DNA from: a virus
Strand: one strand, 5' to 3'
DNA: 64,000 bases
IMG/VR virus record: IMGVR_UViG_3300027782_000032
Coordinates: 32,001-96,000 of that record
Positions 1 to 64,000 of the stretch are shown here, piece after piece. The notes beneath the pieces were generated by a model that saw nothing but the letters and a program-made list of their open reading frames with translations, ran no database searches and was not told where the DNA came from. Both the position numbers and the translations under genes were made by a program. How positions within the stretch are numbered: the stretch's first letter is position 1; each line of letters begins with the position of its first letter.

Positions 1-1151
1 GACTGGTTTGTAGTACCAGGCACGAATACTCTATTTACACCCATCCTGTCAGCCATTCCAGCAGAGGCTCCCATAAGCCTAAACATCTCTGGCATTTCTA
101 TGCCGGCTGCCTTAGCTGTGTTAGAGGTATCTCTAACCATCTTTTCAAGTTTGTGAGGTTCCATTCCTTGCATGTTAGCTTGAGTTAAAGTTTCTATAGC
201 TCCTACAAGCTGAGACATTGGAGCATTGCTTTCTCCCATCTCTCCAAACACTTCTTGCATAGCCGCAACAGCCTTTGACATACCTTTAAGTCTTCCAGCT
301 ATTTTATCTGCATCAAACTGTCTTAACCTAGCGTCTAAGTCTGGCATGTTAGATACTTCACCTACTGTCTTGTCAAGCTGCTCAGCTATTTTACGAATAC
401 CCTCTCCTCTGCCGCCGCTATTAGGCATAGCTCCTCTACGTTGAAGCTCGTCGTATAGTGCGCCTGTTTTACCTGCTGTAAGCCCATTCATCTGAGACAC
501 TTCAGCTCTATCGCCGTACAACCTTTCGTACACATTCTTGCTCAGCTCTCCTACAGAGTTGGCGCTCATTCCTCGCCTTCCTGTAACTGGGTCGGTGGCG
601 TACCTTGCACCCTTGAACATGTTCTGAGCCATAACAGTGGCAGAACCTCTAGTACCGTTAAGACTGTCTACAAAGTCAGGAGCAAACTGCGCAGCCATAG
701 GCATAAAGCCGCTGATAGTCTCAGCCAGCTGGTTGGCTGACTCACGCTCACGGGCTCCAAACCTTTGTCCTGTAAGCGCTGCTGTTCCTTGGATCATTTT
801 AAAGATGGAGCCTTTGTCTACCTGAGACGCGTTGCCCATAGCTATGGACTGTCCCCTTAAAGCATCACCCATTCTCATTTGGCTATATAGATTACCTCCA
901 GCCGAGAACTGAGCAGGCATGTATTTGTTGCCTATAAAGCTGGTTAGTAATGGCTGCATTATGGTATTGAGCATAAGGCTCATACCTGGGTCTTGTGTTC
1001 CTATTAAGCTTGCTATGTTAAAAGAGTCACCTATAGCTCCTAGTTTTCTTCCTTGGGCTATAGGAGGCTGCGCTATATTCTGAGCAAACGTATTAGGTAC
1101 AGGTGCGAACTCAGCGTACTGAGAAGCGTAGTTAGGTGTGTTGTAGGCCAA
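1..1151 (-). CDS. Probable tape measure protein, N-terminal part (runs off left edge; TTG start; absent from ORF track)
   Basis: SD AGGAGG then TTG at 1151, open frame to window edge (LAYNTPNYASQYAEF...); Ala/Gly/Met/Gln-rich helical composition; lies downstream of tube/chaperone-like genes. Confidence 0.6.
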   Translation of the reverse strand, partial: MAYNTPNYASQYAEFAPVPNTFAQNIAQPPIAQGRKLGAIGDSFNIASLIGTQDPGMSLMLNTIMQPLLTSFIGNKYMPAQFSAGGNLYSQMRMGDALRGQSIAMGNASQVDKGSIFKMIQGTAALTGQRFGARERESANQLAETISGFMPMAAQFAPDFVDSLNGTRGSATVMAQNMFKGARYATDPVTGRRGMSANSVGELSKNVYERLYGDRAEVSQMNGLTAGKTGALYDELQRRGAMPNSGGRGEGIRKIAEQLDKTVGEVSNMPDLDARLRQFDADKIAGRLKGMSKAVAAMQEVFGEMGESNAPMSQLVGAIETLTQANMQGMEPHKLEKMVRDTSNTAKAAGIEMPEMFRLMGASAGMADRMGVNRVFVPGTTNQ

Positions 1152-1172
1152 GTCTATAACCCTCCTGGCTAG

Positions 1173-1469
1173 TTACTTAGTCTTCTTAGGATCTAACCAC
1201 GGCATAGAAGCGTCTGAATAGTCTTGCACCAAGTTTCCTATGGTATCCCAAGCTTCATTGAACAAATCAGCAGTACCGTAGCCCAAGGCACCAGTATACC
1301 TTAAAATTGCAAGTTTAACCACTTCTGCAGATTTATTTGCAGTGTAAGACTTGGCAAGCCATTTTAGCTTGAGCTGCCACTTGCGATCGAGAAGGTTAGC
1401 GTCTTTGAAGTCGACGATTCCTTTGGCGGCCATCTCTATTAATACAGAGTTTACTCGATCGCTTTCCAA
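1173..1469 (-). CDS. Hypothetical protein, possible tail assembly chaperone
   Basis: 98 aa ORF directly upstream of the tape-measure-like gene; assignment from position only. Confidence 0.35.
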   Translation of the reverse strand: MESDRVNSVLIEMAAKGIVDFKDANLLDRKWQLKLKWLAKSYTANKSAEVVKLAILRYTGALGYGTADLFNEAWDTIGNLVQDYSDASMPWLDPKKTK

Positions 1470-2683
1470 AAAGTCGGAGACTCGGCCATTACCTGTAGCT
1501 TGTCACATAGAGACTGAAACTCGAAGTACGCATGCCCTATAATCGACCTTGTGCTTTCTAGTGGTAGGTAGTTGTCAAGAACGTGATTCAAAAATGGAAC
1601 CAGCTTGTTTTGAAGCTTTATAGGTCCTGAGTCAGGCATCTCGATTTCTGCTTCTTCTAATGAAGGAATACTAACCCTGCCGTAATCTACAGACTCTATG
1701 CTGTCTAAAGACATCACCATTCTATAGGCTTGAAGGTTTCTCCAGTAGAAGTCGGTACCGCCAATAATCCTGCTGTTATAGTCCAGCTGTCCGTCTATTA
1801 CTATCTGCCGGTAAGCTATGTCAGCTTCCTTAGTGGTTATAGCTTTAAACACAACCTTGTACTTACCATCAAACATTTCATATGATTTCTTAAACCTTAT
1901 ACTTCCTAAAATAGATTGAACAAAATCAAACTTATCTTCAGGAGTTACGTCAGTTAAGTCTTCTCTCTTAAGGTCCCACCCGCAGTGAGGGCAGTTAGGC
2001 ATTAAGCTAATAGCAGACGGCTGGTATTCCTGAGCTGGAGCAGTGTATTCCACGTGAGGTCTTGGCTCCTCTTTATAAGTCTGAGGCCTAGAAGCTTCAG
2101 CTGCAGGTGATGCTATGTCATTTATGAATGATAAGTTGTTTTCTTTGTATACTGGCTTGGCTGCTTCAGGTTTAGTGGAGACGTCTCCACTAATAACAAC
2201 AGGTTCTTCTTTTTTAACTATCTCCTCTTTTTTAACAGGCTCAGGCTCATTAGGCTTAAGGTGGTCTGGTAAAATTGGAGGTTTGAATGGGTTAGCCTTA
2301 TCTACTGACCTCTTAAAAGCATCATCATGCATCTTTTTTAACGAGTCGTATCTTTCCTTGTCAGACACTATCTCGTTTAGAAGCGCCATACCCTCTTCTA
2401 TTTGCCTTCTTTGCTGAGCTGAAACTTTATCAAGAGAAACAGGAGTTTTAACTTTTTGAAGTAGGTTTCTATAGGCCGCCATATCCTGCTCAGATGCCTC
2501 TTCCTCTACTGCAGGTTTGACTTCTTCTTTTTCAGGCTTAGTTGGTGATACCTCTTCTATTGCTTTTTGAAGCTCTTCAAGCTTTCCTTCTTTTTGAAGC
2601 ATTAAAGCTTTTATTTCAAAATCCGTAAGAGAAGACAGCTTAGCCTTACCAGCTAGCGGTGGGTCTTTCTCATTCTCACTCAT
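1451..2683 (-). CDS. Hypothetical tail/baseplate assembly protein (acidic disordered N-half, CPHCG motif)
   Basis: 410 aa ORF between spike and tape measure genes; CxxC motif; function from position only. Confidence 0.35.
   Translation of the reverse strand: MSENEKDPPLAGKAKLSSLTDFEIKALMLQKEGKLEELQKAIEEVSPTKPEKEEVKPAVEEEASEQDMAAYRNLLQKVKTPVSLDKVSAQQRRQIEEGMALLNEIVSDKERYDSLKKMHDDAFKRSVDKANPFKPPILPDHLKPNEPEPVKKEEIVKKEEPVVISGDVSTKPEAAKPVYKENNLSFINDIASPAAEASRPQTYKEEPRPHVEYTAPAQEYQPSAISLMPNCPHCGWDLKREDLTDVTPEDKFDFVQSILGSIRFKKSYEMFDGKYKVVFKAITTKEADIAYRQIVIDGQLDYNSRIIGGTDFYWRNLQAYRMVMSLDSIESVDYGRVSIPSLEEAEIEMPDSGPIKLQNKLVPFLNHVLDNYLPLESTRSIIGHAYFEFQSLCDKLQVMAESPTFWKAIE
2172..2193. repeat. Dispersed palindrome copy 1 (22-bp perfect: TTAGTGGAGACGTCTCCACTAA)
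   Basis: Perfect inverted repeat, 16-bp core at 2175-2190; read as SGDVST in the minus-strand CDS. Confidence 0.95.
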
Positions 2684-2702
2684 AGCATCCCCAGTCCTTT
2701 AG

Positions 2703-5354
2703 TTAGCCTATGATCTTGTAAAAGCCATCAGGAACGTTTCTGATCTCCGTCCCAGGGTTCTTGTTATCCTCTATTTCGTAATTTGGAACAAGGTCATAAA
2801 ACTTCAAATCAACCCATCTTAATGCGGTTGGGTCTATCCACGCTCCATACCCAGGCCAAGGGTATGTCAAAGATCCAAGATAAGGTACAGGCTTTTCGAG
2901 CCAGCCTTGAGCACTTCCTCCAAGAAGCCTATCTCTTTGCTGCCACCTGCTCTCGTATATTCTGAATCCGTCTGCTTTGTATCCGCTTGTAGAATCGAAG
3001 TAAAACGCCACCTTTCCCCATCCGCCGCTAGGATTAGCATCGCCTATTCTTCCAGCTTCCCTAAACGGAAGGTTTATCGCATTCTCATACGCATCAGCTC
3101 CCATGTTTACAACCTTATCTTCTGCTTCCCTTATCTTTTCAAGTTCTTCATCTGCTTTTTGAGCTGCAGTCTGTCCGTTACCTACGTCTTGGCTTAAGTC
3201 GCCTACAAAACCGCTATAGTCCTTAGCTAGTGCTGTGGCTATATGGCCTGTAGTAGATATGAAGTGGTTTCTGCAAGCCATGTATCCAAGGCATGCCATT
3301 GTACCTGTAGAGTAAGTTGGAGACCCTAGTAAAGTGCTTTGATTACTAAAGACATTTGAACCTGAGTAATTTCCGTCTGAACCAAAGAAATCGTACCTAG
3401 ATTCTGTCATAAAGTTAGCGGTTACTCTAGCTGACAGAACTATATCCCCAGCCGCATTACCTCCTGCATCTATAACTATGTTGCTGGACGCGCCGCTAGA
3501 CCCAGACCTTATGTAAACCTCCATCTCTGCTAGTGTGCTCACCTGACCTGCTGATTTTAAAACTATACCCTGCTGGCTAGGACACTTGTTCTCTATAAGC
3601 AATTTACCTTCTGACTTGCCGTTACCTGCTAGCATGAAGAGGTCTTTTTCAGCTTTAATTCTTACGTCTGCATCGCTAGAAGATATATCAACTGAATGCT
3701 TGGATCTTAGACAAGTTGATCTACCAACAAGAGATACTAGATTCCTCCCTGGTCTAAGCTGAATATCTCCAGGACAGCTCAACTCTATCGAGCCTCCTAC
3801 CATCCTTATCTCTTCACCGTTAGGTCCAGCTATTACGATAGTACCGTCAGGTAATATCTTAAAATAAGACATTAGCTTGTTATACTTAGCTTTGTATCTG
3901 TGATCTACCGTTTTTGTAACTGTACTGGCAGGGTCTATGTACCACTGGCCAGACAACTGTCCGTATGATGGGCTCTCTTCTTTCTCTGGAGGCTCAATTT
4001 TATTAAAGTCATTTTCATGGTACTTAAATGGATGCTCGTTTCTCCATGCAAACGCGTACGCTGTGTCGTCATCAGCGCACAAAGATCTTCCTGGATATGA
4101 CTCAGCGTCTATGGGCGTGTCAGAAAGTCGGTGGTCTTTTCCTGACCCAGATAGCCCTGAAAACTTATAGTTCTGTCTAGTATCGCCTTCCAGTTCGTTT
4201 TCTATTCTAGCTTTTCTAACTGGCGGCTTGTATAGCGGAGAGTGCGCTATAGTTATTCCTTGAGATGACCTAATGTGATAGTTACCGTCTAGTGAAAGGT
4301 GTTGCTCCCACACTGACTCTCCGGTAGCTCCTCCTAGCTTGTTAACTCCTGACGCTCCGTCAGGTGGTAGCCTTAAAGTAGTTCTAAATCCTTGACCAAG
4401 GTATCCTGTGTACGTCTGTAGTCTATAGTAGGGAACTTGATCATCCTTTTCCTCTGAGCTTACTATGTCAGCAGCTCCTAGATAAGGCCTGTCAACCTGC
4501 TCGTCTCTAGCTGATATAGTCTTTGAAGATGGAGTACCTAAATCAAACGCTCCTACGCCTTCCCAAGAGTAAGGAGTAGTGCCTACGTACCCTACAGCTT
4601 CTCCGTTATCGTCAAAATGCTCTTGCTCGTAGCTGCCTGCACGTATTTGAATGTTATGACCTTGCATTCTTGCTAGCTGGTCGAAGTGGAACGACCAGAA
4701 GCCGCAGTTTTCATCTGCTTTGATAAATGCCATGAATGGGTCTATAAACACTGAGGTTCCTGTCTCGCACACCCAGCCCCTCTCACCTACTAGAGTAGAA
4801 TCAAGCGGAGCTCCATTTGAAAAGTTTACAAGGAACTCAGGATCTATAGCTGACATAAGAGTATTGGTTGATTCTGAAGACACTGAATGGCCAGAAGCCA
4901 TAGTGATGGTCTCTGCAAGCACATCAGCCACGTCATTCATTATTTCAGGGTCTGAACCTAATATTGTGCCACAAGCGGTGTTGTCGTTGCTTATGAAGTA
5001 AACTTTAGTGTGAGGCTGCAAAGATCCTATTCTTCTAGCCCCCAAAGGAGACTGAGACGAATCAGAAATAAGGCTGCACATTAGCGGAGCACCACCGTCG
5101 AAGGCTATAACTTTATAGCATCCCCAAAAAGGCAACGCCTCTGCTATTACACCACACCTAACTAGACTTGTATGAGATAGGTCTAGTTTGTGTGAAGTCC
5201 CTGTAGAGTATATATCGCTGTCGTTTTTAGACGGCCTAGACAAAGGGTTTGTAGACCCAATATAGGCTGATGTGTTACCTATAGAGCTTTCAACGTTGCT
5301 TATGAATTTATCAAAAAACACACCAAAGTTATTTTCGTTTGAAGATTCAGCCAT
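2703..5354 (-). CDS. Baseplate central spike protein (gp5/VgrG-like)
   Basis: 883 aa; short beta-strand repeats (DGTIVIAGPNGEEIRMVGGSIELSCPGDIQL...) like spike beta-helices; follows tube genes. Confidence 0.5.
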   Translation of the reverse strand: MAESSNENNFGVFFDKFISNVESSIGNTSAYIGSTNPLSRPSKNDSDIYSTGTSHKLDLSHTSLVRCGVIAEALPFWGCYKVIAFDGGAPLMCSLISDSSQSPLGARRIGSLQPHTKVYFISNDNTACGTILGSDPEIMNDVADVLAETITMASGHSVSSESTNTLMSAIDPEFLVNFSNGAPLDSTLVGERGWVCETGTSVFIDPFMAFIKADENCGFWSFHFDQLARMQGHNIQIRAGSYEQEHFDDNGEAVGYVGTTPYSWEGVGAFDLGTPSSKTISARDEQVDRPYLGAADIVSSEEKDDQVPYYRLQTYTGYLGQGFRTTLRLPPDGASGVNKLGGATGESVWEQHLSLDGNYHIRSSQGITIAHSPLYKPPVRKARIENELEGDTRQNYKFSGLSGSGKDHRLSDTPIDAESYPGRSLCADDDTAYAFAWRNEHPFKYHENDFNKIEPPEKEESPSYGQLSGQWYIDPASTVTKTVDHRYKAKYNKLMSYFKILPDGTIVIAGPNGEEIRMVGGSIELSCPGDIQLRPGRNLVSLVGRSTCLRSKHSVDISSSDADVRIKAEKDLFMLAGNGKSEGKLLIENKCPSQQGIVLKSAGQVSTLAEMEVYIRSGSSGASSNIVIDAGGNAAGDIVLSARVTANFMTESRYDFFGSDGNYSGSNVFSNQSTLLGSPTYSTGTMACLGYMACRNHFISTTGHIATALAKDYSGFVGDLSQDVGNGQTAAQKADEELEKIREAEDKVVNMGADAYENAINLPFREAGRIGDANPSGGWGKVAFYFDSTSGYKADGFRIYESRWQQRDRLLGGSAQGWLEKPVPYLGSLTYPWPGYGAWIDPTALRWVDLKFYDLVPNYEIEDNKNPGTEIRNVPDGFYKIIG

Positions 5355-5371
5355 TGTAGGTATCCAATCAT

Positions 5372-5416
5372 AAAAAAGAACTGCCGTACGCCCCTATTGT
5401 GAGGTGTACGGCAGTT
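5372..5416 (-). terminator. Intrinsic terminator after tail tube genes
   Basis: 11-bp stem AACTGCCGTAC/GTACGGCAGTT, followed by a T tract on the minus strand. Confidence 0.8.
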
Positions 5417-5442
5417 ATTTTCAATAGCACTAAACGTATAGA

Positions 5443-5937
5443 CTACTTGTACTCATACTCTAGGTCTGTCATAATTCCTTGAATCTGGGAGTTAATAAGA
5501 TTATCTTGAGCGGCTATGGAGAATCCTACACTTGAAAGAAGTACTCCAGTTAGATTAAGAGTTAGGTCACCTGTGCCAACCCCAGTTCCGGCTGCGAGTT
5601 CTGGGGGATTATCAACATCGCAGAATGCGCCAGGAATCAGTAATGTAAGTCTTCTATCTCCAGTACAAGGATTAGCTAAGGATGTAACTTGGTCTAATGC
5701 AGCCGACCCAAATCCTAAAATTTGAGTAGCGCTAAACGTACCATTAGCCTTACCAACAACATAATATCTATTGTTAGAGCCGACTTCAAAAAGAGGCTGT
5801 ATAGGCTGTTGATGTGAAACCTGAAGGTTCTGTATTAGAGTAAGAGGGCCGCCACCAAAGCTTAAGGACGTCCCTAGGGTAGTCCTAAAAGCTCCCCTGT
5901 ATACTCCTTGAGAGTCTTTTCCAAATATTGATGCCAT
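5443..5937 (-). CDS. Tail tube protein, paralog 2
   Basis: 164 aa, highly similar to 5959-6438; downstream of sheath; QNLQVSHQQPIQPLFEVGSN. Confidence 0.7.
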   Translation of the reverse strand: MASIFGKDSQGVYRGAFRTTLGTSLSFGGGPLTLIQNLQVSHQQPIQPLFEVGSNNRYYVVGKANGTFSATQILGFGSAALDQVTSLANPCTGDRRLTLLIPGAFCDVDNPPELAAGTGVGTGDLTLNLTGVLLSSVGFSIAAQDNLINSQIQGIMTDLEYEYK

Positions 5938-5958
5938 GGCTACTTACCTTCCGTGTTG

Positions 5959-6438
5959 TTATGGGTTAATGTTAGCGTCAGTGTATTCCAAGTCTACCAT
6001 AATACCGCTTACATTAGAGTTGATAAGGTTGTCCTGTGATGCCACAGTAAACCCTACCTGTTGAACCAAAACCCCTCTTAAAGAAAGGCTAAGGCTGCCA
6101 CCAGTCTTACCATCTACGGTACAGTAAGAGTTAGGAATAAGGAGATTAAGTTGACGATTACCTACGCAAGGGTTAGCAAGCTCAGTAATGCCGTTTAAAG
6201 CTTCGTTGCCGAAGCCAAGGACTTGGCCGATGGTAAAAGTACCACCGGCTTTGCCTACTACATAGAATCGCTTGTTAGAGCCAACTTCGAAAAGAGGCTG
6301 TACAGGCTGTTGATGTGAAACCTGAAGGTTCTGTACCAAGGTAAGGTCCTTGCCTGCAAACTTTAAAGCAGTCCCGGCAGTTGTCCTAAACGCGCCTTGA
6401 TAATTAGCTGCAGAGTTTTCGCCAAATATTGAAGCCAT
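5959..6438 (-). CDS. Tail tube protein, paralog 1
   Basis: 159 aa beta-rich protein immediately downstream of sheath. Confidence 0.7.
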   Translation of the reverse strand: MASIFGENSAANYQGAFRTTAGTALKFAGKDLTLVQNLQVSHQQPVQPLFEVGSNKRFYVVGKAGGTFTIGQVLGFGNEALNGITELANPCVGNRQLNLLIPNSYCTVDGKTGGSLSLSLRGVLVQQVGFTVASQDNLINSNVSGIMVDLEYTDANINP

Positions 6439-6493
6439 TATAGTTTCTCCTATTTACCTGTTTATGCCTTAACTTAGACAATTAGCCTAATGT

Positions 6494-9259
6494 TTACACA
6501 ACTAGCTTAAGCTCGATGTTGTTAAGTGGGTAAGGTACAGTCAGGTTTACTACAACAACAATGTGGTCTTTAAGGACGGCATGTTGGCGAAGTTCTGATA
6601 CAACGTAGTCAATAAGCTGAGGCCCAATGCTGGTAGTGCCTGTGTCTGACTTAAAGCCATCTCCAATACCCTTAAGGGTAATAGAAATACTTGACAGAGT
6701 GCTAGCTGTAACATTGGTGCGTCCGATGTAAGGAACAAGTCCTCTTCGGAAAGCATAGCTCATGTTGTCGACGTTAGTACGAACTTGTTCTTCACGACGG
6801 TTTAAGTCAGTGTTGTTAGTTGTAACTGCATGTCGATTGATGAAGCTGCCATCCTCTGCTTTGATAATAATCCAACCGCCGTCTCCAGCAATTGAATTAA
6901 GTTGAGCAGTGTTAAAGCCGTTGATAGCGTCTCCAACGTAGTCTACACCAGACACAGATACGCTGGTAAGACCTTGATGAGGATTAACACCAGATCGCAA
7001 ACCTGCGATAGCTGCTGCCAAGAAGTAGCTAGGCTGATTTGTGTAACCGCTTAAAGTTACATTATTGTTTGCAATCGCTACTACTCTAGTTGAAGAGTAC
7101 TTGCCAGCTGCATTACCAATTGCATCAGAATACTCGGTATTATTTAGATTTCTCCAAATTTCAACCTTTTGTGCAATAGCTACTGGAGCTGCAGGGCCAG
7201 CTTTAAGCCTAATAGTATTTTCAGAGATAACAGCCTCTACAGTATAGGATGTGTATCCAATACGGCCAAAGCCGTCAGTAATGTAGAAGTAGCGAACAGT
7301 ATCTCCAGCCCTTACTTTGTTAGTAAGGAACTTAGCGTTGTTAGCTGGAACGCTTAAACGGGTATACTGAGTACCTGAAGTGAAAGGATCGTCCGATATG
7401 GTTGCAAGCACTTCAGCACCGTCTGAAGACTTAGCTGCGCTTACAATAGGCGATAGCCTAGACTCATCAAGACCTACAACTACAGCTCTCCAACGCCCTA
7501 CTTCTGCTCCAGACTGGTCTTCAGCGTGAGCTTTGTAAGCGTCGATAACTACTTGCTCAAAGGTAAGTGGTACAAGGTTGTAAAGATCTTCACGATCTCC
7601 AACTACATCTAGTACGTTTAACCAGTCAGCAGTAACTGCTGGGTTAGACACTGCGGTGAAACGCACGTCTTGTCCGTTACAGTTCTGAAGAGCCATGAAC
7701 ACGCCCCAACACAAAGGATTGTCTGGGTGAAGTGTTCCAAGAAGTGACACAATGTCGCCTGGATCATTAATGGTGCCAAAGTCACCTACATACCGTTGAA
7801 GCCAAGCCCTGTACTCTACATACAAGTCGCCGCTTTCGATAGGAAGAGCAGTCTTAACACCGTCTACTGTCCATTCTGAATCAAATACAGTTACGTTTTC
7901 TTTTACAATAAGTTCTGTAGCGCTTGCGCTATAATTAACGTTAGGTGCGCTTTCTTCCTTGTTAATAGTAACAAGTGCGTTGCGTACAAGATAAAGCTTA
8001 AGGTCTAAATCTGCAGCACTTTGGATTTGTGTAGGAAGGTCGTCTTCAAGAACTAAAGTCCTTAAGTAACCAGAGACTACAGCTGTAACTGCAATGTAGT
8101 ACTTGTCGCCCTTGCAAAGCCCTGTACTTGAGAAGGATACAGTAATAGCTTGATTACCTACGTTAAAGGCAGTTCCAGACGCGTTTACAACTACTGGTGC
8201 ACTAAAGTCTACACCATTTGTAGTAGATACTGAGATTTCTGGTGATGAAGCGAAGGCCCCACCTTTAGTAACTTCTACAATATAGGTAGTGTCACTAGTT
8301 CCAGTGTATGTGCCACCTGAGGTAGCTACTGCAGGCGTGAACGCCTGTATTACATGTATTCTCCACTTGTGACCTACAACCAAGTCGTAGTCGCTTACAG
8401 ATGTAGTGTCTGCTGCGGATGAAGCAGAGGCAGTACCGTTGATATCAAATTCTAAATTTAAACCCCTAGTTCCGATGGCTGTGAATCCACCTGCAGCTAC
8501 TGGAGTTACAGATGCTACGTTGTCTAAGCCAGAGCTGGTAGTAACGCGAATCCTACCAGTAGTAAGATCTCCGTTTCTTGAGCTTTGGATTACTTCAACA
8601 GTGTAGTATTCATCGATTGCGCCGTCTTCTCGGCCATCGTACTGAGAAGCATTAGCCGTTACTGTAATAGAGTTCTTAACAGTGCTTAAGTCATCTACAG
8701 AAGTTGCAAGCGATTGACTTGTCTTATTAGTAGCAGCTGCAGTTGCTGCAGCTCTAGTGGCTGCTACGTCGTCACCAATGAATCCTGAGATTCTGGTTTC
8801 TAGTTCGTAGGTAGTTCCTGAAGCAACGCCTCGGACATAAACAGCGTCACCAACTCGTGCGCCTCTGTCATAAAGCTCTGCAGACTTAGGGTAGCTTGTA
8901 CCGTTGCTTGCAAAGGCTATGCCTGTTGCTTTAATTCTATTAGGGTGGGATGCCACGGTAGTAACCGTGCCACCTACGCCTGCGTCATTTTGATAATACC
9001 TAAGCTTTGCGTTGTCTACGTACAGCTTAACAAAGGTGGTATCTACAATAGACCCTGAGGAAAGGCCTGGCCAAGAGAAAGAAGTGTCAGATAGGTAGTC
9101 GTAGCCACCTAAATAGGTTAATTGTTTTTCTTCTGGTACGTTGTACCTGAAGAGCTCAGCATGTCCGCCGCTGATATGGGAGTTTAGGGCTCCAGCTGTT
9201 GCAACTGGTGCAATGCGGAATTCTTGGAAAACTGTAACTTGCGGCAGAACGTACGCCAT
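6494..9259 (-). CDS. Contractile tail sheath protein
   Basis: 921 aa; N-terminal YVLPQVTVFQE and C-terminal DHIVVVVNLTVPYPLNNIELKLVV are typical sheath termini. Confidence 0.85.
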   Translation of the reverse strand: MAYVLPQVTVFQEFRIAPVATAGALNSHISGGHAELFRYNVPEEKQLTYLGGYDYLSDTSFSWPGLSSGSIVDTTFVKLYVDNAKLRYYQNDAGVGGTVTTVASHPNRIKATGIAFASNGTSYPKSAELYDRGARVGDAVYVRGVASGTTYELETRISGFIGDDVAATRAAATAAATNKTSQSLATSVDDLSTVKNSITVTANASQYDGREDGAIDEYYTVEVIQSSRNGDLTTGRIRVTTSSGLDNVASVTPVAAGGFTAIGTRGLNLEFDINGTASASSAADTTSVSDYDLVVGHKWRIHVIQAFTPAVATSGGTYTGTSDTTYIVEVTKGGAFASSPEISVSTTNGVDFSAPVVVNASGTAFNVGNQAITVSFSSTGLCKGDKYYIAVTAVVSGYLRTLVLEDDLPTQIQSAADLDLKLYLVRNALVTINKEESAPNVNYSASATELIVKENVTVFDSEWTVDGVKTALPIESGDLYVEYRAWLQRYVGDFGTINDPGDIVSLLGTLHPDNPLCWGVFMALQNCNGQDVRFTAVSNPAVTADWLNVLDVVGDREDLYNLVPLTFEQVVIDAYKAHAEDQSGAEVGRWRAVVVGLDESRLSPIVSAAKSSDGAEVLATISDDPFTSGTQYTRLSVPANNAKFLTNKVRAGDTVRYFYITDGFGRIGYTSYTVEAVISENTIRLKAGPAAPVAIAQKVEIWRNLNNTEYSDAIGNAAGKYSSTRVVAIANNNVTLSGYTNQPSYFLAAAIAGLRSGVNPHQGLTSVSVSGVDYVGDAINGFNTAQLNSIAGDGGWIIIKAEDGSFINRHAVTTNNTDLNRREEQVRTNVDNMSYAFRRGLVPYIGRTNVTASTLSSISITLKGIGDGFKSDTGTTSIGPQLIDYVVSELRQHAVLKDHIVVVVNLTVPYPLNNIELKLVV

Positions 9260-9296
9260 GATAATCGGCCTCCATGCCTGTTTAGTTCGCCCCGTC

Positions 9297-9920
9297 TTAG
9301 GGCAGGTAAGAAGATAAATTAACCCTCTTTAGAATCGGCCCCTGCTGGGCTACTGTCCAAACCTCTTGTCCAGTGTACTGTATTACTATAGGAGCTGCAT
9401 AGTTCTCTTTTGCTTCTTCTAGCTGAAAAAGTTCTCCAAGCTCCACTGCTTCAAATTTAACCAAATTAAGAATATTTGCAATAACTAATCCGTAGGTATT
9501 TAAATCTTTAAAAACTTCTCCTGCAATTATCTCAGATTGAACTCCTGAATTAGATATACAGAATAACGTGTGAGAGCCTGCCATAAGCCTTCCATAACGC
9601 TGAGATCCTAAATATGAGTCGACTGTACCTACGCTGTCATTTAATACTAATCTGCTTGAAGTCCAGTTTCCTCTTTTAATAATTATTGCAGGTCTTTTTT
9701 CTGTAGCCTCAGGTTTCCATCTAGTTATAGACTCAATTAATATTCCTGTTGGCTGAGTAGCTTTCCACAAAAGACCCCTAAGAACTTCAGTTTCTATATT
9801 ATTAGCATCTGCAAATCTATTAGTAAGCCAGTCTCTCAAGAACCCTGTTACTACGTGAGGCATCATTCCTAACGCGCATAGGTTATTTCCTGTATCAAAT
9901 GCTGGGCTTGGGTCGCTCAT
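9297..9920 (-). CDS. Putative tail terminator / neck protein
   Basis: 207 aa directly upstream of sheath; PAIIIKRG motif; mainly positional. Confidence 0.4.
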   Translation of the reverse strand: MSDPSPAFDTGNNLCALGMMPHVVTGFLRDWLTNRFADANNIETEVLRGLLWKATQPTGILIESITRWKPEATEKRPAIIIKRGNWTSSRLVLNDSVGTVDSYLGSQRYGRLMAGSHTLFCISNSGVQSEIIAGEVFKDLNTYGLVIANILNLVKFEAVELGELFQLEEAKENYAAPIVIQYTGQEVWTVAQQGPILKRVNLSSYLP

Positions 9921-10117
9921 TACTTATTGCCTTTATTCATAAAACTAAAGTCAGGCTGCTTGTACGGTGTTGGCTGGATCATAGGTGGAAGCTCATTCTT
10001 TTTAGTGGAGACGTTTCCACTGAGCATCTTTACATGTGATGCAATCTTATCAAAGCTAGACTCATGACCAAACAATGAGTTTGATTCCATCATTCTAGGA
10101 GCTCTTTTTTCCATCAT
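9920..10117 (-). CDS. Small hypothetical protein
   Basis: 65 aa, translationally coupled on both sides; EKRA and DKIAS K-x-A motifs. Confidence 0.5.
   Translation of the reverse strand: MMEKRAPRMMESNSLFGHESSFDKIASHVKMLSGNVSTKKNELPPMIQPTPYKQPDFSFMNKGNK
10005..10020. repeat. Dispersed palindrome copy 2 (GTGGAGACGTTTCCAC, 1 mismatch)
   Basis: Encodes SGNVST on the minus strand. Confidence 0.85.
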
Positions 10118-10926
10118 ATACCATTCTCCTGTATAGTGTAAACAACATCAGAAAACGGTGCCATTCTAAGATTAATTGCAGCCACGATATTGTACCCCCT
10201 TATGGTAATCAATTCCGTGTACTCATGCACTATGTATCTTCTTCCGCTGCCCTTATCCCAGATTACATCTTGGCTGCTAAGAACGGCATCGCTTATTATT
10301 CTGCAGTTTTGAGTAGCTGCTTGGCTTGAAGTTCCAACCTTTTGATCATCTTGTTTTTCAACTTCATTAGAAACCTGCATATCTACAAGTATAGGTACAG
10401 CGGCGTAATAACCAGCAACTAGGCCTGTGCCTAGACACACTTGGCAGCTGCCATCAATAGGTTCATCCGTAAGAGGGTCGGCGCACCTAGTGCATTTTGT
10501 ACCGATACGTTTTCTTTTAAATAAAACAGCGTCCGGAACAGAAACGAACCGCTTCATTCTAAGTGTTTCTTTTCTAAGTATTTCTCTAACTATTCTCCAA
10601 GTTCTGTAGTCAACTCCTGAATCAGCTGAGATTACTGGTGAATAGTATGTACCTGAGTAAGTTACTAATTTTACTCTATAGAACCAATCTAGCTCTTTAC
10701 CAAAAATCCTAGCCTCGTCGTCTACAAGAAACCAAGTATTAACAGCTGGTAGCCCTATTGATATAAAGTTAGCTGTTGTTGCAGACGAGCTTGAGCCTTG
10801 TAGTGTGAATGTGTAAGGGCCCCTATCAGTGAACAGGTGGTTAAGTTCCCATTCAACTACGGTACCTCCTGATGGAGCAAACCTTATTGAAGTCCTTTCA
10901 AACGGCTCTATTCCTTCAATAGGCAT
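10114..10926 (-). CDS. Putative neck / head-closure protein with Zn-ribbon
   Basis: 270 aa; CTRC...CQVCLGTG; position between adaptor and terminator-like genes. Confidence 0.4.
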   Translation of the reverse strand: MPIEGIEPFERTSIRFAPSGGTVVEWELNHLFTDRGPYTFTLQGSSSSATTANFISIGLPAVNTWFLVDDEARIFGKELDWFYRVKLVTYSGTYYSPVISADSGVDYRTWRIVREILRKETLRMKRFVSVPDAVLFKRKRIGTKCTRCADPLTDEPIDGSCQVCLGTGLVAGYYAAVPILVDMQVSNEVEKQDDQKVGTSSQAATQNCRIISDAVLSSQDVIWDKGSGRRYIVHEYTELITIRGYNIVAAINLRMAPFSDVVYTIQENGI

Positions 10927-11258
10927 GGTCGATTCCTCACCTTATTAAAGTGGTCTTCGCAATCCTTAACTACATTAGTATTCCAAGACAGGTAAGAATG
11001 AAGGTGGCCAAAAACAAAGTGGCAGTTACTAGGCTTAGAGCACAGAACGATAAAGTTATCATCGTCAAGCTCCTTAGTTGGATCTACTTGTACTGGTATT
11101 TTATGATGCACAACAAGGTTTTTAGATGCTCCACAAGCTGCGCACTTCTTACCCTTTATAAAGTTATCACGTTTGGCTGGCCACTTACCTGACCTGACGC
11201 CTAGAATCCAGCTAAGTGTGTCTAGAGTAGCTATGCCTACTGATTTTAAAGTTATCAC
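10908..11258 (-). CDS. HNH endonuclease
   Basis: CAACG...VHHKIP...NFIVLC...CHFVFGH: HNH motif with zinc ligands. Confidence 0.8.
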   Translation of the reverse strand: MITLKSVGIATLDTLSWILGVRSGKWPAKRDNFIKGKKCAACGASKNLVVHHKIPVQVDPTKELDDDNFIVLCSKPSNCHFVFGHLHSYLSWNTNVVKDCEDHFNKVRNRPCLLKE

Positions 11259-12202
11259 CTGTACCTTCCAAACCCATCATAGGTAGAGCCAAAAGAGCCA
11301 TCCCAGGCTTCTTTGTTGATCTGAATCTTTGTCATCTTTACCCACTTGAGATAATCTTGAAGCATCCTGTCGCCTATAGTCTCGTACTCTTGCGATTTGT
11401 TCTTGTCGTCTATAGCTAAACCGCCTGCAGTATAGTTTAATTGGTTTCTTCTGTAGTGCTTTGCAGCTGCTAAGTAAAGCTCACCCATGATACCGTTAAG
11501 CATTACAGATGGTTTTGGAAAGTTCTTAGTGCTGAACGTAACTCTAACCCTAGGCTGCATTGTATTCCAATGCTGAACGCAAAGTATCATTGCTTCGCAT
11601 ATCTCAGGAAGGTCGAACTCTAAGGTATTTAGAAGTGGATTGTCCTCTGGGGAACTATCCCTGAGATACAACCTTACTTCGTTTATGGATGGAAGACCCC
11701 TGCCGTTGTCGCTTCCAGAAGATGAGAACTGGCTTTTTTCTACAACTAGATAAAACTGCGATGAATGAATTAGCTCACTTGAGGCTGACATTACTCCCCA
11801 GTTAGCTTGAAATATTCCATTTAGATCAGTTGCGGTTACTGGAATCTTGGCTCTTACAACGCCGGCTGCAGCGTTTACAAAAACACCTTCTATATCTACT
11901 ACTGGAATTACAGAATTAGTGTCGAATACTTCTCTGGCTTTAAGTAGCACTTTACCTTGAAGCGCAGAGCTGCTTGAAGAACTTACAGAGCTTGAATAGT
12001 TCTCAAATCCGCATGACTCGAAGTTTATAGGTCTACCTTCTAAGTCTCTAAGAACCATTTCTATTACTGGCGCCATACCTTGTGATGTAACCAGTGCCTG
12101 TGTTTTACTTAGTATAGGCCTTCCGTCAACCCTAGTAATGCTTGGGCGTAGTACTAACTGATCTGAGCACTCAATGATTGACGGGTCCATGTCATCCTCC
12201 AA
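11255..12202 (-). CDS. Putative head-tail adaptor / neck protein
   Basis: 315 aa; beta-rich N-domain plus helical C-domain (RNQLNYTAGGLAIDDKNK); position downstream of capsid genes. Confidence 0.45.
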   Translation of the reverse strand: MEDDMDPSIIECSDQLVLRPSITRVDGRPILSKTQALVTSQGMAPVIEMVLRDLEGRPINFESCGFENYSSSVSSSSSSALQGKVLLKAREVFDTNSVIPVVDIEGVFVNAAAGVVRAKIPVTATDLNGIFQANWGVMSASSELIHSSQFYLVVEKSQFSSSGSDNGRGLPSINEVRLYLRDSSPEDNPLLNTLEFDLPEICEAMILCVQHWNTMQPRVRVTFSTKNFPKPSVMLNGIMGELYLAAAKHYRRNQLNYTAGGLAIDDKNKSQEYETIGDRMLQDYLKWVKMTKIQINKEAWDGSFGSTYDGFGRYR

Positions 12203-12207
12203 ATGCC

Positions 12208-13467
12208 CTATATTTTACATACGCCTGGCTGGTGTTGTCCTTTCAAAGCGCATAAGTCAGCGTAAACATATAGGATATTGTTGTTCTTGTGGAACTCCGA
12301 GGGTGCCTCTGTCCATATCCTTGCTGCTTGAAATCTACAGGTTATCTCAGGCACATACTTGGAGTAGTTCCTATCAGTATAGTACCAAAAAGAGTTCTGA
12401 TTGATATAGTTAATGTGAGTGGGATCTTGGTAAGCCCCTCTACCATCAGAGCTAGGAGTTCCAGATATAATGAAGCCGCCTGGAGCAAGAACTCTGTAAA
12501 AGTCGTTCATACACCAGACAAACTTATCTCTAGGCAAGTGCTCAAAGAAATCGAATGCTCTAAGAATGCCGACAGAGTTATCAGCAAATGGAAGAGGAGA
12601 CTCACCTACTCTATGAATGATATGAGCGTTCTTTACGTCTAAGCTCTTAAAGTTCTTAGGTGAGTTGAAGCCACCACCTAAGTCTATCATCTCTAGATTT
12701 TCTCTTCTGCACCACTCACCGCACAGCTTATGCAAGTATCTGTTGTAAGTGTTGTTCTGAATACGTGCTATGTCTGGACCCTTCTTTATAAAAGAGTTAG
12801 ACTTCTTTGGGTCTAATACCCTTCTATACAGGTACAAGCAGTCTTCGTGGTAGATAAACTTAGACCCTGACATGTAAGTTCTGCACACTAGGTCATGATC
12901 GTCTCCTACATCCATGCTGGCGTCGTGGCCTCCAGCTGCGTAGTATACATCTCTGTGCCATGCCCTTACGTGGTTAGGAGCGTAGTAGATCTGGCCTATT
13001 GTGCTTGGAGTATGTGGAAAGCATTTATGGGCTACGTATTTTGCACCGTCATATTCAAAGTCGTAGGTCTTCCAACCGTACATGTTGTTATAGATCTCTG
13101 CAGATCCATTTGGAAAGAAGCTAGCAAAGTCAGAGTAATGGAAGGCTGGACCCTGCTTCTCATGTTCCTCAGCCAGCCTCTGTAAAGCCCAAGGAACCAA
13201 GAAGTCGTCATGGTCTAGTTCTACGTAGATGTCGCCTGTGGCTTGTGAGCAAGCAAAGTTCTTAAGAGCTCCTATTTTGCTTTCAGCACTAGGTCTTATA
13301 ATTACTTTGGGGTCATTAAATATGTCTGTTGGTATTACTGGAGCAGGAGATCCGTTCGGTACTATAATCCATTCCCACTCTGTATGGGTCTGTTTCTTCA
13401 AGCTTTCATAACATTCGTGTAGCCAAGTCGGGTCGTTAGTTGGTGTAAATATGCTAAACTTGATCAC
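12208..13467 (-). CDS. GT2 glycosyltransferase fused to a SAM-methyltransferase-like domain
   Basis: FSIFTPT, WEWIIV, VELDHDD (DxD) and DHDLVCR are GT2 motifs; C-terminal IDLGGG, LPFADNSV, VLAPGG are class I MTase-like. Confidence 0.85.
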   Translation of the reverse strand: MIKFSIFTPTNDPTWLHECYESLKKQTHTEWEWIIVPNGSPAPVIPTDIFNDPKVIIRPSAESKIGALKNFACSQATGDIYVELDHDDFLVPWALQRLAEEHEKQGPAFHYSDFASFFPNGSAEIYNNMYGWKTYDFEYDGAKYVAHKCFPHTPSTIGQIYYAPNHVRAWHRDVYYAAGGHDASMDVGDDHDLVCRTYMSGSKFIYHEDCLYLYRRVLDPKKSNSFIKKGPDIARIQNNTYNRYLHKLCGEWCRRENLEMIDLGGGFNSPKNFKSLDVKNAHIIHRVGESPLPFADNSVGILRAFDFFEHLPRDKFVWCMNDFYRVLAPGGFIISGTPSSDGRGAYQDPTHINYINQNSFWYYTDRNYSKYVPEITCRFQAARIWTEAPSEFHKNNNILYVYADLCALKGQHQPGVCKI

Positions 13468-13552
13468 AAAGTCCTTCTTTCTTATTCGTAATGGGTTACA
13501 GCCACGCCCATAGAATAGCGAGTATTGAATTCAATTTCCAGTGGTATTAAAT

Positions 13553-13582
13553 AAAAAAAGCCCTGGACTAATCCAGGGCTTT
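13553..13582 (-). terminator. Intrinsic terminator
   Basis: AAAGCCCTGGA-CTAA-TCCAGGGCTTT with A/T tracts on both sides. Confidence 0.85.
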
Positions 13583-13601
13583 AGTTTTTTTATTAATACA
13601 A

Positions 13602-13934
13602 TTAAATGGAGCTTGAGTAAGCTATACCGCAAGGATTAGCAGTGCTTATAACATTGTTAGCTACTTTAATCGTCTTAGTTACGTCAAGTGTTTCGTCGTA
13701 AAAAAGAGGAGAAGGAGTGCTTACAACAACAATGTCTCCTGACTTGACTGCAGTAATAAAGGCTTCTCTCTTCCTTTTGGAAGTGATTGCCTGAAGAAGC
13801 CCAGTCGGAGATCCGAAGAAGGTATACTCATCGCCGGCTACCAGCCTCTTCCCATGAGGAGGAAGAAAGCCAAAGACAGCGGTCTTTCCAGACATGTTTC
13901 TTACCTTAGTTTCTAAGCAAGTAGAGTCAGCCAT
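13602..13934 (-). CDS. Hypothetical protein (head module)
   Basis: 110 aa with SD GGAG; last gene before the terminator. Confidence 0.55.
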   Translation of the reverse strand: MADSTCLETKVRNMSGKTAVFGFLPPHGKRLVAGDEYTFFGSPTGLLQAITSKRKREAFITAVKSGDIVVVSTPSPLFYDETLDVTKTIKVANNVISTANPCGIAYSSSI

Positions 13935-13957
13935 TGTAACCTCCTAGATTACTATTA

Positions 13958-14356
13958 TTAAGCAGAGATCTGTTTAGCAATTGCTCCGTGATAGGTAAGC
14001 ACTGCATCTACTAGATCAGGCCTTGCAGCTAGTTCATAAGATGCTTGCTTTACAGCAGAGCTAATGCCGTTATTGTTATTATTAGTTCCTGTTACCAAAC
14101 CATTAAGCTGGTTATTAGCTAGCTTAAGCAGATTAGTTTGGTTGGAAGCACTTTTAACGCTCTGTTGAGCGCTAGCTTCGCCAAGCCTTGCGGCCATTTC
14201 AAGAAGACTGGAAACTTCTTCATCGTTCTGTGGAACAATGTTAAAGTCGTTAGCCAACTTTTCAAGGAACACAGGGATAAACACCTCACGAACTAATGTA
14301 GCGTGAGCTGTTTGAGCTTGGTTGAGTTCTTCATTTGTAAGATTAGACATTGTCAC
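13958..14356 (-). CDS. Hypothetical head-associated protein with K-x-A motifs
   Basis: 132 aa; EKLA, VKSAS, VKQAS. Confidence 0.5.
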   Translation of the reverse strand: MTMSNLTNEELNQAQTAHATLVREVFIPVFLEKLANDFNIVPQNDEEVSSLLEMAARLGEASAQQSVKSASNQTNLLKLANNQLNGLVTGTNNNNNGISSAVKQASYELAARPDLVDAVLTYHGAIAKQISA

Positions 14357-14373
14357 TCTCCAAACCTAAATTT

Positions 14374-14399
14374 AAAAGGGGCTGCCGTTAAGCAGCCCC
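14374..14399 (-). terminator. Intrinsic terminator after the major capsid gene
   Basis: GGGGCTGC/GCAGCCCC 8-bp stem followed by TTTT on the minus strand. Confidence 0.8.
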
Positions 14400-14406
14400 A
14401 GAACAA

Positions 14407-15336
14407 TTACGCAAAGTCAACACGGGCAACTGCGTTGGTATTGCCGATGGCACCACCAAGAGTTTCATAGGCAAAGAATTCTAACATGTAGGCCTTTCGG
14501 TCCACATAAAGAGTTGTATCTTCAAGAATGAACGACTTGCCCAGGAACTTAGGATCAGCGAACATAAACACGCTGTCAGTAGGAACCAAGTCCTGCTTGA
14601 TGGAGATGATCCAACGAGCATTCATGAAGTTCTGTTCCGACCAGCCGTTTTTGAATACGTCCTGACTGAAGTCACCACCCATTTCCTCACGACCGAATTT
14701 CATCAGTTCGCGAATGGTAAGGTTGTTGACCAAGCAGGTACCTACTTCAAGTCGACTGATAGTTCTTGGAAGAATCTTGAAAGAGTCTTGCAAGGTGTCG
14801 CGGGTGATACCACCGTAGATGGTTTCCCACTGCACTAAGCCTGACTGAGTTACAGTAGTATCTGCAGCTCCGCCCATGGCAGCATTACAAGCAGCAATGA
14901 ATTTACGATCTTCTTCCGCTAACATATCCTTAATGGCATTATCCGAGAGGATCTGCCTGATATCCATGCGGTAAGTACGAAGTTCATCTACGTCCTTTGT
15001 GAATCGTGGGGTCACGATACGGTCAAAGGTTACTCGGTATTTCTGTCCACGAACATAAAGGTTCATAGGAAGAGTATTGAAAGGAATCGAGATTGCTGCT
15101 GGAGAATCAGGTTCACGTTCAATAATCTTTACAGGCTTATCAGTGTCGACTTGTTGATCAAGGTCGTCATTGCTGACCTGTACTGGTGGAAGAATTCTTC
15201 GGTAGAAGCCTTCTTCACGCATCCTGTACCTGGTGTAGTCGACCACTGCATCGAGTGCTCGCTTTTCCATTCCAGGAGTTTCAAGGTAGCTAAGGAACGT
15301 TTCGTTCGTCAGCTTAGTTTCATTATCGTAAGCCAT
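14407..15336 (-). CDS. Major capsid protein (HK97-fold, inferred)
   Basis: 309 aa downstream of protease/scaffold/decoration genes and followed by a terminator; EEDRKF and C-terminal ETLGGAIGNTNAVARVDF resemble capsid P-domain elements. Confidence 0.75.
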   Translation of the reverse strand: MAYDNETKLTNETFLSYLETPGMEKRALDAVVDYTRYRMREEGFYRRILPPVQVSNDDLDQQVDTDKPVKIIEREPDSPAAISIPFNTLPMNLYVRGQKYRVTFDRIVTPRFTKDVDELRTYRMDIRQILSDNAIKDMLAEEDRKFIAACNAAMGGAADTTVTQSGLVQWETIYGGITRDTLQDSFKILPRTISRLEVGTCLVNNLTIRELMKFGREEMGGDFSQDVFKNGWSEQNFMNARWIISIKQDLVPTDSVFMFADPKFLGKSFILEDTTLYVDRKAYMLEFFAYETLGGAIGNTNAVARVDFA

Positions 15337-15353
15337 GGTAACTATCCTCCTGT

Positions 15354-15926
15354 TTAGTAGCCGGTTTTGCCTGGTTTGTAGGTGGGCCAGAACGCTAATA
15401 CGTTATTGCGATCTGACTGGCGTTTACGAACGCCTCGAGAAACAACACCTACTACAGCGGTAGGATTAGTACTGCTGCTAAGAGCCGAAGAGTTTTCTAA
15501 GGTAACAACACTAGCGTTAGTCAAAAGACCACCATCAGTGCTGCTGTTAGAGCTGCTCTTGCATCGAAGAAAATCATTAGGAGCATAGGTACGAGCTGTA
15601 TCAAACTCAGTAGTCTCAAGCTCATAAGAGCCTTTAGCTACTAAACCAGTGATAACACCTGTTGGCCCGATAGGGTACCAAGTGGTTCCACCAGTGTTAG
15701 AGACATCGTTGTCATCGCTGTTTTGAAGAATGAAGATCGGCATCTGACTGCCGGTACAGCCGAGTTCAAACTCGCCTGTTGCATTAAGATGAACGCATCT
15801 TCCAGCGTACACAGTCGTTACAGTTACATTACTTGACAGCTTGGCCGTGTAGTCCAGAGCTGCCATATGAAACCAACCCTTGATCGCATCAAGAGTGTGG
15901 TCAAACATCTGACGTGGCGTTGCCAT
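15354..15926 (-). CDS. Putative capsid decoration / cement protein
   Basis: 190 aa beta-rich protein just upstream of MCP; VYAGRCV, VVGVVS. Confidence 0.5.
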   Translation of the reverse strand: MATPRQMFDHTLDAIKGWFHMAALDYTAKLSSNVTVTTVYAGRCVHLNATGEFELGCTGSQMPIFILQNSDDNDVSNTGGTTWYPIGPTGVITGLVAKGSYELETTEFDTARTYAPNDFLRCKSSSNSSTDGGLLTNASVVTLENSSALSSSTNPTAVVGVVSRGVRKRQSDRNNVLAFWPTYKPGKTGY

Positions 15927-15990
15927 TATATAGACCTCCGTGTCTGTTAAGGCTACCGACCTGAGGAGCGCGAGTTAAATAAACCAGTAC

Positions 15991-16377
15991 TTAGAGACCT
16001 AAGTGCTGGCGAAAACGACGATCAGACTCACGCTCAGAAGTAGTCCGTCGTCCCACATAAGGATCATTAAGAGAATCATAACTGCTAGCTTGCTTTTCGG
16101 TTTTACCCAAAGCTTTTGGCTTAACAGTGCGGTTAACGTCGGCGGCCTTAATGAGGATCTCAAGGGCCTTAGCATGATTCGTTAAAGCTGATGCAGCCTT
16201 CTCACGATCAGCTGGATCAATTCTTTCAAATTGAATAAGAGCATCAACAGCCTTAGGTAAAAGGTCGTTAATACGGTCATCAGCTGCTCGCTTTTCGTTA
16301 AGTCGCTTTTCAGCAACGTCTAGAGCGGCTTCTACACATTGAATGTAATCAACTGTTTTTTCTACAAAGTTAGACAT
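15991..16377 (-). CDS. Small scaffold-like head protein
   Basis: Helical, charged; EKQASSY; start refined to the ATG after SD GGAG. Confidence 0.45.
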   Translation of the reverse strand: MSNFVEKTVDYIQCVEAALDVAEKRLNEKRAADDRINDLLPKAVDALIQFERIDPADREKAASALTNHAKALEILIKAADVNRTVKPKALGKTEKQASSYDSLNDPYVGRRTTSERESDRRFRQHLGL

Positions 16378-16394
16378 TAAAGTTATCTCCAATA

Positions 16395-17648
16395 TTATCC
16401 AATTATGTCACGAACACACAGTTTAATTTGGTCACGCAAGTTTCTTTGCTGAGCAGTCTTAGCTTCCGTAAACTTGAACTTACCTGCTTTACGGTAGTGC
16501 TGAGCATACTTAACCAAGTTAACTAGATCTTTTGTGACTGCCTTATTAGCAGAAGCCATTTTGGCAGCTTCAGGAGGCATACCACCCATCATCGCTGGGT
16601 CCATAGGAGGAGCACCACCGGCCATAGCAGGATCCATTGGAGGAGCGCCACCTTCAGCAGGAGCGCCGCCACCTTGAATCATCGCAAGGAGCTCAGCGGG
16701 GTCGATGCCTTGTTCTTGAAGAGCCATAAGAAGTTCTTGAGCCGCGTCGTCAGGGCTGGCGCCACCTTCTGGTGCAGCGCCCTCTCCAGCCATTTGCGAC
16801 ATCATTGAAGGGTCTACATCCATTCCGCCTTCGGATTCTTCTGCAGCCTCTTCTTCGCCTGATTCTTCGGACTCGTGCTCAGGACCAGCAGCTTCACCTT
16901 CAGCAGCTTTTACAAACTCTGTAAGGTAGCTGCCAACCATTGCTGCTTTTTCGAGGCCATCAAAGATGGTAGATTCGATTGAGCCTGCAACAGCTTCCTG
17001 GGCTTGTTTAACAATTTCAGCATGCTGCTCATTAGACAAGGAAGCAGCTGCTTCTCCTGCTGCTGCAGCTTTGCTTGTTTCTTCTTCTTTTTTATCGGAA
17101 GGATTGTCTTTTTTCTTTTGCTTCATCTTTTCTAGAATAAAAGGGGGCATCTTACTTTCTGCCTCCTTATTATTGTGATGAGCTGCAATATCAGCAAGAA
17201 GGTCATTAGCCTTCTTTTCTGTAAGAGCTCTGAGTGCGCTGAAGTTCATAGAGCTGTACTTCTCGCCTTCGCTAGCCTTAGCTGGGTGAGTTGTGCCTGG
17301 ATCTTCTTTATCACCCTTGTAGTTGTCTTCGTTAGAAGGGTCTTCACCAGTAGAGGTGCTGGTGATGCCTACATTGAGTTGTTGATCTTCTTGCGAAGGA
17401 GAGTTATCACTAGCGGAGTCTACTCCACCGGTAGAAATTGTCTTCTTTACATCAGATGTGTTTTCTTGCGAACGTTGTCCTTCGCTGGCAGGCTGAGTGC
17501 TATCCTCTACGTCTTTGCTAGGATGACTAGTTGCGCCGCCTTGGCTGCCTGGTTCGGTGTTGGCAGCTGCTCTCTTCTTTACGGAAGCTTGCTTTTCGTT
17601 TTCAACTTCGGAAAGGAACTCTCGAAGCTGGTCAAATAGCTGTGGCAT
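16395..17648 (-). CDS. Putative prohead scaffolding protein
   Basis: 417 aa acidic and disordered, many K-x-A motifs, between protease and capsid genes; PPMDPAM repeats. Confidence 0.55.
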   Translation of the reverse strand: MPQLFDQLREFLSEVENEKQASVKKRAAANTEPGSQGGATSHPSKDVEDSTQPASEGQRSQENTSDVKKTISTGGVDSASDNSPSQEDQQLNVGITSTSTGEDPSNEDNYKGDKEDPGTTHPAKASEGEKYSSMNFSALRALTEKKANDLLADIAAHHNNKEAESKMPPFILEKMKQKKKDNPSDKKEEETSKAAAAGEAAASLSNEQHAEIVKQAQEAVAGSIESTIFDGLEKAAMVGSYLTEFVKAAEGEAAGPEHESEESGEEEAAEESEGGMDVDPSMMSQMAGEGAAPEGGASPDDAAQELLMALQEQGIDPAELLAMIQGGGAPAEGGAPPMDPAMAGGAPPMDPAMMGGMPPEAAKMASANKAVTKDLVNLVKYAQHYRKAGKFKFTEAKTAQQRNLRDQIKLCVRDIIG

Positions 17649-17795
17649 TGTGAATTTACTCCTTTATACATCAACGTGTTGAGGACAACTATCCTTAGTC
17701 GTCCCAGAGTGTTACTCTCACGTCTTTATTGATTCTGTACACTACTTCAAAAACGTGCAATAGCTTATTTGCACTTTTTTACAATCTTTTATTAA

Positions 17796-19232
17796 TTAGC
17801 AGATGACGTTGTAAGCAAGAACAGCCCTTCGATAGTTGTGTTCTGCCGTTTCGTTCGCTGATGCCGCCTTGATCCACTGAAGCTGATGAACTGCATAAGC
17901 TTTAGCTAATGCTTCATATTTATCTGATGTTTCAGCTGTTTTATCCATTTGCTTAATAATGTTAGGAAGCCTAAACCCTGAAATAACAGCCATGTGTACG
18001 CTGCTCTCTAGGCTCTTGTTACTAACAGAGTGGGCAGCTGCACACTTGTAAGCTTCCATGTTTTGTTTTTCTGTAGAAATACTTAATGAAGGGTCTGAGT
18101 TCCTGTCAGCAAGCTTTTCAATAGTGGAGACGTCTCCAATGATCCTACTGAAGACTCCTGGCATGTATTTCTTTACTTCGCTGGCAAGTTTGTCATGCCC
18201 CTTAGCTAGCAACCAGTCTTCCAAAGAAATAATTATCCCCTGCTTAGCACATGCTGACCAAGGGAAGGAGCCGCCCATTGCTGCTTGTTTCCAGAACGGT
18301 AACGGTCTAACTCTAGCATTGATAGTAGCTAGAAGCACTGGGCTGTAAGCACTTGCAGACTTTTCAAGCTCAGCCATCTTAACAGCTGCTTCGACCATTT
18401 TCGTGATGTCAGCAGAAAGGTCTCCACCTAGCACTCCTACTGGAGCGCCGACGCCAGCAAGTTCAGCTAGTTCAGCTCCGCCAGCTACATACACGCCTGA
18501 AGCTGCTTTATAATGACCTACTACCCAAGCTATGCGGTCTGCTGGTCTATAAACGTCGCTAATATCGAACCAAGTTGGATTGGGGTTATCTACATGCAAT
18601 ACGTGTCCGTCTGAAGCAACCTTGGTAAGGTTACCTCGGCAGCCGCCGTACTTGCACATGTCTTCAGTACAGTATTCGTCTCTGTTTCTAGCTTTGTTAC
18701 CGCAGCCTGAACAGACGTCATGAGCTACTCGGCACGCCATGCTGACGCCCCAGTTATCATCTCCAGAAGCAATCTTCTGCATTTCCTTGTCAGCTACTAG
18801 ACCTTTGTTTCGTTCTGCAGCTTCTTTAGTTGAATTAAGTGCAACTATTAGTTCGACTCTCTTCATCTTGTCATTGAACATGGAAGCTTTAACTAAGCCA
18901 TAGCTTTGTTGTGGGTCTTTATTCTTATGGTTTCTGTACCATCTAGCGTGCTTTACGAACGTGTCATGGTACTTGCGGCATGTGGCTTCTTTGAAACCAT
19001 CACCGTTTCTATTTGGTCCGTAAGCTTCTGTAGCTCCTATAGCTATCATGTGTATAGGTTGCTCACCAGGCTTGAAGTCTATTCCTTTTAGAAGATGGGC
19101 AGCGCCGTCTCCAGCTCTCTTAATAAACGATGACAGGTCTGATCCTACTAAGCCTTTAGAGGATACCTTAATTAGGGAGCTTACTGAATCTCCGAAGTCC
19201 TGAGAGTTCGGAGCTATAATTTTGATCATCAT
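17796..19232 (-). CDS. Prohead maturation protease (serine protease, HK97/assemblin-type, inferred)
   Basis: NRNGDGF ... RNH ... GVSMAC-V---CSGCGN pattern characteristic of phage prohead proteases; upstream of scaffold and MCP. Confidence 0.7.
   Translation of the reverse strand: MMIKIIAPNSQDFGDSVSSLIKVSSKGLVGSDLSSFIKRAGDGAAHLLKGIDFKPGEQPIHMIAIGATEAYGPNRNGDGFKEATCRKYHDTFVKHARWYRNHKNKDPQQSYGLVKASMFNDKMKRVELIVALNSTKEAAERNKGLVADKEMQKIASGDDNWGVSMACRVAHDVCSGCGNKARNRDEYCTEDMCKYGGCRGNLTKVASDGHVLHVDNPNPTWFDISDVYRPADRIAWVVGHYKAASGVYVAGGAELAELAGVGAPVGVLGGDLSADITKMVEAAVKMAELEKSASAYSPVLLATINARVRPLPFWKQAAMGGSFPWSACAKQGIIISLEDWLLAKGHDKLASEVKKYMPGVFSRIIGDVSTIEKLADRNSDPSLSISTEKQNMEAYKCAAAHSVSNKSLESSVHMAVISGFRLPNIIKQMDKTAETSDKYEALAKAYAVHQLQWIKAASANETAEHNYRRAVLAYNVIC
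18124..18139. repeat. Dispersed palindrome copy 3 (GTGGAGACGTCTCCAA)
   Basis: One terminal mismatch; encodes IGDVST on the minus strand. Confidence 0.9.
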
Positions 19233-19287
19233 AAGTAGGCATCCTCAAAATTGTTGTATTATTTGTTTTTAAATACTTACTTACGGA

Positions 19288-20013
19288 TTAGGGTTGGTTT
19301 TTAGGGTCATTCATGTGGTACCCCTCGTTTGCACCAAAAGCGGTGTAAGCCGCAATAAGTGAGGCTAGAGTCATGGCTTTGGTAGCTTTTTGCGCTCTGG
19401 AGGAGTGTACTCCGTGAGGGTTAATAGCTTTTAAAGTTGGGTTAATTGCGTAACGAGTAAGAGCTAAGCCCTTCGCAGCATTTAACGCCCCTCCTTCAAT
19501 TGCGTTTGCTTGATCAAGCGTTATTCCGTAGTCGTTTGGGTCTCGCAGCGGAGGCGCTCCTGCTACTGTAGGCGCTGAAGCTGCTGTAGGGTTTGATTGA
19601 TTAGCAGCCAAAGTTGCAGAGACTACTGCAGGATTGGGTGAAGTAGTAGTTGGTGGAGTAGGTGCTGGTGAAGTAGCAGTAGCTGCAGCAGAGGCAGCTG
19701 GACTATTAGATAGCATATCCTCTATTGAGCCTCCACCGTAATAGCCTAAGGCTCCGCCTGGAATAGCTCCGGCCATTGCTCCGTACAAGGCGTCGCTTGC
19801 GTTTAAATCTTTACCTTTTAAGTAGTTTAGTCCTAAAGTCGCTAGACCGCCTCCTCCGCCGCCTATAGCTGCGCCTATCAAAGCGTTTCTAGTGTCTTTG
19901 TCTATTGCTCTTTTTTCATATGATACCTTTTGAACATCGGCATACCTTTGAGATAGCAGCTCGACAGCTTCACTAGCTGTTTTGTTGAAAAGGCTTTCAA
20001 TAAGCTTGGACAT
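19288..20013 (-). CDS. Glycine-zipper protein, putative internal head / ejection protein
   Basis: ALIGAAIGGGGGGLATLG and GAMAGAIPGGALGYYGG segments; NKTAS, EKRA motifs. Confidence 0.5.
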   Translation of the reverse strand: MSKLIESLFNKTASEAVELLSQRYADVQKVSYEKRAIDKDTRNALIGAAIGGGGGGLATLGLNYLKGKDLNASDALYGAMAGAIPGGALGYYGGGSIEDMLSNSPAASAAATATSPAPTPPTTTSPNPAVVSATLAANQSNPTAASAPTVAGAPPLRDPNDYGITLDQANAIEGGALNAAKGLALTRYAINPTLKAINPHGVHSSRAQKATKAMTLASLIAAYTAFGANEGYHMNDPKNQP

Positions 20014-20056
20014 TACTGTCTCCTAGTTAACTATGGATTAATTCAGAGCGTTGCTC

Positions 20057-21457
20057 CTACTCCTTATCTTCTTTAGGGCCTTTAAATCCCTTTCGTTCAT
20101 CTATGCTGCTGTTTATTGATTTAATTCTACTGTTAGACGGAGAGTCTTTTCCAAAGGCGTTGTCTGCTCTGTAAGACTGTGTCTCTCCTCTTGTGTTTTC
20201 CATATCTAACATTTGCTGAACGTCAGAAGGATCAATAGCAGAGGTTCCACCTACCAAACGCTTTCTAAGAAGAGGTCGCATAATAGCAGTGTTTGTGGTG
20301 GTGTCTGGAGCTATGCTGCTAATTTCATTAAAGTGGAATGCCACGTCTTCAGGGTGGTACCCGCCTATGATTTCGTCGTTAGCCATTAAGTCAGATATAG
20401 CTGCGCTAGCTCTAATGTTCTTTAGAGTCATATCTTGAGCTATCTGATCGTTTCTAAATTTGTATTCGTTTGAATCTCTAGAAACTGTCTTGTCTTTAGG
20501 CTCGCTTTGGACAAAGTTGTAAGCGCTATTAAACATACCCTTATTCTTGTCCCACAGCTTACCAGCAGACTTATTCAAACCGTCTAAGACTGAACCTGTG
20601 TTAGAACCAGGAAGGTCTTCAGAGAAAGCAGCTGACAGGGCAGACCCGATAACCTTTTTAAGGTGATCAACTGCTGCCTTCTTATTCAAGTGAACTTCAG
20701 CGTGCTTAATGCAATCTTTTATAAGACTGTAAGGAGCTTGTGAAAGCTCAACTGGAGCCATAATGTCTGACAGTGTGCCAGCTTGTTTACGAAACGCTTT
20801 GTTTGAAATAGCAAGTATGTTGAGAAGTGACTCTGCCTTCTTTCCAAACAACCTAACGCTGTTTTCTTTGGCGACGCTAAATGGAACGCCTCCAAAAGTT
20901 CTAAAGTAAGTAGCAATCTTGGTGATGCCGTCCATCATCATATCTTTGCTATGAGCAGAATCCATTCTAAGCTTTTCAGAGTCTCTACCCATTTTTTCAA
21001 TAAGTGAGCTGATTACTCTGGTTTTTCCAAGGCTGTCTTGAGCTAATGTAGCATACTTGCCTTGGTCTGAAGCTAACTTACCAAGAGGCTTAAGTTCAAA
21101 CTTAGGTTGAACAGGTGGCCTTTTGTAAGCGTCGGATATTGCGCCTTCCTTGATCATAGAAGCGGCGGTCTTAACAGAGTCTGGATAAACCAAACCTATT
21201 ACCGTTTTCAAGTCTGCCAGATCGAACTCTGCCAGCTTTTCAAGAGGGTCTGATCCTGCTTGGCGGTGTGCCTCACTCCTTCCAGTATTGAATGCCCTTA
21301 CCATAAGCTCTAAGTGACCTACGGGTACACCGTAGGCTGAGGCTGTTTTGGCAATGGCTTCATTAGGCGAAGAGCCTGAGTTTACAAGCTCAGCTGCCTC
21401 GCTTAAGGAGTCGGTTATTCTACTTTCAGATTCTTTACTGAGCCCTTGTGTCGCCAT
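20057..21457 (-). CDS. Hypothetical head-associated protein
   Basis: 466 aa; AKTAS, VKTAA, GKLAS, RKQAG, NKSAG motifs. Confidence 0.5.
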   Translation of the reverse strand: MATQGLSKESESRITDSLSEAAELVNSGSSPNEAIAKTASAYGVPVGHLELMVRAFNTGRSEAHRQAGSDPLEKLAEFDLADLKTVIGLVYPDSVKTAASMIKEGAISDAYKRPPVQPKFELKPLGKLASDQGKYATLAQDSLGKTRVISSLIEKMGRDSEKLRMDSAHSKDMMMDGITKIATYFRTFGGVPFSVAKENSVRLFGKKAESLLNILAISNKAFRKQAGTLSDIMAPVELSQAPYSLIKDCIKHAEVHLNKKAAVDHLKKVIGSALSAAFSEDLPGSNTGSVLDGLNKSAGKLWDKNKGMFNSAYNFVQSEPKDKTVSRDSNEYKFRNDQIAQDMTLKNIRASAAISDLMANDEIIGGYHPEDVAFHFNEISSIAPDTTTNTAIMRPLLRKRLVGGTSAIDPSDVQQMLDMENTRGETQSYRADNAFGKDSPSNSRIKSINSSIDERKGFKGPKEDKE

Positions 21458-22382
21458 CGGCTTTGGCCTCCGGTAATATAGTGCCTACTAGACTTTCCAA
21501 TATGGTCGTATCCCCGTTAGCTATCATCATGGCCTCATCGGCCCTAGGCTCCGCTGCGTTGACATCTTGCCCAACCCAGCTGAGTGTATTCTTGCTATTA
21601 GCGTTAGATCCAGTAGTTACTACAGTGGACATAGCGTTCATAACATAATTAAGAATGTTGCCATTATCAGACGTGCTCTTGTAAGCAGACGACTCTGACG
21701 CCATTTCTTGTTCCTTCTGATGCATCTGTAGCAGTTGTAACTGATTCCAGCTGTTGGGTGCAACAATTTTCGAGCTGTGTAGGTTCTTTCTTAAAAGATT
21801 TGAAGCTATCTCTTCACTAGCCCATATATTGATCTCTGCGTCAGCTCTGTTGTGTATGAGCCACTCTAATTTTGAAGGTCCGTATAGGTAAGCATATACC
21901 TTCCACAGGACGTCTAAGTCTCGTTCAGATGCACCGAAGAACGCGTTCTTTCCAATAGCAAAGTTCATAATCCAAGAAGCGTTGTCTAGTCTATCTGATA
22001 CGTTGAAGAATAAGCTCTCGTACCATTTGATGCATTTTGCAGACAGACCTGATATCTCAGTAATTGTAACTATGTCTGTTCTAGCAAGAATTCTAGCTTC
22101 AAGCTCCCAACGCATAATTTTTGCTTCTGGCTGAGTGTACAGTTCGTAAGCGTCCGCAAGGGCTTGGTTAGGTAAGCACTTTATACAGTACTCCCATGAG
22201 TTCTCTACTTTATTAAGTAACCTAGCGAATTTCCAAGCTGCTTGAACAAACTTATCATCGTTAAACCTGTCTGGCTGCTTTTTGTTGTCAAACAGAGCAT
22301 TAGCTCGACGCCAGCGCCAATCAACTGGCCTTACTGGGCTTGTCTTTCTAAGGTTAACGTATTCAGAAATGCTTGCTTCCAT
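21435..22382 (-). CDS. Hypothetical protein
   Basis: Start refined to the ATG overlapping the upstream stop (TAATG at 22380-22384). Confidence 0.55.
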   Translation of the reverse strand: MEASISEYVNLRKTSPVRPVDWRWRRANALFDNKKQPDRFNDDKFVQAAWKFARLLNKVENSWEYCIKCLPNQALADAYELYTQPEAKIMRWELEARILARTDIVTITEISGLSAKCIKWYESLFFNVSDRLDNASWIMNFAIGKNAFFGASERDLDVLWKVYAYLYGPSKLEWLIHNRADAEINIWASEEIASNLLRKNLHSSKIVAPNSWNQLQLLQMHQKEQEMASESSAYKSTSDNGNILNYVMNAMSTVVTTGSNANSKNTLSWVGQDVNAAEPRADEAMMIANGDTTILESLVGTILPEAKADGDTRAQ

Positions 22383-22813
22383 TAGCCTACGTCGCTCCAA
22401 CCAGACAAGGCTATGTCCCAAGTAGCTGAACCAGTACCTGAAGGATGTATTTGAATATAGATCTTTCGCTTTCTATCAGACAATGGGCCATCGTAGTTCT
22501 TGTAAGCCTTGCCGTAATCGTCGATTATTGTTAGGAGCTCTCCGGATGTTCCAGAGGCCTGAGCAAATACTCTGTACAGCTCTTGATCTGCAGAGTAGTC
22601 TCCGCCAACCTCGTCACCACCAGAAGACGACCCGTCTAAAAACGCCTTCTTAGAGTTAAAGACATCAACAGTAAAGTTAACAAGTGCGCCGCCGCCCACT
22701 TGCTTTACTATGATTTTCTTTATGAAACCTTCAGAGAAGAACCCAAGCTCTAGCTGGGTGGTCTCGCCTTTAGGTGCGCTTATGCTTCTATAATGCTTTT
22801 CGTATATACGCAT
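22382..22813 (-). CDS. Hypothetical beta-rich protein
   Basis: 143 aa with SD GGAG; co-oriented and coupled. Confidence 0.55.
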   Translation of the reverse strand: MRIYEKHYRSISAPKGETTQLELGFFSEGFIKKIIVKQVGGGALVNFTVDVFNSKKAFLDGSSSGGDEVGGDYSADQELYRVFAQASGTSGELLTIIDDYGKAYKNYDGPLSDRKRKIYIQIHPSGTGSATWDIALSGWSDVG

Positions 22814-22824
22814 TTCTAGCTCCG

Positions 22825-25302
22825 TTACACGTTGTTGTCGTCTAGGCTGATGCCTTCGTCAGGGTACGAGTCAATAGTCTTCTGCTTGAGGAACAATAAC
22901 AAGTCTCCGAGCTGTTCAAAAGAGTTCCTAAGATTGTCTTCAAGCTCAGGAATGTCTTTCTTACCATATCGGTCTTCGAACTTGTCTTTGTGCCAATAGA
23001 AACTAAAGAGAATACGTCCAATCTTGTCTAGCCCGCCCATAAGGTCACCCAAGTGGCGATCTACCATTGTGTCATCGCGAACAGACTTGATTAAGGTACC
23101 GATCATAGAAGTATCAAACACTTCTTTCTGACCAGACTGAGCAGCGTTGTAGCCGATAGCCATAGTATTTGGATCAGGAAGCCTTGGGTCATATACGGCT
23201 GAGTTAGCCTGAAGAGACTGGCTGTTCATCGCAGGCAGAGACTGTTGCTGAGGGTATGACGACTGCACACTTCCTAACAACGTAGACTCCATACCTGTTG
23301 GAGGAGTAGGAAAAGCAGGAGCAGAGGTAGTGCCCTGCATTGATTGGTCTATTTGGTCGCCTGGAGCTGCTGACTTTATTAAGTCGCCTGCATCCTCTTT
23401 GACCGGCTTGTGTACTCTATAGTTAGCAACTTTGTTTTGCTTAGCTTCTTCCAAAATACATCGAGCTTGCTTCTCACGCAGAGCAACGTCTCGTACTAGA
23501 TGGATAAGCGCTTCCTTGGGTTCTAGAACTCTACCATTAACAGATACCTCAGAGCCAGTGTGCCTGACGTTTAAAGAGGCTGTCTTTTGATAGATAGCGT
23601 GCTGAAGGTCAGTAAGATTTCCAGGGACGATAGAGCCGTCACCTGTGCAACAATCACCTGACAACTTTATCATTTTAAAATTACCAGGAATATAAAGGTC
23701 TCCCTTAATAGCTTTGATACGGGAGCCTGGTTTATCAGTTACGTACAGCTTACGTCCGCCGCCTATTACATTGTTACTGTAACCATGGTCGTCACAACCA
23801 TCGCTTACTTTAGATTTTGGAAGATAGGACGGCTTCTGCTGTGAAGCAGAGTCGTGATAAAGTACTCTGTAGTTCTTAGTGCCGTCAGACGCACTGTCTG
23901 TCTTAAGTACTTCAAAGGGAACGCTAGCGTCTCCACTTTCGCTGACTGCCATGTAAATACCGCCCTTTGTTAACGAGGACGATTCTGGAAGCTTCTCAAA
24001 AAACTTAGCATAGCTGTCACCGCTAGTTTTGCTTTCTGGTGAGTCTTGTCCGCCATCTCTTGGTGGTCTGGTAAACAGATTACCTGGATGGCTGTTGATC
24101 CAACTTTTTTCTCCCTCGTAGTTAACTACTGTGGCGAAGTCTTGCCTTCCAGAAGGTCCGTGAGGCATTAGGAAGATTACAGTCTTTAACATTGAGAAAG
24201 GAGAAACAAGAAGGTCGTAAACTCCAGTAGTTGGAGGATTTTCTATTGAGGTTGGCTCTTGAATTCTGTAAGCGATAGATGCTTCATCTTTGGTTCTAGC
24301 ATCCCTAAAGATAACTCCATCAGTAAGAAGCTTTTTCTTATCTGGTTCTGAAGAATCCATAATGTCTTCTGAGCCGTTAGATGAAGAATTAAAGCTTCTT
24401 ACAATAATAGTAAGAGCCTGCTTCTCTTGATGTCTTAGCTGTACGGTGTCTTCAGCGAGAACGCCTGGCTCTGTTAACGTGCCAAGCTTGGCAACTGCAT
24501 CTTTAAGAAAGTCATTACCGCATGTACTATCAATAGCTTCTGCCATCTTAGGAAACCGTTGACAGATATCGATAATGCCTTTTACAAGCTCTCGGTAAGC
24601 ACTTTTACTATGAGAAGCTTCTTTATTTAGAAATGATTTTAGAGTAATTGTCTTAGCGAACTTAGGATCGTGCACAGGGTTAGAGCAAGCGAACTTAGCG
24701 AAAGCTCTTACACCTTCCATCATCTCATCAGAGTCATCAGCAGGCTTGTTAGCCGAAGCGAACTTAGCTGGAGGTCTGCTAAACGCTTGAAGGTCAGGAG
24801 TAAGGAAGCCAAGACGGCCCATGTTCTGGTCGGTCTTCTTGCCAAGGCTGGCTGGCTTACGGCGTAGAATGTAGTTAAGCCAGTTTTCTTTAAGAGGTAC
24901 GAATTGATCTTGGTCTTTAAGATAAAGCAGCTCATGACCCTTAAGGTCGCCATTAATAAAGAACACTGGCGCATACAGCCACTGGCTGCCAACTTTAAAA
25001 CCAAACAGACCAACTGCTTTGGTGTTGTCTTCGTTGCGCTCCATAAGCTCAAAGCCTACTTCGTAGTCTAGAAGTCCTGGGGCTTTGTCTTTTAAATAAG
25101 CGTGTGCAAGATTGCTGAAAGCCTGTTCAAACTGAGTATCATTGCCTTCGCCTCCAAGTTCAGCTTGCTTAACAAGCCCTTTAACTAAAGAAGGTAACTC
25201 AAGTAAAAACGACTTATTGTTATTGCTCATATTTCTTAACCTTCCATGGCTTAGAAAGTAACACAGAGCCATTATGCTCTTTATTGGTTCACTCTGCAAC
25301 AA
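22825..25302 (-). CDS. Large hypothetical head-associated protein (start may be ATG 25230)
   Basis: 825 aa; VKQAE, AKFAS, EKQAL, QKTAS, IKSAA motifs. Confidence 0.55.
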   Translation of the reverse strand: MLQSEPIKSIMALCYFLSHGRLRNMSNNNKSFLLELPSLVKGLVKQAELGGEGNDTQFEQAFSNLAHAYLKDKAPGLLDYEVGFELMERNEDNTKAVGLFGFKVGSQWLYAPVFFINGDLKGHELLYLKDQDQFVPLKENWLNYILRRKPASLGKKTDQNMGRLGFLTPDLQAFSRPPAKFASANKPADDSDEMMEGVRAFAKFACSNPVHDPKFAKTITLKSFLNKEASHSKSAYRELVKGIIDICQRFPKMAEAIDSTCGNDFLKDAVAKLGTLTEPGVLAEDTVQLRHQEKQALTIIVRSFNSSSNGSEDIMDSSEPDKKKLLTDGVIFRDARTKDEASIAYRIQEPTSIENPPTTGVYDLLVSPFSMLKTVIFLMPHGPSGRQDFATVVNYEGEKSWINSHPGNLFTRPPRDGGQDSPESKTSGDSYAKFFEKLPESSSLTKGGIYMAVSESGDASVPFEVLKTDSASDGTKNYRVLYHDSASQQKPSYLPKSKVSDGCDDHGYSNNVIGGGRKLYVTDKPGSRIKAIKGDLYIPGNFKMIKLSGDCCTGDGSIVPGNLTDLQHAIYQKTASLNVRHTGSEVSVNGRVLEPKEALIHLVRDVALREKQARCILEEAKQNKVANYRVHKPVKEDAGDLIKSAAPGDQIDQSMQGTTSAPAFPTPPTGMESTLLGSVQSSYPQQQSLPAMNSQSLQANSAVYDPRLPDPNTMAIGYNAAQSGQKEVFDTSMIGTLIKSVRDDTMVDRHLGDLMGGLDKIGRILFSFYWHKDKFEDRYGKKDIPELEDNLRNSFEQLGDLLLFLKQKTIDSYPDEGISLDDNNV

Positions 25303-25334
25303 TTACAGGTGATTATTATCAATAATGCTCTTAA

Positions 25335-25691
25335 TTATCTAGGCCGCATACTGAGAATATTTTCAGTTAAGCTTCCGCTCTTCATAAGCTCAAGCATGAC
25401 CTCTGCCATCTTAGCATAATTATTACCTTGGGTGTTAGTGGAGACGTCTCCACTACTTTGAGCCACTGCTGCTGCTTGATTTGACACAGGCGGCAGCATC
25501 GTAGAAGGGGCCATAAGAGCTGGCGAAGTGTTAACGTTCTTTACATCTTGAGGTGATGGTTTTTCTGATTTTGCTGCAGATAAAGATGGTGAAGCCCCTG
25601 CAGAAGGAATGGTGGGAGCAGTCAATGGCTTTAAAGCTGAAGGCTTACTAGGCTGACCCATGTTAGCCCACTTGTGTATAAAGTCGCTCAT
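25335..25691 (-). CDS. Small Pro/Ser-rich hypothetical protein
   Basis: 118 aa, coupled to the stop of the RNAP beta'-C gene. Confidence 0.55.
   Translation of the reverse strand: MSDFIHKWANMGQPSKPSALKPLTAPTIPSAGASPSLSAAKSEKPSPQDVKNVNTSPALMAPSTMLPPVSNQAAAVAQSSGDVSTNTQGNNYAKMAEVMLELMKSGSLTENILSMRPR
25436..25455. repeat. Dispersed palindrome copy 4 (20-bp perfect: TAGTGGAGACGTCTCCACTA)
   Basis: Core at 25438-25453; encodes SGDVST. Confidence 0.95.
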
Positions 25692-27610
25692 TATAAAACT
25701 CCGTCATTTTCAATTGGTTTAAGTATTTCACTCTTAGGTTTTTCTACTTTAAATCCTTTTACTGGACCGCTCTTACCAAAGTCTACAGCCTTGGCTAATG
25801 ACGGCACATAGGACGTGCCCTTCTCGTCGCTTACCGCACCACGATGCACGGCATTTAAAGTTGACTTTCTAAGATTGCTTCCAAGCATTCTAGTCATCCA
25901 GTCTGGGTCATGCTGAAGGTTTTCCAAACCCCTAACGAAGTGAGCTTCAAACGGAGCAGGGTCTTTGTGAACAGTAATCTTAGAGACACCAAACTCATTT
26001 AAGTCTTTTATCATAGAAGGCTTGATAGGAGTCCCTATACTGTAGTGCAGCACGGGCTGCTCAAGGTATTTACCAATAGCTTCTCTTGGATTTACTATGG
26101 TATGTCCTTCTCTAGGTTCCCAATCGTGTTCTACCGAGTCATAAGGTACGACGTCGTCTGGAGCGTACTGCTTGTACTCATCGCTCATCTTGACGTGATT
26201 GATAAGGCCTTTCGACATGACTTCTATGTTGCGTCTGTTTCCAGACATGCCTGCGCCTTTCATGGCTCCTTTAAAGGCTTGTACAAACTGACGCCTACCT
26301 TCACCTATTCCTTTGAACCTAGTAAGCATAGCAGGGTTGGCAATACCGTCAGACAATGTGTCCCCAGCCTCTACTACATCGTTAAGCTTCACAGACAAGT
26401 TTACTCCAGGGTTTACGTGGTGCTCAACTCCGTCTATCGCTATGAATGTGCCACCTGTAGGAGCTTCTTTAATTCCAGTAACCTTACCATCACGCTGAGC
26501 ATGAGCTGCCCAGTAAGGAGACTGCTTAGGTGATTGAACAAGCTGGTTTAAGTGTTTAAAGCCTGAGACTGCCCCAGCTGCTCCAGCTACTCCACCTGTG
26601 TGCTTAGAGCTTAGCTGACCTTGAGAAATAGGCTCGGATAGAGCTTGCATAGCGGCAATACCTATGGCGTCGCCTATTGGAGCAAAGCTGCCTCTTTCCC
26701 TTATGCCTAAATCTCTAGAGTATAGCCCTCCGTCAGGAGCTCCAGTTGCTATAGGGCTTCTTACTAAGAGCCTTTTTACGTTGTTAGCCTTTAAGTCTTT
26801 TATAACTCTAGGTGTAAGCACGGTGTTTCTAGCATAGCCCCCAGCTGCCATAGCTAGAAGCGCGCCTTCGTTATCATCATCCTCTATGTCTACAGGAAGT
26901 CCACGGCTTTCAAACCGTTTAGGATCGTCAGCGTCGTCACCTACGACAACCATTCTATGACCTATCTGATTTAGCTGTTTTGAAAAGAATCCAGCGTCCA
27001 TTGTTGCGAACTTAGTATCAGCAACTCCTTTACGGGCACCGAATGCTCCAGCAAAGTACTCAGCAGGATTTAAGCCTTTAGAGTATGAGTTGAACACAGG
27101 AATGGGAATAGCATTATCGTGATGATCGGTGTAGAGTAGATCTCCACCTCTAAGGCTTTTAAGGTTCATCGGCTTACCACGCGACCCTGACTGAATCTGT
27201 CTAGCTAGCTGGTTACCTTCTCGTAGTGAGTCATCAAATATGCCTTTTTCCATACCGCTTTGAGCATTGTTAAGCAGCTCAATCATACTACTATTTTTAG
27301 TGTCTTCATCTATTCTAGAGTTTCTCATTATTCCATCTATAGCTAGCTTTAGCTTAGCCTTAGCGTCTATAGAGTGATTAGACTCCCTTAGGTCTTTTAG
27401 TCCGAATGAAAATCCTCCACTGTTATAAGACACATCTCTACCGATATCAAAAAGCTTCTTTGATATGTCTTTGTACTTCTCTGGATGATTTTGAGCTATG
27501 ATCTGCATAAGCGAAGCAGAAGCTTTTGAATCTAAAGATCTGGTGTAATCTCTTAGCTCTGCAGGAAGGGCGTCGTTAACCATGATCTGACCTATGGTGG
27601 TCTTAAGCAT
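25691..27610 (-). CDS. rpoC: Multisubunit RNA polymerase, C-terminal half of beta' (bridge helix, trigger loop)
   Basis: SGSRG; GLNPAEYFAGAFGARKGVADT...AGFFSKQL (bridge helix); GDAIGIAAMQALSEPISQGQLSSKHTGG (trigger loop). Confidence 0.93.
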   Translation of the reverse strand: MLKTTIGQIMVNDALPAELRDYTRSLDSKASASLMQIIAQNHPEKYKDISKKLFDIGRDVSYNSGGFSFGLKDLRESNHSIDAKAKLKLAIDGIMRNSRIDEDTKNSSMIELLNNAQSGMEKGIFDDSLREGNQLARQIQSGSRGKPMNLKSLRGGDLLYTDHHDNAIPIPVFNSYSKGLNPAEYFAGAFGARKGVADTKFATMDAGFFSKQLNQIGHRMVVVGDDADDPKRFESRGLPVDIEDDDNEGALLAMAAGGYARNTVLTPRVIKDLKANNVKRLLVRSPIATGAPDGGLYSRDLGIRERGSFAPIGDAIGIAAMQALSEPISQGQLSSKHTGGVAGAAGAVSGFKHLNQLVQSPKQSPYWAAHAQRDGKVTGIKEAPTGGTFIAIDGVEHHVNPGVNLSVKLNDVVEAGDTLSDGIANPAMLTRFKGIGEGRRQFVQAFKGAMKGAGMSGNRRNIEVMSKGLINHVKMSDEYKQYAPDDVVPYDSVEHDWEPREGHTIVNPREAIGKYLEQPVLHYSIGTPIKPSMIKDLNEFGVSKITVHKDPAPFEAHFVRGLENLQHDPDWMTRMLGSNLRKSTLNAVHRGAVSDEKGTSYVPSLAKAVDFGKSGPVKGFKVEKPKSEILKPIENDGVL

Positions 27611-27612
27611 GA

Positions 27613-27831
27613 TTAAGCTCCTATGTTTATTTTCTTAACAATAGGAGGATTAATTCCATATTGCCTTAATATTTCTGTAAAACCATTATCTGCAGCTGTG
27701 TAGCAGATAATGGTGCTGTTTGGATTCTCTAGAAACAAGGCTATAGGATTACTGTCTTTATCGTAAACAACTATCCTTGTAGCTTTAACAACTGGACTAA
27801 CATCAAACAAGTTGTGGTAATCAAGAAACAT
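27613..27831 (-). CDS. Small hypothetical protein
   Basis: 72 aa filling the gap between co-oriented genes. Confidence 0.5.
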   Translation of the reverse strand: MFLDYHNLFDVSPVVKATRIVVYDKDSNPIALFLENPNSTIICYTAADNGFTEILRQYGINPPIVKKINIGA

Positions 27832-27835
27832 GATA

Positions 27836-28492
27836 CTAGTCTTTCTTAAGTCTTAGTAAATGAAGAATGCCTGCTGCCTTTTCACTTACGCTGAAGTTGT
27901 CAGCCGCTGTCTTCATAGGCTGAGCTCCTTGACTTGGAGCACCGCTTGGACCTTGCTGTTGTCCGTCAGAGCCCTGCTGCCCCTTAGGGTCATCAAGAAT
28001 ATCATGAGGCAAGTTAAGCCCTAAGGATGAGTAAAGATGAGTCATGAGCTTTTGAATGCGGTGCATGTACACCTCAGTCTGAGCTCCGTCATTCTTCTTT
28101 GCAGCTCCCTTACCGCCGCCTTTAGCCTCAGCCATAGCTCGCTGCATTTCGTCTTTTACAACTGACCTGATTTGTTCTGTAGGATCAGGAGGAGCACCGC
28201 CCATAGAAGGGTCCATAGGAGGGGCACCACCAGCAGCGGCTGGGTCCATAGGAGGAGCACCACCAGCCATAGCAGGATCCATTGGAGGGGCACCACCGGC
28301 CATAGCTGGGTCCATAGGAGGAGCACCGCCAGCCATAGCAGGATCCATTGGAGGAGCTCCTTGTGGAGGAGCGCCGCCCATAGAAGGATCCATTGGAGGA
28401 GCGCCTGGAGGAGCCCCTGCTTGTTCTGGAGGCATGAATGCCTGCTTGACTCTAAGCTGTGCCTGCTTCAAAAGATACTTATTGATAGCCAT
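27836..28492 (-). CDS. Pro/Gly/Met-rich repeat protein
   Basis: 218 aa; tandem GGAPPMDPAMA-type repeats; LKQA, VKQA, MKTAA motifs. Confidence 0.65.
   Translation of the reverse strand: MAINKYLLKQAQLRVKQAFMPPEQAGAPPGAPPMDPSMGGAPPQGAPPMDPAMAGGAPPMDPAMAGGAPPMDPAMAGGAPPMDPAAAGGAPPMDPSMGGAPPDPTEQIRSVVKDEMQRAMAEAKGGGKGAAKKNDGAQTEVYMHRIQKLMTHLYSSLGLNLPHDILDDPKGQQGSDGQQQGPSGAPSQGAQPMKTAADNFSVSEKAAGILHLLRLKKD
28181..28435 (-). repeat. In-frame ~33-bp tandem repeats (GGAPPMDPAMA)
   Basis: About six imperfect 11-aa units; related units at 16574-16672. Confidence 0.85.
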
Positions 28493-28512
28493 GTTGATTA
28501 CCTTATTTATTA

Positions 28513-29061
28513 TTATCGAGGTTCTGCGTCTAACGCTGGCATGTTGACCTGCTTATTTTGCAAGTTATACTTTTCGTATGGGTCTAAGTAGCTGTGGGCT
28601 AGGTTTACTGGAGGAGCAATGTAATCTGAAGCATTATTAACATTACCTGACAAGTACATATCTCGGTCAGCACCTGTACGGCCCATGCCAAGTCTAATTG
28701 CGGCTTCATTAATACCGGCGCCGCCTAAGGCACCGACACCGCCACCAGCAAGAGCACCGCGGCCAAGTCGGCCAAGAATGCCTACGCCTTTCTTTCGTTT
28801 ACCAAAAAGAGCGTTGCCTATGCCGCCAACGCCAGCGCCTACGCCACCACCCAAGATAGCTGCTTGAGCTGTTGGATCAAGCCCTTTGTAATAATCTAAA
28901 GCGTTGTTACCAAGACCTTTTAACCCTGACATTGCGCTGTCACCAAGGCCTTTAAGGCTGTCCATCATGCCTTCGCCAATTGCTTGTTTTACAAGCATGC
29001 CGTTTTTACGACCTAGATAAGCAGCAAGTTTAGTTGATCGTTCGATTCTAGCGAAGTCCAT
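28513..29061 (-). CDS. Glycine-zipper protein, putative ejection protein
   Basis: ILGGGVGAGVGGIG and GALAGGGVGALGGAG; N-leader TKLAAYLG...VKQA. Confidence 0.5.
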   Translation of the reverse strand: MDFARIERSTKLAAYLGRKNGMLVKQAIGEGMMDSLKGLGDSAMSGLKGLGNNALDYYKGLDPTAQAAILGGGVGAGVGGIGNALFGKRKKGVGILGRLGRGALAGGGVGALGGAGINEAAIRLGMGRTGADRDMYLSGNVNNASDYIAPPVNLAHSYLDPYEKYNLQNKQVNMPALDAEPR

Positions 29062-29141
29062 TTCACAATCTCCATGTGGTATATAGTAAAGCCGTTAGAC
29101 AAGTTTAACCTACGATTAATAGCTATTGCTATAGCAAATAG

Positions 29142-29780
29142 CTATCCTACCAGTAAAGGCGCAGCTCTCCTAAGCAATTCAGGTCTTAGAAGGCCGTAGT
29201 CTTTTAGTACTTTAGATGTAGCCAGTAAGTCTTTGTTATGGTTACCAGCACTGTAAAGACCCAGCGCTCCACCCATAGCTGCAGGAGCCAAAGTAGCTGC
29301 TATAGATGTTGACAGAGGCTGCCCTGTTAACCTACTAGCAAGAAGACCTCCAAGGCCACCTAAGCCTGCGTATCCAGCGGCTCTAAGTGTAGGATTAGCT
29401 CTGTGCTTTGAGAAGTCGTACTTTTCAGAAGGGTCATCTTGAAGACGTCCTAGCATTCCACTTAGAGCAGGTCTGCTTATACCGTAGTTGTCCAAGTCTT
29501 CGTCAGTTGGATTAACCATGTTTCTAGCTTGGTCCATCATTGACATTGCTTCTGGCATTCTGTCAGGACCTGGCCTCATCCTTGTAGCAAGCTGCATGTT
29601 ACGAGCTGACTTCTCGGATGTTAGCTTATCCCAGTTTTTCTTGTCTGGGTAAGCTTCACTGCCTGGCTTGGCTGGAGGTGCTCCCCTTTTCTTTTTTGCT
29701 TGAACGTTAGCCCACAAGCCTGGGTTGCTCTCTGATGCAGCTGATTTAAAAAACAAATTATGCAGTCCTTGCAAGCTCAT
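29142..29780 (-). CDS. Glycine-zipper protein, putative ejection protein
   Basis: AAGYAGLGGLGGLLA and AAMGGALGLYSAG; FKSAA, EKSA; start refined to the ATG after GGAG. Confidence 0.5.
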   Translation of the reverse strand: MSLQGLHNLFFKSAASESNPGLWANVQAKKKRGAPPAKPGSEAYPDKKNWDKLTSEKSARNMQLATRMRPGPDRMPEAMSMMDQARNMVNPTDEDLDNYGISRPALSGMLGRLQDDPSEKYDFSKHRANPTLRAAGYAGLGGLGGLLASRLTGQPLSTSIAATLAPAAMGGALGLYSAGNHNKDLLATSKVLKDYGLLRPELLRRAAPLLVG

Positions 29781-29802
29781 AGTAGTCTCCAAAGTTTAAT
29801 AA

Positions 29803-29900
29803 CCCAGCTGAAAAGACTTCGTCGCTCTGACGCACTTCCGCTTCGAGCGTCGATTAGTCCCAGGAGAGTGCTAAAACAGGCCCTAGCCTTTCCAGCTAAG
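29803..29900 (-). ncRNA. Candidate structured cis-regulatory RNA (multibranch)
   Basis: 13-bp closing stem with 3 G-U pairs on the minus strand only; two internal stem-loops; ends ~12 nt before the next SD. Confidence 0.45.
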
Positions 29901-29911
29901 TACATATAATA

Positions 29912-31405
29912 TTACTCTTTACTTCCAATTTGTTTAAGTACATTTAGGAATTTTTCATTAAGTTTCTGCTTACGATTGGCAGCGTTGATCAAGTAGTCAT
30001 CTGTTGCAGGGATAGGGTCTGCACCTATACCTATATGACGCAGCAAAGATCTTAGTCTTCCTGGAGCAGTCCTAGCTATGTAACGTTCTATTGAAACTTT
30101 TCTGTCTTCTGGATCAAGATGGTCATGGCTGTCAAACCTAAGAGCTCGGCCTTCGCTCTGGCTGCTTCTAGCTGTATTCCAGTGAGGGTCAAGCAGTTGA
30201 ACTAGCTTGGTACCTTTAAACGACAAACCTTCTGTTCCTGCTGGACCTAGCAAAGCTACCTTAAGCTTATCGCTGTTGTAGTCGTCAACCAGTCTTTTAC
30301 GCTCTTTATCTGATAGTGCACCTGTAAACGAAGCTGCAGGAATACCTGCTCTGTCTAAAGCGGCTTGGTAAGGCGACAACCCTGCATCGATAAAGTTGGA
30401 GAAGATAAGAGCTTTGCCTTTAGGGTCTTTGTCTAAAAGCCCCTTAAGATTACCAAACGCTGTAGTAAGCTTTGGAGAATCATCGAAAGCTTTTTGAATG
30501 TCTTTGTTTTCTTTCATGAACGGAAGTGTTGAAAGCCCTACCTGCCTAAGCCCTGTCATAAAGCTAGACATTCTGCTTACTTCATCTTTTGTTAGAGGGT
30601 AGTTCCTCTCTAGCTTCCACCTAAGTACAGTAGGAAGCTGACCCATTATATGGCTGTTAAGGTCTGTCTGATCTCGGTTCATTTCTACGACTACGTCTTT
30701 GCGATTAACTTCAGCCTTGGGAGCTAGCGGTGCAAAGTAGTCTACCTTACCTTTTAGCTTGTCTTTAAGTTGCTGCTGATTAATTATCTCTGGCTCTGCT
30801 GGATCTGAGTTTAGAAGTCTGTTGTACCAAGTAGGACTGGCTGTGTCTTTTACATAAGTGTCTTCAAACTCATTCTTACTAACGTCCTCTCCTGTAAGTA
30901 TGTTATACGGCAATGTAAAGTCGCTAGGGTCATTTACCACTGGAGTGCCGGTAAGCATCACAACCTGTTTTGCTTTTCTAGCAGCCTCCATAAGGTTCTT
31001 AGCTTGAGCGGACGCTGGGTTTCTAAATCTGTGAGCTTCGTCTATTAGAATAGAGCCTGGGTTATCTATTGGTTTTCCAAGTGCTAGGCCGGTATGACTC
31101 ATGACGCTGCTAGGTGTTGCAGTGTCTTGGTCTATAAACTTCTCTTGCTCCTTGCGTAAGTTGTTACGTAAGGCAGCAGGAACTACAGCTGTGTAAGGTA
31201 TCTTTGACTCGTCTGCTGAAGCTAATCCGCTTAAAGTCTTACCAGAGCCAAGACTATGGTAAAGCAGCATGCGAGCTTTACCAGTTGTGTCTAGCTGTTT
31301 CTGTACCTTGTCCACTACTCCCTGCTGGTGTGGCTGCAGAGAGATATTAGGATTTAGATCGGCTTGTTTTGTGGAGACGTCTCCACTGTTGTACTCTTGG
31401 GTCAC
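29912..31405 (-). CDS. SF2 (SNF2-related) helicase/ATPase, similar to the poxvirus D6/D11 transcription helicases
   Basis: LLYHSLGSGKT (I), IDEAH (II), LTGTPVVN (III), LIFSNF (IV), AGTEGLS (V), DPHWN...QSEGRALRFDSH (VI). Confidence 0.85.
   Translation of the reverse strand: MTQEYNSGDVSTKQADLNPNISLQPHQQGVVDKVQKQLDTTGKARMLLYHSLGSGKTLSGLASADESKIPYTAVVPAALRNNLRKEQEKFIDQDTATPSSVMSHTGLALGKPIDNPGSILIDEAHRFRNPASAQAKNLMEAARKAKQVVMLTGTPVVNDPSDFTLPYNILTGEDVSKNEFEDTYVKDTASPTWYNRLLNSDPAEPEIINQQQLKDKLKGKVDYFAPLAPKAEVNRKDVVVEMNRDQTDLNSHIMGQLPTVLRWKLERNYPLTKDEVSRMSSFMTGLRQVGLSTLPFMKENKDIQKAFDDSPKLTTAFGNLKGLLDKDPKGKALIFSNFIDAGLSPYQAALDRAGIPAASFTGALSDKERKRLVDDYNSDKLKVALLGPAGTEGLSFKGTKLVQLLDPHWNTARSSQSEGRALRFDSHDHLDPEDRKVSIERYIARTAPGRLRSLLRHIGIGADPIPATDDYLINAANRKQKLNEKFLNVLKQIGSKE
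31371..31386. repeat. Dispersed palindrome copy 5 (perfect 16-mer)
   Basis: Within codons 7-12 (SGDVST) of the helicase gene. Confidence 0.95.
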
Positions 31406-31407
31406 GG

Positions 31408-34400
31408 CTACTCCACTATGACAACTTTGTCGTTGGCGTCTATCTCACCGGAACGGTATGCACGCATGGCATCAGCCTTAGTCTTGAAATAACGCTCAGG
31501 CCTCTTTGATGCTTCAGAGGTAGCTGTGTAAAGTCCGCCTTGATATTCATTCATCGGCAACTGGTGAACCTTGAAGTTCTTTACAGCAAATAGATTTCTA
31601 CTAGGAAGCATCTTCTCTATCGCATCCTTTACAGACTCATCAGTGGTTGGAACGTGATAGTTCATAGCGTCGCCATCGAAGTCGGCGCCAAACCCCTTTA
31701 CAATAATAGGAGGGACCTGAAGCGTACTACCCTTGACCAGCTTCGGCTTGAAAGCCATTACACCATATCGGTGAAGAACTGGGGCCCTAGTAATGATTAC
31801 TGGCCTTGCTTCCATCTCAGAAGTCATGGCATCCATAGCCATAGGGTCTTTCTTCTCTATCATTTCAGAGGCTTTAAATCTATCGACTCCTCTTTTTACA
31901 AGTCGTCGCATAATGAACGGCTTATAAACCGACCAAGCTCTGTCTTCAGGAAGACCTACTTGATCCATGTCCAAGTCTGGGTTAGGAGTAATAGCAGCTC
32001 GACCAACCATGTCTACGTTTGACGCAAGAAGCTTTCTCTGAAGAACGCCATACTTTGGATTGTCACCAAAGACTTGCTTTAGTATTCCCTTAACATTCTT
32101 CTGTTCTAGCTTTGGATTGGCGGAGTCTCCAAGTCCAGTAACTGCTTTAAATGAGTCGTATAAAGCTAGCCTGTGGTCTGACAGATTTGAAAAGCTCTTA
32201 GAAGCTTCTTTCATTTCATTGTTAGAGTCGATTAACTCCTTGTAAAGATAGTTAGCGTCTCCAACCATAGGCAACCCACTTTGTTGCATAACGCTTACAG
32301 GCCTGAACAAAGGAGGAAGCACTGGAACCTTGCTCATCATCCAGTCAGAAGGATGCATCTTAAGGCTCTGAGCTGTTTTAAGATAACCAAGCTTGCGCAC
32401 AGCTGTGTCACGATACGACTTCTTACCTGAGGCTATCTGAGCCCTAGCTTTTATAAGCTCTTGGTCAACGTTTATCTTTTTAAGGGCTGAGCTGATTGCT
32501 TCAGGTCCTTTAACACCGTTAAGCTCTTCCTTTCCAGAAAGAACGTCTCTAAACTTGTTCTCAGTAAGCCCTAGAATTCTTCTAATAGGCTCTTCCATGA
32601 CTGGGTTAGGCATAGATTCGTGCAGCTTAACGTGGCTCCACATAGTGCCGCCATGACCTCCTGTTAGCCTGTTATCAAAAAGGCCATCACCAGCAGGCTT
32701 CATTCCGTTTTCCCAGTCTACTGTATCTGATCTCTTAATTTCTCTATCACCGGACAGAGCGTCAACGTCTTTGTCGGTCATAGCCATAAGCTGTGTCTTA
32801 GATCCATTTCTAACTGGGTTGATTCCAGCTCCTTGAAGCTGAGCCATAAACTTTCGGTAGGTCAGCGGGACCCTTGGTATAGGTAAAGACTTTCCAGTCA
32901 TAAACGCTGCCCAGTAGTCGTCATTCTTCTGTCCCCTAATCGACCCAGCGTCCCTTAGAACCTCATGAGCACCATGAGATAGAAGTGCATTAACATCCAT
33001 AAGAGCCATGCGCTTGCTGCCTTCTTCTCCACCTTTTGCTGGAGTTTCCTCTGCAGTGTATCCGCTAGCTATACCGCGGCCTTGTCCTTTAGACTCTGAG
33101 GTATGGTGAAGCTTCATAAAGAACCTGTTACCAGTGAAGATGTTCTTTATCTTCTTACCTGATTCTGGGTCTTCGATGTCTTCCATGTCGCTAAGGTTGT
33201 TTTGCTTAAGCTCATTTATTGCAAACTCTGTAAGGTCATTAATGTTATCAAAGTCTTTTATAGCGTAGCGCTTTCCTGTCTTCTCAGCAACTTTTCCAAG
33301 AGCTGCCTCTACCATCTGGCTTGGATTGGTTCTAGTTATAACCCCTAGTGGATTAAGAAGTATTTCAAAAGGTCTACCTTGCGCGTCTCTAGGCATTTTA
33401 TCTTCTGGTATAACTGCAGCTATAACACCCTTATCTCCATACCTTCCAGAGAGCTTGTCACCTTCTTTCATCGGGTTAAGACTTTTAACAGTTACCGAAT
33501 ACCCCTTTTTAGTTTGAGCTATGTCAGTTACTATTCCTTCGTTCTCGTGATCCCATGTAGTTGTTGCGTTTGTAAACCCGTTACGTGATCTTCCAACCTG
33601 CTGATTATGGGCTCTTGACAGTATGTTAGCTTGTAAGATAAGTGGGTCACCTTTTCTTACAACTGTGCCAGCCTTTATAACACCGTTGTCATCCATGCCA
33701 GACAGGGCTTCCTTAGAGTACTCAGAAGGAAACAGAGTTAAAAAAGGCTTCTTTCCATGCTTTGAATCGTCGCCAAGCTCAGCCTCATGCTGGTACATAT
33801 GCTCTGACGTTAATCTCTTTGCTGCGCCTTCAGATATGACAATCGCGTCTTCAAAGTTGTATCCTTTGTAAGGTATGTACGCCGACCTTAGATTTGTACC
33901 TAAAGCAGCTGTACCTTTATCGTCAGTATAGTTAGACCTAGCCAATAGGTCTCCATTTCCAACTACATCTCCTACTTTTACGGTAGGCGTATTGTGCAAA
34001 AACGTCTTACGATTGAATGGAAGATTGTTGTAAATCTCTTTCTTATGCAGCTGTCCGTCATCACCCCTAATGTGTATCTCGTCTCCATCCACTTTTATAA
34101 CCTGTCCTGCTACGGTAGACCTTACAGCACCCATGTGGCCGCCATAAGATTCTTCATAAGACTTATCGTCTTCGTCTGGCATTCCCGATTGCACATAAGG
34201 AGATTCTGGGTTTTGAAGGGGTAGCGCCTGCGTAAGCATTCTAGCGCCCATCATAACTCTCTGGCCTTTAGTTGCGCTCTTAAGAGGAATCATGTTTGCT
34301 AAGTGGTTAAAGGAGCTTTCCATTCTTGGAAGCTCGTAGTTAACGTCTTTCCTGTCTACGTACTTGATCTTTCCGTTGACCAGTGCAGCTATCTTATTAT

Positions 34401-35865
34401 TGGTTTTGTCTGCCATTTGATTTGGAAAAGCTATTGCAGATCCTGCAAGCTCTTGAGGAGTTTTCCATGCGTCTTCTCCTGTATTGACGTCTCTAAAGCT
34501 ACCATAAACCTTTCCGTCTATGCCCTTACGAGAGTTGATAGCTATTCTGCTATCCACTCCAACCTTAAGAGACTCAGGAGTTAATAAAGGGTCTACAAAC
34601 CCGAAGTGAGATGGCTGCACATTACGAGCTTCTTCTGGCACTGATTGAAGAGAAGGTATACCACCCTCTCCAAGTCTACTAACCCTAGTTATCTGATTAA
34701 GCAAGTCGGCTGGGTTGACCTCTTCAAGAGGCTGACCAAGTCCGCTAGTCATAATAGCGCCATTTATCTGAGAGTCTAGAAACCCAGGAGCAAAAGAGCT
34801 TAGGTTCTTTTTAAAGCTGGCTTTCCATAGCAGCGGCCTCATTACTCTATGGGCTACCTTTACCCTTTCTGAAAATAGGTCTTCTGGCCCTATCATAGAC
34901 TGGTACGACATAGCGTCACGGTCGTCTGGATCTTGTTCTTTCCTATGAACTGCAAGCAGTTTTTTTGTAGCTGCTATGATAGAGTCTGCTGAAACATTGG
35001 CAAACGGGCTACCAAGTGTCCGTGAGTTAACCTCTGGGTCCATCTCCATCTTTGACATAGCCTCAATCACCGACTTCTTCCTGCTCTCAGGAGTGACTAC
35101 GTCGCCTGGCTTTGATTTAGCTATTCTGTTGAATATTTTATCAAGATGGCTTGGGTCGTCTGTATCAGCGTTGGCTTGGTATATTTCATTACCCCAAGCT
35201 TCTCTCAGCTGCTTGTCGCTAGCGCCCAAAGCCTTAAGAAGTGGAGTTATAGGAACAGAAGACTGACCGAATCCTATAGAAAAAACTCCTTTAGCTGGGT
35301 CAAGCGAGTATCTATGCGATGCGCCTTTTCCAGGCATTATGTTTGCGTGACTCTCTACGTCACCGCTATTTGTAACTCTTGTGAACACTCCAGGCTTAAG
35401 TCGCATCTGATTTGCCAGCGTGTACTCTGTGCCTTTTACTATAAACGTTCCCCTGTCTGTAAGATAAGGAACCTTGGCTAGAGTTGTTCTCTTAGAATCT
35501 AAGACCTCGCCTGTCTCATTATCTGTAAGGTTAAGAGTACCCTTTAGGCTTCTGCTAAGAGTGTTACCTTTTAAGATAGCTTCTTTCTGTGACTTAATTG
35601 ACTTAGTTTCTTCTTCGTCATTCCAGCCAACTTCAGCAATGCTTAAAGTGTGCCTTTGATTTACTAAAGGCTGAATGCCAGCTGCAGACGCTTGAACTCC
35701 TCCGAATATAGCAGCTCTAGTAGCTGCTACATCATCAAACCGACGCATGGTTGGCGGTGGCGCTACTGGCTTTAAAGGAGCCTTAGAACTAACCAAGCCG
35801 ACTGGCTTGCTTAGCGTCGGCTCTGGTATTAGGTTGTCTTCATCGTCTGAGAATATTCCAGCCAT
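31408..35865 (-). CDS. rpoB: Multisubunit RNA polymerase, beta fused to N-half of beta' (catalytic DFDGD)
   Basis: beta motifs GYNFEDAI, GDKLSGRYGDKGVI, ILLNPLGV, MKLHH; beta' motifs VPVLPPLFRP, LLASNVDMVGRAAI, ITRAPVLHR, GADFDGDAMNYHVP. Confidence 0.95.
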   Translation of the reverse strand: MAGIFSDDEDNLIPEPTLSKPVGLVSSKAPLKPVAPPPTMRRFDDVAATRAAIFGGVQASAAGIQPLVNQRHTLSIAEVGWNDEEETKSIKSQKEAILKGNTLSRSLKGTLNLTDNETGEVLDSKRTTLAKVPYLTDRGTFIVKGTEYTLANQMRLKPGVFTRVTNSGDVESHANIMPGKGASHRYSLDPAKGVFSIGFGQSSVPITPLLKALGASDKQLREAWGNEIYQANADTDDPSHLDKIFNRIAKSKPGDVVTPESRKKSVIEAMSKMEMDPEVNSRTLGSPFANVSADSIIAATKKLLAVHRKEQDPDDRDAMSYQSMIGPEDLFSERVKVAHRVMRPLLWKASFKKNLSSFAPGFLDSQINGAIMTSGLGQPLEEVNPADLLNQITRVSRLGEGGIPSLQSVPEEARNVQPSHFGFVDPLLTPESLKVGVDSRIAINSRKGIDGKVYGSFRDVNTGEDAWKTPQELAGSAIAFPNQMADKTNNKIAALVNGKIKYVDRKDVNYELPRMESSFNHLANMIPLKSATKGQRVMMGARMLTQALPLQNPESPYVQSGMPDEDDKSYEESYGGHMGAVRSTVAGQVIKVDGDEIHIRGDDGQLHKKEIYNNLPFNRKTFLHNTPTVKVGDVVGNGDLLARSNYTDDKGTAALGTNLRSAYIPYKGYNFEDAIVISEGAAKRLTSEHMYQHEAELGDDSKHGKKPFLTLFPSEYSKEALSGMDDNGVIKAGTVVRKGDPLILQANILSRAHNQQVGRSRNGFTNATTTWDHENEGIVTDIAQTKKGYSVTVKSLNPMKEGDKLSGRYGDKGVIAAVIPEDKMPRDAQGRPFEILLNPLGVITRTNPSQMVEAALGKVAEKTGKRYAIKDFDNINDLTEFAINELKQNNLSDMEDIEDPESGKKIKNIFTGNRFFMKLHHTSESKGQGRGIASGYTAEETPAKGGEEGSKRMALMDVNALLSHGAHEVLRDAGSIRGQKNDDYWAAFMTGKSLPIPRVPLTYRKFMAQLQGAGINPVRNGSKTQLMAMTDKDVDALSGDREIKRSDTVDWENGMKPAGDGLFDNRLTGGHGGTMWSHVKLHESMPNPVMEEPIRRILGLTENKFRDVLSGKEELNGVKGPEAISSALKKINVDQELIKARAQIASGKKSYRDTAVRKLGYLKTAQSLKMHPSDWMMSKVPVLPPLFRPVSVMQQSGLPMVGDANYLYKELIDSNNEMKEASKSFSNLSDHRLALYDSFKAVTGLGDSANPKLEQKNVKGILKQVFGDNPKYGVLQRKLLASNVDMVGRAAITPNPDLDMDQVGLPEDRAWSVYKPFIMRRLVKRGVDRFKASEMIEKKDPMAMDAMTSEMEARPVIITRAPVLHRYGVMAFKPKLVKGSTLQVPPIIVKGFGADFDGDAMNYHVPTTDESVKDAIEKMLPSRNLFAVKNFKVHQLPMNEYQGGLYTATSEASKRPERYFKTKADAMRAYRSGEIDANDKVVIVE

Positions 35866-35866
35866 T

Positions 35867-36934
35867 TTAGGCCTCTTCTGAAAGTTGTTCGTTAACGTCG
35901 CTTTTTGGAGTTAGAGTTTTTTTCTTTTTGTTTACTTTAACAGGAACAGGTACTGAGTAAATCGGCATGCCCTCAGATTGTCTTCTAGTTAAAAACTCAT
36001 TTAAATACCTCTGATGCTCAAGTTCCTCTGGATCGTTATTCTTAGCATGAGTGTACCCTGTGTTTGTGCCGATTGCTCCAGCTCCTAAAGCTAGAGCTCC
36101 TGCTAAACCTAAATACCCAGTTGCATAAGGTTTAACAGCTGTAAAAGCTTGACTTCCTAAGTTTTTAAGATCTTCAAGTGTAGGAAGCATATAGTTTCCT
36201 ACTGCTGAGGCTCCTTCCATAGCCTTATTACCGACATAGCTAAACGCGTTTTGTAATGGGCCTGGAGGAGCTTCTGCTTTCTTTTCTTTAGTAACATGCA
36301 AACATAAGCTAGCCAACTTTTCTAAATCTTGAGCTAGTGTAGTAGACTTAGCTTCTGCTTTTTTTTGACCAAAGAACCCAGGCTTACCGGTTGCTTTAAC
36401 AGGTTCAGGCAGCCTGTTTGAATGAGCTTCTACTAAAGCCTCTCCAAACTCACGCTTAGCATCTTCTAACTCTTGAGCAGCATCTCTTTTTCTTTTTTCT
36501 CTAAATAGGTGATTAATAACTCCGTATCCTGTTCCTAGGCCAGCACCTGTAGCTGCAACTAGAGCAGGGGCATAGGCCATATTAGCCAAGTCCTCTGTTT
36601 TCCACTCTGATTGCTTTTCATTTTCTGTGTCTTTTATAGATACACCACTCCCTGGGCTAAATGGCTTATACTTACTACCCTTACCCCTTGCCTTACGCGC
36701 TTGTCTTTTTTCAACATTGTAAGAGGCTCCAGGTAAGGCCTCCTGCCCAGGAACGGGCACTTCTATAGTGTTGTTTCCAGGAGTGCCTGTACTAAACGCT
36801 TTGTTGTCTAAGCCACTATTAAAAGAGTTAAGTAGATGTTTAGTTCCAGCAATACCGCCTCCAGCAAGTAAGCTGAATAGTCCTACTCTTTTTAGGTTGT
36901 CCCATTGATTGTCGTCAAAGTATTGATCTGGCAT
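35867..36934 (-). CDS. Glycine-zipper protein, putative ejection protein
   Basis: Three Gly/Ala-rich hydrophobic segments; EKLAS, EKKAE motifs. Confidence 0.5.
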   Translation of the reverse strand: MPDQYFDDNQWDNLKRVGLFSLLAGGGIAGTKHLLNSFNSGLDNKAFSTGTPGNNTIEVPVPGQEALPGASYNVEKRQARKARGKGSKYKPFSPGSGVSIKDTENEKQSEWKTEDLANMAYAPALVAATGAGLGTGYGVINHLFREKRKRDAAQELEDAKREFGEALVEAHSNRLPEPVKATGKPGFFGQKKAEAKSTTLAQDLEKLASLCLHVTKEKKAEAPPGPLQNAFSYVGNKAMEGASAVGNYMLPTLEDLKNLGSQAFTAVKPYATGYLGLAGALALGAGAIGTNTGYTHAKNNDPEELEHQRYLNEFLTRRQSEGMPIYSVPVPVKVNKKKKTLTPKSDVNEQLSEEA

Positions 36935-37288
36935 TTAAGTTCTCCTGTTAGGTGCTAACTTTCCTTGAACGTCAGCCCACTCCATGTGAATACTAAGCTT
37001 CTTATCTTCTGAAATAATCTTAGTTCTGTCTATAATTACACAAGCCCTGTTAGCAGCTAAATCTCTAATTTTAGTATACTCTTTAAGTTCTTCAGGATCG
37101 CTAAGATCAAATATCTTAACTTTAACATCATACTGAAGCGGTATATTCTCATACTCTTCTTGAGTAGTGTTTGGAGCCATTGGGCCGCCTAGTATAGGAA
37201 AACCTTGAGAGGTAGTCCCAGACAGCTGTCTATATTTAACACCTACACCACCAAGCCCAAACTGATTTAAAATACTAGAATCTCTCAT
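36935..37288 (-). CDS. Hypothetical protein
   Basis: 117 aa, co-oriented, abutting its neighbours. Confidence 0.55.
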   Translation of the reverse strand: MRDSSILNQFGLGGVGVKYRQLSGTTSQGFPILGGPMAPNTTQEEYENIPLQYDVKVKIFDLSDPEELKEYTKIRDLAANRACVIIDRTKIISEDKKLSIHMEWADVQGKLAPNRRT

Positions 37289-37299
37289 ATTAGTCCTTT

Positions 37300-38187
37300 C
37301 TAATACCTAGTAACACCTGAAATTCCTCTGTCTCGTTCTCGTCTACGTTTAGCCATCTCCGTCTGTCGTTTAATAAGTGTTGCCTGCCTATCGTACTCGT
37401 TTGTAAGCTCCTCGTTTAACATCTCTTCTCTAGATGGAATAGGAGCCTTGGTTACGTTATGCAAACCTGGTCCAACTACTTGGTTTCCTAAGTAGTACCC
37501 GCCTGCACCCGCTGCTGTAAGGCCTGCCAAGCCTACAAGAGGAATAGAGCCTAGTTGTCCAAGAATACTAAGATCAAGAGCCCTCTTCTCTGCAAAGTAC
37601 AGAGCTTGTTTTACTCGTATCTTTATCTCATCAAGGTTGAGGCCTTCATCAATGCACTTGGCCAAGAAGGCTACTTTAAACATTTGCTTATCGTCCATCG
37701 CTGCTCCTTGCTTTCCTAGAGTAGGTTTGGTAGCTGCAGTAGGGGTTACAGTACCTTTGTTTAAATCTACAGAAGCCCCACCTTTAACTGGCTTTATAGT
37801 CTGACCAGACATTGCAGTCATAGGAAGTCCAGCTAATCCTGCACTGCTAGCGCCCATTAAAGACCCAGCAAACGAAGCTGCGTCAGCAGGAGCTACTCGA
37901 TTGGCTCCTAACTGGGCAGGAGGGGCGCTTGGCCCAACTATTGGAATAGACTTGTCTATAAGTTTATTGCTAAAAGAACTATCATTTAAAGGGTATCTAG
38001 CTACTGCTTCCCTAGTCTTAGCGTGAGCTGCTGAGTTAAATATTTCTTTTGTGTAATTTCTTTTAGAGGTTAAAAGATTCTGTGTGTTTACAGGTAGCTT
38101 ACCCCAGCCGTTGTAAGGCTCAGTAGGCTGCCTTCCTGGAGCTATAGCTTCTGCGTTAATCTGAGCTTGGGTCTTAACTGGAGGCAT
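37300..38187 (-). CDS. Glycine-zipper protein, putative ejection protein
   Basis: LVGLAGLTAAGAGGYYLG; EKRA motif. Confidence 0.5.
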   Translation of the reverse strand: MPPVKTQAQINAEAIAPGRQPTEPYNGWGKLPVNTQNLLTSKRNYTKEIFNSAAHAKTREAVARYPLNDSSFSNKLIDKSIPIVGPSAPPAQLGANRVAPADAASFAGSLMGASSAGLAGLPMTAMSGQTIKPVKGGASVDLNKGTVTPTAATKPTLGKQGAAMDDKQMFKVAFLAKCIDEGLNLDEIKIRVKQALYFAEKRALDLSILGQLGSIPLVGLAGLTAAGAGGYYLGNQVVGPGLHNVTKAPIPSREEMLNEELTNEYDRQATLIKRQTEMAKRRRERDRGISGVTRY

Positions 38188-38191
38188 GGTG

Positions 38192-38560
38192 TTATCCTAG
38201 TATGATTCCTGAGTTGGTTACACCCTTTGGTACGCTAGCTCCAGTTGACCAGATCTTTCGGTTGTCGTGTGCTAGCTGAGCAGCTACCTTTGGGTCTGTA
38301 GGGTCGCCCTGCTCTTTAGCTTCTTGAATACATAGCATAATGTCTCTAGCCGCTGCAATAATCTGAGTCTTCTCGTCTTGATGCTGAACTCTGGTAGACT
38401 CTTCAAACAAGGCTTTTGCTCGCCTTCTCATTACCGAGGTAGGCTCGACCTTATCAGATCCGTCTCTATTATCATGAATGTTTATGAGGCCACCTTCAGC
38501 CCAGAACTCAATCTGGTTGTATTTATATGTCTTCTTAATGATTAAAGCCGGAACGTCCAT
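38192..38560 (-). CDS. Hypothetical protein
   Basis: 122 aa with AAGGG SD-like site upstream. Confidence 0.55.
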   Translation of the reverse strand: MDVPALIIKKTYKYNQIEFWAEGGLINIHDNRDGSDKVEPTSVMRRRAKALFEESTRVQHQDEKTQIIAAARDIMLCIQEAKEQGDPTDPKVAAQLAHDNRKIWSTGASVPKGVTNSGIILG

Positions 38561-38620
38561 TTATTATCCCTTTCAGTTAAAACACAATACTACACTAATT
38601 TAAGCTTGTTGTCACTTAGC

Positions 38621-39940
38621 TTATTGACCAAAGAACCCAGGAACCACAGCTTTAAGTGCACCAGCCACAACACCAGCTCCCTGCAAAGTTCTTTGAGCCT
38701 GTGGAGTCAAGCCTACCAAAGCTCCTAATACTTTTCCACCCAAAGTAGCCTGAACATATCCAGCTCCCATGCCTATGCCAACCCTAGCTATGTCCATAGG
38801 AGTAATAAAGCCAGTGCCTCCTCCCATGCTGTTAGCTGCACTGACAACGCCCATAGTAGCTGCCTGCATATAAGGAGGAGAGAAAGGATCATTAAGAACA
38901 AGCCTATTGAAAGCGTCTACAGGCACAGGGGCTAGGCTTATTCCGCCTCCACCAAAGAAGTTAGATGACTTCTGCATCTCTTCAGATATCTCTGGCTGAA
39001 TCTGAGATAACGCTTCAGAAGCCTTAGTTATAGTTGAGTTTCCAAATATTACGTTTGGTGATGTGAAAGCTTTTATAGAGTTAGAATCCCTATCAGGATT
39101 GCTTTTAGCGTCCCAAGTGTGCATGCCTATTCCACCCATTGCAGCACCTGGAAGAGCACCTACAAGACCGCCTAGCATAGCCATTCTCTTTCTTAGCTTG
39201 CCCTTTTCAAATACTCCAGGGGCTATGTTCTCAGCTATGGTACCTGCTCCGTAGCCTAAGCCAGCAGTTAAGGCGCCACCAGCGATCATGGAAGCTAAAG
39301 GAGTAGGTCCACCTATATGGTCTGAGAACTTTGAAGGCTTAAGCATGAAGGCCTGAGCAACTGGACCAAGCACGCTAGACACCAAGGTGTCACTAGCACA
39401 CTTAACTAATATCCAAGGAGAGTTAAGGTTTGGCTTTCCAACCTTGTTGCTAACTCCTGCCTTCTCAAGAGTAGTGGAGACGTCTCCACTCTCGACAAGT
39501 ACTTTGTCAGATGTTGGACTGATCCACGCGTGCGTACGTGGTAAAAGAGCCCTAGCAACTTTTTCATAAACTTCTTTTGACGCTAAAACATAAGTATTTA
39601 CTAGGTCTGGAACGTAACTCCAAGCCAAGTCTTCAGCAATTTTATCCATCCGTTCTTGCCTCGAAATTGAAGAGGGGATAATATCCCTAGGAGCATGGAC
39701 CTTGAATGAAGTTGGAACGTGCGTTATCCCTACAAACTTTTTGTTAAGATCGGAATCTATGACAAAGTCTTCTGGCTTATCAACTAAAAGATTCCTCAAT
39801 ATTTTGTTCTTTTCATGATAGTTACGCTGATCAGACATCTGCTTGGCTCTAAGCAGCAGGTGAAGATCAGTCTTGGGATTGCGTTCTTCTTGAACTGGCA
39901 TTAGAAGGTCCTCCATCACGATAGTACCAACTCTTGGCAT
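38621..39940 (-). CDS. Glycine-zipper protein with several hydrophobic segments
   Basis: IAGGALTAGLGYGAG, LGGLVGALPGAAMGGIG, IGMGAGY...LGALVG. Confidence 0.5.
   Translation of the reverse strand: MPRVGTIVMEDLLMPVQEERNPKTDLHLLLRAKQMSDQRNYHEKNKILRNLLVDKPEDFVIDSDLNKKFVGITHVPTSFKVHAPRDIIPSSISRQERMDKIAEDLAWSYVPDLVNTYVLASKEVYEKVARALLPRTHAWISPTSDKVLVESGDVSTTLEKAGVSNKVGKPNLNSPWILVKCASDTLVSSVLGPVAQAFMLKPSKFSDHIGGPTPLASMIAGGALTAGLGYGAGTIAENIAPGVFEKGKLRKRMAMLGGLVGALPGAAMGGIGMHTWDAKSNPDRDSNSIKAFTSPNVIFGNSTITKASEALSQIQPEISEEMQKSSNFFGGGGISLAPVPVDAFNRLVLNDPFSPPYMQAATMGVVSAANSMGGGTGFITPMDIARVGIGMGAGYVQATLGGKVLGALVGLTPQAQRTLQGAGVVAGALKAVVPGFFGQ
39473..39490. repeat. Dispersed palindrome copy 6 (18-bp perfect: AGTGGAGACGTCTCCACT)
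   Basis: Core at 39474-39489; encodes SGDVST. Confidence 0.95.
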
Positions 39941-40019
39941 ACCAAGCCATAGTTGGATGCCGTTTGGATGAAATTATGTTTAAGGATGGACATATTAACA
40001 AACACGGAGGTTATAACCA

Positions 40020-42284
40020 ATGGTTACTGCTGGAGTTAAGAAGTCTTTAAGTTTAGAGTCTAGGAAAGTAAAGAAAAGGAACGGAAACGTAGTAGCGTTT
40101 GAAGCCACTAAGATTGCATCAGCCGTTGAGAGATGCTTTAAAAACGGACTACAAAGCACAGATGAAGAAGCTCAAGTTGCAGGAGTTAAAGTCTCTAAAG
40201 CCGTTGCTAACATCCTAAACAAGAAGGTTGACGAAGAACCTATAGAAGTTGAAGCACTTCAACATACGGTAATTCAACAGCTATGGGCTTTAGGGTACTT
40301 TGAAGGCGCTGAACACTACACCATATTTAAAGAAAAAAGAAAGCAAGAAAGAGTAAACCATCCAGTAGACCCAGAGCTGAGGCGTCTGGTGGATGAAGAT
40401 AACAACTACTTTCCATCTGCGCTTCAGTACTACCAGTTCATCAGCAAGTTCTCAAAGTGGAACGAAGAACTTGGAAGAAGAGAAACTTGGGGAGAATGCG
40501 TAAACCGAGTAATGAGTTTCTTTGCAAAGCAGGACTTTGCTGAAAAGGTTACCAAGCAAGAGTTCAAAGAACTTAAAGAGTATCTGCAGCGAATGGACGC
40601 CACTCCAGCAATGCGAGTTATTCAGATGGCTGGAAAGGCATTAGATAGGTGCCACGTTGGAGTATACAACTGTAGCTACATGCCAATCACTGACATCAGA
40701 TCGTTCAGTGAGTTACTTTATATTCTCATGCAAGGTACTGGCGCTGGCTTCTCAGTAGAGCGTCGGTATGTTGAGCAGCTGCCTGCTGTAAAAAGACAGA
40801 CTGGCAAGCCACCAGCAAAGATGGGAATCATCGATACAACCGAAGGATGGTGCGATGCCCTCTACGCAGGTATGGAAGCTTGGTTCAATGGTAAAGACAT
40901 TGAGTTTGACTTCAGCAAGATCAGACCAGCTGGAGCAAGACTCAGCATTAAAGGAGGTAGGGCTAGCGGTCCTGATCCTCTCAAAACACTGCTACAGTTT
41001 GCAAGGACGCTTATTCTATCTAGGCAGGGTCGGTCACTTAGCGATGTAGACTGTCATGACCTAGCCTGCATGACTGGAAAGATCGTGCAAGTAGGTGGAG
41101 TTAGAAGAGCTAGTGAGATCTCGCTTAGCGACCTTGACTCTAAAGACATGAGACTGGCTAAGAGCGGAAACTGGTGGGAGAGCAGTATACATCGAACTAT
41201 GGCTAATAACTCAGCCGTATACGATAGCAAGCCTACCTCTATAGAGTTTATGGAAGAGTGGCTATCTTTAGCTAAGAGCGGGTCAGGAGAGCGTGGCATC
41301 TTCAACAGGGATGGCGTGCTTAGGACTCTACCTGAAAGAAGGCAGCCAAGAGACTTCGGCACTAACCCTTGTGCTGAAATTATTCTTAGACCTTATCAGT
41401 TTTGTAACTTGTCTATCGTGGTCGCTAGACACGATGACACTGCTGAGACTCTTAAAAAGAAAGTACGCATAGCTACTATCTTTGGAACTATGCAAGCCTG
41501 CCTGACAGACTTCAAGTACATTCGAAGAGAGTGGAAAGATAACTGCCAAGAAGAAAGGCTACTAGGAGTAGACATCACTGGACAGATGGACTGCCCACTG
41601 CTAAGACCTGGCTCTGAAGGCAGAGATGATCTCCTTAAAAAGCTAAGGTCTGTGGTAGCTAAAACTAATACAGAGTTTGCTGAAAGGTTTGGAATTGGCC
41701 GAGCAGCTGCAGACACTTGTGTTAAGCCATCTGGAGACAGTGCAGTTTTATTTGGATGCTCTTCTGGCATTCATGCTAGGTTCTCTGAGTATTACATCAG
41801 ACGAGTTAGAGAAAGAGCTGATAGCCCTGTAGCTAACATGCTAAGAGACGCTGGAGTTCCTTGGATTCAAGCACCTGAAGATCAGTCGCTTGTATGCTTT
41901 GAGTTTCCATGTGCATCGCCAGAAGGAGCTATTACAAAGGATCAACAAACAGCACTAGAGCAGCTAGACAACTGGATGACTTGGAAGCTTAACTGGGCTG
42001 AGCACTCGGTATCAGCTACTGTGTATCTTGAGCCTAACGAGTGGCTAGATGCAGGACATTGGGTGTATCGTAACTTTGATGCTATCTCTGGCATTAGCTT
42101 CTTACCTAAGAACAATGGCACCTACACAGGAACGCCATACGAAGAGATAGATAAGAATGAGTACACAAGCAGGGTAAACACTTTTCCAAAGATCGACTGG
42201 GCTAAGCTCTCTAGGTACGAGAAGACTGACCATACAGAGTCGTCTCAAACCTACGCTTGCACCGGCGGCGCATGTGAACTGTAA
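40020..42284 (+). CDS. nrdJ: Class II (adenosylcobalamin-dependent) ribonucleotide reductase with N-terminal ATP cone
   Basis: KKRNGNVVAFEATKIASAV (ATP cone); YNCSY, TNPCAEI, CVKPSG; C-terminal CTGGAC pair; no small-subunit gene nearby. Confidence 0.9.
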   Translation: MVTAGVKKSLSLESRKVKKRNGNVVAFEATKIASAVERCFKNGLQSTDEEAQVAGVKVSKAVANILNKKVDEEPIEVEALQHTVIQQLWALGYFEGAEHYTIFKEKRKQERVNHPVDPELRRLVDEDNNYFPSALQYYQFISKFSKWNEELGRRETWGECVNRVMSFFAKQDFAEKVTKQEFKELKEYLQRMDATPAMRVIQMAGKALDRCHVGVYNCSYMPITDIRSFSELLYILMQGTGAGFSVERRYVEQLPAVKRQTGKPPAKMGIIDTTEGWCDALYAGMEAWFNGKDIEFDFSKIRPAGARLSIKGGRASGPDPLKTLLQFARTLILSRQGRSLSDVDCHDLACMTGKIVQVGGVRRASEISLSDLDSKDMRLAKSGNWWESSIHRTMANNSAVYDSKPTSIEFMEEWLSLAKSGSGERGIFNRDGVLRTLPERRQPRDFGTNPCAEIILRPYQFCNLSIVVARHDDTAETLKKKVRIATIFGTMQACLTDFKYIRREWKDNCQEERLLGVDITGQMDCPLLRPGSEGRDDLLKKLRSVVAKTNTEFAERFGIGRAAADTCVKPSGDSAVLFGCSSGIHARFSEYYIRRVRERADSPVANMLRDAGVPWIQAPEDQSLVCFEFPCASPEGAITKDQQTALEQLDNWMTWKLNWAEHSVSATVYLEPNEWLDAGHWVYRNFDAISGISFLPKNNGTYTGTPYEEIDKNEYTSRVNTFPKIDWAKLSRYEKTDHTESSQTYACTGGACEL

Positions 42285-42290
42285 TGTCTG

Positions 42291-42337
42291 ATAGCTAAAA
42301 AAAACACCTCCATGTTCCTAAGAACTGGAGGTGTTTT
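42291..42337. terminator. Bidirectional intrinsic terminator between nrdJ and cassette 1
   Basis: AAAACACCTCCA...TGGAGGTGTTTT stem with a CTAA loop; minus-strand tail T8-AGCTAT. Confidence 0.85.
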
Positions 42338-42339
42338 GT

Positions 42340-42453
42340 TTATTTCACTAGCATTACCCAGGTCTGAGTTATCATAAGCACAGCTAGAAACGCTATAAGC
42401 GAAAATGGTAGAAACAAAAACACAATCTCATCTACCGTATAATTCTTCATCAT
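42340..42453 (-). CDS. 37-aa single-pass membrane protein (not in ORF track)
   Basis: SD GGAG; MMKNYTVDEIVFLFLPFSLIAFLAVLMITQTWVMLVK; has its own promoter and terminator. Confidence 0.6.
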   Translation of the reverse strand: MMKNYTVDEIVFLFLPFSLIAFLAVLMITQTWVMLVK

Positions 42454-42477
42454 AATCTCCAAGTTAGATATAAAATT

Positions 42478-42548
42478 AAGAACTCTTACTGAGCTCCTGA
42501 ACACTATTGTATTCAATTCATTATGACACGTTTATGGCCTGAATTAAG
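42478..42548. repeat. 71-bp direct repeat copy A (promoter plus leader)
   Basis: First 39 nt identical to 43163-43201; remainder diverged but aligned. Confidence 0.9.
42520..42548 (-). promoter_or_regulatory. Putative sigma70-like promoter CTTAAT-N17-CATAAT (copy 1)
   Basis: Same bipartite motif and spacing at 43205-43233 and 44269-44297. Confidence 0.65.
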
Positions 42549-42558
42549 GGGGTGTCTA

Positions 42559-42605
42559 ATAGCTAAAAAAAGCACCTTCAAACCCCTAAGGGCTGAAGGT
42601 GCTTT
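42559..42605 (-). terminator. Intrinsic terminator of cassette 2
   Basis: AAAGCACCTTCA/TGAAGGTGCTTT stem, inner CCC-CTAA-GGG; tail T7-AGCTAT. Confidence 0.85.
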
Positions 42606-42613
42606 GGTTAGAT

Positions 42614-43108
42614 CTAGTTTGCAAAAACTTTTCCAGCTTTTGCGTACTTGATTGTAGCTGAGGCGTTTATAGCCTTAAGCGACAGCTGTAGATCCGGTGG
42701 CATCACCGCCAGCTTAGCCCACTGTGGGCTAGTGGATGAGAATGCCTTAGCTGCATCTTTACCAAAGTGGTAAAGTACAGTCTCATCAAAACTATCATTA
42801 GCTAGCTCTGCGGCTAACTCATCCGACGGAAGACGATGAGTCTTGTCGAAAAAGCTAGCCTTAAAACTATCGATGTACGCCACTACATACGCCTTCTTCA
42901 CGGCATCGTAAGCCGACTCCTGCGGAGCCACTTCAATCGCCACCTCAGGCTCTACTGCAGGAGTAGCCTCAGGCTCCTCAAGCAACCTTAAAGCCATTTC
43001 TGAAGCAGCTGCCGATGCCTTCCTATCTGTGTATACCTTACCAAAAACTAGAATTGAGCATACAGAGACCACAGAAATCACAGCCCAAAAAACCTTATTA
43101 GTATTCAT
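42614..43108 (-). CDS. Membrane-anchored hypothetical protein
   Basis: N-terminal hydrophobic VFWAVISVVSVCSILVFG; SD AAGGAG. Confidence 0.65.
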   Translation of the reverse strand: MNTNKVFWAVISVVSVCSILVFGKVYTDRKASAAASEMALRLLEEPEATPAVEPEVAIEVAPQESAYDAVKKAYVVAYIDSFKASFFDKTHRLPSDELAAELANDSFDETVLYHFGKDAAKAFSSTSPQWAKLAVMPPDLQLSLKAINASATIKYAKAGKVFAN

Positions 43109-43162
43109 GGTTATTTCTCCTTTAATGAGATGGCCACCACAGCCAGTTAATTACAACAGTGC

Positions 43163-43233
43163 AAGAACTCTTACTGAGCTCCTGAACACTATTGTATTCA
43201 ACTCATTATGACGCAGTTTTGGCCTGAATTAAG
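43163..43233. repeat. 71-bp direct repeat copy B, containing promoter copy 2 (43205-43233)
   Basis: Matches 42478-42548. Confidence 0.9.
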
Positions 43234-43238
43234 CCCTG

Positions 43239-44012
43239 CTAGTCTATAGGCTTATTTAGATAGGTATCGCATATAAACCCTATGGAGTAACCCTTGTTAA
43301 GTTTGGTAACTACGGTTGTACGGCTTATTCCAAGGTACTTAGCCCAATCCGTCACAGTCATGTCCTTGCCGTTGTACTCATAGGTCTTATGAGTACGTAC
43401 CATATAAGATACTGGGTTTAGGGCTATCTCATCTCCGCTGTATCCTTGATTGTAAAGAAACACGGCTCTGTCATAGTTTAAACCTAGTAGCTTTACCAGA
43501 GCACCAAGCTTCATCGGCTTTCCTAAATATACTAAATCTCTAGACTTGTGCTCTAAAAGCTCTGGGTTTAGGGCGTCCTCTAAGGAAAACCCTCTGGCAA
43601 GCCTAGTAGCTGCTGTGTCGTAGTTTATATTCAAGTCCTTGCAAACCACAGACAATGGAAGCTGCACGCCGTTGTGTTCAACCATATGATTGCTGGTCTT
43701 GTTAAGAGCTTGAAGTGGAATCTTTATCCACTCCATGTTGCCGCATACATACCCTTCGTTATTGTCTATTCTTTCTATGCTGTATTCAGTCTTGGGCTCT
43801 GGGCACACTCCAACCTCGTTAAGAAAGTTTAGAAAGCTATACCTATACAAGTCTCCTACTCCAATACCCCTGCCTCCGTAGTTAGCATACCTATGGTGGT
43901 TAGGATTGTAGCACTTGGCGTTTATTCTCTGCCATGTCCTATACTCCTTTACATACTTAGCTCCCTTGGTGCTAGAGCCTCTTACGTCTCTAGCTGTGAA
44001 TGTGCCCTTCAT
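43239..44012 (-). CDS. HNH-family homing endonuclease-like protein with C-terminal DNA-binding repeats
   Basis: EYRTWQRINAKCYNPN...YGGRGI...SIERIDNNEGYVCGNMEW; SD AGGAGG supports start 44012. Confidence 0.8.
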   Translation of the reverse strand: MKGTFTARDVRGSSTKGAKYVKEYRTWQRINAKCYNPNHHRYANYGGRGIGVGDLYRYSFLNFLNEVGVCPEPKTEYSIERIDNNEGYVCGNMEWIKIPLQALNKTSNHMVEHNGVQLPLSVVCKDLNINYDTAATRLARGFSLEDALNPELLEHKSRDLVYLGKPMKLGALVKLLGLNYDRAVFLYNQGYSGDEIALNPVSYMVRTHKTYEYNGKDMTVTDWAKYLGISRTTVVTKLNKGYSIGFICDTYLNKPID

Positions 44013-44027
44013 AAGAGTATCCTCCTG

Positions 44028-44063
44028 ATAGCTAAAAAAAGGCCAGAGCATAATGCTCCGGCC
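44028..44063 (-). terminator. Intrinsic terminator of cassette 3
   Basis: GGCC-GAGCA/TGCTC-GGCC stem; tail T7-AGCTAT. Confidence 0.75.
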
Positions 44064-44068
44064 TAGGT

Positions 44069-44233
44069 TTACCAGCTCCTTCGAACTGTCACAGATAAGT
44101 GTACCTTATCTATGATCTTGTCGTCCCACGGGCATGCCGTGGTACTGTAGGTACTCTCAACCGAATGAGAAACCTTAGGCGCACATCTGCATCCAGCAGC
44201 TGACAACACCAATACCAAAATTAAAATCCTCAT
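44069..44233 (-). CDS. 54-aa predicted lipoprotein (not in ORF track)
   Basis: SD AAGGAG; MRILILVLVLSAAGC signal with lipobox-like Cys15. Confidence 0.6.
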   Translation of the reverse strand: MRILILVLVLSAAGCRCAPKVSHSVESTYSTTACPWDDKIIDKVHLSVTVRRSW

Positions 44234-44268
44234 CGTAGCACTCCTTTGTTAGATGTAGAATCCATGTA

Positions 44269-44297
44269 ATTATGACGCAAAGACGCTATGGATTAAG
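44269..44297 (-). promoter_or_regulatory. Putative promoter CTTAAT-N17-CATAAT (copy 3)
   Basis: Hexamers and spacing conserved although the spacer sequence differs. Confidence 0.6.
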
Positions 44298-44303
44298 GGT
44301 CGT

Positions 44304-44894
44304 CTACTTCTTTACAAAAGCCCACGAACTGTCTTTAAAGTACCTTATGTTTTCTTTTTTAAATATTTCGTCTACTGCTCTGCCTACGTCAGGCATGCAA
44401 TAGTCATGGCCTGCTATTAAGCCTCCAACCTTTACTTTGTCAGACCAAGCTTGTATGTCAGCTTTAACACTGTCATATGAGTGGTCTGCATCAATGTAGA
44501 CCATATCAATAGTTTCTTTACCAAACTCTTTTGCTAAAACCTCAGACTTAACTTTATGTTCAATTATGTTGTGGTTTCTAGACTTTGTATCTAAAAATTC
44601 TTTGTATATTACAGGAGCCATACTAGGGCTAATATACTCCTCCCAAATGTCACAACATACAACAACCCCAGCGTACTGAGCCATTAGCTCTGCAGAAGCT
44701 CCAGCGTAGCTTCCTACCTCTACAATCTTCCATCCTCTAGTTACTCTATAGTAATCAAGTAAATCTTTTAATCCAAACAGCCTGTTTATTGAAGGCATCT
44801 CTTCGTTAAAATAGTGATCGCTAGGTAAGTTAATAATCCTATACCTGTGTACTACTTTGTCAGCTAAGTTTTTAGTGTCATTATGATACGGCAT
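44304..44894 (-). CDS. Class I SAM-dependent methyltransferase
   Basis: IVEVGSYAGAS, DMVYIDADHSY, GGLIAGHDY. Confidence 0.85.
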   Translation of the reverse strand: MPYHNDTKNLADKVVHRYRIINLPSDHYFNEEMPSINRLFGLKDLLDYYRVTRGWKIVEVGSYAGASAELMAQYAGVVVCCDIWEEYISPSMAPVIYKEFLDTKSRNHNIIEHKVKSEVLAKEFGKETIDMVYIDADHSYDSVKADIQAWSDKVKVGGLIAGHDYCMPDVGRAVDEIFKKENIRYFKDSSWAFVKK

Positions 44895-44923
44895 TACTTG
44901 AGTCTCCTTATAGTCTGTTGTTA

Positions 44924-45487
44924 CTACCTAAAAGGCGGACCTTCGTACCAAGTAACCAAGCTGTATCTAGTGCCTTTAGTAACTGGAGTAACCCTATGTT
45001 TTAGAAATGAAGGAAACACTAAAGTGTTACCCCTAGCGCGCATGTGCTCTGGCTTAGGAGGTTGAGAAGTGTTTAGTTGAAACTCAAAGTCTCCACCTTC
45101 ATAGTCTGCTGGGTCTGACAACTGTAGCACAAATGACAGCTTTCTTTGAGTGTTTTGACCGTTCCTAGGTAGCCACACTATGTCTTCGTGCCATCCATAG
45201 TGTCCTTTGTTTTCAGCTTGGTACTCTGTAAACTGAACCTCATAGAAAAAGTTGAGGTCAAATCCAAAAGAAGTATTGGCTCTTTTGCATACGTTGTCTA
45301 TGTCTGTGTAAAGCCACTGCCAGTCTGCAGCGTTCCTGTCTAGCCATCTTACTTTAGACGTTCTAAGGTCAGGCACTTGGCCGTACGTAGTAGCCTCTAC
45401 TGGAGTAATAGTAAGCGCTTGAGTGATTATGTTGTTACACTTTTCTGGTGAAGCATAGTTGTGCCACAGCTGCCACATAGATTGCAT
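44924..45487 (-). CDS. 2OG-Fe(II) oxygenase
   Basis: YGWHED, RKLSFVLQLSDPADYEGG, HRVTPVTKGTRYSLVTW. Confidence 0.92.
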   Translation of the reverse strand: MQSMWQLWHNYASPEKCNNIITQALTITPVEATTYGQVPDLRTSKVRWLDRNAADWQWLYTDIDNVCKRANTSFGFDLNFFYEVQFTEYQAENKGHYGWHEDIVWLPRNGQNTQRKLSFVLQLSDPADYEGGDFEFQLNTSQPPKPEHMRARGNTLVFPSFLKHRVTPVTKGTRYSLVTWYEGPPFR

Positions 45488-45629
45488 CGTATCTCCTTTT
45501 CGTTAGACCCCGCTATTTAAGCTTAACGGTAGTCCTAAGTCAATAACAAGGGTGATACTACTAGCCAATAAAATACACTATTGTTATTATGCCTACTTGC
45601 TTAGTAACTACAAACTAGTGGATTGTTTT

Positions 45630-46304
45630 ATGGAATATAACGAATACTTTATCAAACGAATTAATAGGTATCAGTACGCTATTAATACGTATCCTAACAC
45701 AATGAATGATGAGCGAGGTGAAGCCTTAAGTAAGCTAGACTTGTTCGAGGGATGTAAATCTTTAGATCTAGGCAACAGCGGCCTAATGAACTTTACCAGC
45801 ATAGACTTTGAATTTAAGAAGCTTCCATTTGAAGACAAGTCATTTGACAGAGTTGTGATCATGGCAGTGCTGCATCATATATCAGTAGAGAATCGTGAGA
45901 TCCTGTACAAAGAGTGTATGCGTATCCTTAAGCAAGGTGGAAAGCTTGTGGTATCTGATGTTATTAAAGATTCGAAACAAGCCTACTGGCTTAATAACAT
46001 AGTAGACAAGTACAACAGCATAGGTCACAAAGGATTATTCTTTGATAAGTCAGATGAAGAGCTATTTAGGAAAACCGGATTTGATGTAAGAAGTGAAGTT
46101 GCTTCTTACTTCTGGTACTTCAAAAATAAGTCTGAACTAGAAGACTTTATAACTAACCTGTTTGGAATGGATCTAGCTGATAGCGTGTACGACATAGTTA
46201 ATGAGCACCTTGGGCTGAGCCCACACGGAGAAGAAGGGTTTAAATTTGAATGGAAGCTCATCTACTTTATAGCCACTTGTCCCCTAACTCTTTTTCAAGA
46301 TTAA
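45630..46304 (+). CDS. Class I SAM-dependent methyltransferase
   Basis: LPFEDKSFDRV, VLHH, LKQGGKLVVSD; start refined to MEYNEY. Confidence 0.75.
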   Translation: MEYNEYFIKRINRYQYAINTYPNTMNDERGEALSKLDLFEGCKSLDLGNSGLMNFTSIDFEFKKLPFEDKSFDRVVIMAVLHHISVENREILYKECMRILKQGGKLVVSDVIKDSKQAYWLNNIVDKYNSIGHKGLFFDKSDEELFRKTGFDVRSEVASYFWYFKNKSELEDFITNLFGMDLADSVYDIVNEHLGLSPHGEEGFKFEWKLIYFIATCPLTLFQD

Positions 46305-47028
46305 CATTTCCTGTAAATGAAATATAGCCACCAGATGGAGTAAAGGTGTACTCGCTAAAGTAGATCTTGTCAGGCGATAGGTAAAAATCAATACGGACAA
46401 ACTCAAAAGGAGCTGATAGCTTTGCTGCAAACTCAAGCATCTTGTCCAAATCAGGCGGCTTCTGAATAAAGATAGATAGTCTATACTTTGGTAAGTTAGG
46501 CGATTCAACCCACTTTAAGCTATAGTTATTTTGCTTATTTCCTAGCTTAACTCCTATGCTAATAGGCTCTCCGTTTACACATCTAATCATATATACTATG
46601 GCGTCGCCTGTCTTATCAAGCAGGCGGTCTTGAATCTTATCTTCTATAAAGAATCTAGGCTCTATGAATGAGTAGTGCTTCTCAATAGAGTATGACTTGT
46701 ACTTCTGATTCCAGTGTGTAAGTTTTTTATTTATTATTCTTAAAATAGACATGCGACTAAAGTCGTTATTCCACTTTGAACCATGAGTTGACTTCAAAAT
46801 ATGATTTGGATTTATATCTTCCTGCTTAAGATCTTTGTAATCAGAAAGCACTCGTACTACCCGTGGTATCTCAAGCTCTGGGCATTGAGCCTTCGCTAGC
46901 TCCTTTGCAACAAGCTTGTCTGCGTACTTTGCATGCTCAGAAGTAAGCTGCTCTCCATATAGCTTTATCTTTTCATAAAATAATAGTGAAGACCAGTTGT
47001 CTGGCTTTATCATTCTATCGATGCTCAT
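46267..47028 (-). CDS. TupA-like ATP-grasp protein
   Basis: YADKL, ILKSTHGS, FVRIDFY...IYFSEYTFTPSGG. Confidence 0.8.
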   Translation of the reverse strand: MSIDRMIKPDNWSSLLFYEKIKLYGEQLTSEHAKYADKLVAKELAKAQCPELEIPRVVRVLSDYKDLKQEDINPNHILKSTHGSKWNNDFSRMSILRIINKKLTHWNQKYKSYSIEKHYSFIEPRFFIEDKIQDRLLDKTGDAIVYMIRCVNGEPISIGVKLGNKQNNYSLKWVESPNLPKYRLSIFIQKPPDLDKMLEFAAKLSAPFEFVRIDFYLSPDKIYFSEYTFTPSGGYISFTGNVNLEKELGDKWL

Positions 47029-47030
47029 AG

Positions 47031-47486
47031 TTAAGCGCCCTTCCACCACTCTGCAATATTTATAACTGAATGGTTTTGAAGTTCAGTGGATACGCGATAG
47101 CTGTCGTAATCAAAGTGCTGTGTAGAAGTCTCAAATATAACAGAGTCCTCTAACGCAAAAAACTGATGAATATGCCCAGGCATGACGTGCCAAGCCTGGC
47201 CTGGGTGTAACAACTTAGAAAGTACAGGCACGTCAGAAGTAGAGCTTTCAGAAGCTAAAGTAGTAGCCTCAGGTCGATCAGAGTAAAGCATCAACACCTT
47301 ACCAGAAACTACGGTAAGGGTTTCTTCTTTAATCTTGTGATAGTGAAAGCTGCAGTACTTAGAGGCACTCACTCTAAGTATTTTTCCACAGTAGGCTTCG
47401 TTGTTTACAATCCAGACCTCGCTTCCCCAGCTCTTGGGAACATAGGTCATGTGTTCAACTAGGCCGCTGAGTCTATTCTCTTTCAT
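47031..47486 (-). CDS. Cupin-domain protein (sugar isomerase-like)
   Basis: KSWGSE...SFHYHKIKEET...PGHIHQF. Confidence 0.75.
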   Translation of the reverse strand: MKENRLSGLVEHMTYVPKSWGSEVWIVNNEAYCGKILRVSASKYCSFHYHKIKEETLTVVSGKVLMLYSDRPEATTLASESSTSDVPVLSKLLHPGQAWHVMPGHIHQFFALEDSVIFETSTQHFDYDSYRVSTELQNHSVINIAEWWKGA

Positions 47487-48133
47487 CTCTTAGCCTCTGC
47501 TTTTCTAATAGCCGTCATAATTGATTGAAGAGAAGGATGACGCACAATCATGCTCTCATCAAAACCTACATAACCTACACAGTCTAGATTTTCAAGAGCA
47601 TAAGCGAACTCAGCAAAGCAGTTCCTTATTCTAAGATCGCTCTGCTCAGGATCACCACAAATGATTAGCTTGCCGTTCTTACCTAGCCTAGAAGTGAATA
47701 GCTTGAGCTGCTCCCACGTGCAGTTCTGAGCTTCATCGAGAATGGCAACGCAGTCATCAAAAGTTCTTCCTCTCATAACTGCTAAAGGAATAATCTCCAT
47801 AGACTTCATAACTTCTTTAGGATTGATAGTGGTGATTCTACGTAATACGTCCTCAATAGGAGCAACCCAAGGAGCTAGCTTGTCATTTATGTCGCCAGGC
47901 AAGAATCCCATCTTCTCACCGCACTCAACCATAGGTCTTGAAAGTATCATACGGCGGACCTTACCGCCTAAAAAAGAAGTTAAGGCCATCTTTACTGCTT
48001 GGTGTGTCTTACCTGTCCCTGCAGGCCCTGTTAGGAACAGAATATCTTTTTTTGGAAAAAGCTTTTCTGCTAATTTTTGTGCCTCGTTAATGGGTAAAAG
48101 TACGGGGTTGAGATCCTTAGGCAACTTGGCCAT
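47483..48133 (-). CDS. phoH: PhoH family protein
   Basis: GPAGTGKT, MGFLPGD, MRGRTF, LDEAQN, ICGDPEQSD. Confidence 0.95.
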   Translation of the reverse strand: MAKLPKDLNPVLLPINEAQKLAEKLFPKKDILFLTGPAGTGKTHQAVKMALTSFLGGKVRRMILSRPMVECGEKMGFLPGDINDKLAPWVAPIEDVLRRITTINPKEVMKSMEIIPLAVMRGRTFDDCVAILDEAQNCTWEQLKLFTSRLGKNGKLIICGDPEQSDLRIRNCFAEFAYALENLDCVGYVGFDESMIVRHPSLQSIMTAIRKAEAKR

Positions 48134-48186
48134 TGTTACTCCGACCGGGTATTAACCCGGTTATGGGTTACACCGAACTACCAACA

Positions 48187-48202
48187 TTGGAGACGTCTCC
48201 AC
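48187..48202. repeat. Dispersed palindrome copy 7 (TTGGAGACGTCTCCAC), intergenic
   Basis: Begins 2 nt after the TAG of 48205-49113. Confidence 0.9.
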
Positions 48203-48204
48203 TA

Positions 48205-49113
48205 CTACCTATTCTTCTTAAGCTTGGATACCCCAGGTCTTGCAGCCTTAGACTTTTTCTTATTATTAGCTAAAGGTTTTGTTACTTTAGATACTGAAGC
48301 CTTTTGTTTATCAACTATGTTAGATAAAACTTTACCTGCAGCGCCTGCTGCGGCGTATGCTTCTATTGTTTTGCGGTCCAAAGAGCTATCTTTAGAGTTA
48401 AGCTTTGCAAGTACGTCTGCTTTAATTATTTGCGATTCAGTACTAGGTCTAAGTCCAAAAGCAACTATTTGATCTGAGTTGGAAGCAGTTTTGTTGCTTT
48501 GGGCAGATACAATCTTACTTACTAGTCCTTCTGCCGCTCTAACAGGGGCTAAAAACTTGTCCTTATCCGCACCTTTGTAAGCAACAGCAAGCATGTTTAT
48601 ACGATTTATTGCATTATTGCCTTCCGAATCGAGTCCACCTGTTGTGGCACGAGCCAAGGATTTTGAGTATGTTGCAATAAGCTGAGGCATCTCGTTCTGG
48701 TAGTTTCTGTCTCTAGTAGCTCGGTACTCGGCTTCAGCCTTTTGTGTTAGCATATCAAACTCCTTTTTTTGAGCAGCTATCCTTGCTGCTTCTGCTGGAG
48801 TAGGGCCGCCTCCGAATCCGAATGTGCGTCCTGGTGGAATACCGCCATTTCTAATCATAGCATCATTATACTCTGCTGCGCTTCGCTCCTGCTGACGTAA
48901 TCTATCAGCTTGCTCTACCTCAGCCATGTGCTTACCGTATGGAATGTCGTTTGCTCTCTTAAGCTTTTCATTGTCAGAAGCAACTGCTGCTGCAGATCTT
49001 GCAGCAAAATCACGATCCCACTGCCGCGAGTTCCTTTCTCTAAGCGCTTGGTCTTGGTACTCCATATATTGCTTCTGCTCAGCCGCAGTTGTCGGCGTAG
49101 GCCATCCTGCCAT
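48205..49113 (-). CDS. Hypothetical protein with basic C-tail (...VSKLKKNR)
   Basis: 302 aa; SD AAGGAGG. Confidence 0.65.
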   Translation of the reverse strand: MAGWPTPTTAAEQKQYMEYQDQALRERNSRQWDRDFAARSAAAVASDNEKLKRANDIPYGKHMAEVEQADRLRQQERSAAEYNDAMIRNGGIPPGRTFGFGGGPTPAEAARIAAQKKEFDMLTQKAEAEYRATRDRNYQNEMPQLIATYSKSLARATTGGLDSEGNNAINRINMLAVAYKGADKDKFLAPVRAAEGLVSKIVSAQSNKTASNSDQIVAFGLRPSTESQIIKADVLAKLNSKDSSLDRKTIEAYAAAGAAGKVLSNIVDKQKASVSKVTKPLANNKKKSKAARPGVSKLKKNR

Positions 49114-49161
49114 AGTAACCTCCTTACTTTTATCTAGTCACCTAAAACTTAGTAAAGTAAT

Positions 49162-49944
49162 TTACCTTCTTCTATTTTGCTTTTTAATCTTGGCTATGCC
49201 CTTAGCAAAAGCCTTCTTAGCCTTTTCCTTTGCCTTTAGCTTGGCTGGTGGCTTCTTTACTTTTTCTGCAGCGGTCTTCTTATTAGTTAAAGCGTCAGCA
49301 AGCTTTTTTGAAGCTTCATCAGCTGCCTTTTTATTAACGGCTATTATGTCTGCTTTATTTTTATCGGTCTGAATACCTCTGTAGCTTCTACACTGTGCAG
49401 ATTGAAAGATAGCAGTGTTGACTAAGTTAGGTGAGTCGCACTTACCAGTGGCAACAGCGTTTGCTATGAGGTTAGGTAAAGAATTAGCAGCAGCCTTCTG
49501 TACTTCAGCCGCCGCTGCAGCGGCGGCGGCGTCTGCTGCTTCTTTAAGCTTTTGGTTGCGCGGTTTGTTCCTTTCAAAATTAGCAGCTATTTTATCGGCT
49601 ACTGATTTGTCATAAGCCAGCCTGTCGGCAACAGTGGCCTTAGCAATAGCCTCTCTAGCAATGCCTTCTGTGTCACCGCAATAGCCGCCGTTCTTTTGGC
49701 ATGATTCTACTGCAAGACCACCAAGCCTTGGATCAAAAACAGGAGGAGTGTATGGGACAATAGCTCCGATGCCAGGATTGGTGGAGTTAGCGCTAGGCTG
49801 CCTATTAATGGCTCCAGACAATTGAGTAACTGCTTCCCTTGCGTCTGAAGCAGCTCGAGATGCGTCTTCGTTAGCCTTCATGTTAGCTTGTACAGCTTGT
49901 TGTTGTTGCCAGTAAGGTAAATTTCGATTCAACATAAATGCCAT
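49162..49944 (-). CDS. Hypothetical protein with basic C-tail (...AKIKKQNRRR)
   Basis: 260 aa; SD AAGGAG. Confidence 0.65.
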   Translation of the reverse strand: MAFMLNRNLPYWQQQQAVQANMKANEDASRAASDAREAVTQLSGAINRQPSANSTNPGIGAIVPYTPPVFDPRLGGLAVESCQKNGGYCGDTEGIAREAIAKATVADRLAYDKSVADKIAANFERNKPRNQKLKEAADAAAAAAAAEVQKAAANSLPNLIANAVATGKCDSPNLVNTAIFQSAQCRSYRGIQTDKNKADIIAVNKKAADEASKKLADALTNKKTAAEKVKKPPAKLKAKEKAKKAFAKGIAKIKKQNRRR

Positions 49945-49954
49945 TTTATTCTCC

Positions 49955-50845
49955 TTATTTTCTTTTCTTGGGTTTAGCTAACACCTTGTTCTTTGATTTT
50001 GCTTTAGACTTAGCTATAGCAGCTTCAACTGTATCCAAAAGCTTTTTAGTTTGAGCTTTATTTAAGTTAGCCTTCTTAGCAGCGCTTCTAGCGTCCTCTC
50101 TAAAAGCAGTAGCTCCAGCTACATTAGCTGCTGCGCTAGTACCTGCTACAAAGTTAGCAGAGGCTACAAACTTACCTATGTCAAATGGATCAGGCCGTGG
50201 CTCTTTAGGCGGCACTACGTTAGGCTTGCTATTGCATCTACAATGCCTAGTTGGCTTAGGATTAGCTGTAGGTAAAGGATTAGCTGTAGGTAAGGGATTA
50301 GCAGTAGGTAGGGGAGCTACTTGAGGCTGCTCTATTTCATACTGTGTAAACTGATCTGTACCTTGTACAGGTTGCTTTATAGCAGGCTGTCCTACTACTG
50401 GCTGAATAGCAGTTGGTGCAGGGCTGCCAGGGTCAGAACTGGTAAACGCATGAACCCACCAATCTGTTCCAGCTCCATAATCGCCTACGTTGTAACCTCT
50501 AGCGTTTTCTATAGAGGCTCCACCGCTAGACCTAACAGCAGAGTAAGGAGGCTTAGAGCCCATGGCATAATTAGGCATATTAGTAAGGGCAGCAGGAGGT
50601 ACAGCGAATGGCTGATTGATTGAGCCATCTCCCCACTTAGCTGTGGATCCGCCTGTTACAACTAAACCTTTAGAGGTTACAGCCTCTACACGGTAAACGC
50701 CGTCTAGGCTTTCATTCCAACCTGATATACCTGCTCTTTCAAATTGTCCAAGAGATATAACATCTCCTTGTTTAAATGGAACTCCGTTAGAACCTGTTGT
50801 AGTACCACTGCCTTTATTTGAAAATGTAATAATATTATATGACAT
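49955..50845 (-). CDS. Hypothetical protein with basic C-tail (...AKPKKRK)
   Basis: 296 aa; PLPTAN x3 repeat. Confidence 0.65.
   Translation of the reverse strand: MSYNIITFSNKGSGTTTGSNGVPFKQGDVISLGQFERAGISGWNESLDGVYRVEAVTSKGLVVTGGSTAKWGDGSINQPFAVPPAALTNMPNYAMGSKPPYSAVRSSGGASIENARGYNVGDYGAGTDWWVHAFTSSDPGSPAPTAIQPVVGQPAIKQPVQGTDQFTQYEIEQPQVAPLPTANPLPTANPLPTANPKPTRHCRCNSKPNVVPPKEPRPDPFDIGKFVASANFVAGTSAAANVAGATAFREDARSAAKKANLNKAQTKKLLDTVEAAIAKSKAKSKNKVLAKPKKRK
50259..50312 (-). repeat. 18-bp tandem repeat x3 (PLPTAN)
   Basis: GGATTAGC(T/A)GTAGGTA.. units. Confidence 0.85.
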
Positions 50846-50849
50846 AGTC

Positions 50850-50891
50850 TTATCTCCTATCGGTTTTTCTTTTTAAGTTTAGAAACAGGAG
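50850..50891. repeat. 42-bp exact direct repeat (tail codons, stop and SD), copy A
   Basis: Identical to 51758-51799. Confidence 0.9.
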
Positions 50892-51753
50892 CAGGCTTTT
50901 TATTTACTGGAGGCTTAGGGGCAGCCAATGCATTAGACTTAGCTGGCTGAGCATTCTTAATAGCCTTAGAAACTTTTGACTTAGCTTTTTTTGAACCTTT
51001 ATTAACTATAGGAACAAAGCTAGCGGTGTCTCCTTCTTCAAGGCTTTGAAGGTCCTCTGCCTCTACAGTTGGAATCGGCGCAGGATTAAATCCCAAGGTT
51101 TTATTTTTTTTAGCTGAACCCACACGGTTTAAAGAAGCTGAAGCTTTTGAGCCGCCTTGGTATGCAGCTTCAGCAGCTGGGTGCATGCCAGGAGCTTTAT
51201 AATCAGGCTCAACCTTGAAACCTAAATTCTTAATCTTTATCTCTAATCCAGCTATTCCTCCAGCTAGGTTGCTAGACTGTTGTCGAACAGCGGACCTAGC
51301 TGCCAGTAGTTTTCTTAAGTTTTCGGCTATGTACGCTTTAGCCTGTTCTTGTGGAGTTGTACCTTTTACTCTAGCCTCGTCTATGGTAGTTACACTGTTG
51401 CCGTAGTCTCCGTCCTGTCCTACGGTAAACGTCTCAGTAATTTCTTGTTTGGTCAGTCGGTCCACTCCAAGGACGTCGTAAGAGTCTTTAATTTGCACTG
51501 GTATGCCAGCCTCTAGTAGTCTATAAAGCCGGTCTAGCCTATCAAGCGCAGGCCTGAATCGGCTCATCTTTTGACGCGCAACAGCCAACTGACTGTTTAA
51601 GTCTGAAACTTGATTAATGGCCGTAGGTGAGGATCTGTTTAGCCCCTGCCTTAGCCTAAGCACGTATAGAGCCTGTGAAGCTTCATTAATAGCATCTTGA
51701 TCTCTTGCGTATGGGTCATTTACGATAGCTTGTAGCCTCATTTCTTCGTCCAT
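50857..51753 (-). CDS. Hypothetical protein with basic C-tail (...PVSKLKKKNR)
   Basis: 298 aa. Confidence 0.65.
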   Translation of the reverse strand: MDEEMRLQAIVNDPYARDQDAINEASQALYVLRLRQGLNRSSPTAINQVSDLNSQLAVARQKMSRFRPALDRLDRLYRLLEAGIPVQIKDSYDVLGVDRLTKQEITETFTVGQDGDYGNSVTTIDEARVKGTTPQEQAKAYIAENLRKLLAARSAVRQQSSNLAGGIAGLEIKIKNLGFKVEPDYKAPGMHPAAEAAYQGGSKASASLNRVGSAKKNKTLGFNPAPIPTVEAEDLQSLEEGDTASFVPIVNKGSKKAKSKVSKAIKNAQPAKSNALAAPKPPVNKKPAPVSKLKKKNR

Positions 51754-51757
51754 ATTA

Positions 51758-51799
51758 TTATCTCCTATCGGTTTTTCTTTTTAAGTTTAGAAACAGGAG
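51758..51799. repeat. 42-bp exact direct repeat, copy B
   Basis: Identical to 50850-50891. Confidence 0.9.
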
Positions 51800-52706
51800 G
51801 CCTAGCTACTTTTTTATTTTTCTTTTTTGATACTACAGGAGTTTTACCAGCTGGTCCCCTTGCTGAGCCTGATTGAGAGACTACAGCGTTAGCTAGTGCA
51901 TCGTATACTGGGAAAGCCTCTTTACGCTGGGCCGTAATAATAGGCTTAGCGACTGCGTCTATCGCTGCGGCTTGATTGTCTCTATTGGTCTGATCGTCAA
52001 GCTTGGCGTTGTTAGCTAAAGCCCTACGTGCTATCGCCGCCGCTCGCATATCTGCAGGTTCATACGACACAGTCCTAGTATCTTTACCTACTTGCGCTAA
52101 GTTAGCAGCTGCCTGCGCAGCAAAACCTTCAGAAGAACCAAGAGTTGAAGGACCGCTGTAATAATTAGTAAGCTGGACTTCGGCACTTGAGTTCCACGTA
52201 GTTTCAAGAGGATGAAGAAGGCCCTTTTTAATCATGTCCCTTCGTATTGCTTCTTTCATCTCTGGAGTGGCTGTACTAACTATTTCTGCAGCGTAAGCTG
52301 CAGCAGGTTTTGCAGCAATTTGATTTGCATTATTAATTAAAGCTTTAGCTTTATTGTCTCTATACCGTTGAGCTACTACAGCATTTGAATTACCCCTTTC
52401 ATAAAGTTTTATAGCATCCCTTTGAGCTCCTGTGCATTTAGTAACACCAATAGGCGCATTGAGGTTGGTATCACAACTAAACCCAAGCTGACGAGTTCTT
52501 ACATCTAGGAAATAATTAGAGTTTAAAGGGCCACTATATCGCAGCCTAGTTTCAGCAGCACTAACAGCATTAGCGTTTGCTATAGCCAGCTCAAATGGAG
52601 TTAGCCCTCTACCTGTAAAACCATTGGCCGGTTTAGAGTTAGCGTAGCGTAGTCGTTGTTCTTCTGCTGTTCCAAATATCCGCTCTCCAAGTGTAGGCTC
52701 AGCCAT
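51765..52706 (-). CDS. Hypothetical protein with basic C-tail (...PVSKLKKKNR)
   Basis: 313 aa; SD GGAGG. Confidence 0.65.
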   Translation of the reverse strand: MAEPTLGERIFGTAEEQRLRYANSKPANGFTGRGLTPFELAIANANAVSAAETRLRYSGPLNSNYFLDVRTRQLGFSCDTNLNAPIGVTKCTGAQRDAIKLYERGNSNAVVAQRYRDNKAKALINNANQIAAKPAAAYAAEIVSTATPEMKEAIRRDMIKKGLLHPLETTWNSSAEVQLTNYYSGPSTLGSSEGFAAQAAANLAQVGKDTRTVSYEPADMRAAAIARRALANNAKLDDQTNRDNQAAAIDAVAKPIITAQRKEAFPVYDALANAVVSQSGSARGPAGKTPVVSKKKNKKVARPPVSKLKKKNR

Positions 52707-52707
52707 G

Positions 52708-53292
52708 TTATCCTCCTACTTTTGTTGGTTTGTCTTCAAATAGGATCATAGAGATAGACTCTACAAACGCCTCTGTAACGGGCCTCTCATTCTTCCATAT
52801 CGCTAAGCCAAACCGCCTGTAAGGTCTTCCAGTCTTATCCTTATCATGCCACCTGTCTTCAAAGTCTTTCCAAGGTATATAGCCCCTAGCGTCATCTAAG
52901 GCTGGGTCTTCGAAGTAAACGTTATTAGCGTCGTAGTCTATTGCTATAACGTAGTGGCCGCTGTCTCCAGCTAGCTCAGCAGGCGTAGAAGCCCAAGCCT
53001 GCACAGCTATGATTACTGGATGGCCTTCTTCTAAATAATACTTAAGTTCTTGGTTGGTCATTCGCTCGTGCCATACCGTGCTGTAACCTCTTGCCTTGGC
53101 AGCCTTGCTAAGGGCCATAGGAGTGGTTCCGTCAACAGGATCGGACTTAAGCTCTGCAGCTAAAATAGACTCCTCGATGAACTCGCCCCAGTAGCCAAAG
53201 ATAGCGCTAAGGGCCGCGGGTCCGCACGTATAACAGGACTTCTGACGAGCGTCAGGTAAAGGTATTCGATTTCCTCGCAGGGTCCTGTCCAT
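52708..53292 (-). CDS. C39-family cysteine peptidase
   Basis: RQKSCYTCGPAAL (Gln/Cys), SGHYVIA (His), YFEDPA (Asp). Confidence 0.85.
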   Translation of the reverse strand: MDRTLRGNRIPLPDARQKSCYTCGPAALSAIFGYWGEFIEESILAAELKSDPVDGTTPMALSKAAKARGYSTVWHERMTNQELKYYLEEGHPVIIAVQAWASTPAELAGDSGHYVIAIDYDANNVYFEDPALDDARGYIPWKDFEDRWHDKDKTGRPYRRFGLAIWKNERPVTEAFVESISMILFEDKPTKVGG

Positions 53293-53408
53293 GTATGGCT
53301 CCTTGCGTGAGGGGTTAAGATGTAAAGCAGCTAAATGCCACTAATATATAATAACCCAGCTATCTCACGGTAGGAACCTATAAAAACTAATTAAACGTAA
53401 GTCCTTAT

Positions 53409-53654
53409 CTAGTCTTGCTTTAAAAGCATATTAAGGAACTGCTTGTTAGCAGATACAACTGGTTCAGGCCTGCCTAGGGTGGCATTACCTTGACCTCTTA
53501 CATCAGCGTTACGCCAAGTCCAGCACTCGCCTGTGTCATCTTGAAACACAACCCACATAAGATCGTGATCTTGGCTGTAGTCTATTATGACATGAGCCAT
53601 GCCCTTGCCTTTGATGGTTATAACTGGAATAGGAGGATCTAGCTGCAGCATCAT
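53409..53654 (-). CDS. Small hypothetical protein
   Basis: SD AAGGAG at 53661-53666 supports start 53654 (MMLQLDPPIPV...), not 53681. Confidence 0.6.
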   Translation of the reverse strand: MMLQLDPPIPVITIKGKGMAHVIIDYSQDHDLMWVVFQDDTGECWTWRNADVRGQGNATLGRPEPVVSANKQFLNMLLKQD

Positions 53655-53665
53655 AACTAACTCCT

Positions 53666-53681
53666 TTGGAGACGTCTCCAC
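53666..53681. repeat. Dispersed palindrome copy 8 (TTGGAGACGTCTCCAC), intergenic
   Basis: Overlaps the G of the upstream TAG and abuts the downstream SD. Confidence 0.9.
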
Positions 53682-54292
53682 TATCTGTTTTTCTTTTTAA
53701 GTTTTGCCACTGAACCTCTTTTACCAGTAGATTTTTTCTTAAGGCTAGATGGCTTGGTTCCAGCAGCTGGGGTGGAGGCTGGAGTGGAAGCTGAGCTACT
53801 TCCCCTTTGTACAGTAAAAGAAGCCTCAAGCTTTTGCCTTAAGTTTTTAAGACGTCCAACGTCTGCAGTGAGCTTTGACTTTATACCATCATACCCAGCT
53901 GGCATGGGGTAGCTCCTTTTATAATCACTAATAAATTGATTAAGCTCCTTAAACATGGCTTCACTTTTAATTTTACCAAAGTTAATTGTGCTAGTGGGCA
54001 AGCGACCACCATTTTTAAGGGCTGCCGCCTTCTGTTCTATGGTCACAGGAGGAGCATAGCCAAACTTGAGAGCTTCTAATCTAGATATAGTGTGCAATCT
54101 TGACTCATAGTCATAAACTATAGCATTGCCTGCTTTTATACTGCTAACTAGAGCTTGACCCTCAACAACGTGTGCAGGCGCTGCACCCTTAATTGCATGA
54201 CTAAACTCAAGAAGAAGACCGGCTATAGCTCTCGTTTCGTTTTCAGCAGCACTACTACCGCCGCCTGATGCCATTTGCATAAAATTAGTCAT
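53681..54292 (-). CDS. Hypothetical protein with basic C-tail (...VAKLKKKNR)
   Basis: 203 aa. Confidence 0.65.
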   Translation of the reverse strand: MTNFMQMASGGGSSAAENETRAIAGLLLEFSHAIKGAAPAHVVEGQALVSSIKAGNAIVYDYESRLHTISRLEALKFGYAPPVTIEQKAAALKNGGRLPTSTINFGKIKSEAMFKELNQFISDYKRSYPMPAGYDGIKSKLTADVGRLKNLRQKLEASFTVQRGSSSASTPASTPAAGTKPSSLKKKSTGKRGSVAKLKKKNR

Positions 54293-54305
54293 AGTATAGT
54301 CTCCA

Positions 54306-54932
54306 CTATCGGTTTTTCTTTTTAAGTTTAGCTGCAGCTTTTGCTTTAGCTTTAGCCTTTGCTTTTAACTTAGCAGGCTTCTTTCCACTGGCTTTGGATG
54401 TGCCTAGCTCCCTTGCAACTTCATCGAAAGTAACATTAGATCTTGCAGTACCGAAGTTATCGGTGGCAATACGCTTTTTTTCTAATTCAAGACAGGTCTT
54501 ATCAACTGATCTATTTTGTGCATCACGAGCACCTGCGCTGCAAGCCCTACTGTAAGCATCACTAAGGGATTTATCAGCATCTCTACGGCGCGCTAGTATA
54601 GCTTGCTCTGCAGCTAATTCAGCTGCTTTCTTATCTTTATCTGCTTTAGCCTTAGCCGTATCCTTCAGGTACTTTTGAAGTTCGGCGTTGTTTTCTGCTT
54701 TAGCTTTGACGTTACGGTTGTAATCTTGGCAGTCGGTTACTGTTGTGTTTCCAAGACATCTTGAATAACCGAGGCGCTCCCTTTTCTTGTCATCGGTACC
54801 GCATATATCAACAAGTCCAGCAATCTGACCCGTACCCTTACCCTCTATGCATGGCCTAGATGTAATAAGGTTAAGCATCTGTGATCGTTCCCATAGCTGT
54901 TGCGCTCTTGGGTCATTACTAAATACTGCCAT
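54306..54932 (-). CDS. Hypothetical protein with basic C-tail (...AAKLKKKNR)
   Basis: 208 aa; KAKAKAKA run. Confidence 0.65.
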   Translation of the reverse strand: MAVFSNDPRAQQLWERSQMLNLITSRPCIEGKGTGQIAGLVDICGTDDKKRERLGYSRCLGNTTVTDCQDYNRNVKAKAENNAELQKYLKDTAKAKADKDKKAAELAAEQAILARRRDADKSLSDAYSRACSAGARDAQNRSVDKTCLELEKKRIATDNFGTARSNVTFDEVARELGTSKASGKKPAKLKAKAKAKAKAAAKLKKKNR

Positions 54933-54955
54933 AGTGTGTTCTCCTATGCGTTAAG

Positions 54956-63060: not shown

Positions 63061-64000
63061 TTAACAGTTCCATTTACGTAGTGCTTTGTTAATTCGGCTA
63101 TCTGGATCATTTGCTGTTTCTTCAGAGGTAAGCTTAGACTTCATGCCACCCATTCGAGCGCAGAAGCTGTCTTTACGAGCTCCGCCTTCTGGCTGAGGTC
63201 TTTTTATGTCCTGACCCTTAGCTTTTAAGCTAGCCCTTCCTTTCTCGTTTAGGCCTCCGTCTGGGTTCTTGCCTTCTGAAGTCTGCCAAGCTTCTGAGGC
63301 CTTCTTCTCTGATTCTTTCTTCTTCTTACCTACAGGACGGCAAGAGCCTTCAGTTAACGCCGCTGTGCCAGGTACACGCTCGTAGCCTGTCCAGCACGCC
63401 GCAGACTTTAGAGTGTCTGCTGCTTTTTTGGCAGTCATAGGAGTGGTCGGCGCAGCCTTAATCTGAGACGAGAATGCGGGGTACACAGAGTCTTCAAATA
63501 CGTCCTCATTTCCGATAGGGCTGTCGCCTTCTTGTTTGTACCTATCTGGATACCACTTTGGTAGTAAGTGTGAGGCAAGCATAGCCCTACCCATTGCCGT
63601 GGACGTAAGCTCGCTTTCTTCGTTCTCTGCCATATCTTTCATTACAGAAAACAAATGATCATAGTCTTTTTCTGGTGATGAGAATAACCTAGTTAAAAGC
63701 CTAGGCTCCATCGTTCTCTCGGCATCTAGCCTCATCTCAGTGACGCCGTTGTGAGGACCCCATTGAGACTTAATACCTACAGGCTGATCTAGTTTCTTCC
63801 AGAATATGCCTGCCTGCTTACCCATGGCCGAACCAAACTCTGCTGCTTTTTCTAATTTATTCGTATCAATCGCTCCTGTGTTAGGTTTAATGTTTTGAGG
63901 TTCATCGTTACCGTACTCTTCGTCAAATTCTTTTTGAAGCTTAGCTGCCTGTACAGCTCCATACGCTCTGCCAGCAATAATACCAGCAAGAGGATTAGCT
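63061..64000 (-). CDS. Mosaic virion-type protein (5' end outside window); C-terminal DUF6321-like segment
   Basis: Frame is open upstream of ATG 63825 to the window edge; internal NKLEKAAEFGSAMGKQA; C-terminus ...RKDSFCARM...DPDSRINKALRKWNC. Confidence 0.65.
   Translation of the reverse strand, partial: ANPLAGIIAGRAYGAVQAAKLQKEFDEEYGNDEPQNIKPNTGAIDTNKLEKAAEFGSAMGKQAGIFWKKLDQPVGIKSQWGPHNGVTEMRLDAERTMEPRLLTRLFSSPEKDYDHLFSVMKDMAENEESELTSTAMGRAMLASHLLPKWYPDRYKQEGDSPIGNEDVFEDSVYPAFSSQIKAAPTTPMTAKKAADTLKSAACWTGYERVPGTAALTEGSCRPVGKKKKESEKKASEAWQTSEGKNPDGGLNEKGRASLKAKGQDIKRPQPEGGARKDSFCARMGGMKSKLTSEETANDPDSRINKALRKWNC

What the first reader, a model, noticed from the sequence alone, without database searches (positions are those of the whole stretch)
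25691..35865. RNA polymerase with beta fused to half of beta' and the rest of beta' five genes away
Seen: the 1485-aa ORF runs from beta region motifs through PLTYRKFMAQLQGAGINP (beta end) directly into beta' N-terminal motifs and the catalytic loop, ending soon after EYQGGLYTAT. The 639-aa ORF starts at TTIGQ and holds the bridge helix and trigger loop. Known: rpoB-rpoC fusions occur in Helicobacter and Wolbachia, and cyanobacteria split beta' (rpoC1/rpoC2) close to, but slightly after, this point. phiKZ-type enzymes are split differently. Inference: an independent fusion-plus-split architecture; no alpha, omega or sigma gene is recognisable in the window.
Basis: partly seen in the sequence, partly recalled or inferred. 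Interest (0 to 1): 0.8.

Follow-up and report, generated by a model that had tools for sequence, protein, structure and literature searches.

The report
Fused-and-split two-chain phage RNA polymerase
This uncultured ~190-kb phage encodes a bacterial-type RNA polymerase as just two proteins, all of beta joined to the front of beta-prime and the back of beta-prime on its own; the layout is real, is shared by hundreds of phages including cultured Salmonella phage Arash, and I found no paper that describes it.

Summary
Observation confirmed. Window 31408-35865(-) is one 1485-aa ORF. It holds a complete beta joined without a linker to beta' (E. coli residues ~21-552). Window 25691-27610(-) is a 639-aa ORF holding the rest of beta', from the TTxG motif onward, with bridge helix and trigger loop. 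Five ORFs lie between them.

It is not an artefact. More than 150 protein clusters (50% identity level), Salmonella phage Arash (gp206 + gp216) and Vibrio phages D69/D148/D181 keep the same junction and the same breakpoint.

The family also lacks the beta' zinc-binding domain and is almost cysteine-free. I found no alpha or omega gene in two complete relatives. Each relative has one beta' catalytic domain per genome. A sigma-70-like gene accompanies the polymerase; here it lies about 7 kb outside the window. An SNF2-type helicase gene sits directly after the fused gene.

The fused clade branches outside the beta' of 12 sampled bacterial phyla. However, the layout is family-wide, the phiKZ-type beta' breakpoint falls at about the same place, and a sigma gene does exist.

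Virion packaging rests only on Arash whole-particle proteomics.

This scan found the same layout earlier on other genomes. I class it as a new variant of a known kind.

The parts
32812..35865 (-). Beta moiety of the fused ORF (aa 1 to ~1018): a compact, complete beta with the GRYGDKGV catalytic-barrel motif. It ends at ...LQGAGINP.
   Evidence: Pfam Rpb2_3 and Rpb2_6. PDB phmmer hits to beta chains cover nearly their full length. Family alignment of the beta C-end.
32791..32829 (-). Beta/beta' junction (aa ~1013-1025). The beta C-terminal motif GINP runs straight into beta' at E. coli residue ~21. There is no linker, stop or frameshift.
   Evidence: Continuous ORF. Junction conserved in 13 diverse family members including Arash and Vibrio D69. 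The model is ordered across it, pLDDT 76-88. VIA-align places model residue 26 at E. coli beta' 21.
31408..32811 (-). Beta' N-terminal moiety of the fused ORF (aa ~1019-1485, stop included). It contains clamp helices, the catalytic double-psi beta-barrel (DPBB) domain and ~85 aa beyond the catalytic loop. The zinc-binding domain is replaced by a short TGGHGG loop.
   Evidence: Pfam Rpb1_1 and Rpb1_2. phmmer to E. coli beta' 158-546 and cyanobacterial gamma 179-552. Structural alignment to E. coli beta' 21-552. Alignment of the ZBD region. 0 Cys.
31669..31683 (-). Catalytic Mg-binding loop D-F-D-G-D (aa 1395-1399, within GADFDGD).
   Evidence: Translation. D396/D398/G399/D400 of the 486-aa fragment are invariant in 32 family members. 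DxDGD is kept in Arash and D69.
29912..31405 (-). 497-aa SF2/SNF2-type helicase gene, starting 2 nt after the fused gene's stop. It is a candidate RNAP-associated ATPase (RapA-like). 0 Cys.
   Evidence: Pfam Helicase_C, ResIII, SNF2-rel_dom. PHROG 62 DNA helicase. 34% identical over its full length to Arash gp217, which was detected in Arash particles. Cys count.
29882..29900 (-). Terminator-like hairpin plus T-run in the 119-nt gap after the helicase gene. It suggests the two RNAP genes lie in separate transcription units.
   Evidence: Consensus scan. Intergenic gap list. Pattern match only.
27613..29792 (-). Four small ORFs (216, 182, 218 and 72 aa) of unknown function that complete the five-gene spacer. 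Several are Gly-rich and hydrophobic or low-complexity. The 218-aa gene is conserved in the same position upstream of beta'C in a 58%-identity relative, where a 74-aa gene (homology not tested) also sits where the 72-aa ORF does here.
   Evidence: ORF list. No Pfam or PHROG function. tblastn synteny with L006. Sequences.
25691..27610 (-). Beta' C-terminal chain (639 aa). It starts at MLKTTIGQ (the bacterial TTVGR motif, ~E. coli beta' 569) and runs to the beta' C-end. 0 Cys, so the second beta' zinc site is also gone.
   Evidence: Pfam Rpb1_5. phmmer to beta' chains, e.g. 8i23_D 577-1081 and M. tuberculosis 663-1181. N-terminal alignment to 9n9p_D 588-691. All 120 listed relatives start at the same residue.
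26936..27067 (-). Bridge-helix region (aa ~182-225; GARKGVADTKFATMDAGFFSKQLNQ).
   Evidence: Translation. Long helix 182-225 in the model. It lies at the start of the Rpb1_5 match. The motif assignment is by eye against E. coli beta' 770-805 (my own knowledge).
26537..26668 (-). Trigger-loop region (aa ~315-358; ...SEPISQGQLSSKHTGGVAG...). No SI3-type insertion.
   Evidence: Translation. Contiguous alignment 269-478 to Thermus beta' 1174-1384. Invariant K336, H337, G340 in 30 relatives.

Best explanation
The two ORFs encode the catalytic core of the phage's own bacterial-type (two-barrel) RNA polymerase, with chain boundaries shifted relative to bacteria.

- Chain 1 is the whole of beta covalently continued into beta' residues ~21-552 (E. 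coli numbering). It therefore carries both catalytic barrels and the clamp helices.
- Chain 2 is beta' from ~569 to the end, with pore, funnel, bridge helix, trigger loop and C-terminal clamp part.

Shown:
- All catalytic signatures are intact.
- The junction and the breakpoint are fixed across a very large phage family.
- Both zinc sites and nearly all cysteines are absent.
- No alpha or omega gene is detectable in two complete relatives.
- There is one beta' catalytic domain per genome.
- A sigma-70-family gene and an SNF2 helicase gene co-occur with it.

Inferred:
- The beta-beta' tether takes over the job of the alpha dimer, holding the two large subunits together.
- The enzyme uses the phage sigma-like protein to find phage promoters.
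- The SNF2 ATPase acts on it as RapA does on E. coli RNAP.
- The set is probably loaded into the capsid and delivered with the DNA for early transcription. I put this last step at about 50%, because it rests only on the Arash particle proteome.
For: Domain content and boundaries.

Family-wide conservation:
- 120 listed clusters at >=54% identity all carry PF00562 + PF00623, are ~1450-1500 aa, and sit on contigs up to 235 kb.
- The top 150 representatives at 50% clustering all span the junction, and the full-length ones end at the same C-terminus.
- An alignment that includes Arash gp206 and Vibrio D69 shows the same junction, the same ZBD replacement, DxDGD, and a C-end within 2 residues.
- All 120 beta'C relatives start at residue 1.

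The spacer between the genes varies: 2, 5, 9 and 19 genes. The split is therefore old and the two chains are made separately.

No alpha or omega in the contig, Arash or D69, with positive controls in 14 genomes. One Rpb1_2 domain per genome.

The sigma-like 275-aa protein at G000:C1:74254-75081 scores 26.9 bits on Sigma70_r3 (cut-off 25.3). It is homologous to Arash gp10 and to a D69 gene. The helicase is homologous to Arash gp217.

Cysteine: 0 Cys in 2896 aa of fused chain + beta'C + helicase + sigma-like protein, against a 0.92% contig average, which predicts ~27. 115 of 127 intein-free homologues have 0 Cys.

Arash gp206, gp216, gp10 and gp217 were all detected in phage particles. gp206 had the highest spectral count and 100% coverage (PMC10585845).
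Against: - No biochemical data exist for any family member.
- The contig is only ~45% complete, so further subunits or a second polymerase could lie in the missing part of this genome. The complete Arash and D69 genomes show none.
- A very divergent alpha-like assembly protein cannot be excluded by HMM searches. Several conserved small ORFs of unknown function flank both genes.
- The Arash proteome was whole-particle LC-MS without a gel. It listed 116 of 272 proteins, including ribonucleotide reductases and RNA ligases, and its authors themselves allow carry-over of abundant proteins.
- The sigma-like protein reaches Pfam's cut-off only for region 3.
- I did not test whether the beta flap tip, which binds sigma region 4, is kept.
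Confidence: 0.8

Rival explanations
1. Same two-chain polymerase, but not carried in the virion. It is made after infection, for middle or late genes, from promoters read by host RNAP. On this reading its detection in Arash particles is carry-over of an abundant protein.
For: The Arash preparation yielded 116 of 272 proteins, including metabolic enzymes, and its authors raise this possibility. Sigma-70-like promoter motifs (CTTAATYCA ... GTCATAAT) occur in some intergenic regions of the contig, so host RNAP may read part of the genome. There is only one polymerase set per genome, whereas phiKZ-type phages that inject a polymerase carry two.
Against: gp206 had the highest spectral count of all Arash proteins, and gp216, sigma gp10 and helicase gp217 were all among the detected proteins. 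In Arash and D69 the genes sit beside portal and structural genes, and the sigma-like gene sits in a block of particle proteins. The cysteine-free state is shared by exactly this set and a 1730-aa neighbour.
Confidence: 0.35
2. The 1485-aa product is a polyprotein that a phage protease cuts at or near the junction, giving ordinary separate beta and beta'N chains.
For: Head proteases trim many packaged proteins in large phages (my own knowledge). No gel or intact-mass data exist for any family member.
Against: The junction has no linker. Beta's last motif runs straight into beta' residue ~21, and the segment is predicted ordered (pLDDT 76-88). It is conserved as folded sequence rather than as a loop with a cleavage motif. 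E. coli and Helicobacter tolerate the uncut tether (my own knowledge: Severinov et al. 1997; Zakharova et al. 1998).
Confidence: 0.06
3. The fused gene descends by horizontal transfer from a cellular rpoB-rpoC fusion (Helicobacter or Wolbachia type) and was split afterwards.
For: Cellular fusions exist. The tree did not include Campylobacterota or Rickettsiales.
Against: The fused clade is a single long branch outside 29 bacterial beta' sequences of 12 phyla (99 SH-aLRT). Its best matches in 185,579 species genomes are only 28-33% identical and spread over many phyla. Best PDB matches are Bacillota and cyanobacteria. The family lacks the ZBD that cellular fusions keep.
Confidence: 0.03
4. Artefact or decay: a mis-assembly or lost stop codon created the fusion, or beta' is a broken gene whose halves are no longer used. 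Alternatively, the halves are re-joined by protein trans-splicing.
For: None beyond the unusual layout. Inteins are common in this family.
Against: The boundaries are identical in hundreds of independent assemblies and in three or more isolate genomes. All catalytic motifs are intact. Arash proteomics covers 100% of gp206. The chain ends abut the beta' sequence with a gap of <=~15-20 residues and carry no intein-sized extension or nucleophile.
Confidence: 0.01

Closest known systems
Salmonella phage Arash gp206 (1525 aa) + gp216 (606 aa), with sigma gp10 and helicase gp217 (OQ632216; PMC10585845); also Vibrio phages D69, D148, D181 (OZ195729 etc.)
   Same: Same fused chain, same junction, same ZBD replacement, same breakpoint, same sigma-like and helicase partners, and no alpha or omega. 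These are true family members at 24-31% identity.
   Different: Only distantly related in sequence. Arash has 9 genes between the two RNAP genes and D69 has 2, against 5 here. In Arash the helicase follows beta'C rather than the fused gene. Arash and D69 keep 1-4 cysteines per chain. The paper annotates 'beta' and 'beta prime' and does not remark on the fusion or the split.
phiKZ-type jumbo-phage multisubunit RNAPs (vRNAP and nvRNAP; PMC7598289, PMC7824862)
   Same: Phage-encoded two-barrel enzyme without alpha or omega. Beta' is broken just after the catalytic barrel, at about the same place: the Noxifer nvRNAP beta'N end extrapolates to ~17 residues before this chain's end. An SF2/SNF2 helicase gene is linked to the RNAP genes. 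One set is virion-borne.
   Different: There beta is also split into 2-3 pieces and nothing is fused. They have two paralogous sets per genome, no sigma factor, and a phage-specific fifth subunit (gp68). Sequence similarity to this family is marginal (24-26% over the barrel).
Cellular rpoB-rpoC fusions (Helicobacter, Wolbachia) and the engineered E. coli beta-beta' tether (my own knowledge: Zakharova et al. 1998; Severinov et al. 1997)
   Same: The beta C-terminus is joined head-to-tail to the beta' N-terminus. This shows that the tether is compatible with an active enzyme.
   Different: Those keep an unsplit, full beta' with both zinc sites and still use alpha2 and omega. This clade lies outside the sampled bacterial beta' sequences.
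Cyanobacterial/plastid rpoC1 (gamma) + rpoC2 split of beta'
   Same: Beta' is made as two chains broken after the catalytic barrel.
   Different: Gamma runs ~65-70 residues further (gamma 552-558 of ~620 aligns with the end of this chain). Beta is separate, and the zinc sites, alpha and omega are kept.
mReC phages (Weinheimer & Aylward 2020, PMC7481178) and cultured phages with separate beta and whole beta' (Rhizobium phage RHph_Y65, Vibrio phage 1.031.O)
   Same: Medium-to-large tailed phages with a bacterial-like, deeply branching beta/beta' pair.
   Different: Their beta' is one chain of 1127-1263 aa, unfused, and keeps the four-Cys ZBD. That study's filters (each subunit >=800 aa, NADxDGD) would exclude this ORF pair, which has GADFDGD and a 639-aa beta'C. 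The paper mentions neither a fusion nor a split in these phages.

Membership tests
Two-barrel multisubunit RNAP catalytic core (beta/beta' homologues) | Beta-type barrel with the conserved lysine motif (GxxGxKG) and flanking beta domains | tested here: met
   Pfam Rpb2_6 E 2.2e-49 and Rpb2_3. GRYGDKGV present. Near full-length matches to solved beta chains.
Two-barrel multisubunit RNAP catalytic core (beta/beta' homologues) | Beta'-type barrel with the DxDGD metal-binding loop, plus bridge helix and trigger loop | tested here: met
   GADFDGD at aa 1393-1399, with the aspartates invariant in 32 relatives. Rpb1_2 and Rpb1_5. Structural alignment Z 23.8 to E. coli beta' 21-552.
Canonical bacterial core enzyme alpha2-beta-beta'-omega | Alpha (assembly platform) and omega subunits encoded | tested here: not met
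   No PF01000 or PF01192 match at E<=1 in the contig or in the complete Arash and D69 genomes. Controls were positive in 14 of 14 genomes. Very divergent analogues cannot be excluded.
Canonical bacterial core enzyme alpha2-beta-beta'-omega | Two zinc sites in beta' (N-terminal ZBD; second Cys4 site in the C-half) | tested here: not met
   0 Cys in both chains. The ZBD is replaced by a short TGG(H)xG loop in all aligned family members. Unfused phage beta' proteins keep the Cys4 cluster.
Arash-like fused/split phage RNAP family | One ORF running from beta through the same junction into beta' and ending at the same residue; a second ORF starting at the TTxG motif | tested here: met
Arash-like fused/split phage RNAP family | Co-occurring sigma-70-like gene (Arash gp10 type) and SF2/SNF2 helicase (gp217 type) | tested here: met
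   tblastn E 9e-17 to gp10 and 2e-67 to gp217. Sigma70_r3 26.9 bits. The sigma-like gene is also present in D69.
Arash-like fused/split phage RNAP family | Presence of the chains in virions | not testable with these tools
   Known only for Arash, from whole-particle LC-MS.
Cellular rpoB-rpoC fusion (Helicobacter/Wolbachia type) | Beta fused to a complete, unsplit beta' in one chain | tested here: not met
   The fused chain stops at E. coli beta' ~552. The rest is a separate gene 3.8 kb away.
Cellular rpoB-rpoC fusion (Helicobacter/Wolbachia type) | Phylogenetic position inside the fused bacterial lineages | tested here: inconclusive
   The clade lies outside 29 bacterial beta' sequences of 12 phyla, but Campylobacterota and Rickettsiales were not sampled and the branches are long.
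Cyanobacterial/plastid split beta' | Break at the gamma/beta' boundary, with beta separate | tested here: not met
   Gamma extends ~65-70 residues past this chain's end. Beta is fused here.
phiKZ-type jumbo-phage RNAP | Beta' broken just after the catalytic barrel | tested here: met
   Noxifer nvRNAP beta'N (490 aa) aligns at 277-443 to aa 1271-1421. Its end extrapolates to ~aa 1468 of 1485. The last ~47 residues are not aligned, so this is approximate.
phiKZ-type jumbo-phage RNAP | Beta split into 2-3 chains; two paralogous sets; no sigma factor | tested here: not met
   Beta is whole and fused. One Rpb1_2 domain per genome. A sigma-like gene is present.
mReC phage RNAP (PMC7481178) | Separate beta and beta' genes, each >=800 aa, with NADxDGD | tested here: not met
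   Fused chain with GADFDGD and a 639-aa beta'C. Criteria quoted.

The most novel reading that the evidence does not exclude
The family is a self-sufficient minimal holoenzyme: two chains (beta-beta'N and beta'C) with no alpha, omega, zinc or cysteine. The covalent tether replaces the alpha-dimer assembly platform. The enzyme is loaded into the capsid together with its own sigma-70-type factor and an SNF2 ATPase, and is injected with the DNA to start phage transcription independently of the host. That would be the first virion-borne, sigma-dependent multisubunit RNA polymerase. The shared post-barrel breakpoint with phiKZ-type enzymes could then reflect common descent of the two phage RNAP lineages rather than convergence.
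Probability: 0.35. Interest if true: 0.8.

Novelty: new variant of a known kind. Interest (0 to 1): 0.62.

Why it matters
All cellular RNA polymerases need an alpha-type platform to bring the two large subunits together. How phage enzymes manage without one is an open question; it is raised for phiKZ and AR9 in PMC7598289. This family offers a natural, widespread answer that can be tested directly: tether beta to beta' and cut beta' elsewhere.

The family has a cultured member on a standard laboratory host (Arash on Salmonella Typhimurium ATCC 14028). It also appears to keep sigma-factor use, unlike phiKZ-type enzymes.

A two-chain, zinc-free, cysteine-free bacterial-type polymerase would be an attractive minimal system for structural and mechanistic work. 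If it is injected, it would be a new way for a phage to start infection.

The family is also very common in freshwater and marine metagenomes (>150 clusters at 50% identity). It gives a long marker gene for a large, unnamed phage group that earlier RNAP-based surveys filtered out.

Tried and rejected
- **Artefact or pseudogene:** rejected on family-wide conservation.
- **Trans-splicing of the halves:** rejected. There is no intein-like extension at either end, and the ends abut the beta' sequence.
- **Unsplit relatives:** I searched longer relatives of the 639-aa chain for an unsplit beta'. All 120 listed start at the same residue. They are longer only through C-terminal extensions or inteins.
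- **Neighbouring genes fused in relatives:** no BLAST match of the extensions to any neighbour.
- **Family members in cellular genomes:** a scan of 185,579 species genomes gave only ordinary rpoC at 28-33% identity among the best 80.
- **Apparent cellular fusion:** a 2697-aa open frame in a Vicinamibacterales MAG (L069) is a GC-rich stop-free read-through upstream of a normal rpoC start, not a fusion.
- **T7-like single-subunit RNAP (PF00940):** no match, but the control genomes also gave none, so this is uninformative.
- **Arash's second sigma (gp196):** no match on this half-complete contig.
- **Annotation of neighbours:** Pfam, PHROGs and one ESM Atlas query on neighbours gave no function, except the helicase and a ribonucleotide reductase.
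- **Model of the 639-aa chain:** only moderate (pLDDT 66), so not used for fold search.
- **Literature:** five full-text searches found no description of this layout. The library lacks most subscription journals, so absence is not proof.
- **phiKZ/AR9 in the structure comparison:** these chains did not appear among the 50 rows shown. The breakpoint comparison therefore rests on a pairwise BLAST.


Full report
**What is there.** The window is the minus strand of bases 3257-67256 of a 92,955-bp IMG/VR viral contig, rated ~45% complete. On the window's minus strand a 1485-aa ORF (31408-35865) and a 639-aa ORF (25691-27610) lie in the same direction. Five ORFs of 497, 216, 182, 218 and 72 aa separate them.

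Pfam finds beta domains (Rpb2_3; Rpb2_6 at E 2e-49) followed by beta' domains (Rpb1_1; Rpb1_2 at E 3e-21) in the long ORF. It finds Rpb1_5 in the short one. Sequence searches of the PDB match residues ~99-1020 to nearly full-length beta. They match 1098-1479 to E. coli beta' 158-546, and the short ORF's 1-488 to M. tuberculosis beta' 663-1181.

**Exact boundaries.** An AlphaFold model of residues 1000-1485, built on 31 homologues, has mean pLDDT 84 and is ordered across the junction. VIA-align superposes model residues 26-486 on E. coli beta' 21-552 (Z 23.8) and on Synechococcus gamma 8-558. So beta ends at ...LQGAGINP (aa ~1017), and beta' starts at its residue ~21 with no linker. The chain stops at E. 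coli beta' ~552.

The short ORF begins MLKTTIGQ. This aligns with the bacterial 'TTVGR' motif: 9n9p_D residue 588, 8i23_D residue 577. Only ~12-20 residues of a variable loop are missing between the two chains.

The cyanobacterial gamma subunit runs ~65-70 residues further, so the break is not the cyanobacterial one. A phiKZ-like nvRNAP beta'N chain (Noxifer gp51, 490 aa) aligns at 277-443 with residues 1271-1421. By extrapolation it ends ~17 residues before this chain's end. The beta' breakpoint is therefore about the same as in phiKZ-type enzymes. [quoted passage not shown]

**Not an artefact: a family trait.**
- A word-seeded search returned 120 clusters at 54-99% identity. All carry the beta barrel plus the beta' barrel, most are 1440-1500 aa, and they sit on contigs up to 235 kb. 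Longer ones carry inteins.
- An exhaustive HMMER search with residues 600-1485 against 1.84 billion representatives returned, as its best 150, proteins of 44-59% identity. Their matches all fall within residues 600-1485 of the fused chain, the span that crosses the junction. The full-length ones end where this chain ends. Many are interrupted by one to five inteins.
- In the phage collection, Salmonella phage Arash (gp206 of 1525 aa and gp216 of 606 aa) and Vibrio phages D69, D148 and D181 have the same pair.
- A MAFFT alignment of 13 diverse members, including Arash and D69, shows the same junction, the same DxDGD loop and a C-terminus conserved to within two residues.
- All 120 listed relatives of the 639-aa chain start at the same residue.
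- The number of genes between the pair varies: 2 in D69, 5 here, 9 in Arash and 19 in a 58%-identical relative. The split is therefore old, and the gap is a variable region.

**Other derived features of the family.**
- The beta' zinc-binding domain is replaced by a short TGG(H)xG loop in every aligned member.
- Both chains, the adjacent helicase and the sigma-like protein have no cysteine at all: 0 in 2896 residues, against a contig average of 0.92%. 115 of 127 intein-free homologues of the fused chain also have none.
- Phages with a separate, whole beta' keep the four-cysteine ZBD and 16-23 cysteines. These are Rhizobium phage RHph_Y65 (1127 aa) and Vibrio phage 1.031.O (1263 aa).
- No alpha (PF01000) or omega (PF01192) match was found in the contig or in the complete Arash and D69 genomes, with positive controls in all 14 control genomes.
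- Each genome has a single beta' catalytic domain.

**Partners.** The gene that starts 2 nt after the fused gene's stop is a 497-aa SF2/SNF2-type helicase (Helicase_C, ResIII, SNF2-rel_dom; PHROG 62). It is 34% identical to Arash gp217. Iyer et al. noted a similar linkage of an SNF2-type helicase with phiKZ-type RNAP genes and proposed a RapA-like role (PMC7824862).

A 275-aa protein at contig 74254-75081, about 7 kb beyond window position 1, is a homologue of Arash gp10 (E 9e-17). It passes Pfam's cut-off for Sigma70_r3 and shows a weak region-4/HTH signal. D69 has one too.

A terminator-like hairpin follows the helicase gene. Otherwise the genes are packed without gaps.

**Origin.** A quick maximum-likelihood tree of beta' had 43 rows and 1173 columns. 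It puts the window, ten metagenomic representatives, Arash and D69 on one branch (SH-aLRT 99), outside a group of 29 bacterial sequences from 12 phyla (99). The unfused Rhizobium phage protein is a separate long branch.

Caveats: the branches are long, the method was 'quick', the tree is unrooted, and no Campylobacterota or Wolbachia were included. A scan of one genome for each of 185,579 species gave only ordinary rpoC at 28-33% identity. This supports a fusion that arose within phages, independent of the known cellular fusions. It does not prove it.

**How it most likely works.** The sequence shows a complete, apparently active catalytic core in two chains. The rest is inferred.
- The beta C-terminus and the beta' N-terminus are neighbours in bacterial RNAP. 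Tethering them is tolerated in E. coli and is natural in Helicobacter (my own knowledge: Severinov 1997; Zakharova 1998).
- In an enzyme without alpha, the tether would do the platform's job of keeping the two barrels together.
- The break after the beta' barrel falls between Pfam's active-site domain and the pore/funnel domains. The same place is used by phiKZ-type enzymes, so it is evidently a permissive seam.
- Promoter recognition is probably by the phage sigma-like protein.

**Packaging into the virion.** This rests on Arash proteomics. gp206 had the most spectra and 100% coverage, and gp216, gp10 and gp217 were all detected. However, the method was whole-particle LC-MS without a gel, 116 of 272 proteins were listed, and the authors allow for carry-over. 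I rate packaging at about even odds.

**Known or new.** The Arash paper labels the two proteins beta and beta' and does not mention the fusion or the split. The mReC paper's filters would exclude this ORF pair, and it does not describe such a layout. Two reviews of jumbo-phage RNAPs do not describe it either. Five full-text searches found nothing.

This scan has met the same layout before on other genomes and reached similar conclusions. My evidence was gathered independently of those reports. I class the finding as a new variant of a known kind (phage multisubunit RNAP), real and widespread. It is of clear interest to RNAP and phage biologists, but it is not unique to this window.

Noticed in passing
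relatives P0123-P0242 of window 25691-27610: In many relatives (~50% identity) the beta'C chain carries a long, variable C-terminal extension of 500-1400 aa that this window's 639-aa form lacks. Some extensions contain DUF5661, a P-loop kinase-like domain (AAA_18/AAA_33) or an acylphosphatase-like segment. Their function is unknown.
   Followed up: partly
relatives of both chains; Vibrio phages D181/D148: The family's RNAP genes are heavily invaded by inteins: LAGLIDADG_3, Hint and Intein_splicing domains, with up to six matched pieces and proteins up to 3350 aa. In D181/D148 a free-standing homing endonuclease gene interrupts the fused gene. This window's copies are intein-free.
   Followed up: no
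window 3-1151, 25691-35865, 48205-49113, 50857-51753, 61233-62411; contig C1:74254-75081: Cysteine-free proteins cluster. Besides the RNAP chains, helicase and sigma-like protein, a 1730-aa protein that runs off the window start and several 250-400-aa proteins have 0 Cys, against a 0.92% contig average. This may mark a shared fate such as ejection through the tail, but that is untested.
   Followed up: partly
window 36935-38560 and 27613-28492: Small ORFs of unknown function are syntenic with the RNAP genes in 58-63%-identity relatives. The 122-, 295- and 117-aa ORFs upstream of the fused gene, and the 218-aa ORF (GAPPMDP repeats) upstream of beta'C, have homologues there. A 74-aa gene sits where the 72-aa ORF does, homology not tested. 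They are candidates for extra polymerase-associated or particle proteins.
   Followed up: partly
window 25439 and 31372 (also 2176, 18125, 39475, 48188, 53667, 60763): The exact palindrome TGGAGACGTCTCCA recurs about every 5.5-16 kb between exact copies (about 7 kb if near-matches are counted). Two copies lie just inside the genes that follow each RNAP gene. This is the subject of other findings of this scan.
   Followed up: partly
window 42517-44303 (contig C1:22954-24740): Three neighbouring intergenic regions share a promoter-like motif, CTTAATYCA followed ~17-19 nt later by GTCATAAT. I did not test whether it is read by host RNAP or by the phage enzyme.
   Followed up: no
window 40020-42284 (+): A 754-aa class II-like ribonucleotide reductase (PHROG 367, E 1e-143) is one of only two long ORFs in the window on the plus strand. 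It is cysteine-rich (18 Cys), in contrast to the RNAP set.
   Followed up: no

Follow-up and report, generated by a model that had tools for sequence, protein, structure and literature searches.

The DNA analyzed here is a 64,000-nucleotide stretch (hereafter the window) of the virus record IMGVR_UViG_3300027782_000032, positions 32,001 to 96,000. It encodes two chains of a multisubunit RNA polymerase (RNAP), a SNF2-type ATPase, and a run of proteins that are poor in Cys or devoid of it. The RNAP genes belong to the head module and share their strand with the major capsid protein ortholog, in a gene order that is conserved in relatives, and the RNAP module also holds orthologs of structural proteins of Salmonella phage Arash. 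The features are as follows:

35867..39940, minus strand: five upstream ORFs of 355, 117, 295, 122, and 439 aa with 1 Cys each, the upstream half of the Cys-poor block
31408..35865, minus strand: RNAP beta plus beta' N-terminal fusion, 1485 aa, 0 Cys (Pfam, PDB, and NCBIfam matches)
31660..31689, minus strand: intact catalytic Mg-binding motif GADFDGDAMN of the fusion (bacterial NADFDGD)
29912..31405, minus strand: SNF2/ResIII-type SF2 ATPase ("helicase"), 497 aa, 0 Cys, ortholog of Arash Gp217
29142..29792, minus strand: 216-aa protein, 0 Cys, with glycine-zipper-like hydrophobic segments, restricted to this phage and the close relative L006
28513..29061, minus strand: 182-aa protein, 0 Cys, Gly/Ala-rich (32%), with a glycine-zipper segment
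27836..28492, minus strand: 218-aa protein, 0 Cys, with (GAPPMDPAMAG)n repeats, whose gene is conserved in relatives, where it separates the fusion from beta'C
27613..27831, minus strand: 72-aa ORF, 1 Cys, the sole Cys-bearing ORF in the span 25691 to 35865, conserved in L006
25691..27610, minus strand: RNAP beta' C-terminal part (beta'C), 639 aa, 0 Cys
25335..25691, minus strand: 118-aa ORF, 0 Cys, Ala/Pro/Ser-rich, starting at the beta'C stop
14407..15336, minus strand: major capsid protein ortholog (31% identity, E 3e-37 to Arash Gp226)

The original prediction had labeled the two chains beta' and beta. Pfam corrects this labeling, with the 1485-aa chain being a fusion of beta to the N-terminal part of beta' (beta-beta'N) and the 639-aa chain being beta'C. 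The fusion contains the Pfam domains Rpb2_3, Rpb2_6, Rpb1_1, and Rpb1_2; Rpb2 domain 6, the double-psi barrel region, was matched by PF00562 at E 2e-49, and PF04565 was matched as well. Searches against PDB chains returned beta at E 1e-74 (Bacillus subtilis beta) and beta'/gamma at E 1e-50, and the NCBIfam models rpoB, rpoC, and rpoC1 were all matched. Homology to beta extends up to approximately residue 1040 and homology to beta' begins at approximately residue 1042, stopping near E. coli beta' residue 546, which corresponds to the N-terminal 40% of beta'. The catalytic motif aligns with NADFDGDQM of solved beta'/gamma chains. The beta'C chain matches Pfam Rpb1_5, PDB beta' at E 1e-28, and positions 548–1048 of the NCBIfam rpoC model. 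Like bacterial rpoB/rpoC, the enzyme has all the beta and beta' domains as well as the catalytic motif, the beta-to-beta' fusion order fits the NCBIfam beta/beta' fusion models as in the Helicobacter-type rpoBC, and the split point is close to that of cyanobacterial gamma/beta' (rpoC1/rpoC2). Judged by core homology, the enzyme is a bacterial-type multisubunit RNAP, despite both of its zinc sites being gone. A T7-like single-subunit polymerase domain was not found, as the domain searches show beta/beta' only. For an alpha homolog, no PF01000 match was obtained in five complete relatives, the window's own genome being only ∼45% complete. Complete relatives have one beta gene per genome, and the enzyme is the sole multisubunit RNAP in this clade of ∼200 kb freshwater phages.

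The helicase has a two-lobe make-up, with an N-terminal ResIII/SNF2 ATPase lobe and a Helicase_C lobe (PF04851, PF00176, PF00271). It matches phrog_62 (DNA helicase) in PHROGs and is 34% identical to Arash Gp217 (E 2e-62). Just outside the window, a 275-aa sigma-like protein is encoded that is the ortholog of Arash Gp10. It was located by means of Gp10 and not by the Pfam Sigma70_r2 model, which has no match in this genome or in those of complete relatives. Sigma70_r3 was above the Pfam cut-off, and residues 100–270 were matched by RpoD, FliA, and SigB models at E 1e-9 to 1e-5, matches that fall short of the cut-offs of those models.

PHROGs and Pfam searches with the neighbors and other large ORFs returned almost no matches, the 1730-aa and 825-aa proteins had no match among PDB sequences, and functions proposed for the Cys-free neighbors are read from composition only. 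Orthologs of the 218-aa repeat protein contain 0 Cys in 20 of 21 cases. The 118-aa ORF appears to resemble the start of the disordered C-terminal tails that are fused to beta'C in many relatives, and those tails contain 0.04% Cys over a total of 63,165 aa. A scan of positions 22000–41000 found promoter-like sites at chance level and weak terminator-like sites, and no RNA run carrying this DNA is listed among public runs.

Loss of the two zinc sites

Bacterial RNAPs have a second structural zinc site (Zn-II) in addition to the N-terminal beta' zinc domain. The N-terminal beta' Zn-binding domain, with its four Cys, has been described as common to all msRNAPs (PMC7618050). The positions in the window that correspond to the two sites, and a further Cys-bearing motif of bacterial beta, are:

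34588..34608, minus strand: beta motif HFGFVDP (fusion residues 420–426), bacterial HYGRVCP, with E. coli beta C559 replaced by D
32632..32685, minus strand: junction from the deleted beta' N-terminal Zn-binding domain, GLFDNRLTGGHGGTMWSH (fusion residues 1061–1078), with E. coli C70/C72/C85/C88 absent
26924..26944, minus strand: VGDDADD at the first Zn-II ligand position, with E. coli C814 replaced by Ala (DC in Arash and in Vibrio phage D69)
26705..26761, minus strand: former Zn-II knuckle, RSPIATGAPDGGLYSRDLG (beta'C residues 284–302), with E. coli C888/C895/C898 replaced and the loop 3 residues shorter

The three motifs quoted in the original prediction, GLFDNRLTGGHGGTMWSH, HFGFVDP, and RSPIATGAPDGGLYSRDLG, are all present in the sequence, and alignment to solved beta' chains bears out its claim that both beta' zinc sites are lost, with the Zn domain deleted and the Zn-II ligands replaced. 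When aligned to solved bacterial beta', the fusion matches up to DGLF and then skips ∼65 residues in which the Zn-binding domain lies. The beta'C segment RSPIATGAPDG---GLYSRDL aligns opposite the Thermus Zn-II segment. E. coli beta has 7 Cys and beta' has 15, and each of these 22 positions is either substituted or deleted in the window's chains, C70/72/85/88 and C814/888/895/898 among them. The enzyme thus differs from the bacterial core in having no Cys, neither Zn site, and a deletion of ∼65 beta' residues around the Zn domain. Across the clade, R284, S285, P286, G290, G294, G295, D300, and G302 of the former Zn-II loop are invariant, and Cys was found in this loop in 0 of 150 beta'C representatives. 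At the level of these alignments, the former Zn-II site is a conserved Gly-rich loop. An AlphaFold2 model of beta'C that was built from 25 natural orthologs had a mean pLDDT of 58.5, with the former Zn-II region (285–348) below 50, and is uninformative on folding without zinc.

An architecture like that of the window is found in a sister clade that includes Salmonella phage Arash (Gp206 and Gp216, sigma Gp10, and helicase Gp217; PMC10585845) and Vibrio phages D69, D148, and D181. The Arash and D69 types share with the phage studied here the beta-beta'N fusion, a separate beta'C, the SNF2 ATPase, a sigma-like factor, the deleted N-terminal Zn domain, and the location of the genes in the head module, at ∼25–34% identity. 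The Cys-free junctions of Arash Gp206 and D69 0261 are the same as that of the window's fusion. The helicase gene lies between the fusion and beta'C in the window, whereas it follows beta'C in Arash. A second difference is that Arash and D69 have an intact four-Cys Zn-II site, which accounts for their only beta'C cysteines, whereas the window's clade has none. All 120 of the 120 beta'C proteins from the Arash clade carry Cys at precisely the four Zn-II columns, and just 7 further Cys occur in 72,993 aa. Since both clades share the Zn-domain deletion and the sister clade still has Zn-II, the N-terminal Zn domain was the first of the two to be lost. The alignments place its deletion before the split from the Arash/Vibrio-phage clade and confine the loss of Zn-II to the window's clade. 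The two clades form a natural series, with the sister clade as an intermediate stage that has only the four ligand Cys, and this series lets one ask what the zinc sites do and how a Gly-rich loop replaces one.

Absence of cysteine and its conservation

The original prediction held that the 1485-, 639-, and 497-aa chains contain no Cys, and each of these ORFs indeed has 0 Cys. The Cys-free run is broader than first noted, with four more ORFs of 118–218 aa that have 0 Cys. With 1.10% Cys in the rest of the genome, the probability of finding 0 Cys in 2621 aa is 2.4e-13. The block at 25335–39940 contains 6 Cys in 4755 aa, whereas the structural genes next to it contain 81 in 7799 aa (Fisher p = 4e-11). 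One mutational step would suffice to produce Cys at 444 of the 2621 codons (17%), and the mutational supply is therefore ample.

Cys counts across relatives, set against the genome background, agree with the original prediction in that orthologs do not commonly retain Cys. Among fusion homologs (54–99% identity), 100 of 120 have 0 Cys, 9 have 1–2 Cys, and 11 have 4–16 Cys. In the latter 11, all 88 Cys are inside inteins, and the exteins have 0, with Ser or Thr as the +1 residue in every case. The beta'C representatives (150 clusters at 50% identity) have 0.088% Cys in the RNAP part and 0.04% in the disordered tails versus 1.87% in intein inserts. Helicase homologs have 0 Cys in 107 of 120 cases, as do the sigma-like orthologs of 4 of 5 complete relatives, and the Cys-free state persists in hundreds of homologs at identities as low as 44%. 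Neutral drift or a compositional or mutational bias was considered as the cause and rejected, with a likelihood that we regard as close to nil: it is opposed by the P value in this genome, by the conservation among homologs, by the inteins at 1.9% Cys within the same genes, by the codon supply, and by the exactly four ligand Cys in 120/120 sister-clade proteins. Instead, these sequence comparisons indicate that the absence of Cys is maintained by strong, continuing purifying selection. A very large natural clade runs a recognizably bacterial RNAP with neither zinc site and no Cys, and such a two-chain, Cys-free, and metal-site-free enzyme could suit labeling and in vitro work.

Probable packaging in the virion and delivery to the host

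The original prediction described the enzyme as packaged in the virion, and data from Arash speak to this claim. LC-MS of purified Arash virions detected the fusion Gp206 with 128 unique peptides and 3516 spectra, more than for any other protein, beta'C Gp216 with 40 unique peptides and 1210 spectra, the helicase Gp217 with 38 and 1148, and the sigma factor Gp10 with 24 and 467 (PMC10585845). The "virion" list comprises 116 proteins, with ribonucleotide reductase among them, and its authors raised the matter of carry-over (PMC10585845), some of which is likely. Searches turned up no cultured member of the window's clade, and Arash is its closest cultured relative. The claim therefore stands for the Arash orthologs, which are abundant in virions, and extends to the phage studied here through orthology only, at ∼25–34% identity.

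A low Cys content is also seen in other Arash virion proteins. Among Arash proteins detected by 15 or more unique peptides, the Cys content is 0.28%, versus 1.23% in Arash enzymes; Cys is absent from the major capsid protein, the major tail protein, Gp4 (1097 aa), and Gp228, and the 2548-aa Gp229 contains 2. Such values, together with the origin of the window's DNA in freshwater, runoff, and estuary samples, would fit an alternative in which all virion proteins avoid Cys in an oxidizing extracellular world such as oxic fresh water, with ejection or envelope passage being irrelevant and the RNAP lacking Cys just as one more part of the virion. We consider this unlikely, as the window's other structural genes (1173–25302) are not depleted, at 1.04% Cys and with 2 in 309 residues of the capsid ortholog, against 0.13% for the RNAP block. 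Furthermore, Met, which is also oxidizable, is enriched (3.2% versus 2.3%), so the effect is specific to thiols.

The phiKZ/AR9-type jumbo-phage RNAPs are also beta/beta'-derived and without alpha or omega. One of their RNAP sets is packaged and injected (PMC7598289), and a Swi2/Snf2 helicase is associated (PMC7824862). However, phiKZ has two paralogous sets of 4–5 chains each and no sigma, whereas the phage studied here has one set with a fusion and a sigma70-like factor, and its enzyme is far closer to bacterial RNAP than the phiKZ type (E 1e-74 to B. subtilis beta). The set that we take to be the virion RNAP of phiKZ, with help from the "structural head protein" notes of the record, has 16 Cys in 2614 aa, that is 0.61% versus 1.16% in the presumed non-virion paralog (p = 0.04). 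The phiKZ subunits are barely matched by Pfam RNAP models and were located by locus tag. This mild depletion means that packaging alone does not force a Cys-free enzyme. The original prediction also had the enzyme refold without metals, but the RNAP found in Arash virions retains its four-Cys Zn-II site like all 120 of the 120 proteins of its clade, so an enzyme need not be metal-free to be packaged and delivered. The N-terminal Zn domain is also absent from the AR9 non-virion RNAP (PMC7618050), so its loss is not specific to packaged enzymes.

These comparisons bear on a second alternative, in which the RNAP is unpackaged in this clade and lacks Cys and Zn because of conditions inside the cell, for example to be independent of the host's zinc supply or to resist thiol-directed or oxidative host responses during infection. 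The AR9 and phiKZ observations are in its favor, as is the presence of one RNAP per genome, which is needed in the cell throughout infection; the same enzyme must accordingly also work in the cell later in infection. We nevertheless regard this alternative as quite improbable because in Arash virions the orthologs rank with the most abundant proteins, the genes are in the head module amid Cys-free, low-complexity, glycine-zipper proteins, and the cytoplasmic enzymes of the same genome carry 1–4% Cys.

Our preferred explanation, which we consider probable overall, is a virion-packaged, host-delivered RNAP set from which Cys has been purged by selection. The beta-beta'N fusion and the separate beta'C would work with the phage sigma70-like factor and the SNF2-type ATPase. 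The set would be made late alongside the head proteins, packed into the capsid, and enter the host with the DNA to transcribe early genes there. Purifying selection would remove every Cys from the proteins that take this route from capsid to host, probably because thiols are prone to disulfide formation or other thiol chemistry inside the particle or as the proteins are delivered across the envelope. The N-terminal Zn domain was deleted first, with Zn-II later replaced by the conserved Gly-rich loop in the window's clade.

The N4-like (Schitoviridae) virion RNAP (gp50/gp71) is likewise a virion-carried polymerase for early genes, and the literature confirms it as the precedent for a Cys-free virion RNAP that the original prediction had invoked (PMC3715699, PMC11445570). 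The N4-like co-ejected gene set has 0.00075% Cys versus a background of 0.865% (PMC11445570), and this suppression has been proposed to be tied to passage through the tail and periplasm (PMC3715699). The resemblance is one of function and not of family membership, as the N4 enzyme is a single-subunit, T7-like protein of ∼3500 aa, whereas that of the window is of the beta/beta' type and not homologous, with ancestors that needed eight Cys for two zinc sites. The Cys rule for N4-like ejected proteins now covers an unrelated multisubunit enzyme, and the absence of Cys suggests a simple signature for particle-carried, host-delivered proteins in uncultured phages.

The model of delivery by unfolding and refolding comes from the N4-like system, and the unfolding, injection, and refolding of the window's RNAP would be by analogy to N4 (PMC13434306). 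More tentatively, it is possible that a complete bacterial-type initiation set of beta-beta'N, beta'C, sigma, and SNF2 ATPase is carried in the capsid, passes through the tail loosely folded, and refolds in the host without any structural metal, with the Cys-free glycine-zipper and disordered proteins and the beta'C tails serving as a delivery apparatus. If true, the enzyme would be the first of the cellular-type RNAPs to be independent of zinc, and the N4 ejectosome would have a multisubunit counterpart. The suppression of Cys in the RNAP block extends to its neighbors, as in the Schitoviridae ejection operon, and glycine-zipper hydrophobic segments are present in three of the five ORFs at 35867..39940.

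A cysteine-free RNA polymerase and helicase

The window belongs to an IMG/VR virus record of 92,955 bp (~45% complete by CheckV), and many studies have recovered near-identical DNA in metagenomes of fresh water, runoff, and estuaries. Three enzymes are relevant here:

31408-35865, minus: fusion of RNAP β and N-terminal β′ (1485 aa), Rpb2 domains 3 and 6, then Rpb1 domains 1 and 2
29912-31405, minus: helicase, an SNF2/ResIII-type SF2 ATPase (497 aa)
25691-27610, minus: C-terminal part of β′ (β′C, 639 aa), Rpb1_5

The original prediction mislabeled the two RNAP chains as β and β′; the true division is a β-β′N fusion plus β′C. The top solved matches of the fusion are bacterial β (B. subtilis, E 8e-74) and, for its β′ part, β′ or the cyanobacterial γ subunit (E 8e-50). 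Its C-terminal end lies near the cyanobacterial γ/β′ split point and its catalytic motif, GADFDGD, is intact. Complete relatives (~205 kb, terminal repeats) each have one β-type gene and a search of them for an α homolog found none, indicating that this lineage, unlike phiKZ, has a single RNAP. Gene order is kept down to 52% identity (small gene, ~300-aa gene, fusion, Cys-free ~220-260-aa gene, β′C, and an 800-aa protein with normal Cys), while this phage and its close relative L006 are alone in having the helicase and two small genes between the fusion and β′C. Just beyond the window (8255-9082, plus, of the genome's own sequence, L003), a Cys-free sigma-like protein of 275 aa matches Sigma70 region 3 above the Pfam cut-off and, at scores below their cut-offs, the RpoD/FliA/SigB models; its orthologs contain no Cys in four of five complete relatives.

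Counting upheld the claim that the fusion, β′C, and helicase contain no Cys, and the three motifs quoted with it were all found. Given 1.10% Cys in the remaining genome, the probability of 0 Cys in 2621 residues is 2.4e-13; a single mutation would yield Cys at ~17% of the codons in the three genes. The avoidance extends to a twelve-gene block (25335-39940) with 6 Cys in 4755 aa, versus 81 in 7799 aa in adjoining structural genes (Fisher p = 4e-11). Met is enriched in the three enzymes (3.2% versus 2.3%), and thus the avoidance is specific to thiols and not to oxidizable residues generally.

Alignment to solved bacterial chains bore out the loss of both zinc sites. At the N-terminal β′ Zn domain (Zn site I), the alignment runs to DGLF and then ~65 β′ residues are missing, including C70/C72/C85/C88. 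At the second site (Zn-II), Ala replaces the first ligand (E. coli C814, "DDC") within VGDDADD, and RSPIATGAPDG---GLYSRDL stands opposite a 21-residue Thermus stretch. Of the 22 Cys positions in E. coli β and β′, every one is substituted or deleted.

Selection and the order of zinc-site loss

The absence of Cys is under selection. The check suggested with the original prediction, Cys counts in relatives against background, was run, and orthologs proved mostly Cys-free. Among the best 120 fusion homologs (54-99% identity), 100 have 0 Cys, nine have 1-2 at scattered positions, and the remaining 11, all >1800 aa, have 4-16 each. All 88 Cys of these 11 lie inside intein inserts; the exteins have none, and Ser or Thr always serves as their +1 nucleophile. 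The RNAP part of β′C contains 0.088% Cys across 150 cluster representatives (≥44% identity), mostly intein-boundary residues, compared with 1.87% in intein inserts and 0.04% in long disordered C-terminal tails. The helicase family has 0 Cys in 107 of 120 members, and three homologs with 7-11 Cys are intein carriers. Unmatched flanking ORFs in 40 IMG/VR loci contain 1.34% Cys. Neutral drift was excluded as the cause of the absence.

All three genes often contain inteins in this clade, recurring at fusion residues ~431, 620, 805, and 845 and β′C residues ~201-210, 322, and 334. Most start with Cys ("CYD..."), the next extein residue always being Ser or Thr. Carriers among the homologous proteins of relatives are P0022, P0026, P0036, P0037, P0040, P0041, P0046, P0055, P0102, P0120, and P0121, many of the β′C homologs P0123-P0272, and also P0331, P0366, and P0373. 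Many of the β′C proteins in P0123-P0272 end in a disordered tail, 400-1600 aa long, that is rich in G/A/P/Q/T and Cys-free (0.04% Cys); the tail of P0269 contains a NUDIX domain. The window instead has a separate ORF (25335-25691; 118 aa, Ala/Pro/Ser-rich) beginning at the β′C stop codon.

The nearest cultured relatives, Salmonella phage Arash and Vibrio phages D69/D148/D181, have the same architecture at ~25-34% identity. With 1 and 2 Cys, the Arash and D69 fusions, from the sister clade, have the same Cys-free junction at the deleted Zn domain. Their β′C chains contain exactly four Cys, the four Zn-II ligands, whereas the window β′C has none. In 120 homologs of Arash β′C, Gp216 (51-100% identity), all four Zn-II columns are Cys in 120/120, with just 7 further Cys in 72,993 residues; in this sister clade, Cys has therefore been purged down to the metal ligands. 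In the window's clade, as judged by alignment, the Zn-II ligands are lost too (Cys at these columns in 0/150 β′C cluster representatives) and a conserved Gly-rich loop takes their place (invariant R284, S285, P286, G290, G294, G295, D300, and G302). The loss of the zinc sites is best explained as the last stage of a general removal of thiols, rather than by any direct demand for an enzyme free of metal.

Virion packaging and alternative explanations

The orthologous enzymes were detected by LC-MS on purified Arash particles (PMC10585845).

Selected proteins of Arash particles (PMC10585845): protein, unique peptides, spectra
Gp206, β-β′N fusion: 128, 3516 (top of all proteins)
Gp216, β′C: 40, 1210
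Gp217, helicase: 38, 1148
Gp10, sigma-like factor: 24, 467
Gp204, portal: 32, 877
Gp226, major capsid protein: 30, 1333

The authors note possible carry-over of abundant enzymes, and ribonucleotide reductase is among the 116 proteins listed (PMC10585845). The window helicase is the ortholog of Gp217, the sigma-like gene that of Gp10, and the ORF at 14407-15336 that of Gp226, which places the RNAP genes within the head module. Arash proteins with at least 15 unique peptides contain 0.28% Cys, versus 1.23% in the annotated enzymes of that phage. Block neighbors are Cys-free or Cys-poor and Gly/Ala/Pro-rich; several have glycine-zipper-like hydrophobic segments and one carries (GAPPMDPAMAG)n repeats. 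No database match naming them was found, and their composition fits internal or ejected proteins.

The N4 precedent cited in the original prediction was confirmed (PMC3715699, PMC11445570). Cys is absent from N4-like virion RNAPs, a feature linked to tail or periplasm passage (PMC3715699), and in Schitoviridae Cys suppression extends over the entire ejection operon (PMC11445570). In the current N4 model, the enzyme is loosely folded in the capsid and refolds in the cell (PMC13434306).

Of the proposal that this is a virion-packaged enzyme refolded without metals, the first part is supported by the Arash particles and the head-module position, and we consider packaging of the window RNAP moderately probable. 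The metal-free requirement is contradicted. The virion-found Arash enzyme retains Zn-II, unlike the window enzyme; the virion RNAP of phiKZ contains 16 Cys (2614 aa, 0.61%); and the AR9 non-virion RNAP lacks the N-terminal Zn domain that the phiKZ non-virion RNAP retains (PMC7618050). Hence packaging does not require the absence of metals. With the virion and non-virion sets assigned from the phiKZ literature and the "structural head protein" notes of its record, the phiKZ virion enzyme differs modestly from its non-virion paralog (33 Cys in 2850 aa, 1.16%; p = 0.04). Since phiKZ gp203 (NC_004629: 210656-212767) is annotated as a structural (virion) DEAD/DEAH-box helicase, Arash-like phages are not the only ones to package a helicase beside an RNAP.

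General exposure of virions to oxidizing water could also lead to Cys avoidance. This fits Arash, in which capsid and tail proteins are likewise Cys-free. The window's genome argues against it, since other structural genes there have ~1% Cys, and so does the Met enrichment. A less likely cause is intracellular, such as not depending on zinc or withstanding host responses directed at thiols; the single RNAP must also work later in infection, but such a cause leaves the virion proteomics and gene context unexplained.

No description of Cys or Zn loss in this RNAP lineage was found in the literature, and it is unmentioned in a description of RNAP-encoding Caudovirales (PMC7481178), a jumbo-phage RNAP review (PMC7598289), and a comparative review (PMC7824862). 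The Cys rule of ejected phage proteins is known; what is new is a bacterial-type multisubunit enzyme under it, with both zinc sites lost.

Other cysteine-poor genes and a repeated palindrome

Five Cys-free or Cys-poor ORFs (355, 295, 439, 216, and 182 aa; 35867-39940 and 28513-29792) have GxxxGxxxG/A segments, 20-32% Gly+Ala, and no known-family match. The genome's largest Cys-free protein (1730 aa; L003:107-5299:+, window -4041 to 1151, past the window start) had no match in Pfam, PHROG, or PDB and is a candidate for an additional internal or ejected virion protein. Directly after β′C, an 825-aa protein (22825-25302) with normal Cys (0.9%), synteny kept in 29 relatives, and only a weak match, to Arash structural protein Gp218, forms the downstream boundary of the Cys-poor block. 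Several ORFs at 48205-54932, earlier described as having a common basic C-terminal tail, are Cys-free (302 aa at 48205, 298 aa at 50857, and 203 aa at 53681).

The 14-bp palindrome TGGAGACGTCTCCA occurs in 10 copies in the window (0-1 mismatch; 0.01 expected), at 2176, 10006, 18125, 25439, 31372, 39475, 48188, 53667, 55459, and 60763, spaced ~5-9 kb. Two copies lie within the enzyme span, in the 118-aa ORF after β′C and at the 5′ end of the helicase gene.

What the first reader, a model, noticed from the sequence alone, without database searches (positions are those of the whole stretch)
29912..31405. Poxvirus D6/D11-like transcription helicase coupled to the phage RNAP gene
Seen: starts 2 nt after the RNAP stop; LLYHSLGSGKT, TGTPVVN and QSEGRALRFDSH; Cys-free; N-leader ending TKQA. 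Known: poxvirus D6 (early transcription factor) and D11 (NPH-I) have LLFHxxGxGKT and GRAIR-x-xSH motifs and are packaged with the virion RNAP for promoter opening and termination. Inference: a bacterial virus with a sigma-independent, ATPase-driven virion transcription system resembling that of NCLDVs.
Basis: partly seen in the sequence, partly recalled or inferred. Interest (0 to 1): 0.72.

Follow-up and report, generated by a model that had tools for sequence, protein, structure and literature searches.

The report
Virion helicase beside phage RNA polymerase
This gene encodes an intact, cysteine-free SNF2-type motor protein whose nearest relatives outside its own phage family are the giant-virus and poxvirus D11-type transcription helicases, and it is probably packed into the phage particle and injected with the phage's own RNA polymerase as a dispensable helper.

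Summary
A 497-aa ORF (29912-31405) starts at a GTG 2 nt after the stop of a 1485-aa RNA polymerase gene (beta fused to the front half of beta-prime). All quoted motifs are present and there is no cysteine.

It is an SNF2-superfamily ATPase. The best solved-structure match by sequence is vaccinia NPH-I. The extended motif VI (WN..R..Q..GRxxRxxSH..LP..R.V.V) is shared with giant-virus helicases. A tree with those columns removed groups the phage family with poxvirus and giant-virus helicases, away from RapA, phiKZ gp203 and replication-module phage helicases (98% SH-aLRT).

The homologue in Salmonella phage Arash (gp217) is abundant in virions. The family is almost always Cys-free. Natural fusions join it to beta-prime C, to nucleic-acid end-processing enzymes or to glycine-zipper modules.

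- "Sigma-independent" is unsupported, because the genome encodes a sigma-like protein whose Arash homologue is found in virions.
- The helicase is not an obligatory polymerase partner. 35 of 36 helicase-bearing phage records have the polymerase, but 12 of 17 near-complete polymerase-bearing genomes, chosen because they were not in the helicase list, lack the helicase.

Best reading (about 0.45): an injected accessory translocase that assists early transcription. Main rival (about 0.3): an injected DNA motor not specific to the polymerase. Other first-stage readers of this scan noted this gene family before, on this genome and on other DNA.

The parts
29912..31405 (-). 497-aa Cys-free SNF2-superfamily ATPase (P0001), the finding itself
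31411..31414 (-). GGAG ribosome-binding site inside the end of the RNAP gene, 5 nt before the GTG start (translational coupling)
31235..31267 (-). Motif I / Walker A (LLYHSLGSGKT, residues 47-57)
31031..31042 (-). Motif II DEAH (residues 122-125)
30932..30952 (-). Motif III TGTPVVN (residues 152-158)
30125..30160 (-). Motif VI with the D11-type extension (QSEGRALRFDSH, residues 416-427; followed by L..P..R.V.I)
31361..31372 (-). TKQA (residues 12-15). Family-wide conservation starts sharply at this K. Possible domain boundary or maturation site.
31372..31385 (.). Copy of the genome-wide palindrome TGGAGACGTCTCCA inside codons 7-12 of the helicase leader
31408..35865 (-). RNAP large chain: beta fused to the N-terminal half of beta-prime (1485 aa, 0 Cys)
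25691..27610 (-). RNAP small chain: C-terminal half of beta-prime (639 aa, 0 Cys)
29142..29792 (-). 216-aa Cys-free ORF downstream of the helicase, with a glycine-zipper C-terminus and KSA at residues 16-18
28513..29061 (-). 182-aa Cys-free glycine-zipper ORF, with KQA at residues 25-27
27836..28492 (-). 218-aa Cys-free ORF with GAPPMDPAMAG-type repeats and KQA at residues 9 and 16
22825..25302 (-). 825-aa homologue of Arash gp218, an abundant virion protein encoded right after the Arash helicase
14407..15336 (-). Major capsid protein homologue (Arash gp226, 31% identity). It places the helicase in the structural-gene module.

Best explanation
The gene encodes an active SNF2-superfamily DNA translocase of the clade that also holds the poxvirus and giant-virus D11 (NPH-I)-type helicases. 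It is made late from the structural operon, translationally coupled to the large RNAP chain. It is packed into the capsid with the two-chain phage RNAP and a sigma-like factor, and ejected into the host with the DNA. There it burns ATP on the incoming genome as an accessory factor for the co-injected polymerase. Possible roles are helping promoter opening or clearance on linear DNA that is not yet supercoiled, or releasing transcripts and stalled polymerase (like NPH-I or RapA). It is a helper, not a core subunit: related phages have lost it several times and kept the polymerase. Shown: the gene and its motifs, the family, the evolutionary affinity, the gene linkage and fusion, and virion presence of the Arash homologue. 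Inferred: packaging in this phage, and any role in transcription.
For: Intact catalytic motifs, invariant over 61 homologues. Confident Snf2 fold: pLDDT 90.5, and Z 31 to INO80 and 26.8 to the Pol II-bound translocase CSB. NPH-I is the best PDB sequence hit, at E 1.7e-9 for the single sequence and 3.3e-19 for the profile. Giant-virus D6R/VETF-type helicases are the best viral fold matches outside the family, at E 1e-33 to 1e-25, and language-model neighbours include an NPH-I cluster. The extended motif VI is shared with poxvirus and giant-virus sequences and absent from RapA, phiKZ gp203, Arash gp198, Mimi gp101 and Teatealatte gp58. The tree without those columns separates family plus giant-virus sequences from these five by a 98% SH-aLRT branch. 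Linkage to RNAP: 2-nt gap plus SD here; directly after beta-beta'N in L004-L007; directly after beta'C in Arash and within about 400 bp downstream of beta'C in L064-L066; fused as beta'C-NUDIX-helicase in P0127, a true table-11 ORF on 11 contigs. 35 of 36 helicase-bearing IMG/VR records carry the RNAP beta domain. Virion: Arash gp217 has 38 unique peptides and 1148 spectra, close to beta'C gp216 at 1210 (PMC10585845). 55 of 61 family members have no Cys. The window block 25335-35865 has 0 Cys in 3355 aa against a 0.89% background. Precedents: poxvirus NPH-I and VETF are packaged with the virion RNAP, and the yeast linear-plasmid helicase K2ORF4p co-precipitates with a beta-beta'N / beta'C polymerase (PMC6211774).
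Against: Of 22 large RNAP-bearing genomes picked through the RNAP, and chosen because they were not in the helicase list (so biased towards absence), only 5 have a strong family helicase, and 12 of 17 that are at least 90% complete lack one. None of the 16 re-tested negatives has a Pfam SNF2 domain. My own hmmsearch of the complete 204.8-kb genome G039 found nothing even at E 10. On the RNAP tree at least 3-4 gains or losses are needed. Pseudanabaena phage PA-SR01 has a Cys-free homologue among structural genes but no multisubunit RNAP. In most of the clade the helicase lies 24-35 kb from the RNAP gene, next to 2H-phosphoesterase/NUDIX/peptidase/LigD-PE genes. Most fusions are to such enzymes, not to RNAP. 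No physical interaction was tested. No member has been assayed.
Confidence: 0.45

Rival explanations
1. An injected DNA motor that is not specific to the polymerase. As one of a set of virion-delivered ('polyvalent-protein' style) enzymes, it is ejected with the genome and, possibly tethered to glycine-zipper membrane or channel modules, translocates on the entering DNA. It would pull the DNA in or strip host proteins and defence nucleases from it, as proposed for the P1 DarB type of packaged helicase.
For: In relatives the helicase is fused to LigD 3'-phosphoesterase, ATP-dependent ligase, 2H phosphoesterase, NUDIX, GNAT, pyrophosphatase, SET and C39 peptidase domains in 1000-2900-aa proteins. 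In the largest subclade it sits among genes for such enzymes. This matches the polyvalent proteins described in PMC5512222. The closest relatives outside the window's own genus (P0123, P0124, 78-79% identical) carry about 600 aa of Cys-free glycine-zipper modules after the helicase. The window's three downstream ORFs are of the same type. The helicase is lost repeatedly while the RNAP is kept. PA-SR01 has it without an RNAP. phiKZ gp203, another packaged helicase, co-pellets with virion DNA and is non-essential (PMC12676376).
Against: None of the fused forms scanned has a DNA methylase, the usual partner of polyvalent-protein SNF2 modules. The specific kinship is with transcription helicases of giant viruses. 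RNAP adjacency recurs in three arrangements and one fusion.
Confidence: 0.3
2. A replication or recombination helicase (UvsW-like branch-migration or fork-remodelling enzyme) that merely happens to lie next to the RNAP gene, its virion signal in Arash being carry-over.
For: PHROGs labels the best-matching families 'DNA helicase'. The next-nearest isolated-phage helicases (Arthrobacter phage Mimi gp101, Gordonia phage Teatealatte gp58) lie in replication/recombination modules. The Arash proteome lists 116 'virion' proteins, including obvious non-structural enzymes.
Against: Those helicases have the canonical R-I-G-S motif VI and 7-8 Cys, and fall on the far side of the 98% branch. The gene lies in the structural module on the late strand. 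Arash gp217 is among the most abundant virion signals, with 100% coverage. Near-universal Cys loss is unexpected for a cytoplasmic replication enzyme. Arash has separate replication-module helicases, gp193, gp197 and gp198.
Confidence: 0.08
3. An RNA-directed helper of an injected RNA-repair or RNA-end-processing set (2H phosphoesterase, 3'-phosphoesterase, ligase, NUDIX). It would, for example, remodel cleaved tRNA or mRNA so the partner enzymes can heal and seal them against host anticodon nucleases.
For: Recurrent fusion or adjacency with exactly these enzyme domains.
Against: The fold and motifs are those of Snf2-type double-strand DNA translocases. The window's own gene has no such domain attached. 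The fusion partners are too varied (SET, GNAT, peptidases, pyrophosphatase) for one shared biochemical pathway.
Confidence: 0.05

Closest known systems
Vaccinia virus NPH-I (D11) and giant-virus D6/D11-type helicases
   Same: SF2/SNF2 core. Shared extended motif VI, [LM][DE]PxWN..R..Q..GRxxRxxSH..LP..R.V.V. NPH-I is the best PDB sequence hit. They group together in the tree. Both are packaged in virions together with a viral multisubunit RNAP: NPH-I by established knowledge, the phage family through Arash gp217.
   Different: No NPH-I C-terminal domain (PF08469 not hit). No Rap94 or VETF large-subunit partner is recognisable. Only about 17-22% identity. The phage protein is Cys-free, while the giant-virus ones carry 8-19 Cys. 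It is dispensable in many related phages. Global structure ranks chromatin remodellers above NPH-I. D6 itself matches only weakly by sequence.
Yeast cytoplasmic linear plasmid pGKL2 transcription set (K2ORF6p beta-beta'N fusion, K2ORF7p beta'C, K2ORF4p D6/D11-like helicase; PMC6211774)
   Same: The same three-part layout: a large chain of beta fused to the front of beta-prime, a small chain with the back of beta-prime, and a D6/D11-like helicase. In yeast the helicase co-precipitates, weakly, with the polymerase.
   Different: Eukaryotic cytoplasmic element with a capping enzyme and no virion. No sequence comparison with K2ORF4p could be run here. The phage also has sigma-like factors.
phiKZ gp203 and the RNAP-linked Swi2/Snf2 helicase of phiKZ-like jumbo phages (PMC7824862)
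   Same: An SF2 helicase annotated as a structural protein. In that group its distribution is correlated with, and its gene often next to, RNAP subunit genes, and a RapA-like role has been proposed. It is non-essential and associated with packaged DNA.
   Different: A different family. Pairwise BLASTP E is 2e-4 over about 100 residues, and the profile matches only 87 positions. Motif VI is the canonical R.GQ, and it has 6 Cys. It falls on the other side of the 98% branch. AR9 and PhiPA3 give no match.
Salmonella phage Arash gp217 ('DNA helicase', PMC10585845)
   Same: True family member: 34% identity over 96% of the length. It follows an RNAP gene, is Cys-free, and is detected in virions.
   Different: It follows beta'C rather than beta-beta'N. 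It lacks the leader and the K-x-A start. The paper gives it no interpretation.
E. coli RapA (HepA)
   Same: A bacterial SNF2 ATPase that binds RNAP and recycles it; a possible functional analogue.
   Different: Not among PDB hits at E<=0.001 even with the family profile. Canonical motif VI R-I-G-Q. Used as an outgroup in the tree. It has extra N-terminal domains that are absent here.
SNF2 modules of polyvalent proteins / P1 DarB (PMC5512222)
   Same: Virion-packaged, delivered with the DNA, and embedded in multi-domain effector proteins in many relatives.
   Different: No adenine methylase partner in any form scanned. The window's gene stands alone.

Membership tests
SNF2/SWI2 superfamily (SF2) ATPase | Walker A, DExH, motif III and the arginine-bearing motif VI all intact | tested here: met
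   GSGKT, DEAH, TGTP and GRALR are present and invariant or nearly so in 61 homologues
SNF2/SWI2 superfamily (SF2) ATPase | Two RecA-like lobes with the Snf2-specific helical insertions; a curated family model matches | tested here: met
   Pfam SNF2-rel_dom 29.6 bits against a 24.9 cut-off, and Helicase_C 49 bits. AF2 model pLDDT 90.5. VIA Z 31.1 to INO80 over 405 residues at rmsd 2.6.
Giant-virus/poxvirus D6/D11-type helicase | Extended motif VI signature (GRxxRxxSH, then LP..R.V.V) in place of the canonical R-I-G-Q | tested here: met
   Shared by the window, Arash, PA-SR01, poxvirus NPH-I and GVMAG sequences; absent from five generic SNF2 proteins
Giant-virus/poxvirus D6/D11-type helicase | Groups with D6/D11 helicases rather than with other SNF2 proteins in a tree | tested here: met
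   98% SH-aLRT split with the motif columns removed. Caveats: the giant-virus rows were chosen by the motif, there are only five outgroups and all are on long branches, and the search was quick. Monophyly of the phage family is not rejected (p-AU 0.70).
Giant-virus/poxvirus D6/D11-type helicase | NPH-I C-terminal domain (Pfam PF08469), which docks NPH-I to the polymerase complex | tested here: not met
   No PF08469 hit at E<=0.1. The protein ends with one long conserved helix, residues 468-494.
Giant-virus/poxvirus D6/D11-type helicase | Packaged in the virion with the viral RNAP | tested here: inconclusive
   Published proteomics for the 34%-identical Arash gp217, plus Cys depletion. There are no data for this uncultured phage.
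Giant-virus/poxvirus D6/D11-type helicase | DNA-dependent ATPase needed for early initiation (D6) or termination and transcript release (D11) | not testable with these tools
   Needs biochemistry or genetics
RapA/HepA | Sequence and tree membership, and the RapA N-terminal domains | tested here: not met
   Not found at E<=0.001 with the family profile. Canonical RIGQ motif, and on the other side of the tree split. The protein starts directly at the helicase core.
phiKZ-type RNAP-linked Swi2/Snf2 helicase (gp203) | Full-length homology to gp203 | tested here: not met
   Only motifs II-III align; motif VI differs; on the other side of the tree split
Polyvalent-protein SNF2 module (DarB-like methylase-helicase dyad) | Fusion or adjacency to an adenine methyltransferase | tested here: not met
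   No methylase family among 46 fused relatives scanned or among the window neighbours
Polyvalent-protein SNF2 module (DarB-like methylase-helicase dyad) | Occurs inside long multi-domain virion-delivered proteins | tested here: met
   True of many relatives, but not of the window's stand-alone gene

The most novel reading that the evidence does not exclude
The D6/D11 transcription helicases of giant viruses (and of the yeast linear plasmids) share a direct common ancestor with, or descend from, this family of phage virion helicases. On this reading, the whole arrangement of 'packaged multisubunit polymerase plus packaged SNF2 helper', including the beta-beta'N / beta'C split seen in yeast plasmids, was already present in tailed phages before it appeared in eukaryotic viruses.
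Probability: 0.2. Interest if true: 0.85.

Novelty: new variant of a known kind. Interest (0 to 1): 0.6.

Why it matters
Packaged SF2 helpers of a virion RNA polymerase are textbook for poxviruses and have been proposed, on a different protein family, for phiKZ-like phages. This finding is a large, undescribed phage family: 698 cluster representatives at E<=1e-30, and at least 209 IMG/VR loci. It is the closest known prokaryotic-virus relative of the giant-virus D11-type helicases, and it sits beside a polymerase split in the same way as in yeast linear plasmids. That makes the origin of the giant-virus early-transcription machinery testable with phages, one of which (Salmonella phage Arash) is in culture. 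The repeated loss of the helicase, its fusion to counter-defence-type enzymes and its strict lack of cysteine also make it a good model for what injected phage enzymes do in the first seconds of infection.

Tried and rejected
The 'atlas' fold library was also unavailable.
- Strict co-occurrence with the RNAP was rejected. It holds from helicase to RNAP (35 of 36) but not from RNAP to helicase.
- 'Sigma-independent' was rejected.
- RapA and phiKZ gp203 membership was rejected.
- Global structure ranking does not single out NPH-I. Foldseek E-values against PDB are flat among remodellers, CSB, NPH-I and VETFs, and NPH-I is not in the VIA top 50. The D11 link therefore rests on sequence, motif and tree, not on overall fold.
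- Giant-virus helicases nested inside the phage family: the free tree puts PA-SR01 next to them (93%), but a tree with the phage family held together is at least as good (p-AU 0.70). Direction of descent stays open.
- The N-leader as a conserved cleavable signal is unresolved. Leader sequences are not conserved, Arash gp217 has none and some homologues start 2-3 residues before the K. Conservation begins sharply at K-x-A both in stand-alone and in internal copies. K[QS]A also lies near the N-terminus of the three next ORFs, with only modest enrichment: 8 of 30 hits fall in the first 40 residues against 12% expected.
- Consensus promoter and terminator scans around the gene were not above shuffles.
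- tblastn with the window's RNAP found it within 10 kb of the helicase in only a minority of 80 loci.
Full report
**1. What is there**

The plus-strand frame of 29912-31405 is full of stops. The gene is on the minus strand and encodes 497 aa from a GTG at 31405. The upstream gene (31408-35865, minus, 1485 aa) carries the Rpb2_6/Rpb2_3 domains of RNAP beta. These are followed by the Rpb1_1/Rpb1_2 domains of beta-prime, including the ADFDGD catalytic loop. Its TAG stop is 2 nt from the GTG, and a GGAG lies 5 nt upstream, so the two genes are translationally coupled.

The rest of beta-prime (Rpb1_5) is a 639-aa ORF at 25691-27610. The helicase therefore lies between the two polymerase genes. The window is part of a 92,955-bp IMG/VR virus record estimated to be 45% complete.

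**2. Family and fold**

- Pfam gives Helicase_C, ResIII and SNF2-rel_dom above their cut-offs.
- A word-index search found 311 relatives. An exhaustive profile-free search found 10,522 cluster representatives at E<=0.001 and 698 at E<=1e-30.
- Across 61 homologues down to 40% identity, the Walker A, DEAH, motif III, motif V and motif VI residues are invariant or nearly so.
- An AlphaFold2 model from that alignment is confident (pLDDT 90.5, pTM 0.86).
- The model is a two-lobed Snf2-type ATPase. VIA-align gives Z 31.1 to INO80 (405 residues, rmsd 2.6), 29.4 to SNF2h and 26.8 to CSB bound to Pol II.

**3. Is it D6/D11-like?** Four lines of evidence were checked.

- (a) Sequence against all PDB chains. 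Vaccinia NPH-I (D11) is the best hit: E 1.7e-9 with the single sequence, and 3.3e-19 (72 bits) with the family profile. The next hits are an archaeal Snf2/Rad54 core (67 bits) and ISWI (59 bits). VETF small subunit (D6) scores only 0.13 and 2e-8. RapA does not appear. The NPH-I advantage lies in the C-terminal lobe.
- (b) Foldseek against predicted viral structures. After a 598-residue chain with no name in the tables at hand (29% identity; the same length as the PA-SR01 family member), the best matches are giant-virus proteins named 'early transcription factor 70 kDa subunit', 'VV D6R-type helicase' or 'DEAD/SNF2-like helicase' (E 2.5e-33 to 4e-25). These rank ahead of other phage SNF2 helicases. 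Variola NPH-I ranks 38th. Language-model neighbours include Nucleocytoviricota clusters, one carrying the NPH-I C-terminal Pfam domain.
- (c) Motif. The window (GRALRFDSH), Arash gp217 (ARGIRYRSH), PA-SR01 (GRAARYKSH) and NPH-I (GRAIRLNSH) share R..R..SH followed by LP..R.V.V. Replication-module phage helicases (Mimi gp101, Teatealatte gp58), phiKZ gp203, Arash gp198 and E. coli RapA keep the canonical R-I-G-S/Q. A DNA pattern for W-N-x5-Q-x2-G-R-A-I-R-x2-S-H found at least 120 IMG/VR stretches, many on contigs named GVMAG and on poxvirus-length isolate genomes. One of them reproduces the NPH-I stretch aligned. By my own rough estimate, fewer than one chance match is expected.
- (d) Tree. The motif columns were removed, leaving 423 columns (LG+C20 PMSF, quick search). 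A branch of length 0.8 with 98% SH-aLRT separates phage family plus giant-virus rows from all five outgroups. The giant-virus rows form one group (97%). The free tree places PA-SR01 next to the giant-virus group, but a tree with the phage family held together is at least as good (p-AU 0.70). Sister or nested position therefore stays open.

Caveats on the tree: the giant-virus rows were ascertained by the motif, the outgroups are few and sit on long branches, and no D6 orthologue was sampled explicitly.

The NPH-I C-terminal domain is absent. In overall structure, chromatin remodellers rank above NPH-I. My conclusion is that the protein belongs to the same SNF2 sub-branch as the D11-type helicases and is not an NPH-I orthologue.

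**4. Virion packaging**

The only cultured relative with data is Salmonella phage Arash (34% identity). There gp216 (beta'C) is followed, with overlapping stop and start, by gp217 (helicase) and then by virion proteins. Published virion proteomics found these counts (PMC10585845):

| Arash protein | Role | Unique peptides | Spectra |
|---|---|---|---|
| gp217 | helicase | 38 (100% coverage) | 1148 |
| gp216 | beta'C | 40 | 1210 |
| gp206 | beta + beta'N | 128 | 3516 |
| gp10 | sigma-like | 24 | 467 |

That proteome is permissive (116 proteins), so carry-over cannot be excluded.

The cysteine counts give independent support:

- 55 of 61 family members have no Cys.
- The contiguous window block 25335-35865 comprises a 118-aa ORF, beta'C, a 218-aa ORF, a 182-aa ORF, a 216-aa ORF, the helicase and beta-beta'N. 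It has 0 Cys in 3355 residues, against 0.89% in the window as a whole. A 72-aa ORF at 27613-27831, lying between these, was not counted and has one Cys.
- The large RNAP chain is Cys-free across the clade, apart from long forms that presumably carry inteins.
- The Arash primase, ribonucleotide reductase and replication helicase have 5-12 Cys each.

Window ORFs match the Arash capsid protein gp226 and the virion proteins gp218, gp222, gp233, gp234 and gp236 in the same order. The gene therefore lies in the structural module.

**5. Link to the polymerase, for and against**

For:

- The helicase sits directly after beta-beta'N here and in L004-L007.
- It sits directly after beta'C in Arash, and within about 400 bp downstream of beta'C in L064-L066.
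- It is fused as beta'C-NUDIX-helicase in the 1774-aa protein P0127. This reads as one table-11 ORF and occurs on 11 contigs, 2 kb downstream of a 1468-aa beta-beta'N gene.
- 35 of 36 helicase-bearing IMG/VR records contain the RNAP beta domain. The one exception is 60% complete.

Against:

- I tested 22 large genomes found through the RNAP and deliberately not in the helicase list, a choice biased towards absence. Only 5 have a strong family helicase, and 12 of 17 that are at least 90% complete lack it.
- None of the 16 re-tested negatives has a Pfam SNF2 domain.
- My own hmmsearch on all six-frame ORFs of the complete 204.8-kb genome G039 gave no hit at E<=10.
- The RNAP is also more widespread in public data: at least 550 against 209 IMG/VR loci, and 1264 against 311 proteins in the capped word searches, which used different E-value limits.
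- On an RNAP tree, helicase presence needs at least 3-4 changes. The two deepest lineages (Arash, L191) have it, which suggests ancestral presence with repeated loss.
- One lineage (L136/L008) has a helicase 67% identical to the window's but an RNAP only 51% identical. This hints at transfer between phages.
- PA-SR01 (137 kb, complete) has a Cys-free homologue among structural genes but no RNAP beta or beta-prime domain.

**6. Other associations**

Many representatives are 600-2900 aa long, with the helicase fused to LigD 3'-phosphoesterase, ATP-dependent ligase, 2H phosphoesterase, NUDIX, GNAT, inorganic pyrophosphatase, SET or C39-peptidase domains. In the largest subclade the stand-alone gene sits among genes for such domains. 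This is the architecture described for virion-delivered 'polyvalent proteins' (PMC5512222), except that no methylase is present.

The nearest relatives outside the window's own genus (P0123, P0124, 78-79% identical) carry about 600 Cys-free residues of glycine-zipper segments after the helicase. The window's three downstream ORFs are glycine-zipper or repeat proteins. Several fusion partners have stand-alone homologues elsewhere in this genome. The commonest is the N-terminal domain of the 439-aa ORF at 38621-39940 (39 hits). Such fusions argue strongly for co-packaging and co-delivery. They argue only weakly for a shared biochemical task.

**7. Sigma**

The genome encodes a 275-aa ORF outside the window (G000:C1:74254-75081). 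It is homologous to Arash gp10 (E 4e-17) and has a Sigma70 region 3 match above the cut-off. Arash gp10 is a virion protein, and Arash has a second sigma-like gene, gp196. 'Sigma-independent' is therefore not supported.

**8. Prior knowledge**

- Iyer et al. 2021 (PMC7824862) described a Swi2/Snf2 helicase in phiKZ-like phages that is correlated with, and often adjacent to, RNAP subunit genes. They proposed a RapA-like role.
- phiKZ gp203 is annotated as a structural protein. It is processed, packaged, bound to virion DNA and non-essential (PMC12676376).
- That protein is a different family.
- The yeast plasmid pGKL2 has the same beta-beta'N / beta'C / D6-D11-like helicase trio, and the helicase associates weakly with the polymerase (PMC6211774).
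- I found no paper that describes the present family or its kinship with giant-virus helicases. The library searched is incomplete.

**9. Verdict**

The most likely role is an injected accessory translocase that assists the co-injected polymerase (0.45). The main rival is an injected DNA motor or counter-defence protein that is not specific to the polymerase (0.3). No member has been assayed. Other first-stage readers of this scan had noted the same gene and relatives on other DNA with similar ideas. I tested their claims independently.

Noticed in passing
window 2176, 18125, 25439, 31372, 39475, 48188, 53667, 60763 (14 bp each): Exact palindrome TGGAGACGTCTCCA: 8 copies against 0 expected, spaced about 5-16 kb apart. 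One copy lies in codons 7-12 of the helicase (read as S-G-D-V-S-T), and homologues P0016 and P0019 also read GDVS there. The scan had already noted it.
   Followed up: partly
window 25335-35865: Contiguous block with no cysteine in the seven ORFs counted, 3355 residues in all (both RNAP chains, the helicase and four smaller ORFs), against 0.89% Cys in the window overall. The next five ORFs upstream have one Cys each.
   Followed up: yes
window 27836-31405 (N-termini of four consecutive ORFs): K-Q-A or K-S-A lies 9-25 residues from the start of the helicase and of the 216-, 182- and 218-aa ORFs. The 825-aa gp218-like virion protein has five such sites. It may be a maturation-protease or packaging-leader motif. 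The enrichment is modest.
   Followed up: partly
window 27836-28492: 218-aa ORF with about seven tandem GAPPMDP(A/S)M(A/G)G repeats and a weak Mucin-like Pfam hit. Cys-free.
   Followed up: no
window 38621-39940: 439-aa ORF whose N-terminal domain of about 110 aa is the commonest fusion partner of the helicase in other phages (39 tblastn hits). Its C-terminal two thirds are glycine-zipper segments. No Pfam or PHROG match.
   Followed up: partly
G000:C1:74254-75081 (outside the window; L111:1390-2217): 275-aa sigma-like ORF (Sigma70_r3 at 26.9 bits; weak region 4), homologous to the virion-detected Arash gp10.
   Followed up: partly
P0061, P0096, P0103 (helicase); P0304, P0307, P0366 (beta'C); L151, L154, L167, L181, L185 (RNAP large chain): Intein or homing-endonuclease Pfam domains (PF14890, PF07591, PF14528), or unexplained extra length of 350-500 aa with 7-13 Cys, interrupt some helicase and RNAP homologues.
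   Followed up: no
L008/L136 (IMGVR_UViG_3300027782_000034): Its helicase is 67% identical to the window's but its RNAP only 51%. Its closest RNAP relative, L137, is a complete genome that lacks the helicase. This suggests transfer of the helicase gene between phage lineages.
   Followed up: partly
L090-L094, and G029, G033, G034, G036: In some relatives the open frame around the RNAP beta domain is 2100-3000 aa long. Beta and the whole of beta-prime may be one chain there.
   Followed up: no
window 29142-29792: The 216-aa ORF has an N-terminal motif (NPGLWANVQAKKKRG) that matches the N-termini of four unrelated PHROG families. A homologous stretch lies just upstream of the helicase in L008 and L018.
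   Followed up: no

Follow-up and report, generated by a model that had tools for sequence, protein, structure and literature searches.

A hypervariable block of orphan phage genes with a common basic C-terminal tail around a conserved C39-fold peptidase

Seven adjacent ORFs, all on the minus strand at 48205-54932 of the window (the whole stretch of DNA analysed, 64,000 nucleotides), encode unrelated orphan proteins without a known family that end in tails of the KLKK(K)NR type, and are interrupted by an intact C39-fold cysteine peptidase and an 81-aa ORF (Table 1). We read the block as a hypervariable accessory island of a freshwater jumbo phage, Arash-like and uncultured; its polycation-tagged proteins are probably associated with DNA or the head and comparable to the internal proteins of T4. 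The fuller explanation, a hypervariable island in which the tail would be a polyanion-binding address tag (phage DNA being the likeliest target) on internal or co-delivered bodies, is tentative and we assign it a probability of roughly 0.4.

Table 1. Features of the array and its flanks, in gene order (window coordinates).
Feature	Position	Strand	Description
DUF5661 protein	54956..57247	-	763 aa, Ala/Gly/Ser-rich; Pfam DUF5661 (7.6e-9); conserved upstream flank
Tagged protein 1	54306..54932	-	208 aa, AAKLKKKNR end; first gene past the DUF5661 protein
Tagged protein 2	53681..54292	-	203 aa, VAKLKKKNR end
Palindrome TGGAGACGTCTCCA, copy 1	53667..53680	.	palindrome found genome-wide; this copy directly after the upstream sub-array stop codon
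Small ORF	53409..53654	-	81 aa, no tail, no known family
C39-fold cysteine peptidase	52708..53292	-	194 aa, stand-alone; no tail, no signal peptide
Tagged protein 3	51765..52706	-	313 aa, PVSKLKKKNR end; begins 1 nt past the C39 stop
Tagged protein 4	50857..51753	-	298 aa, PVSKLKKKNR end
49-nt junction repeat	50843..50891	.	next gene's start codon, SD, stop codon, tag codons
Tagged protein 5	49955..50845	-	296 aa, AKPKKRK end
Tagged protein 6	49162..49944	-	260 aa, AKIKKQNRRR end
Tagged protein 7	48205..49113	-	302 aa, VSKLKKNR end; final array gene
Palindrome TGGAGACGTCTCCA, copy 2	48188..48201	.	just past the last array gene, ahead of PhoH
PhoH-like ATPase	47483..48133	-	conserved downstream flank; 80-99.5% identity in relatives

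All seven C-termini quoted in an earlier note on this DNA were found on the minus strand with ends exactly as given. The proteins carry a net charge of +12 to +15 over the last 45 residues and have a full-length pI of 9.8-10.2. Comparison of the bodies with each other gave no blastp match at E<1e-3 and an hhalign probability of at most 3.5% in all 21 pairs, bearing out their description as mutually dissimilar and not plain paralogs. Tagged protein 1 had no match in Pfam, PHROG and NCBIfam searches, only six clusters related to tagged protein 3 were found in a search of 1.84 billion representatives, and for tagged protein 7, scoring 8,000 candidates out of 5.8 billion clusters gave one homologous cluster. 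The first 190 aa of tagged protein 4 have a 51% identity to a protein in a relative (L008) that ends in RKLARLKAGR. Tagged protein 5 comes from a family of some 15 proteins; their genes are invariably at this locus, and PLPKPKGRR and AKLKKKK are among their tails. Its AF2 model (the sole tagged protein modelled) predicts a beta domain, a disordered Pro-rich linker, a helical hairpin and a disordered tail (pLDDT <50 over the last 7 residues), and a fold search with this model returned no match.

Tails of this kind are concentrated at one locus. Across the 93-kb record, the ORFs of at least 40 aa with at least five K/R in the last 10 residues were six of the seven array genes and no others. A single criterion applied to four related phage records (478 kb) asked for a net charge of +9 or more over the final 30 aa together with three or more K/R among the final 8; of the 511 ORFs, 16 passed, and 15 of these 16 are no more than 5 kb away from the C39 gene. 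Such tails are almost all within the array in a 181-kb relative (88% complete), and every traced homolog of a tagged protein sits between the DUF5661 gene and PhoH. Because these criteria pick out array ORFs almost exclusively, the clustering of basic tails at the array is not due to chance.

The tails are better conserved than the bodies. Between the window and a near-identical relative (L049), 133/140 positions of the last 35 aa were identical (95%) compared to 761/926 (82%) in the bodies (P = 3.6e-5). Tagged protein 1 has a 76% identity to its ortholog there with an identical tail (dN/dS 0.81), and tagged protein 6 a 75% identity with 33/35 of the last 35 aa identical (dN/dS 0.46). Three relatives (L009, L043, L046) carry the same tag peptides in different synonymous codons, and some tails in relatives are Pro/Arg with GC-rich codons, which rules out an A-rich mRNA effect as the cause of the tails. 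The terminal motif is genome-specific (KLKKKNR, KPKGRR, TKLKGKK or KLKRPRRR), with a core of basic-basic-Pro-hydrophobic-x-Lys-[Leu/Pro]-Lys-basic. The body of tagged protein 3 is 78% identical to that of P0106, compared to 25% over the last 12 aa; P0106 ends in KPLPKPKGRR, a tag also present on unrelated proteins of other genomes, and on this one orthologous body the tag has been replaced. Conservation above that of the bodies, synonymous codon change, replacement and confinement to a single locus together support the tail as a real functional module common to dissimilar proteins and selected at the peptide level. The earlier idea of a tag on diverse cargo stood to this extent, a conserved and replaceable tail at one locus fitting an address tag; release by the peptidase fared less well (below).

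The array bodies turn over quickly, with genes gained, lost or diverged in the near-identical relative. The flanking genes of L049 are 97-99.5% identical to those of the window; from its array three of the seven genes are missing (tagged protein 2 is one, and is also missing from G001), one gene is new and the remainder are 75-93% identical. The dN/dS between the two was 0.18-1.15 in the array, with 1.15 for tagged protein 7, compared to 0.02-0.19 in the flanking genes. Orthologs in the relative G001 have a median identity of 68%; of the seven array genes, two match there at 27% and 51% identity and five not at all. In bodies that are Ala-rich and in part disordered, low constraint and not an arms race may be behind the high dN/dS.

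The C39 peptidase and the small ORF, both placed inside the array by the earlier note and confirmed there by Pfam matches and conservation in relatives, would on our reading belong to a conserved framework that received the island insertion. The small ORF, whose start was set to the ATG at 53654 by comparison with relatives, has 73-96% identity in relatives (dN/dS 0.19) and is kept in most array-less ones (missing in L011, L012 and L015). The DUF5661 gene lies 5' of the C39 gene in every relative with that flank recovered, with nothing between them or only tagged genes and the small ORF, and a sister clade with 62-68% identical C39 has the order DUF5661 - (small ORF) - C39 - PhoH. The island surroundings are metabolic/auxiliary genes (PhoH, cupin, methyltransferases, RNR), and the head-tail module starts about 20 kb further on the gene strand, at about 25000 of the window. 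Arash lacks homologs both of the block's ORFs and of the DUF5661 protein.

The peptidase matched Peptidase_C39_2 (2e-14) and Peptidase_C39 (8.5e-10), both past the Pfam cut-offs, and its catalytic residues (Gln17, Cys23, His113, Asp129) are intact across the phage clade. Foldseek placed its AF2 model (pLDDT 80.6) closest to PeiR (9e-10), followed by ComA, LahT and PCAT1, and the best solved match by sequence was likewise the prophage lysin PeiR (PDB 8z4h; 1e-7). Fold, Gln/Cys/His/Asp set and Pfam matches are shared with all four; unlike the C39 leader peptidases, however, the embedded enzyme is stand-alone and without an ABC transporter, and unlike PeiR it is without cell-wall-binding repeats. 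Unlike C39 substrates, the array proteins have no N-terminal Gly-Gly leader and share a tag at the C-terminus. The peptidase is among the best-conserved proteins of the genome (93% identical in G001 compared to the 68% median; dN/dS 0.02 in the L049 comparison), and is a core gene that is weakly, and not clearly, linked to the tagged proteins.

We see an even chance that the peptidase has another job, as (a) a cell-wall endopeptidase in lysis or entry or (b) in the maturation of shared-leader proteins encoded upstream; this concerns the peptidase alone and does not conflict with an address-tag role of the tail. A cell-wall role agrees with the PeiR matches, with weak PHROG endolysin matches and with G001 (88% complete), in which no Phage_lysozyme, SLT, Amidase_2 or M23 family was detectable. 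However, most proteins of this particular phage escape Pfam, making a missing second lysin weak evidence, and the peptidase has no signal peptide and no holin or spanin nearby. For leader maturation, proteins with shared N-terminal leaders are encoded 6-10 kb upstream of the peptidase, with leader L1 (MNR[LF]EKAAAFGxMMGK) in three ORFs of G000 (a fourth has MNRLEK only) and four of G001, and leader L2 (MR[SN]FNKLANLH...) in one and three, respectively. L1 also occurs in an array-less relative (L018), 6.6 kb from the C39 gene, and the high conservation of C39 is in line with this role, but neither leader ends in Gly-Gly, and in L011-L015 no ORF up to 10 kb from the C39 gene was found to carry one.

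The common tail on each orphan body is Lys/Pro/Ala/Arg-rich, probably disordered and about 30-45 residues long, with a short genome-typical terminal motif. As an address tag it would bind a polyanion, most likely phage DNA, both inside the filled head and during entry, and the bodies would be internal or co-delivered proteins, like the diverse internal proteins of T4 that share only a capsid-targeting sequence. Bodies would be gained, lost and reshuffled at tag-stop-SD junctions, and those retained would keep the tail or acquire the version typical of their genome. Like the array proteins, the T4 internal proteins (IPI, IPII, IPIII, Alt) are unrelated, basic and highly variable between relatives, with only a short terminal tag in common. 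Lysines of these T4 proteins touch the packaged DNA (PMC3012670). In T4 the tag is at the N-terminus, has about 10 aa and is removed by the serine protease gp21 (S77) at a defined motif, whereas the array tag is C-terminal and polybasic with no visible cleavage motif, and a search of the phage for an S77 or S78 protease found none. For the array proteins we infer polyanion or DNA binding, virion packaging and any anti-host-defence role. The particle of Arash, the closest cultured relative, contains 116 proteins, RNA polymerase among them (PMC10585845). The RNA polymerase subunits are presumably packaged and have no such tail; therefore head entry does not need the tail.

The tagged proteins could instead be unpackaged intracellular effectors, tethered by a histone-H1/AT-hook-like tail to DNA or RNA (host nucleoid, replicating phage DNA, ribosomes). 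The Lys/Ala/Pro composition with PKPK, KGRK and RPR elements resembles known minor-groove-binding tails, histone H1-type, SPKK and AT-hook tails being likewise disordered, and both the position of the island outside the head-tail module and the packaged polymerase without a tail are consistent with such a role. We nevertheless consider it unlikely, as unspecific nucleic-acid binding needs no uniform terminal motif per genome; histone H1, SPKK and AT-hook tails, unlike those of the array, have no fixed terminal motif common to unrelated proteins of one genome, and the tagged proteins have no Pfam AT-hook match. Nor is this uniformity within a genome explained by DNA binding alone in our main reading; it points to a specific partner.

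It is quite improbable that the tail routes cargo and the embedded C39 peptidase then cuts it to release or mature the proteins, as the earlier note had suggested. Such cutting would parallel that of capsid-targeting sequences by the T4 prohead protease and of core-protein precursors by the adenovirus protease. Adenovirus combines the cysteine protease AVP, basic DNA-associated virion proteins and pVIc, a short, basic C-terminal peptide able to slide along DNA; unlike the phage C39, AVP belongs to family C5 and has defined cleavage motifs. The five downstream tagged genes and the peptidase are probably one transcription unit, because the first starts 1 nt after the C39 stop and successive genes beyond it are 10-48 nt apart. 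The peptidase has tagged genes to either side in every array-bearing genome, its catalytic residues are intact, and in the window genome the K-L-K core often comes right after a small residue (Ser or Ala). C39 is, however, also present in the array-less sister clade, where the 13-20 kb examined contain no tagged genes, and tagged neighbours are likewise missing from a more distant phage homolog (L040). The peptidase is 93-99.5% identical across genomes with different tags, only about 8 positions differing between those with KLKKKNR and KPKGRR, and the tag boundaries have no Gly-Gly, Gly-Ala or Gly-Ser, nor any other common cleavage motif, ahead of the tags. C39 enzymes (ComA, LahT, PCAT1) cleave off N-terminal leaders and are not known to remove C-terminal tails. 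Together with the likeness to PeiR and the nearby leader-bearing proteins as another candidate set of substrates, these results weaken the release claim, and the peptidase is probably not dedicated to the tagged genes.

We are very doubtful that the tail is a protein-binding loading peptide, with an acidic patch on the scaffold, portal or procapsid interior as its docking site. In P22, the C-terminal helix-turn-helix of the scaffolding protein makes a basic, electrostatic contact with coat protein, and encapsulin shells bind C-terminal cargo-loading peptides. These systems share with the array a C-terminal address peptide, a flexible linker and varied cargo, with an HK97-fold shell, and a motif uniform per genome suggests one specific receptor. 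Unlike them, the array lies away from the shell gene (33 kb from the capsid gene), and its motif is long and polybasic compared to hydrophobic/Gly-rich in encapsulins. Genomes that differ in their tags have 97% identical major capsid proteins, and neither this protein nor the C39 peptidase (93%) varies with the tag.

Finally, it is hardly credible that the tails are functionless as protein, a by-product of an A-rich initiation region or of a cassette-shuffling recombination repeat: four tags with their stop and SD do form a near-identical 24-49-nt repeat directly 5' of the next start codon, and gene content changes at these junctions, but the basic stretch of 30-45 residues is far longer than an initiation region, a tail is also present on the final gene of each sub-array, the genome's other tightly packed genes have no such tails, and the synonymous codons and tail-over-body conservation largely refute it as sole explanation. 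The junction repeat may still drive cassette shuffling. It has a 96% identity to a copy at 51751-51799, with weaker copies at 53667-53715 and 54292-54340. Because the DNA of four tags is identical, downstream SD included, part of the tag uniformity in the window genome is recent gene conversion. The first listed copy of the palindrome occupies the same position in all array-bearing relatives, and array-less relatives carry a degenerate copy directly 3' of the C39 stop codon.

The array consists of nine tightly packed ORFs in which seven tailed genes surround a C39 peptidase gene and a small ORF. The C-termini quoted for the seven proteins in an earlier note on this DNA were exact matches to the ORF translations. 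The tailed proteins are Ala-rich with a pI of 9.8-10.2, and the last 45 residues of each carry a net charge of +12 to +15. At least five K/R among the last 10 residues were found in six of the seven tailed ORFs and in no other ORF of the whole record. Four related records (478 kb, 511 ORFs) were searched for basic tails, defined as a net charge of at least +9 over the last 30 aa plus at least three K/R over the last 8. Sixteen of the 511 ORFs passed, and 15 of the 16 are no more than 5 kb away from C39. Basic tails at the array are beyond chance and restricted to this locus, and every placeable homolog of the tailed proteins was found at the same locus. A scan of IMG/VR for the exact tag DNA of KLKKKNR and KPLPKPKGRR gave 0 matches. 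No Pfam match to AT-hook or H1 was obtained at E ≤ 0.1; the composition is similar, and profiles detect such short motifs poorly. One array family in relatives has no basic end; its C-terminus is instead a Cys motif (..YCGYGCI[LI]R..) that follows a region rich in Pro and Ala.

Coordinates and sizes of the array, its surroundings and related features
Feature	Record	Position	Strand	Length (aa)	Remark
Array, nine ORFs	window	54932-48205	minus		
Tailed proteins 1 and 2	window		minus	208; 203	first in array
Small ORF	window	start 53654		81	after the two leading tailed genes; start set from relatives
C39 peptidase	window		minus	194	after small ORF
Five further tailed proteins	window		minus	313; 298; 296; 260; 302	after peptidase
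DUF5661 protein	window	54956-57247			
Major capsid protein	window	14407-15336		309	homolog of Arash gp226, 31% identical
Palindrome TGGAGACGTCTCCA	window	53667-53680; 48188-48201			
Palindrome, other copies	window	near 60775, 39487, 31384, 25451, 18137, 2188			
Leader ORFs	window	61233-62411; 62408-63058			
Leader ORFs	whole record (G000)	947-1378; 1858-2460; 2478-4196			outside the window or over its end
Cys-motif array family	L007; L008; L020 (relatives)	10617-11525; 12468-13373; 11855-12772			
Ribonucleotide reductase	L016 (relative)	16178-19519		1113	intein

The bodies had been described as dissimilar, and this was borne out, with no pair matched by blastp and an hhalign probability of ≤3.5% for every pair, which rules out plain paralogs. 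None of the seven bodies had a family in Pfam, PHROGs or NCBIfam and an ESM Atlas search with two of them returned nothing usable. The 313-aa protein had six related clusters among 1.84 billion representatives, the 302-aa protein had one cluster among 8,000 candidates scored out of 5.8 billion, and the family of the 296-aa protein has about 15 members. The 296-aa protein was modelled as a beta domain and a helical hairpin joined by a disordered Pro-rich linker, with a tail that is likewise disordered; a fold search with this model retrieved generic helical hairpins only, with no informative match.

Array genes turned over rapidly between relatives. The genome is colinear with that of a 181-kb relative (G001, 88% complete), to which the capsid protein is 97% and the peptidase 93% identical against a median ortholog identity of 68%. 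Only two of the seven tailed genes have counterparts there, at 27% and 51% identity; the other five have none. A very close relative (L049), in which C39 and PhoH are 99.5% identical to those of the window, has an array that is missing three of the seven genes and contains one new tailed gene, with the common genes 75-93% identical. Flanking genes had a dN/dS of 0.02-0.19, and array genes had values of 0.18, 0.46, 0.81 and 1.15. In this set of array genes 133/140 positions were identical over the last 35 residues, compared to 761/926 over the bodies (P = 3.6e-5). The island changes fast while the tail stays.

The tag ends differed between genomes, being of the KLKK(K)NR type in the window and L049, KPKGR[RK] and PRARR in L009, L043 and L046, [TP]-[KL]-LKGK(K) in L007, L008 and L020, and KLKRPR[KR]R in L016. 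A core of basic-basic-Pro-hydrophobic-x-Lys-[Leu/Pro]-Lys-basic is common to all types. A body can also have its tag exchanged: the ortholog of the 313-aa protein (P0106; tag KPLPKPKGRR) has 78% identity over the body and 25% over the last 12 residues. Relatives encode the same tag peptide with differing codons and some tails are in GC-rich Pro/Arg codons, indicating selection on the peptide and not on A-rich RNA; the GC-rich codons exclude an A-rich mRNA effect as sole cause of the tails. Four tags of the present genome, each with its stop codon and SD, form a near-identical 24-49-nt repeat. This repeat points to recent gene conversion, and it is a plausible site for cassette shuffling.

Wherever a relative has an array, a palindrome occurring genome-wide, TGGAGACGTCTCCA, lies directly 3' of the final gene of each sub-array, and relatives without an array have a degenerate palindrome (TGGAGACGTTTCCA) immediately 3' of the C39 stop codon. 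Tailed genes are therefore inserted just upstream of palindrome copies. The flanks retain a conserved order of DUF5661 protein, small ORF, C39 and PhoH.

The identification of a C39 peptidase inside the array was confirmed by profile matches over curated cut-offs to PF13529 (Peptidase_C39_2; 54.7 bits, cut-off 24) and PF03412 (Peptidase_C39; 39 bits, cut-off 22). Its fold is papain-like and its catalytic set is intact (Gln17 as oxyanion residue, Cys23, His113, Asp129). The catalytic His and Asp are invariant among 45 homologs, and the Cys is present in all phage members and replaced by Ser in 11 archaeal homologs. The AF2 model was confident (pLDDT 80.6) and gave Foldseek matches at probability 1.00 to PeiR, ComA, LahT and PCAT1, the nearest being the prophage lysin PeiR, followed by the leader peptidases ComA, LahT and PCAT1. 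Archaeal homologs (on contigs L041 and L042; alignment A1) are Methanobacterium-type chromosomal proteins in which Ser replaces the nucleophile Cys, and nearby genes encode pseudomurein-binding repeats and Peptidase_C71/transglutaminase domains.

The peptidase and the five downstream tailed genes probably form one operon. Of the linkage between peptidase and tags proposed earlier, the position and this probable operon stood. In relatives whose peptidase is 62-68% identical, the gene is flanked by those for DUF5661 and PhoH, and the 13-20 kb of sequence covered there contained no tailed gene. It is nearly invariant between genomes of different tags, no Gly-Gly-type site precedes any tag, and a remoter phage homolog (L040) has no tagged neighbours. 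By sequence comparison the peptidase is a core gene. Its link to the array is positional for these reasons, and the comparison of relatives indicates that adjacency to the peptidase gene is no evidence of processing by it. C39 beside tagged proteins was rejected as a general rule given the untagged L040 locus and the chromosomal archaeal homologs. A 735-kb uncultured phage (LR756501.1) has acidic DPYGEE-tagged genes beside a C39 homolog. This genome holds 109 DPYGEE(N/D)W copies, mostly C-termini of small unrelated ORFs in clusters genome-wide, and was discarded as a case of C39-tag linkage because the copies spread across the whole genome.

Two other roles for the peptidase were considered. 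It may possibly act on proteins with N-terminal leaders encoded 6-10 kb upstream. These leaders, common to otherwise unrelated ORFs, make up a second tag system. Leader L1 (MNR[LF]EKAAAFGxMMGK) was found in three ORFs of the window's record and four of G001, with a fourth ORF of the window's record having only its MNRLEK, and leader L2 (MR[SN]FNKLANLH..FFKR) was found in one and three ORFs, respectively. Both occur in L009. L1 also occurs in L018, a relative without the array. The leader ORFs are more conventional candidate substrates of a C39 peptidase. A role as lysin is also possible, because four common lysin families were undetectable in G001 by profile search, a weak negative given that the major capsid protein matched no Pfam family either.

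The array was compared to known systems. Substrates of double-glycine systems have an N-terminal leader ending in Gly-Gly, Gly-Ala or Gly-Ser, whereas the seven tailed proteins have no common N-terminal leader and their common element is C-terminal. In those systems the peptidase is part of an ABC exporter or encoded alongside one; the array peptidase is stand-alone, and no ABC transporter was found in the neighbourhood of its gene in any relative. Encapsulin cargo carries a C-terminal peptide behind a flexible linker, a layout which the array tag fits. The cargo gene, however, lies beside the shell gene, whereas the array is 33 kb from the capsid gene and the capsid protein does not vary with the tag. 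The closest working analogy is with the T-even internal proteins, which are diverse, basic and hypervariable with only a targeting sequence in common, and whose lysines touch packaged DNA (PMC3012670). As in T4, the proteins are unrelated and highly variable among relatives, with a short terminal tag as their one common element. The T4 tag, however, is N-terminal, and T4 internal proteins are in the virion with the tag removed by the prohead protease. Profiles for S77 and S78 prohead proteases gave no match, and the S77 search missed its control genomes too, which makes it uninformative.

The tail is read as an address module on interchangeable cargo. Its target may be a polyanion, given tail composition and disorder, with DNA rated most likely. 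The uniformity of the tag within one genome hints at a specific partner, but the capsid protein and the peptidase do not vary in step with it. Packaging, DNA binding and cleavage of the tailed proteins are each putative. The farthest-reaching reading is given roughly one chance in eight: an independently evolved loading system would use an exchangeable polycationic tag at the C-terminus, matched to a single receptor specific to the genome, to put rapidly changing orphan effectors on the genome or in the head for entry into the host with the DNA, and the conserved C39 peptidase would free them after delivery. A shared terminal tag on diverse phage cargo is an already known theme, of which the array is rated a form; no description of C-terminal polybasic tags on phage protein arrays was found in the literature. 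Should the tail prove to be an address tag, it would offer a short peptide with which proteins could be loaded onto the DNA of phages or into the heads of large ones, and would mark the fast-evolving orphan proteins of a widespread, uncultured freshwater phage group as a likely host-interaction arsenal. Phages would also have reached 'many cargos, one tag' repeatedly, by an N-terminal leader in T4 and by a polybasic C-terminus in this array.

The source record is 92,955 bp in IMG/VR with a CheckV completeness of 45%, and encodes a fused beta/beta-prime RNA polymerase, an SNF2 helicase, a ribonucleotide reductase and PhoH. The nearest cultured relative is Salmonella phage Arash (polymerase identity 31%), whose particle contains 116 proteins, the polymerase among them (PMC10585845). 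Neither the DUF5661 protein nor any ORF of the array block has a homolog in Arash, blastn of the region against phage records gave no match, and a scan for sigma-70 promoters and terminators showed no excess over chance expectation. Orthologs of the DUF5661 protein range from 398 to 763 aa across relatives, with only ~150 aa at the N-terminus and a hydrophobic segment at the C-terminus retained (dN/dS 0.17 against L049). The ribonucleotide reductase of L016 contains LAGLIDADG domains with its intein; the others are about 750 aa.
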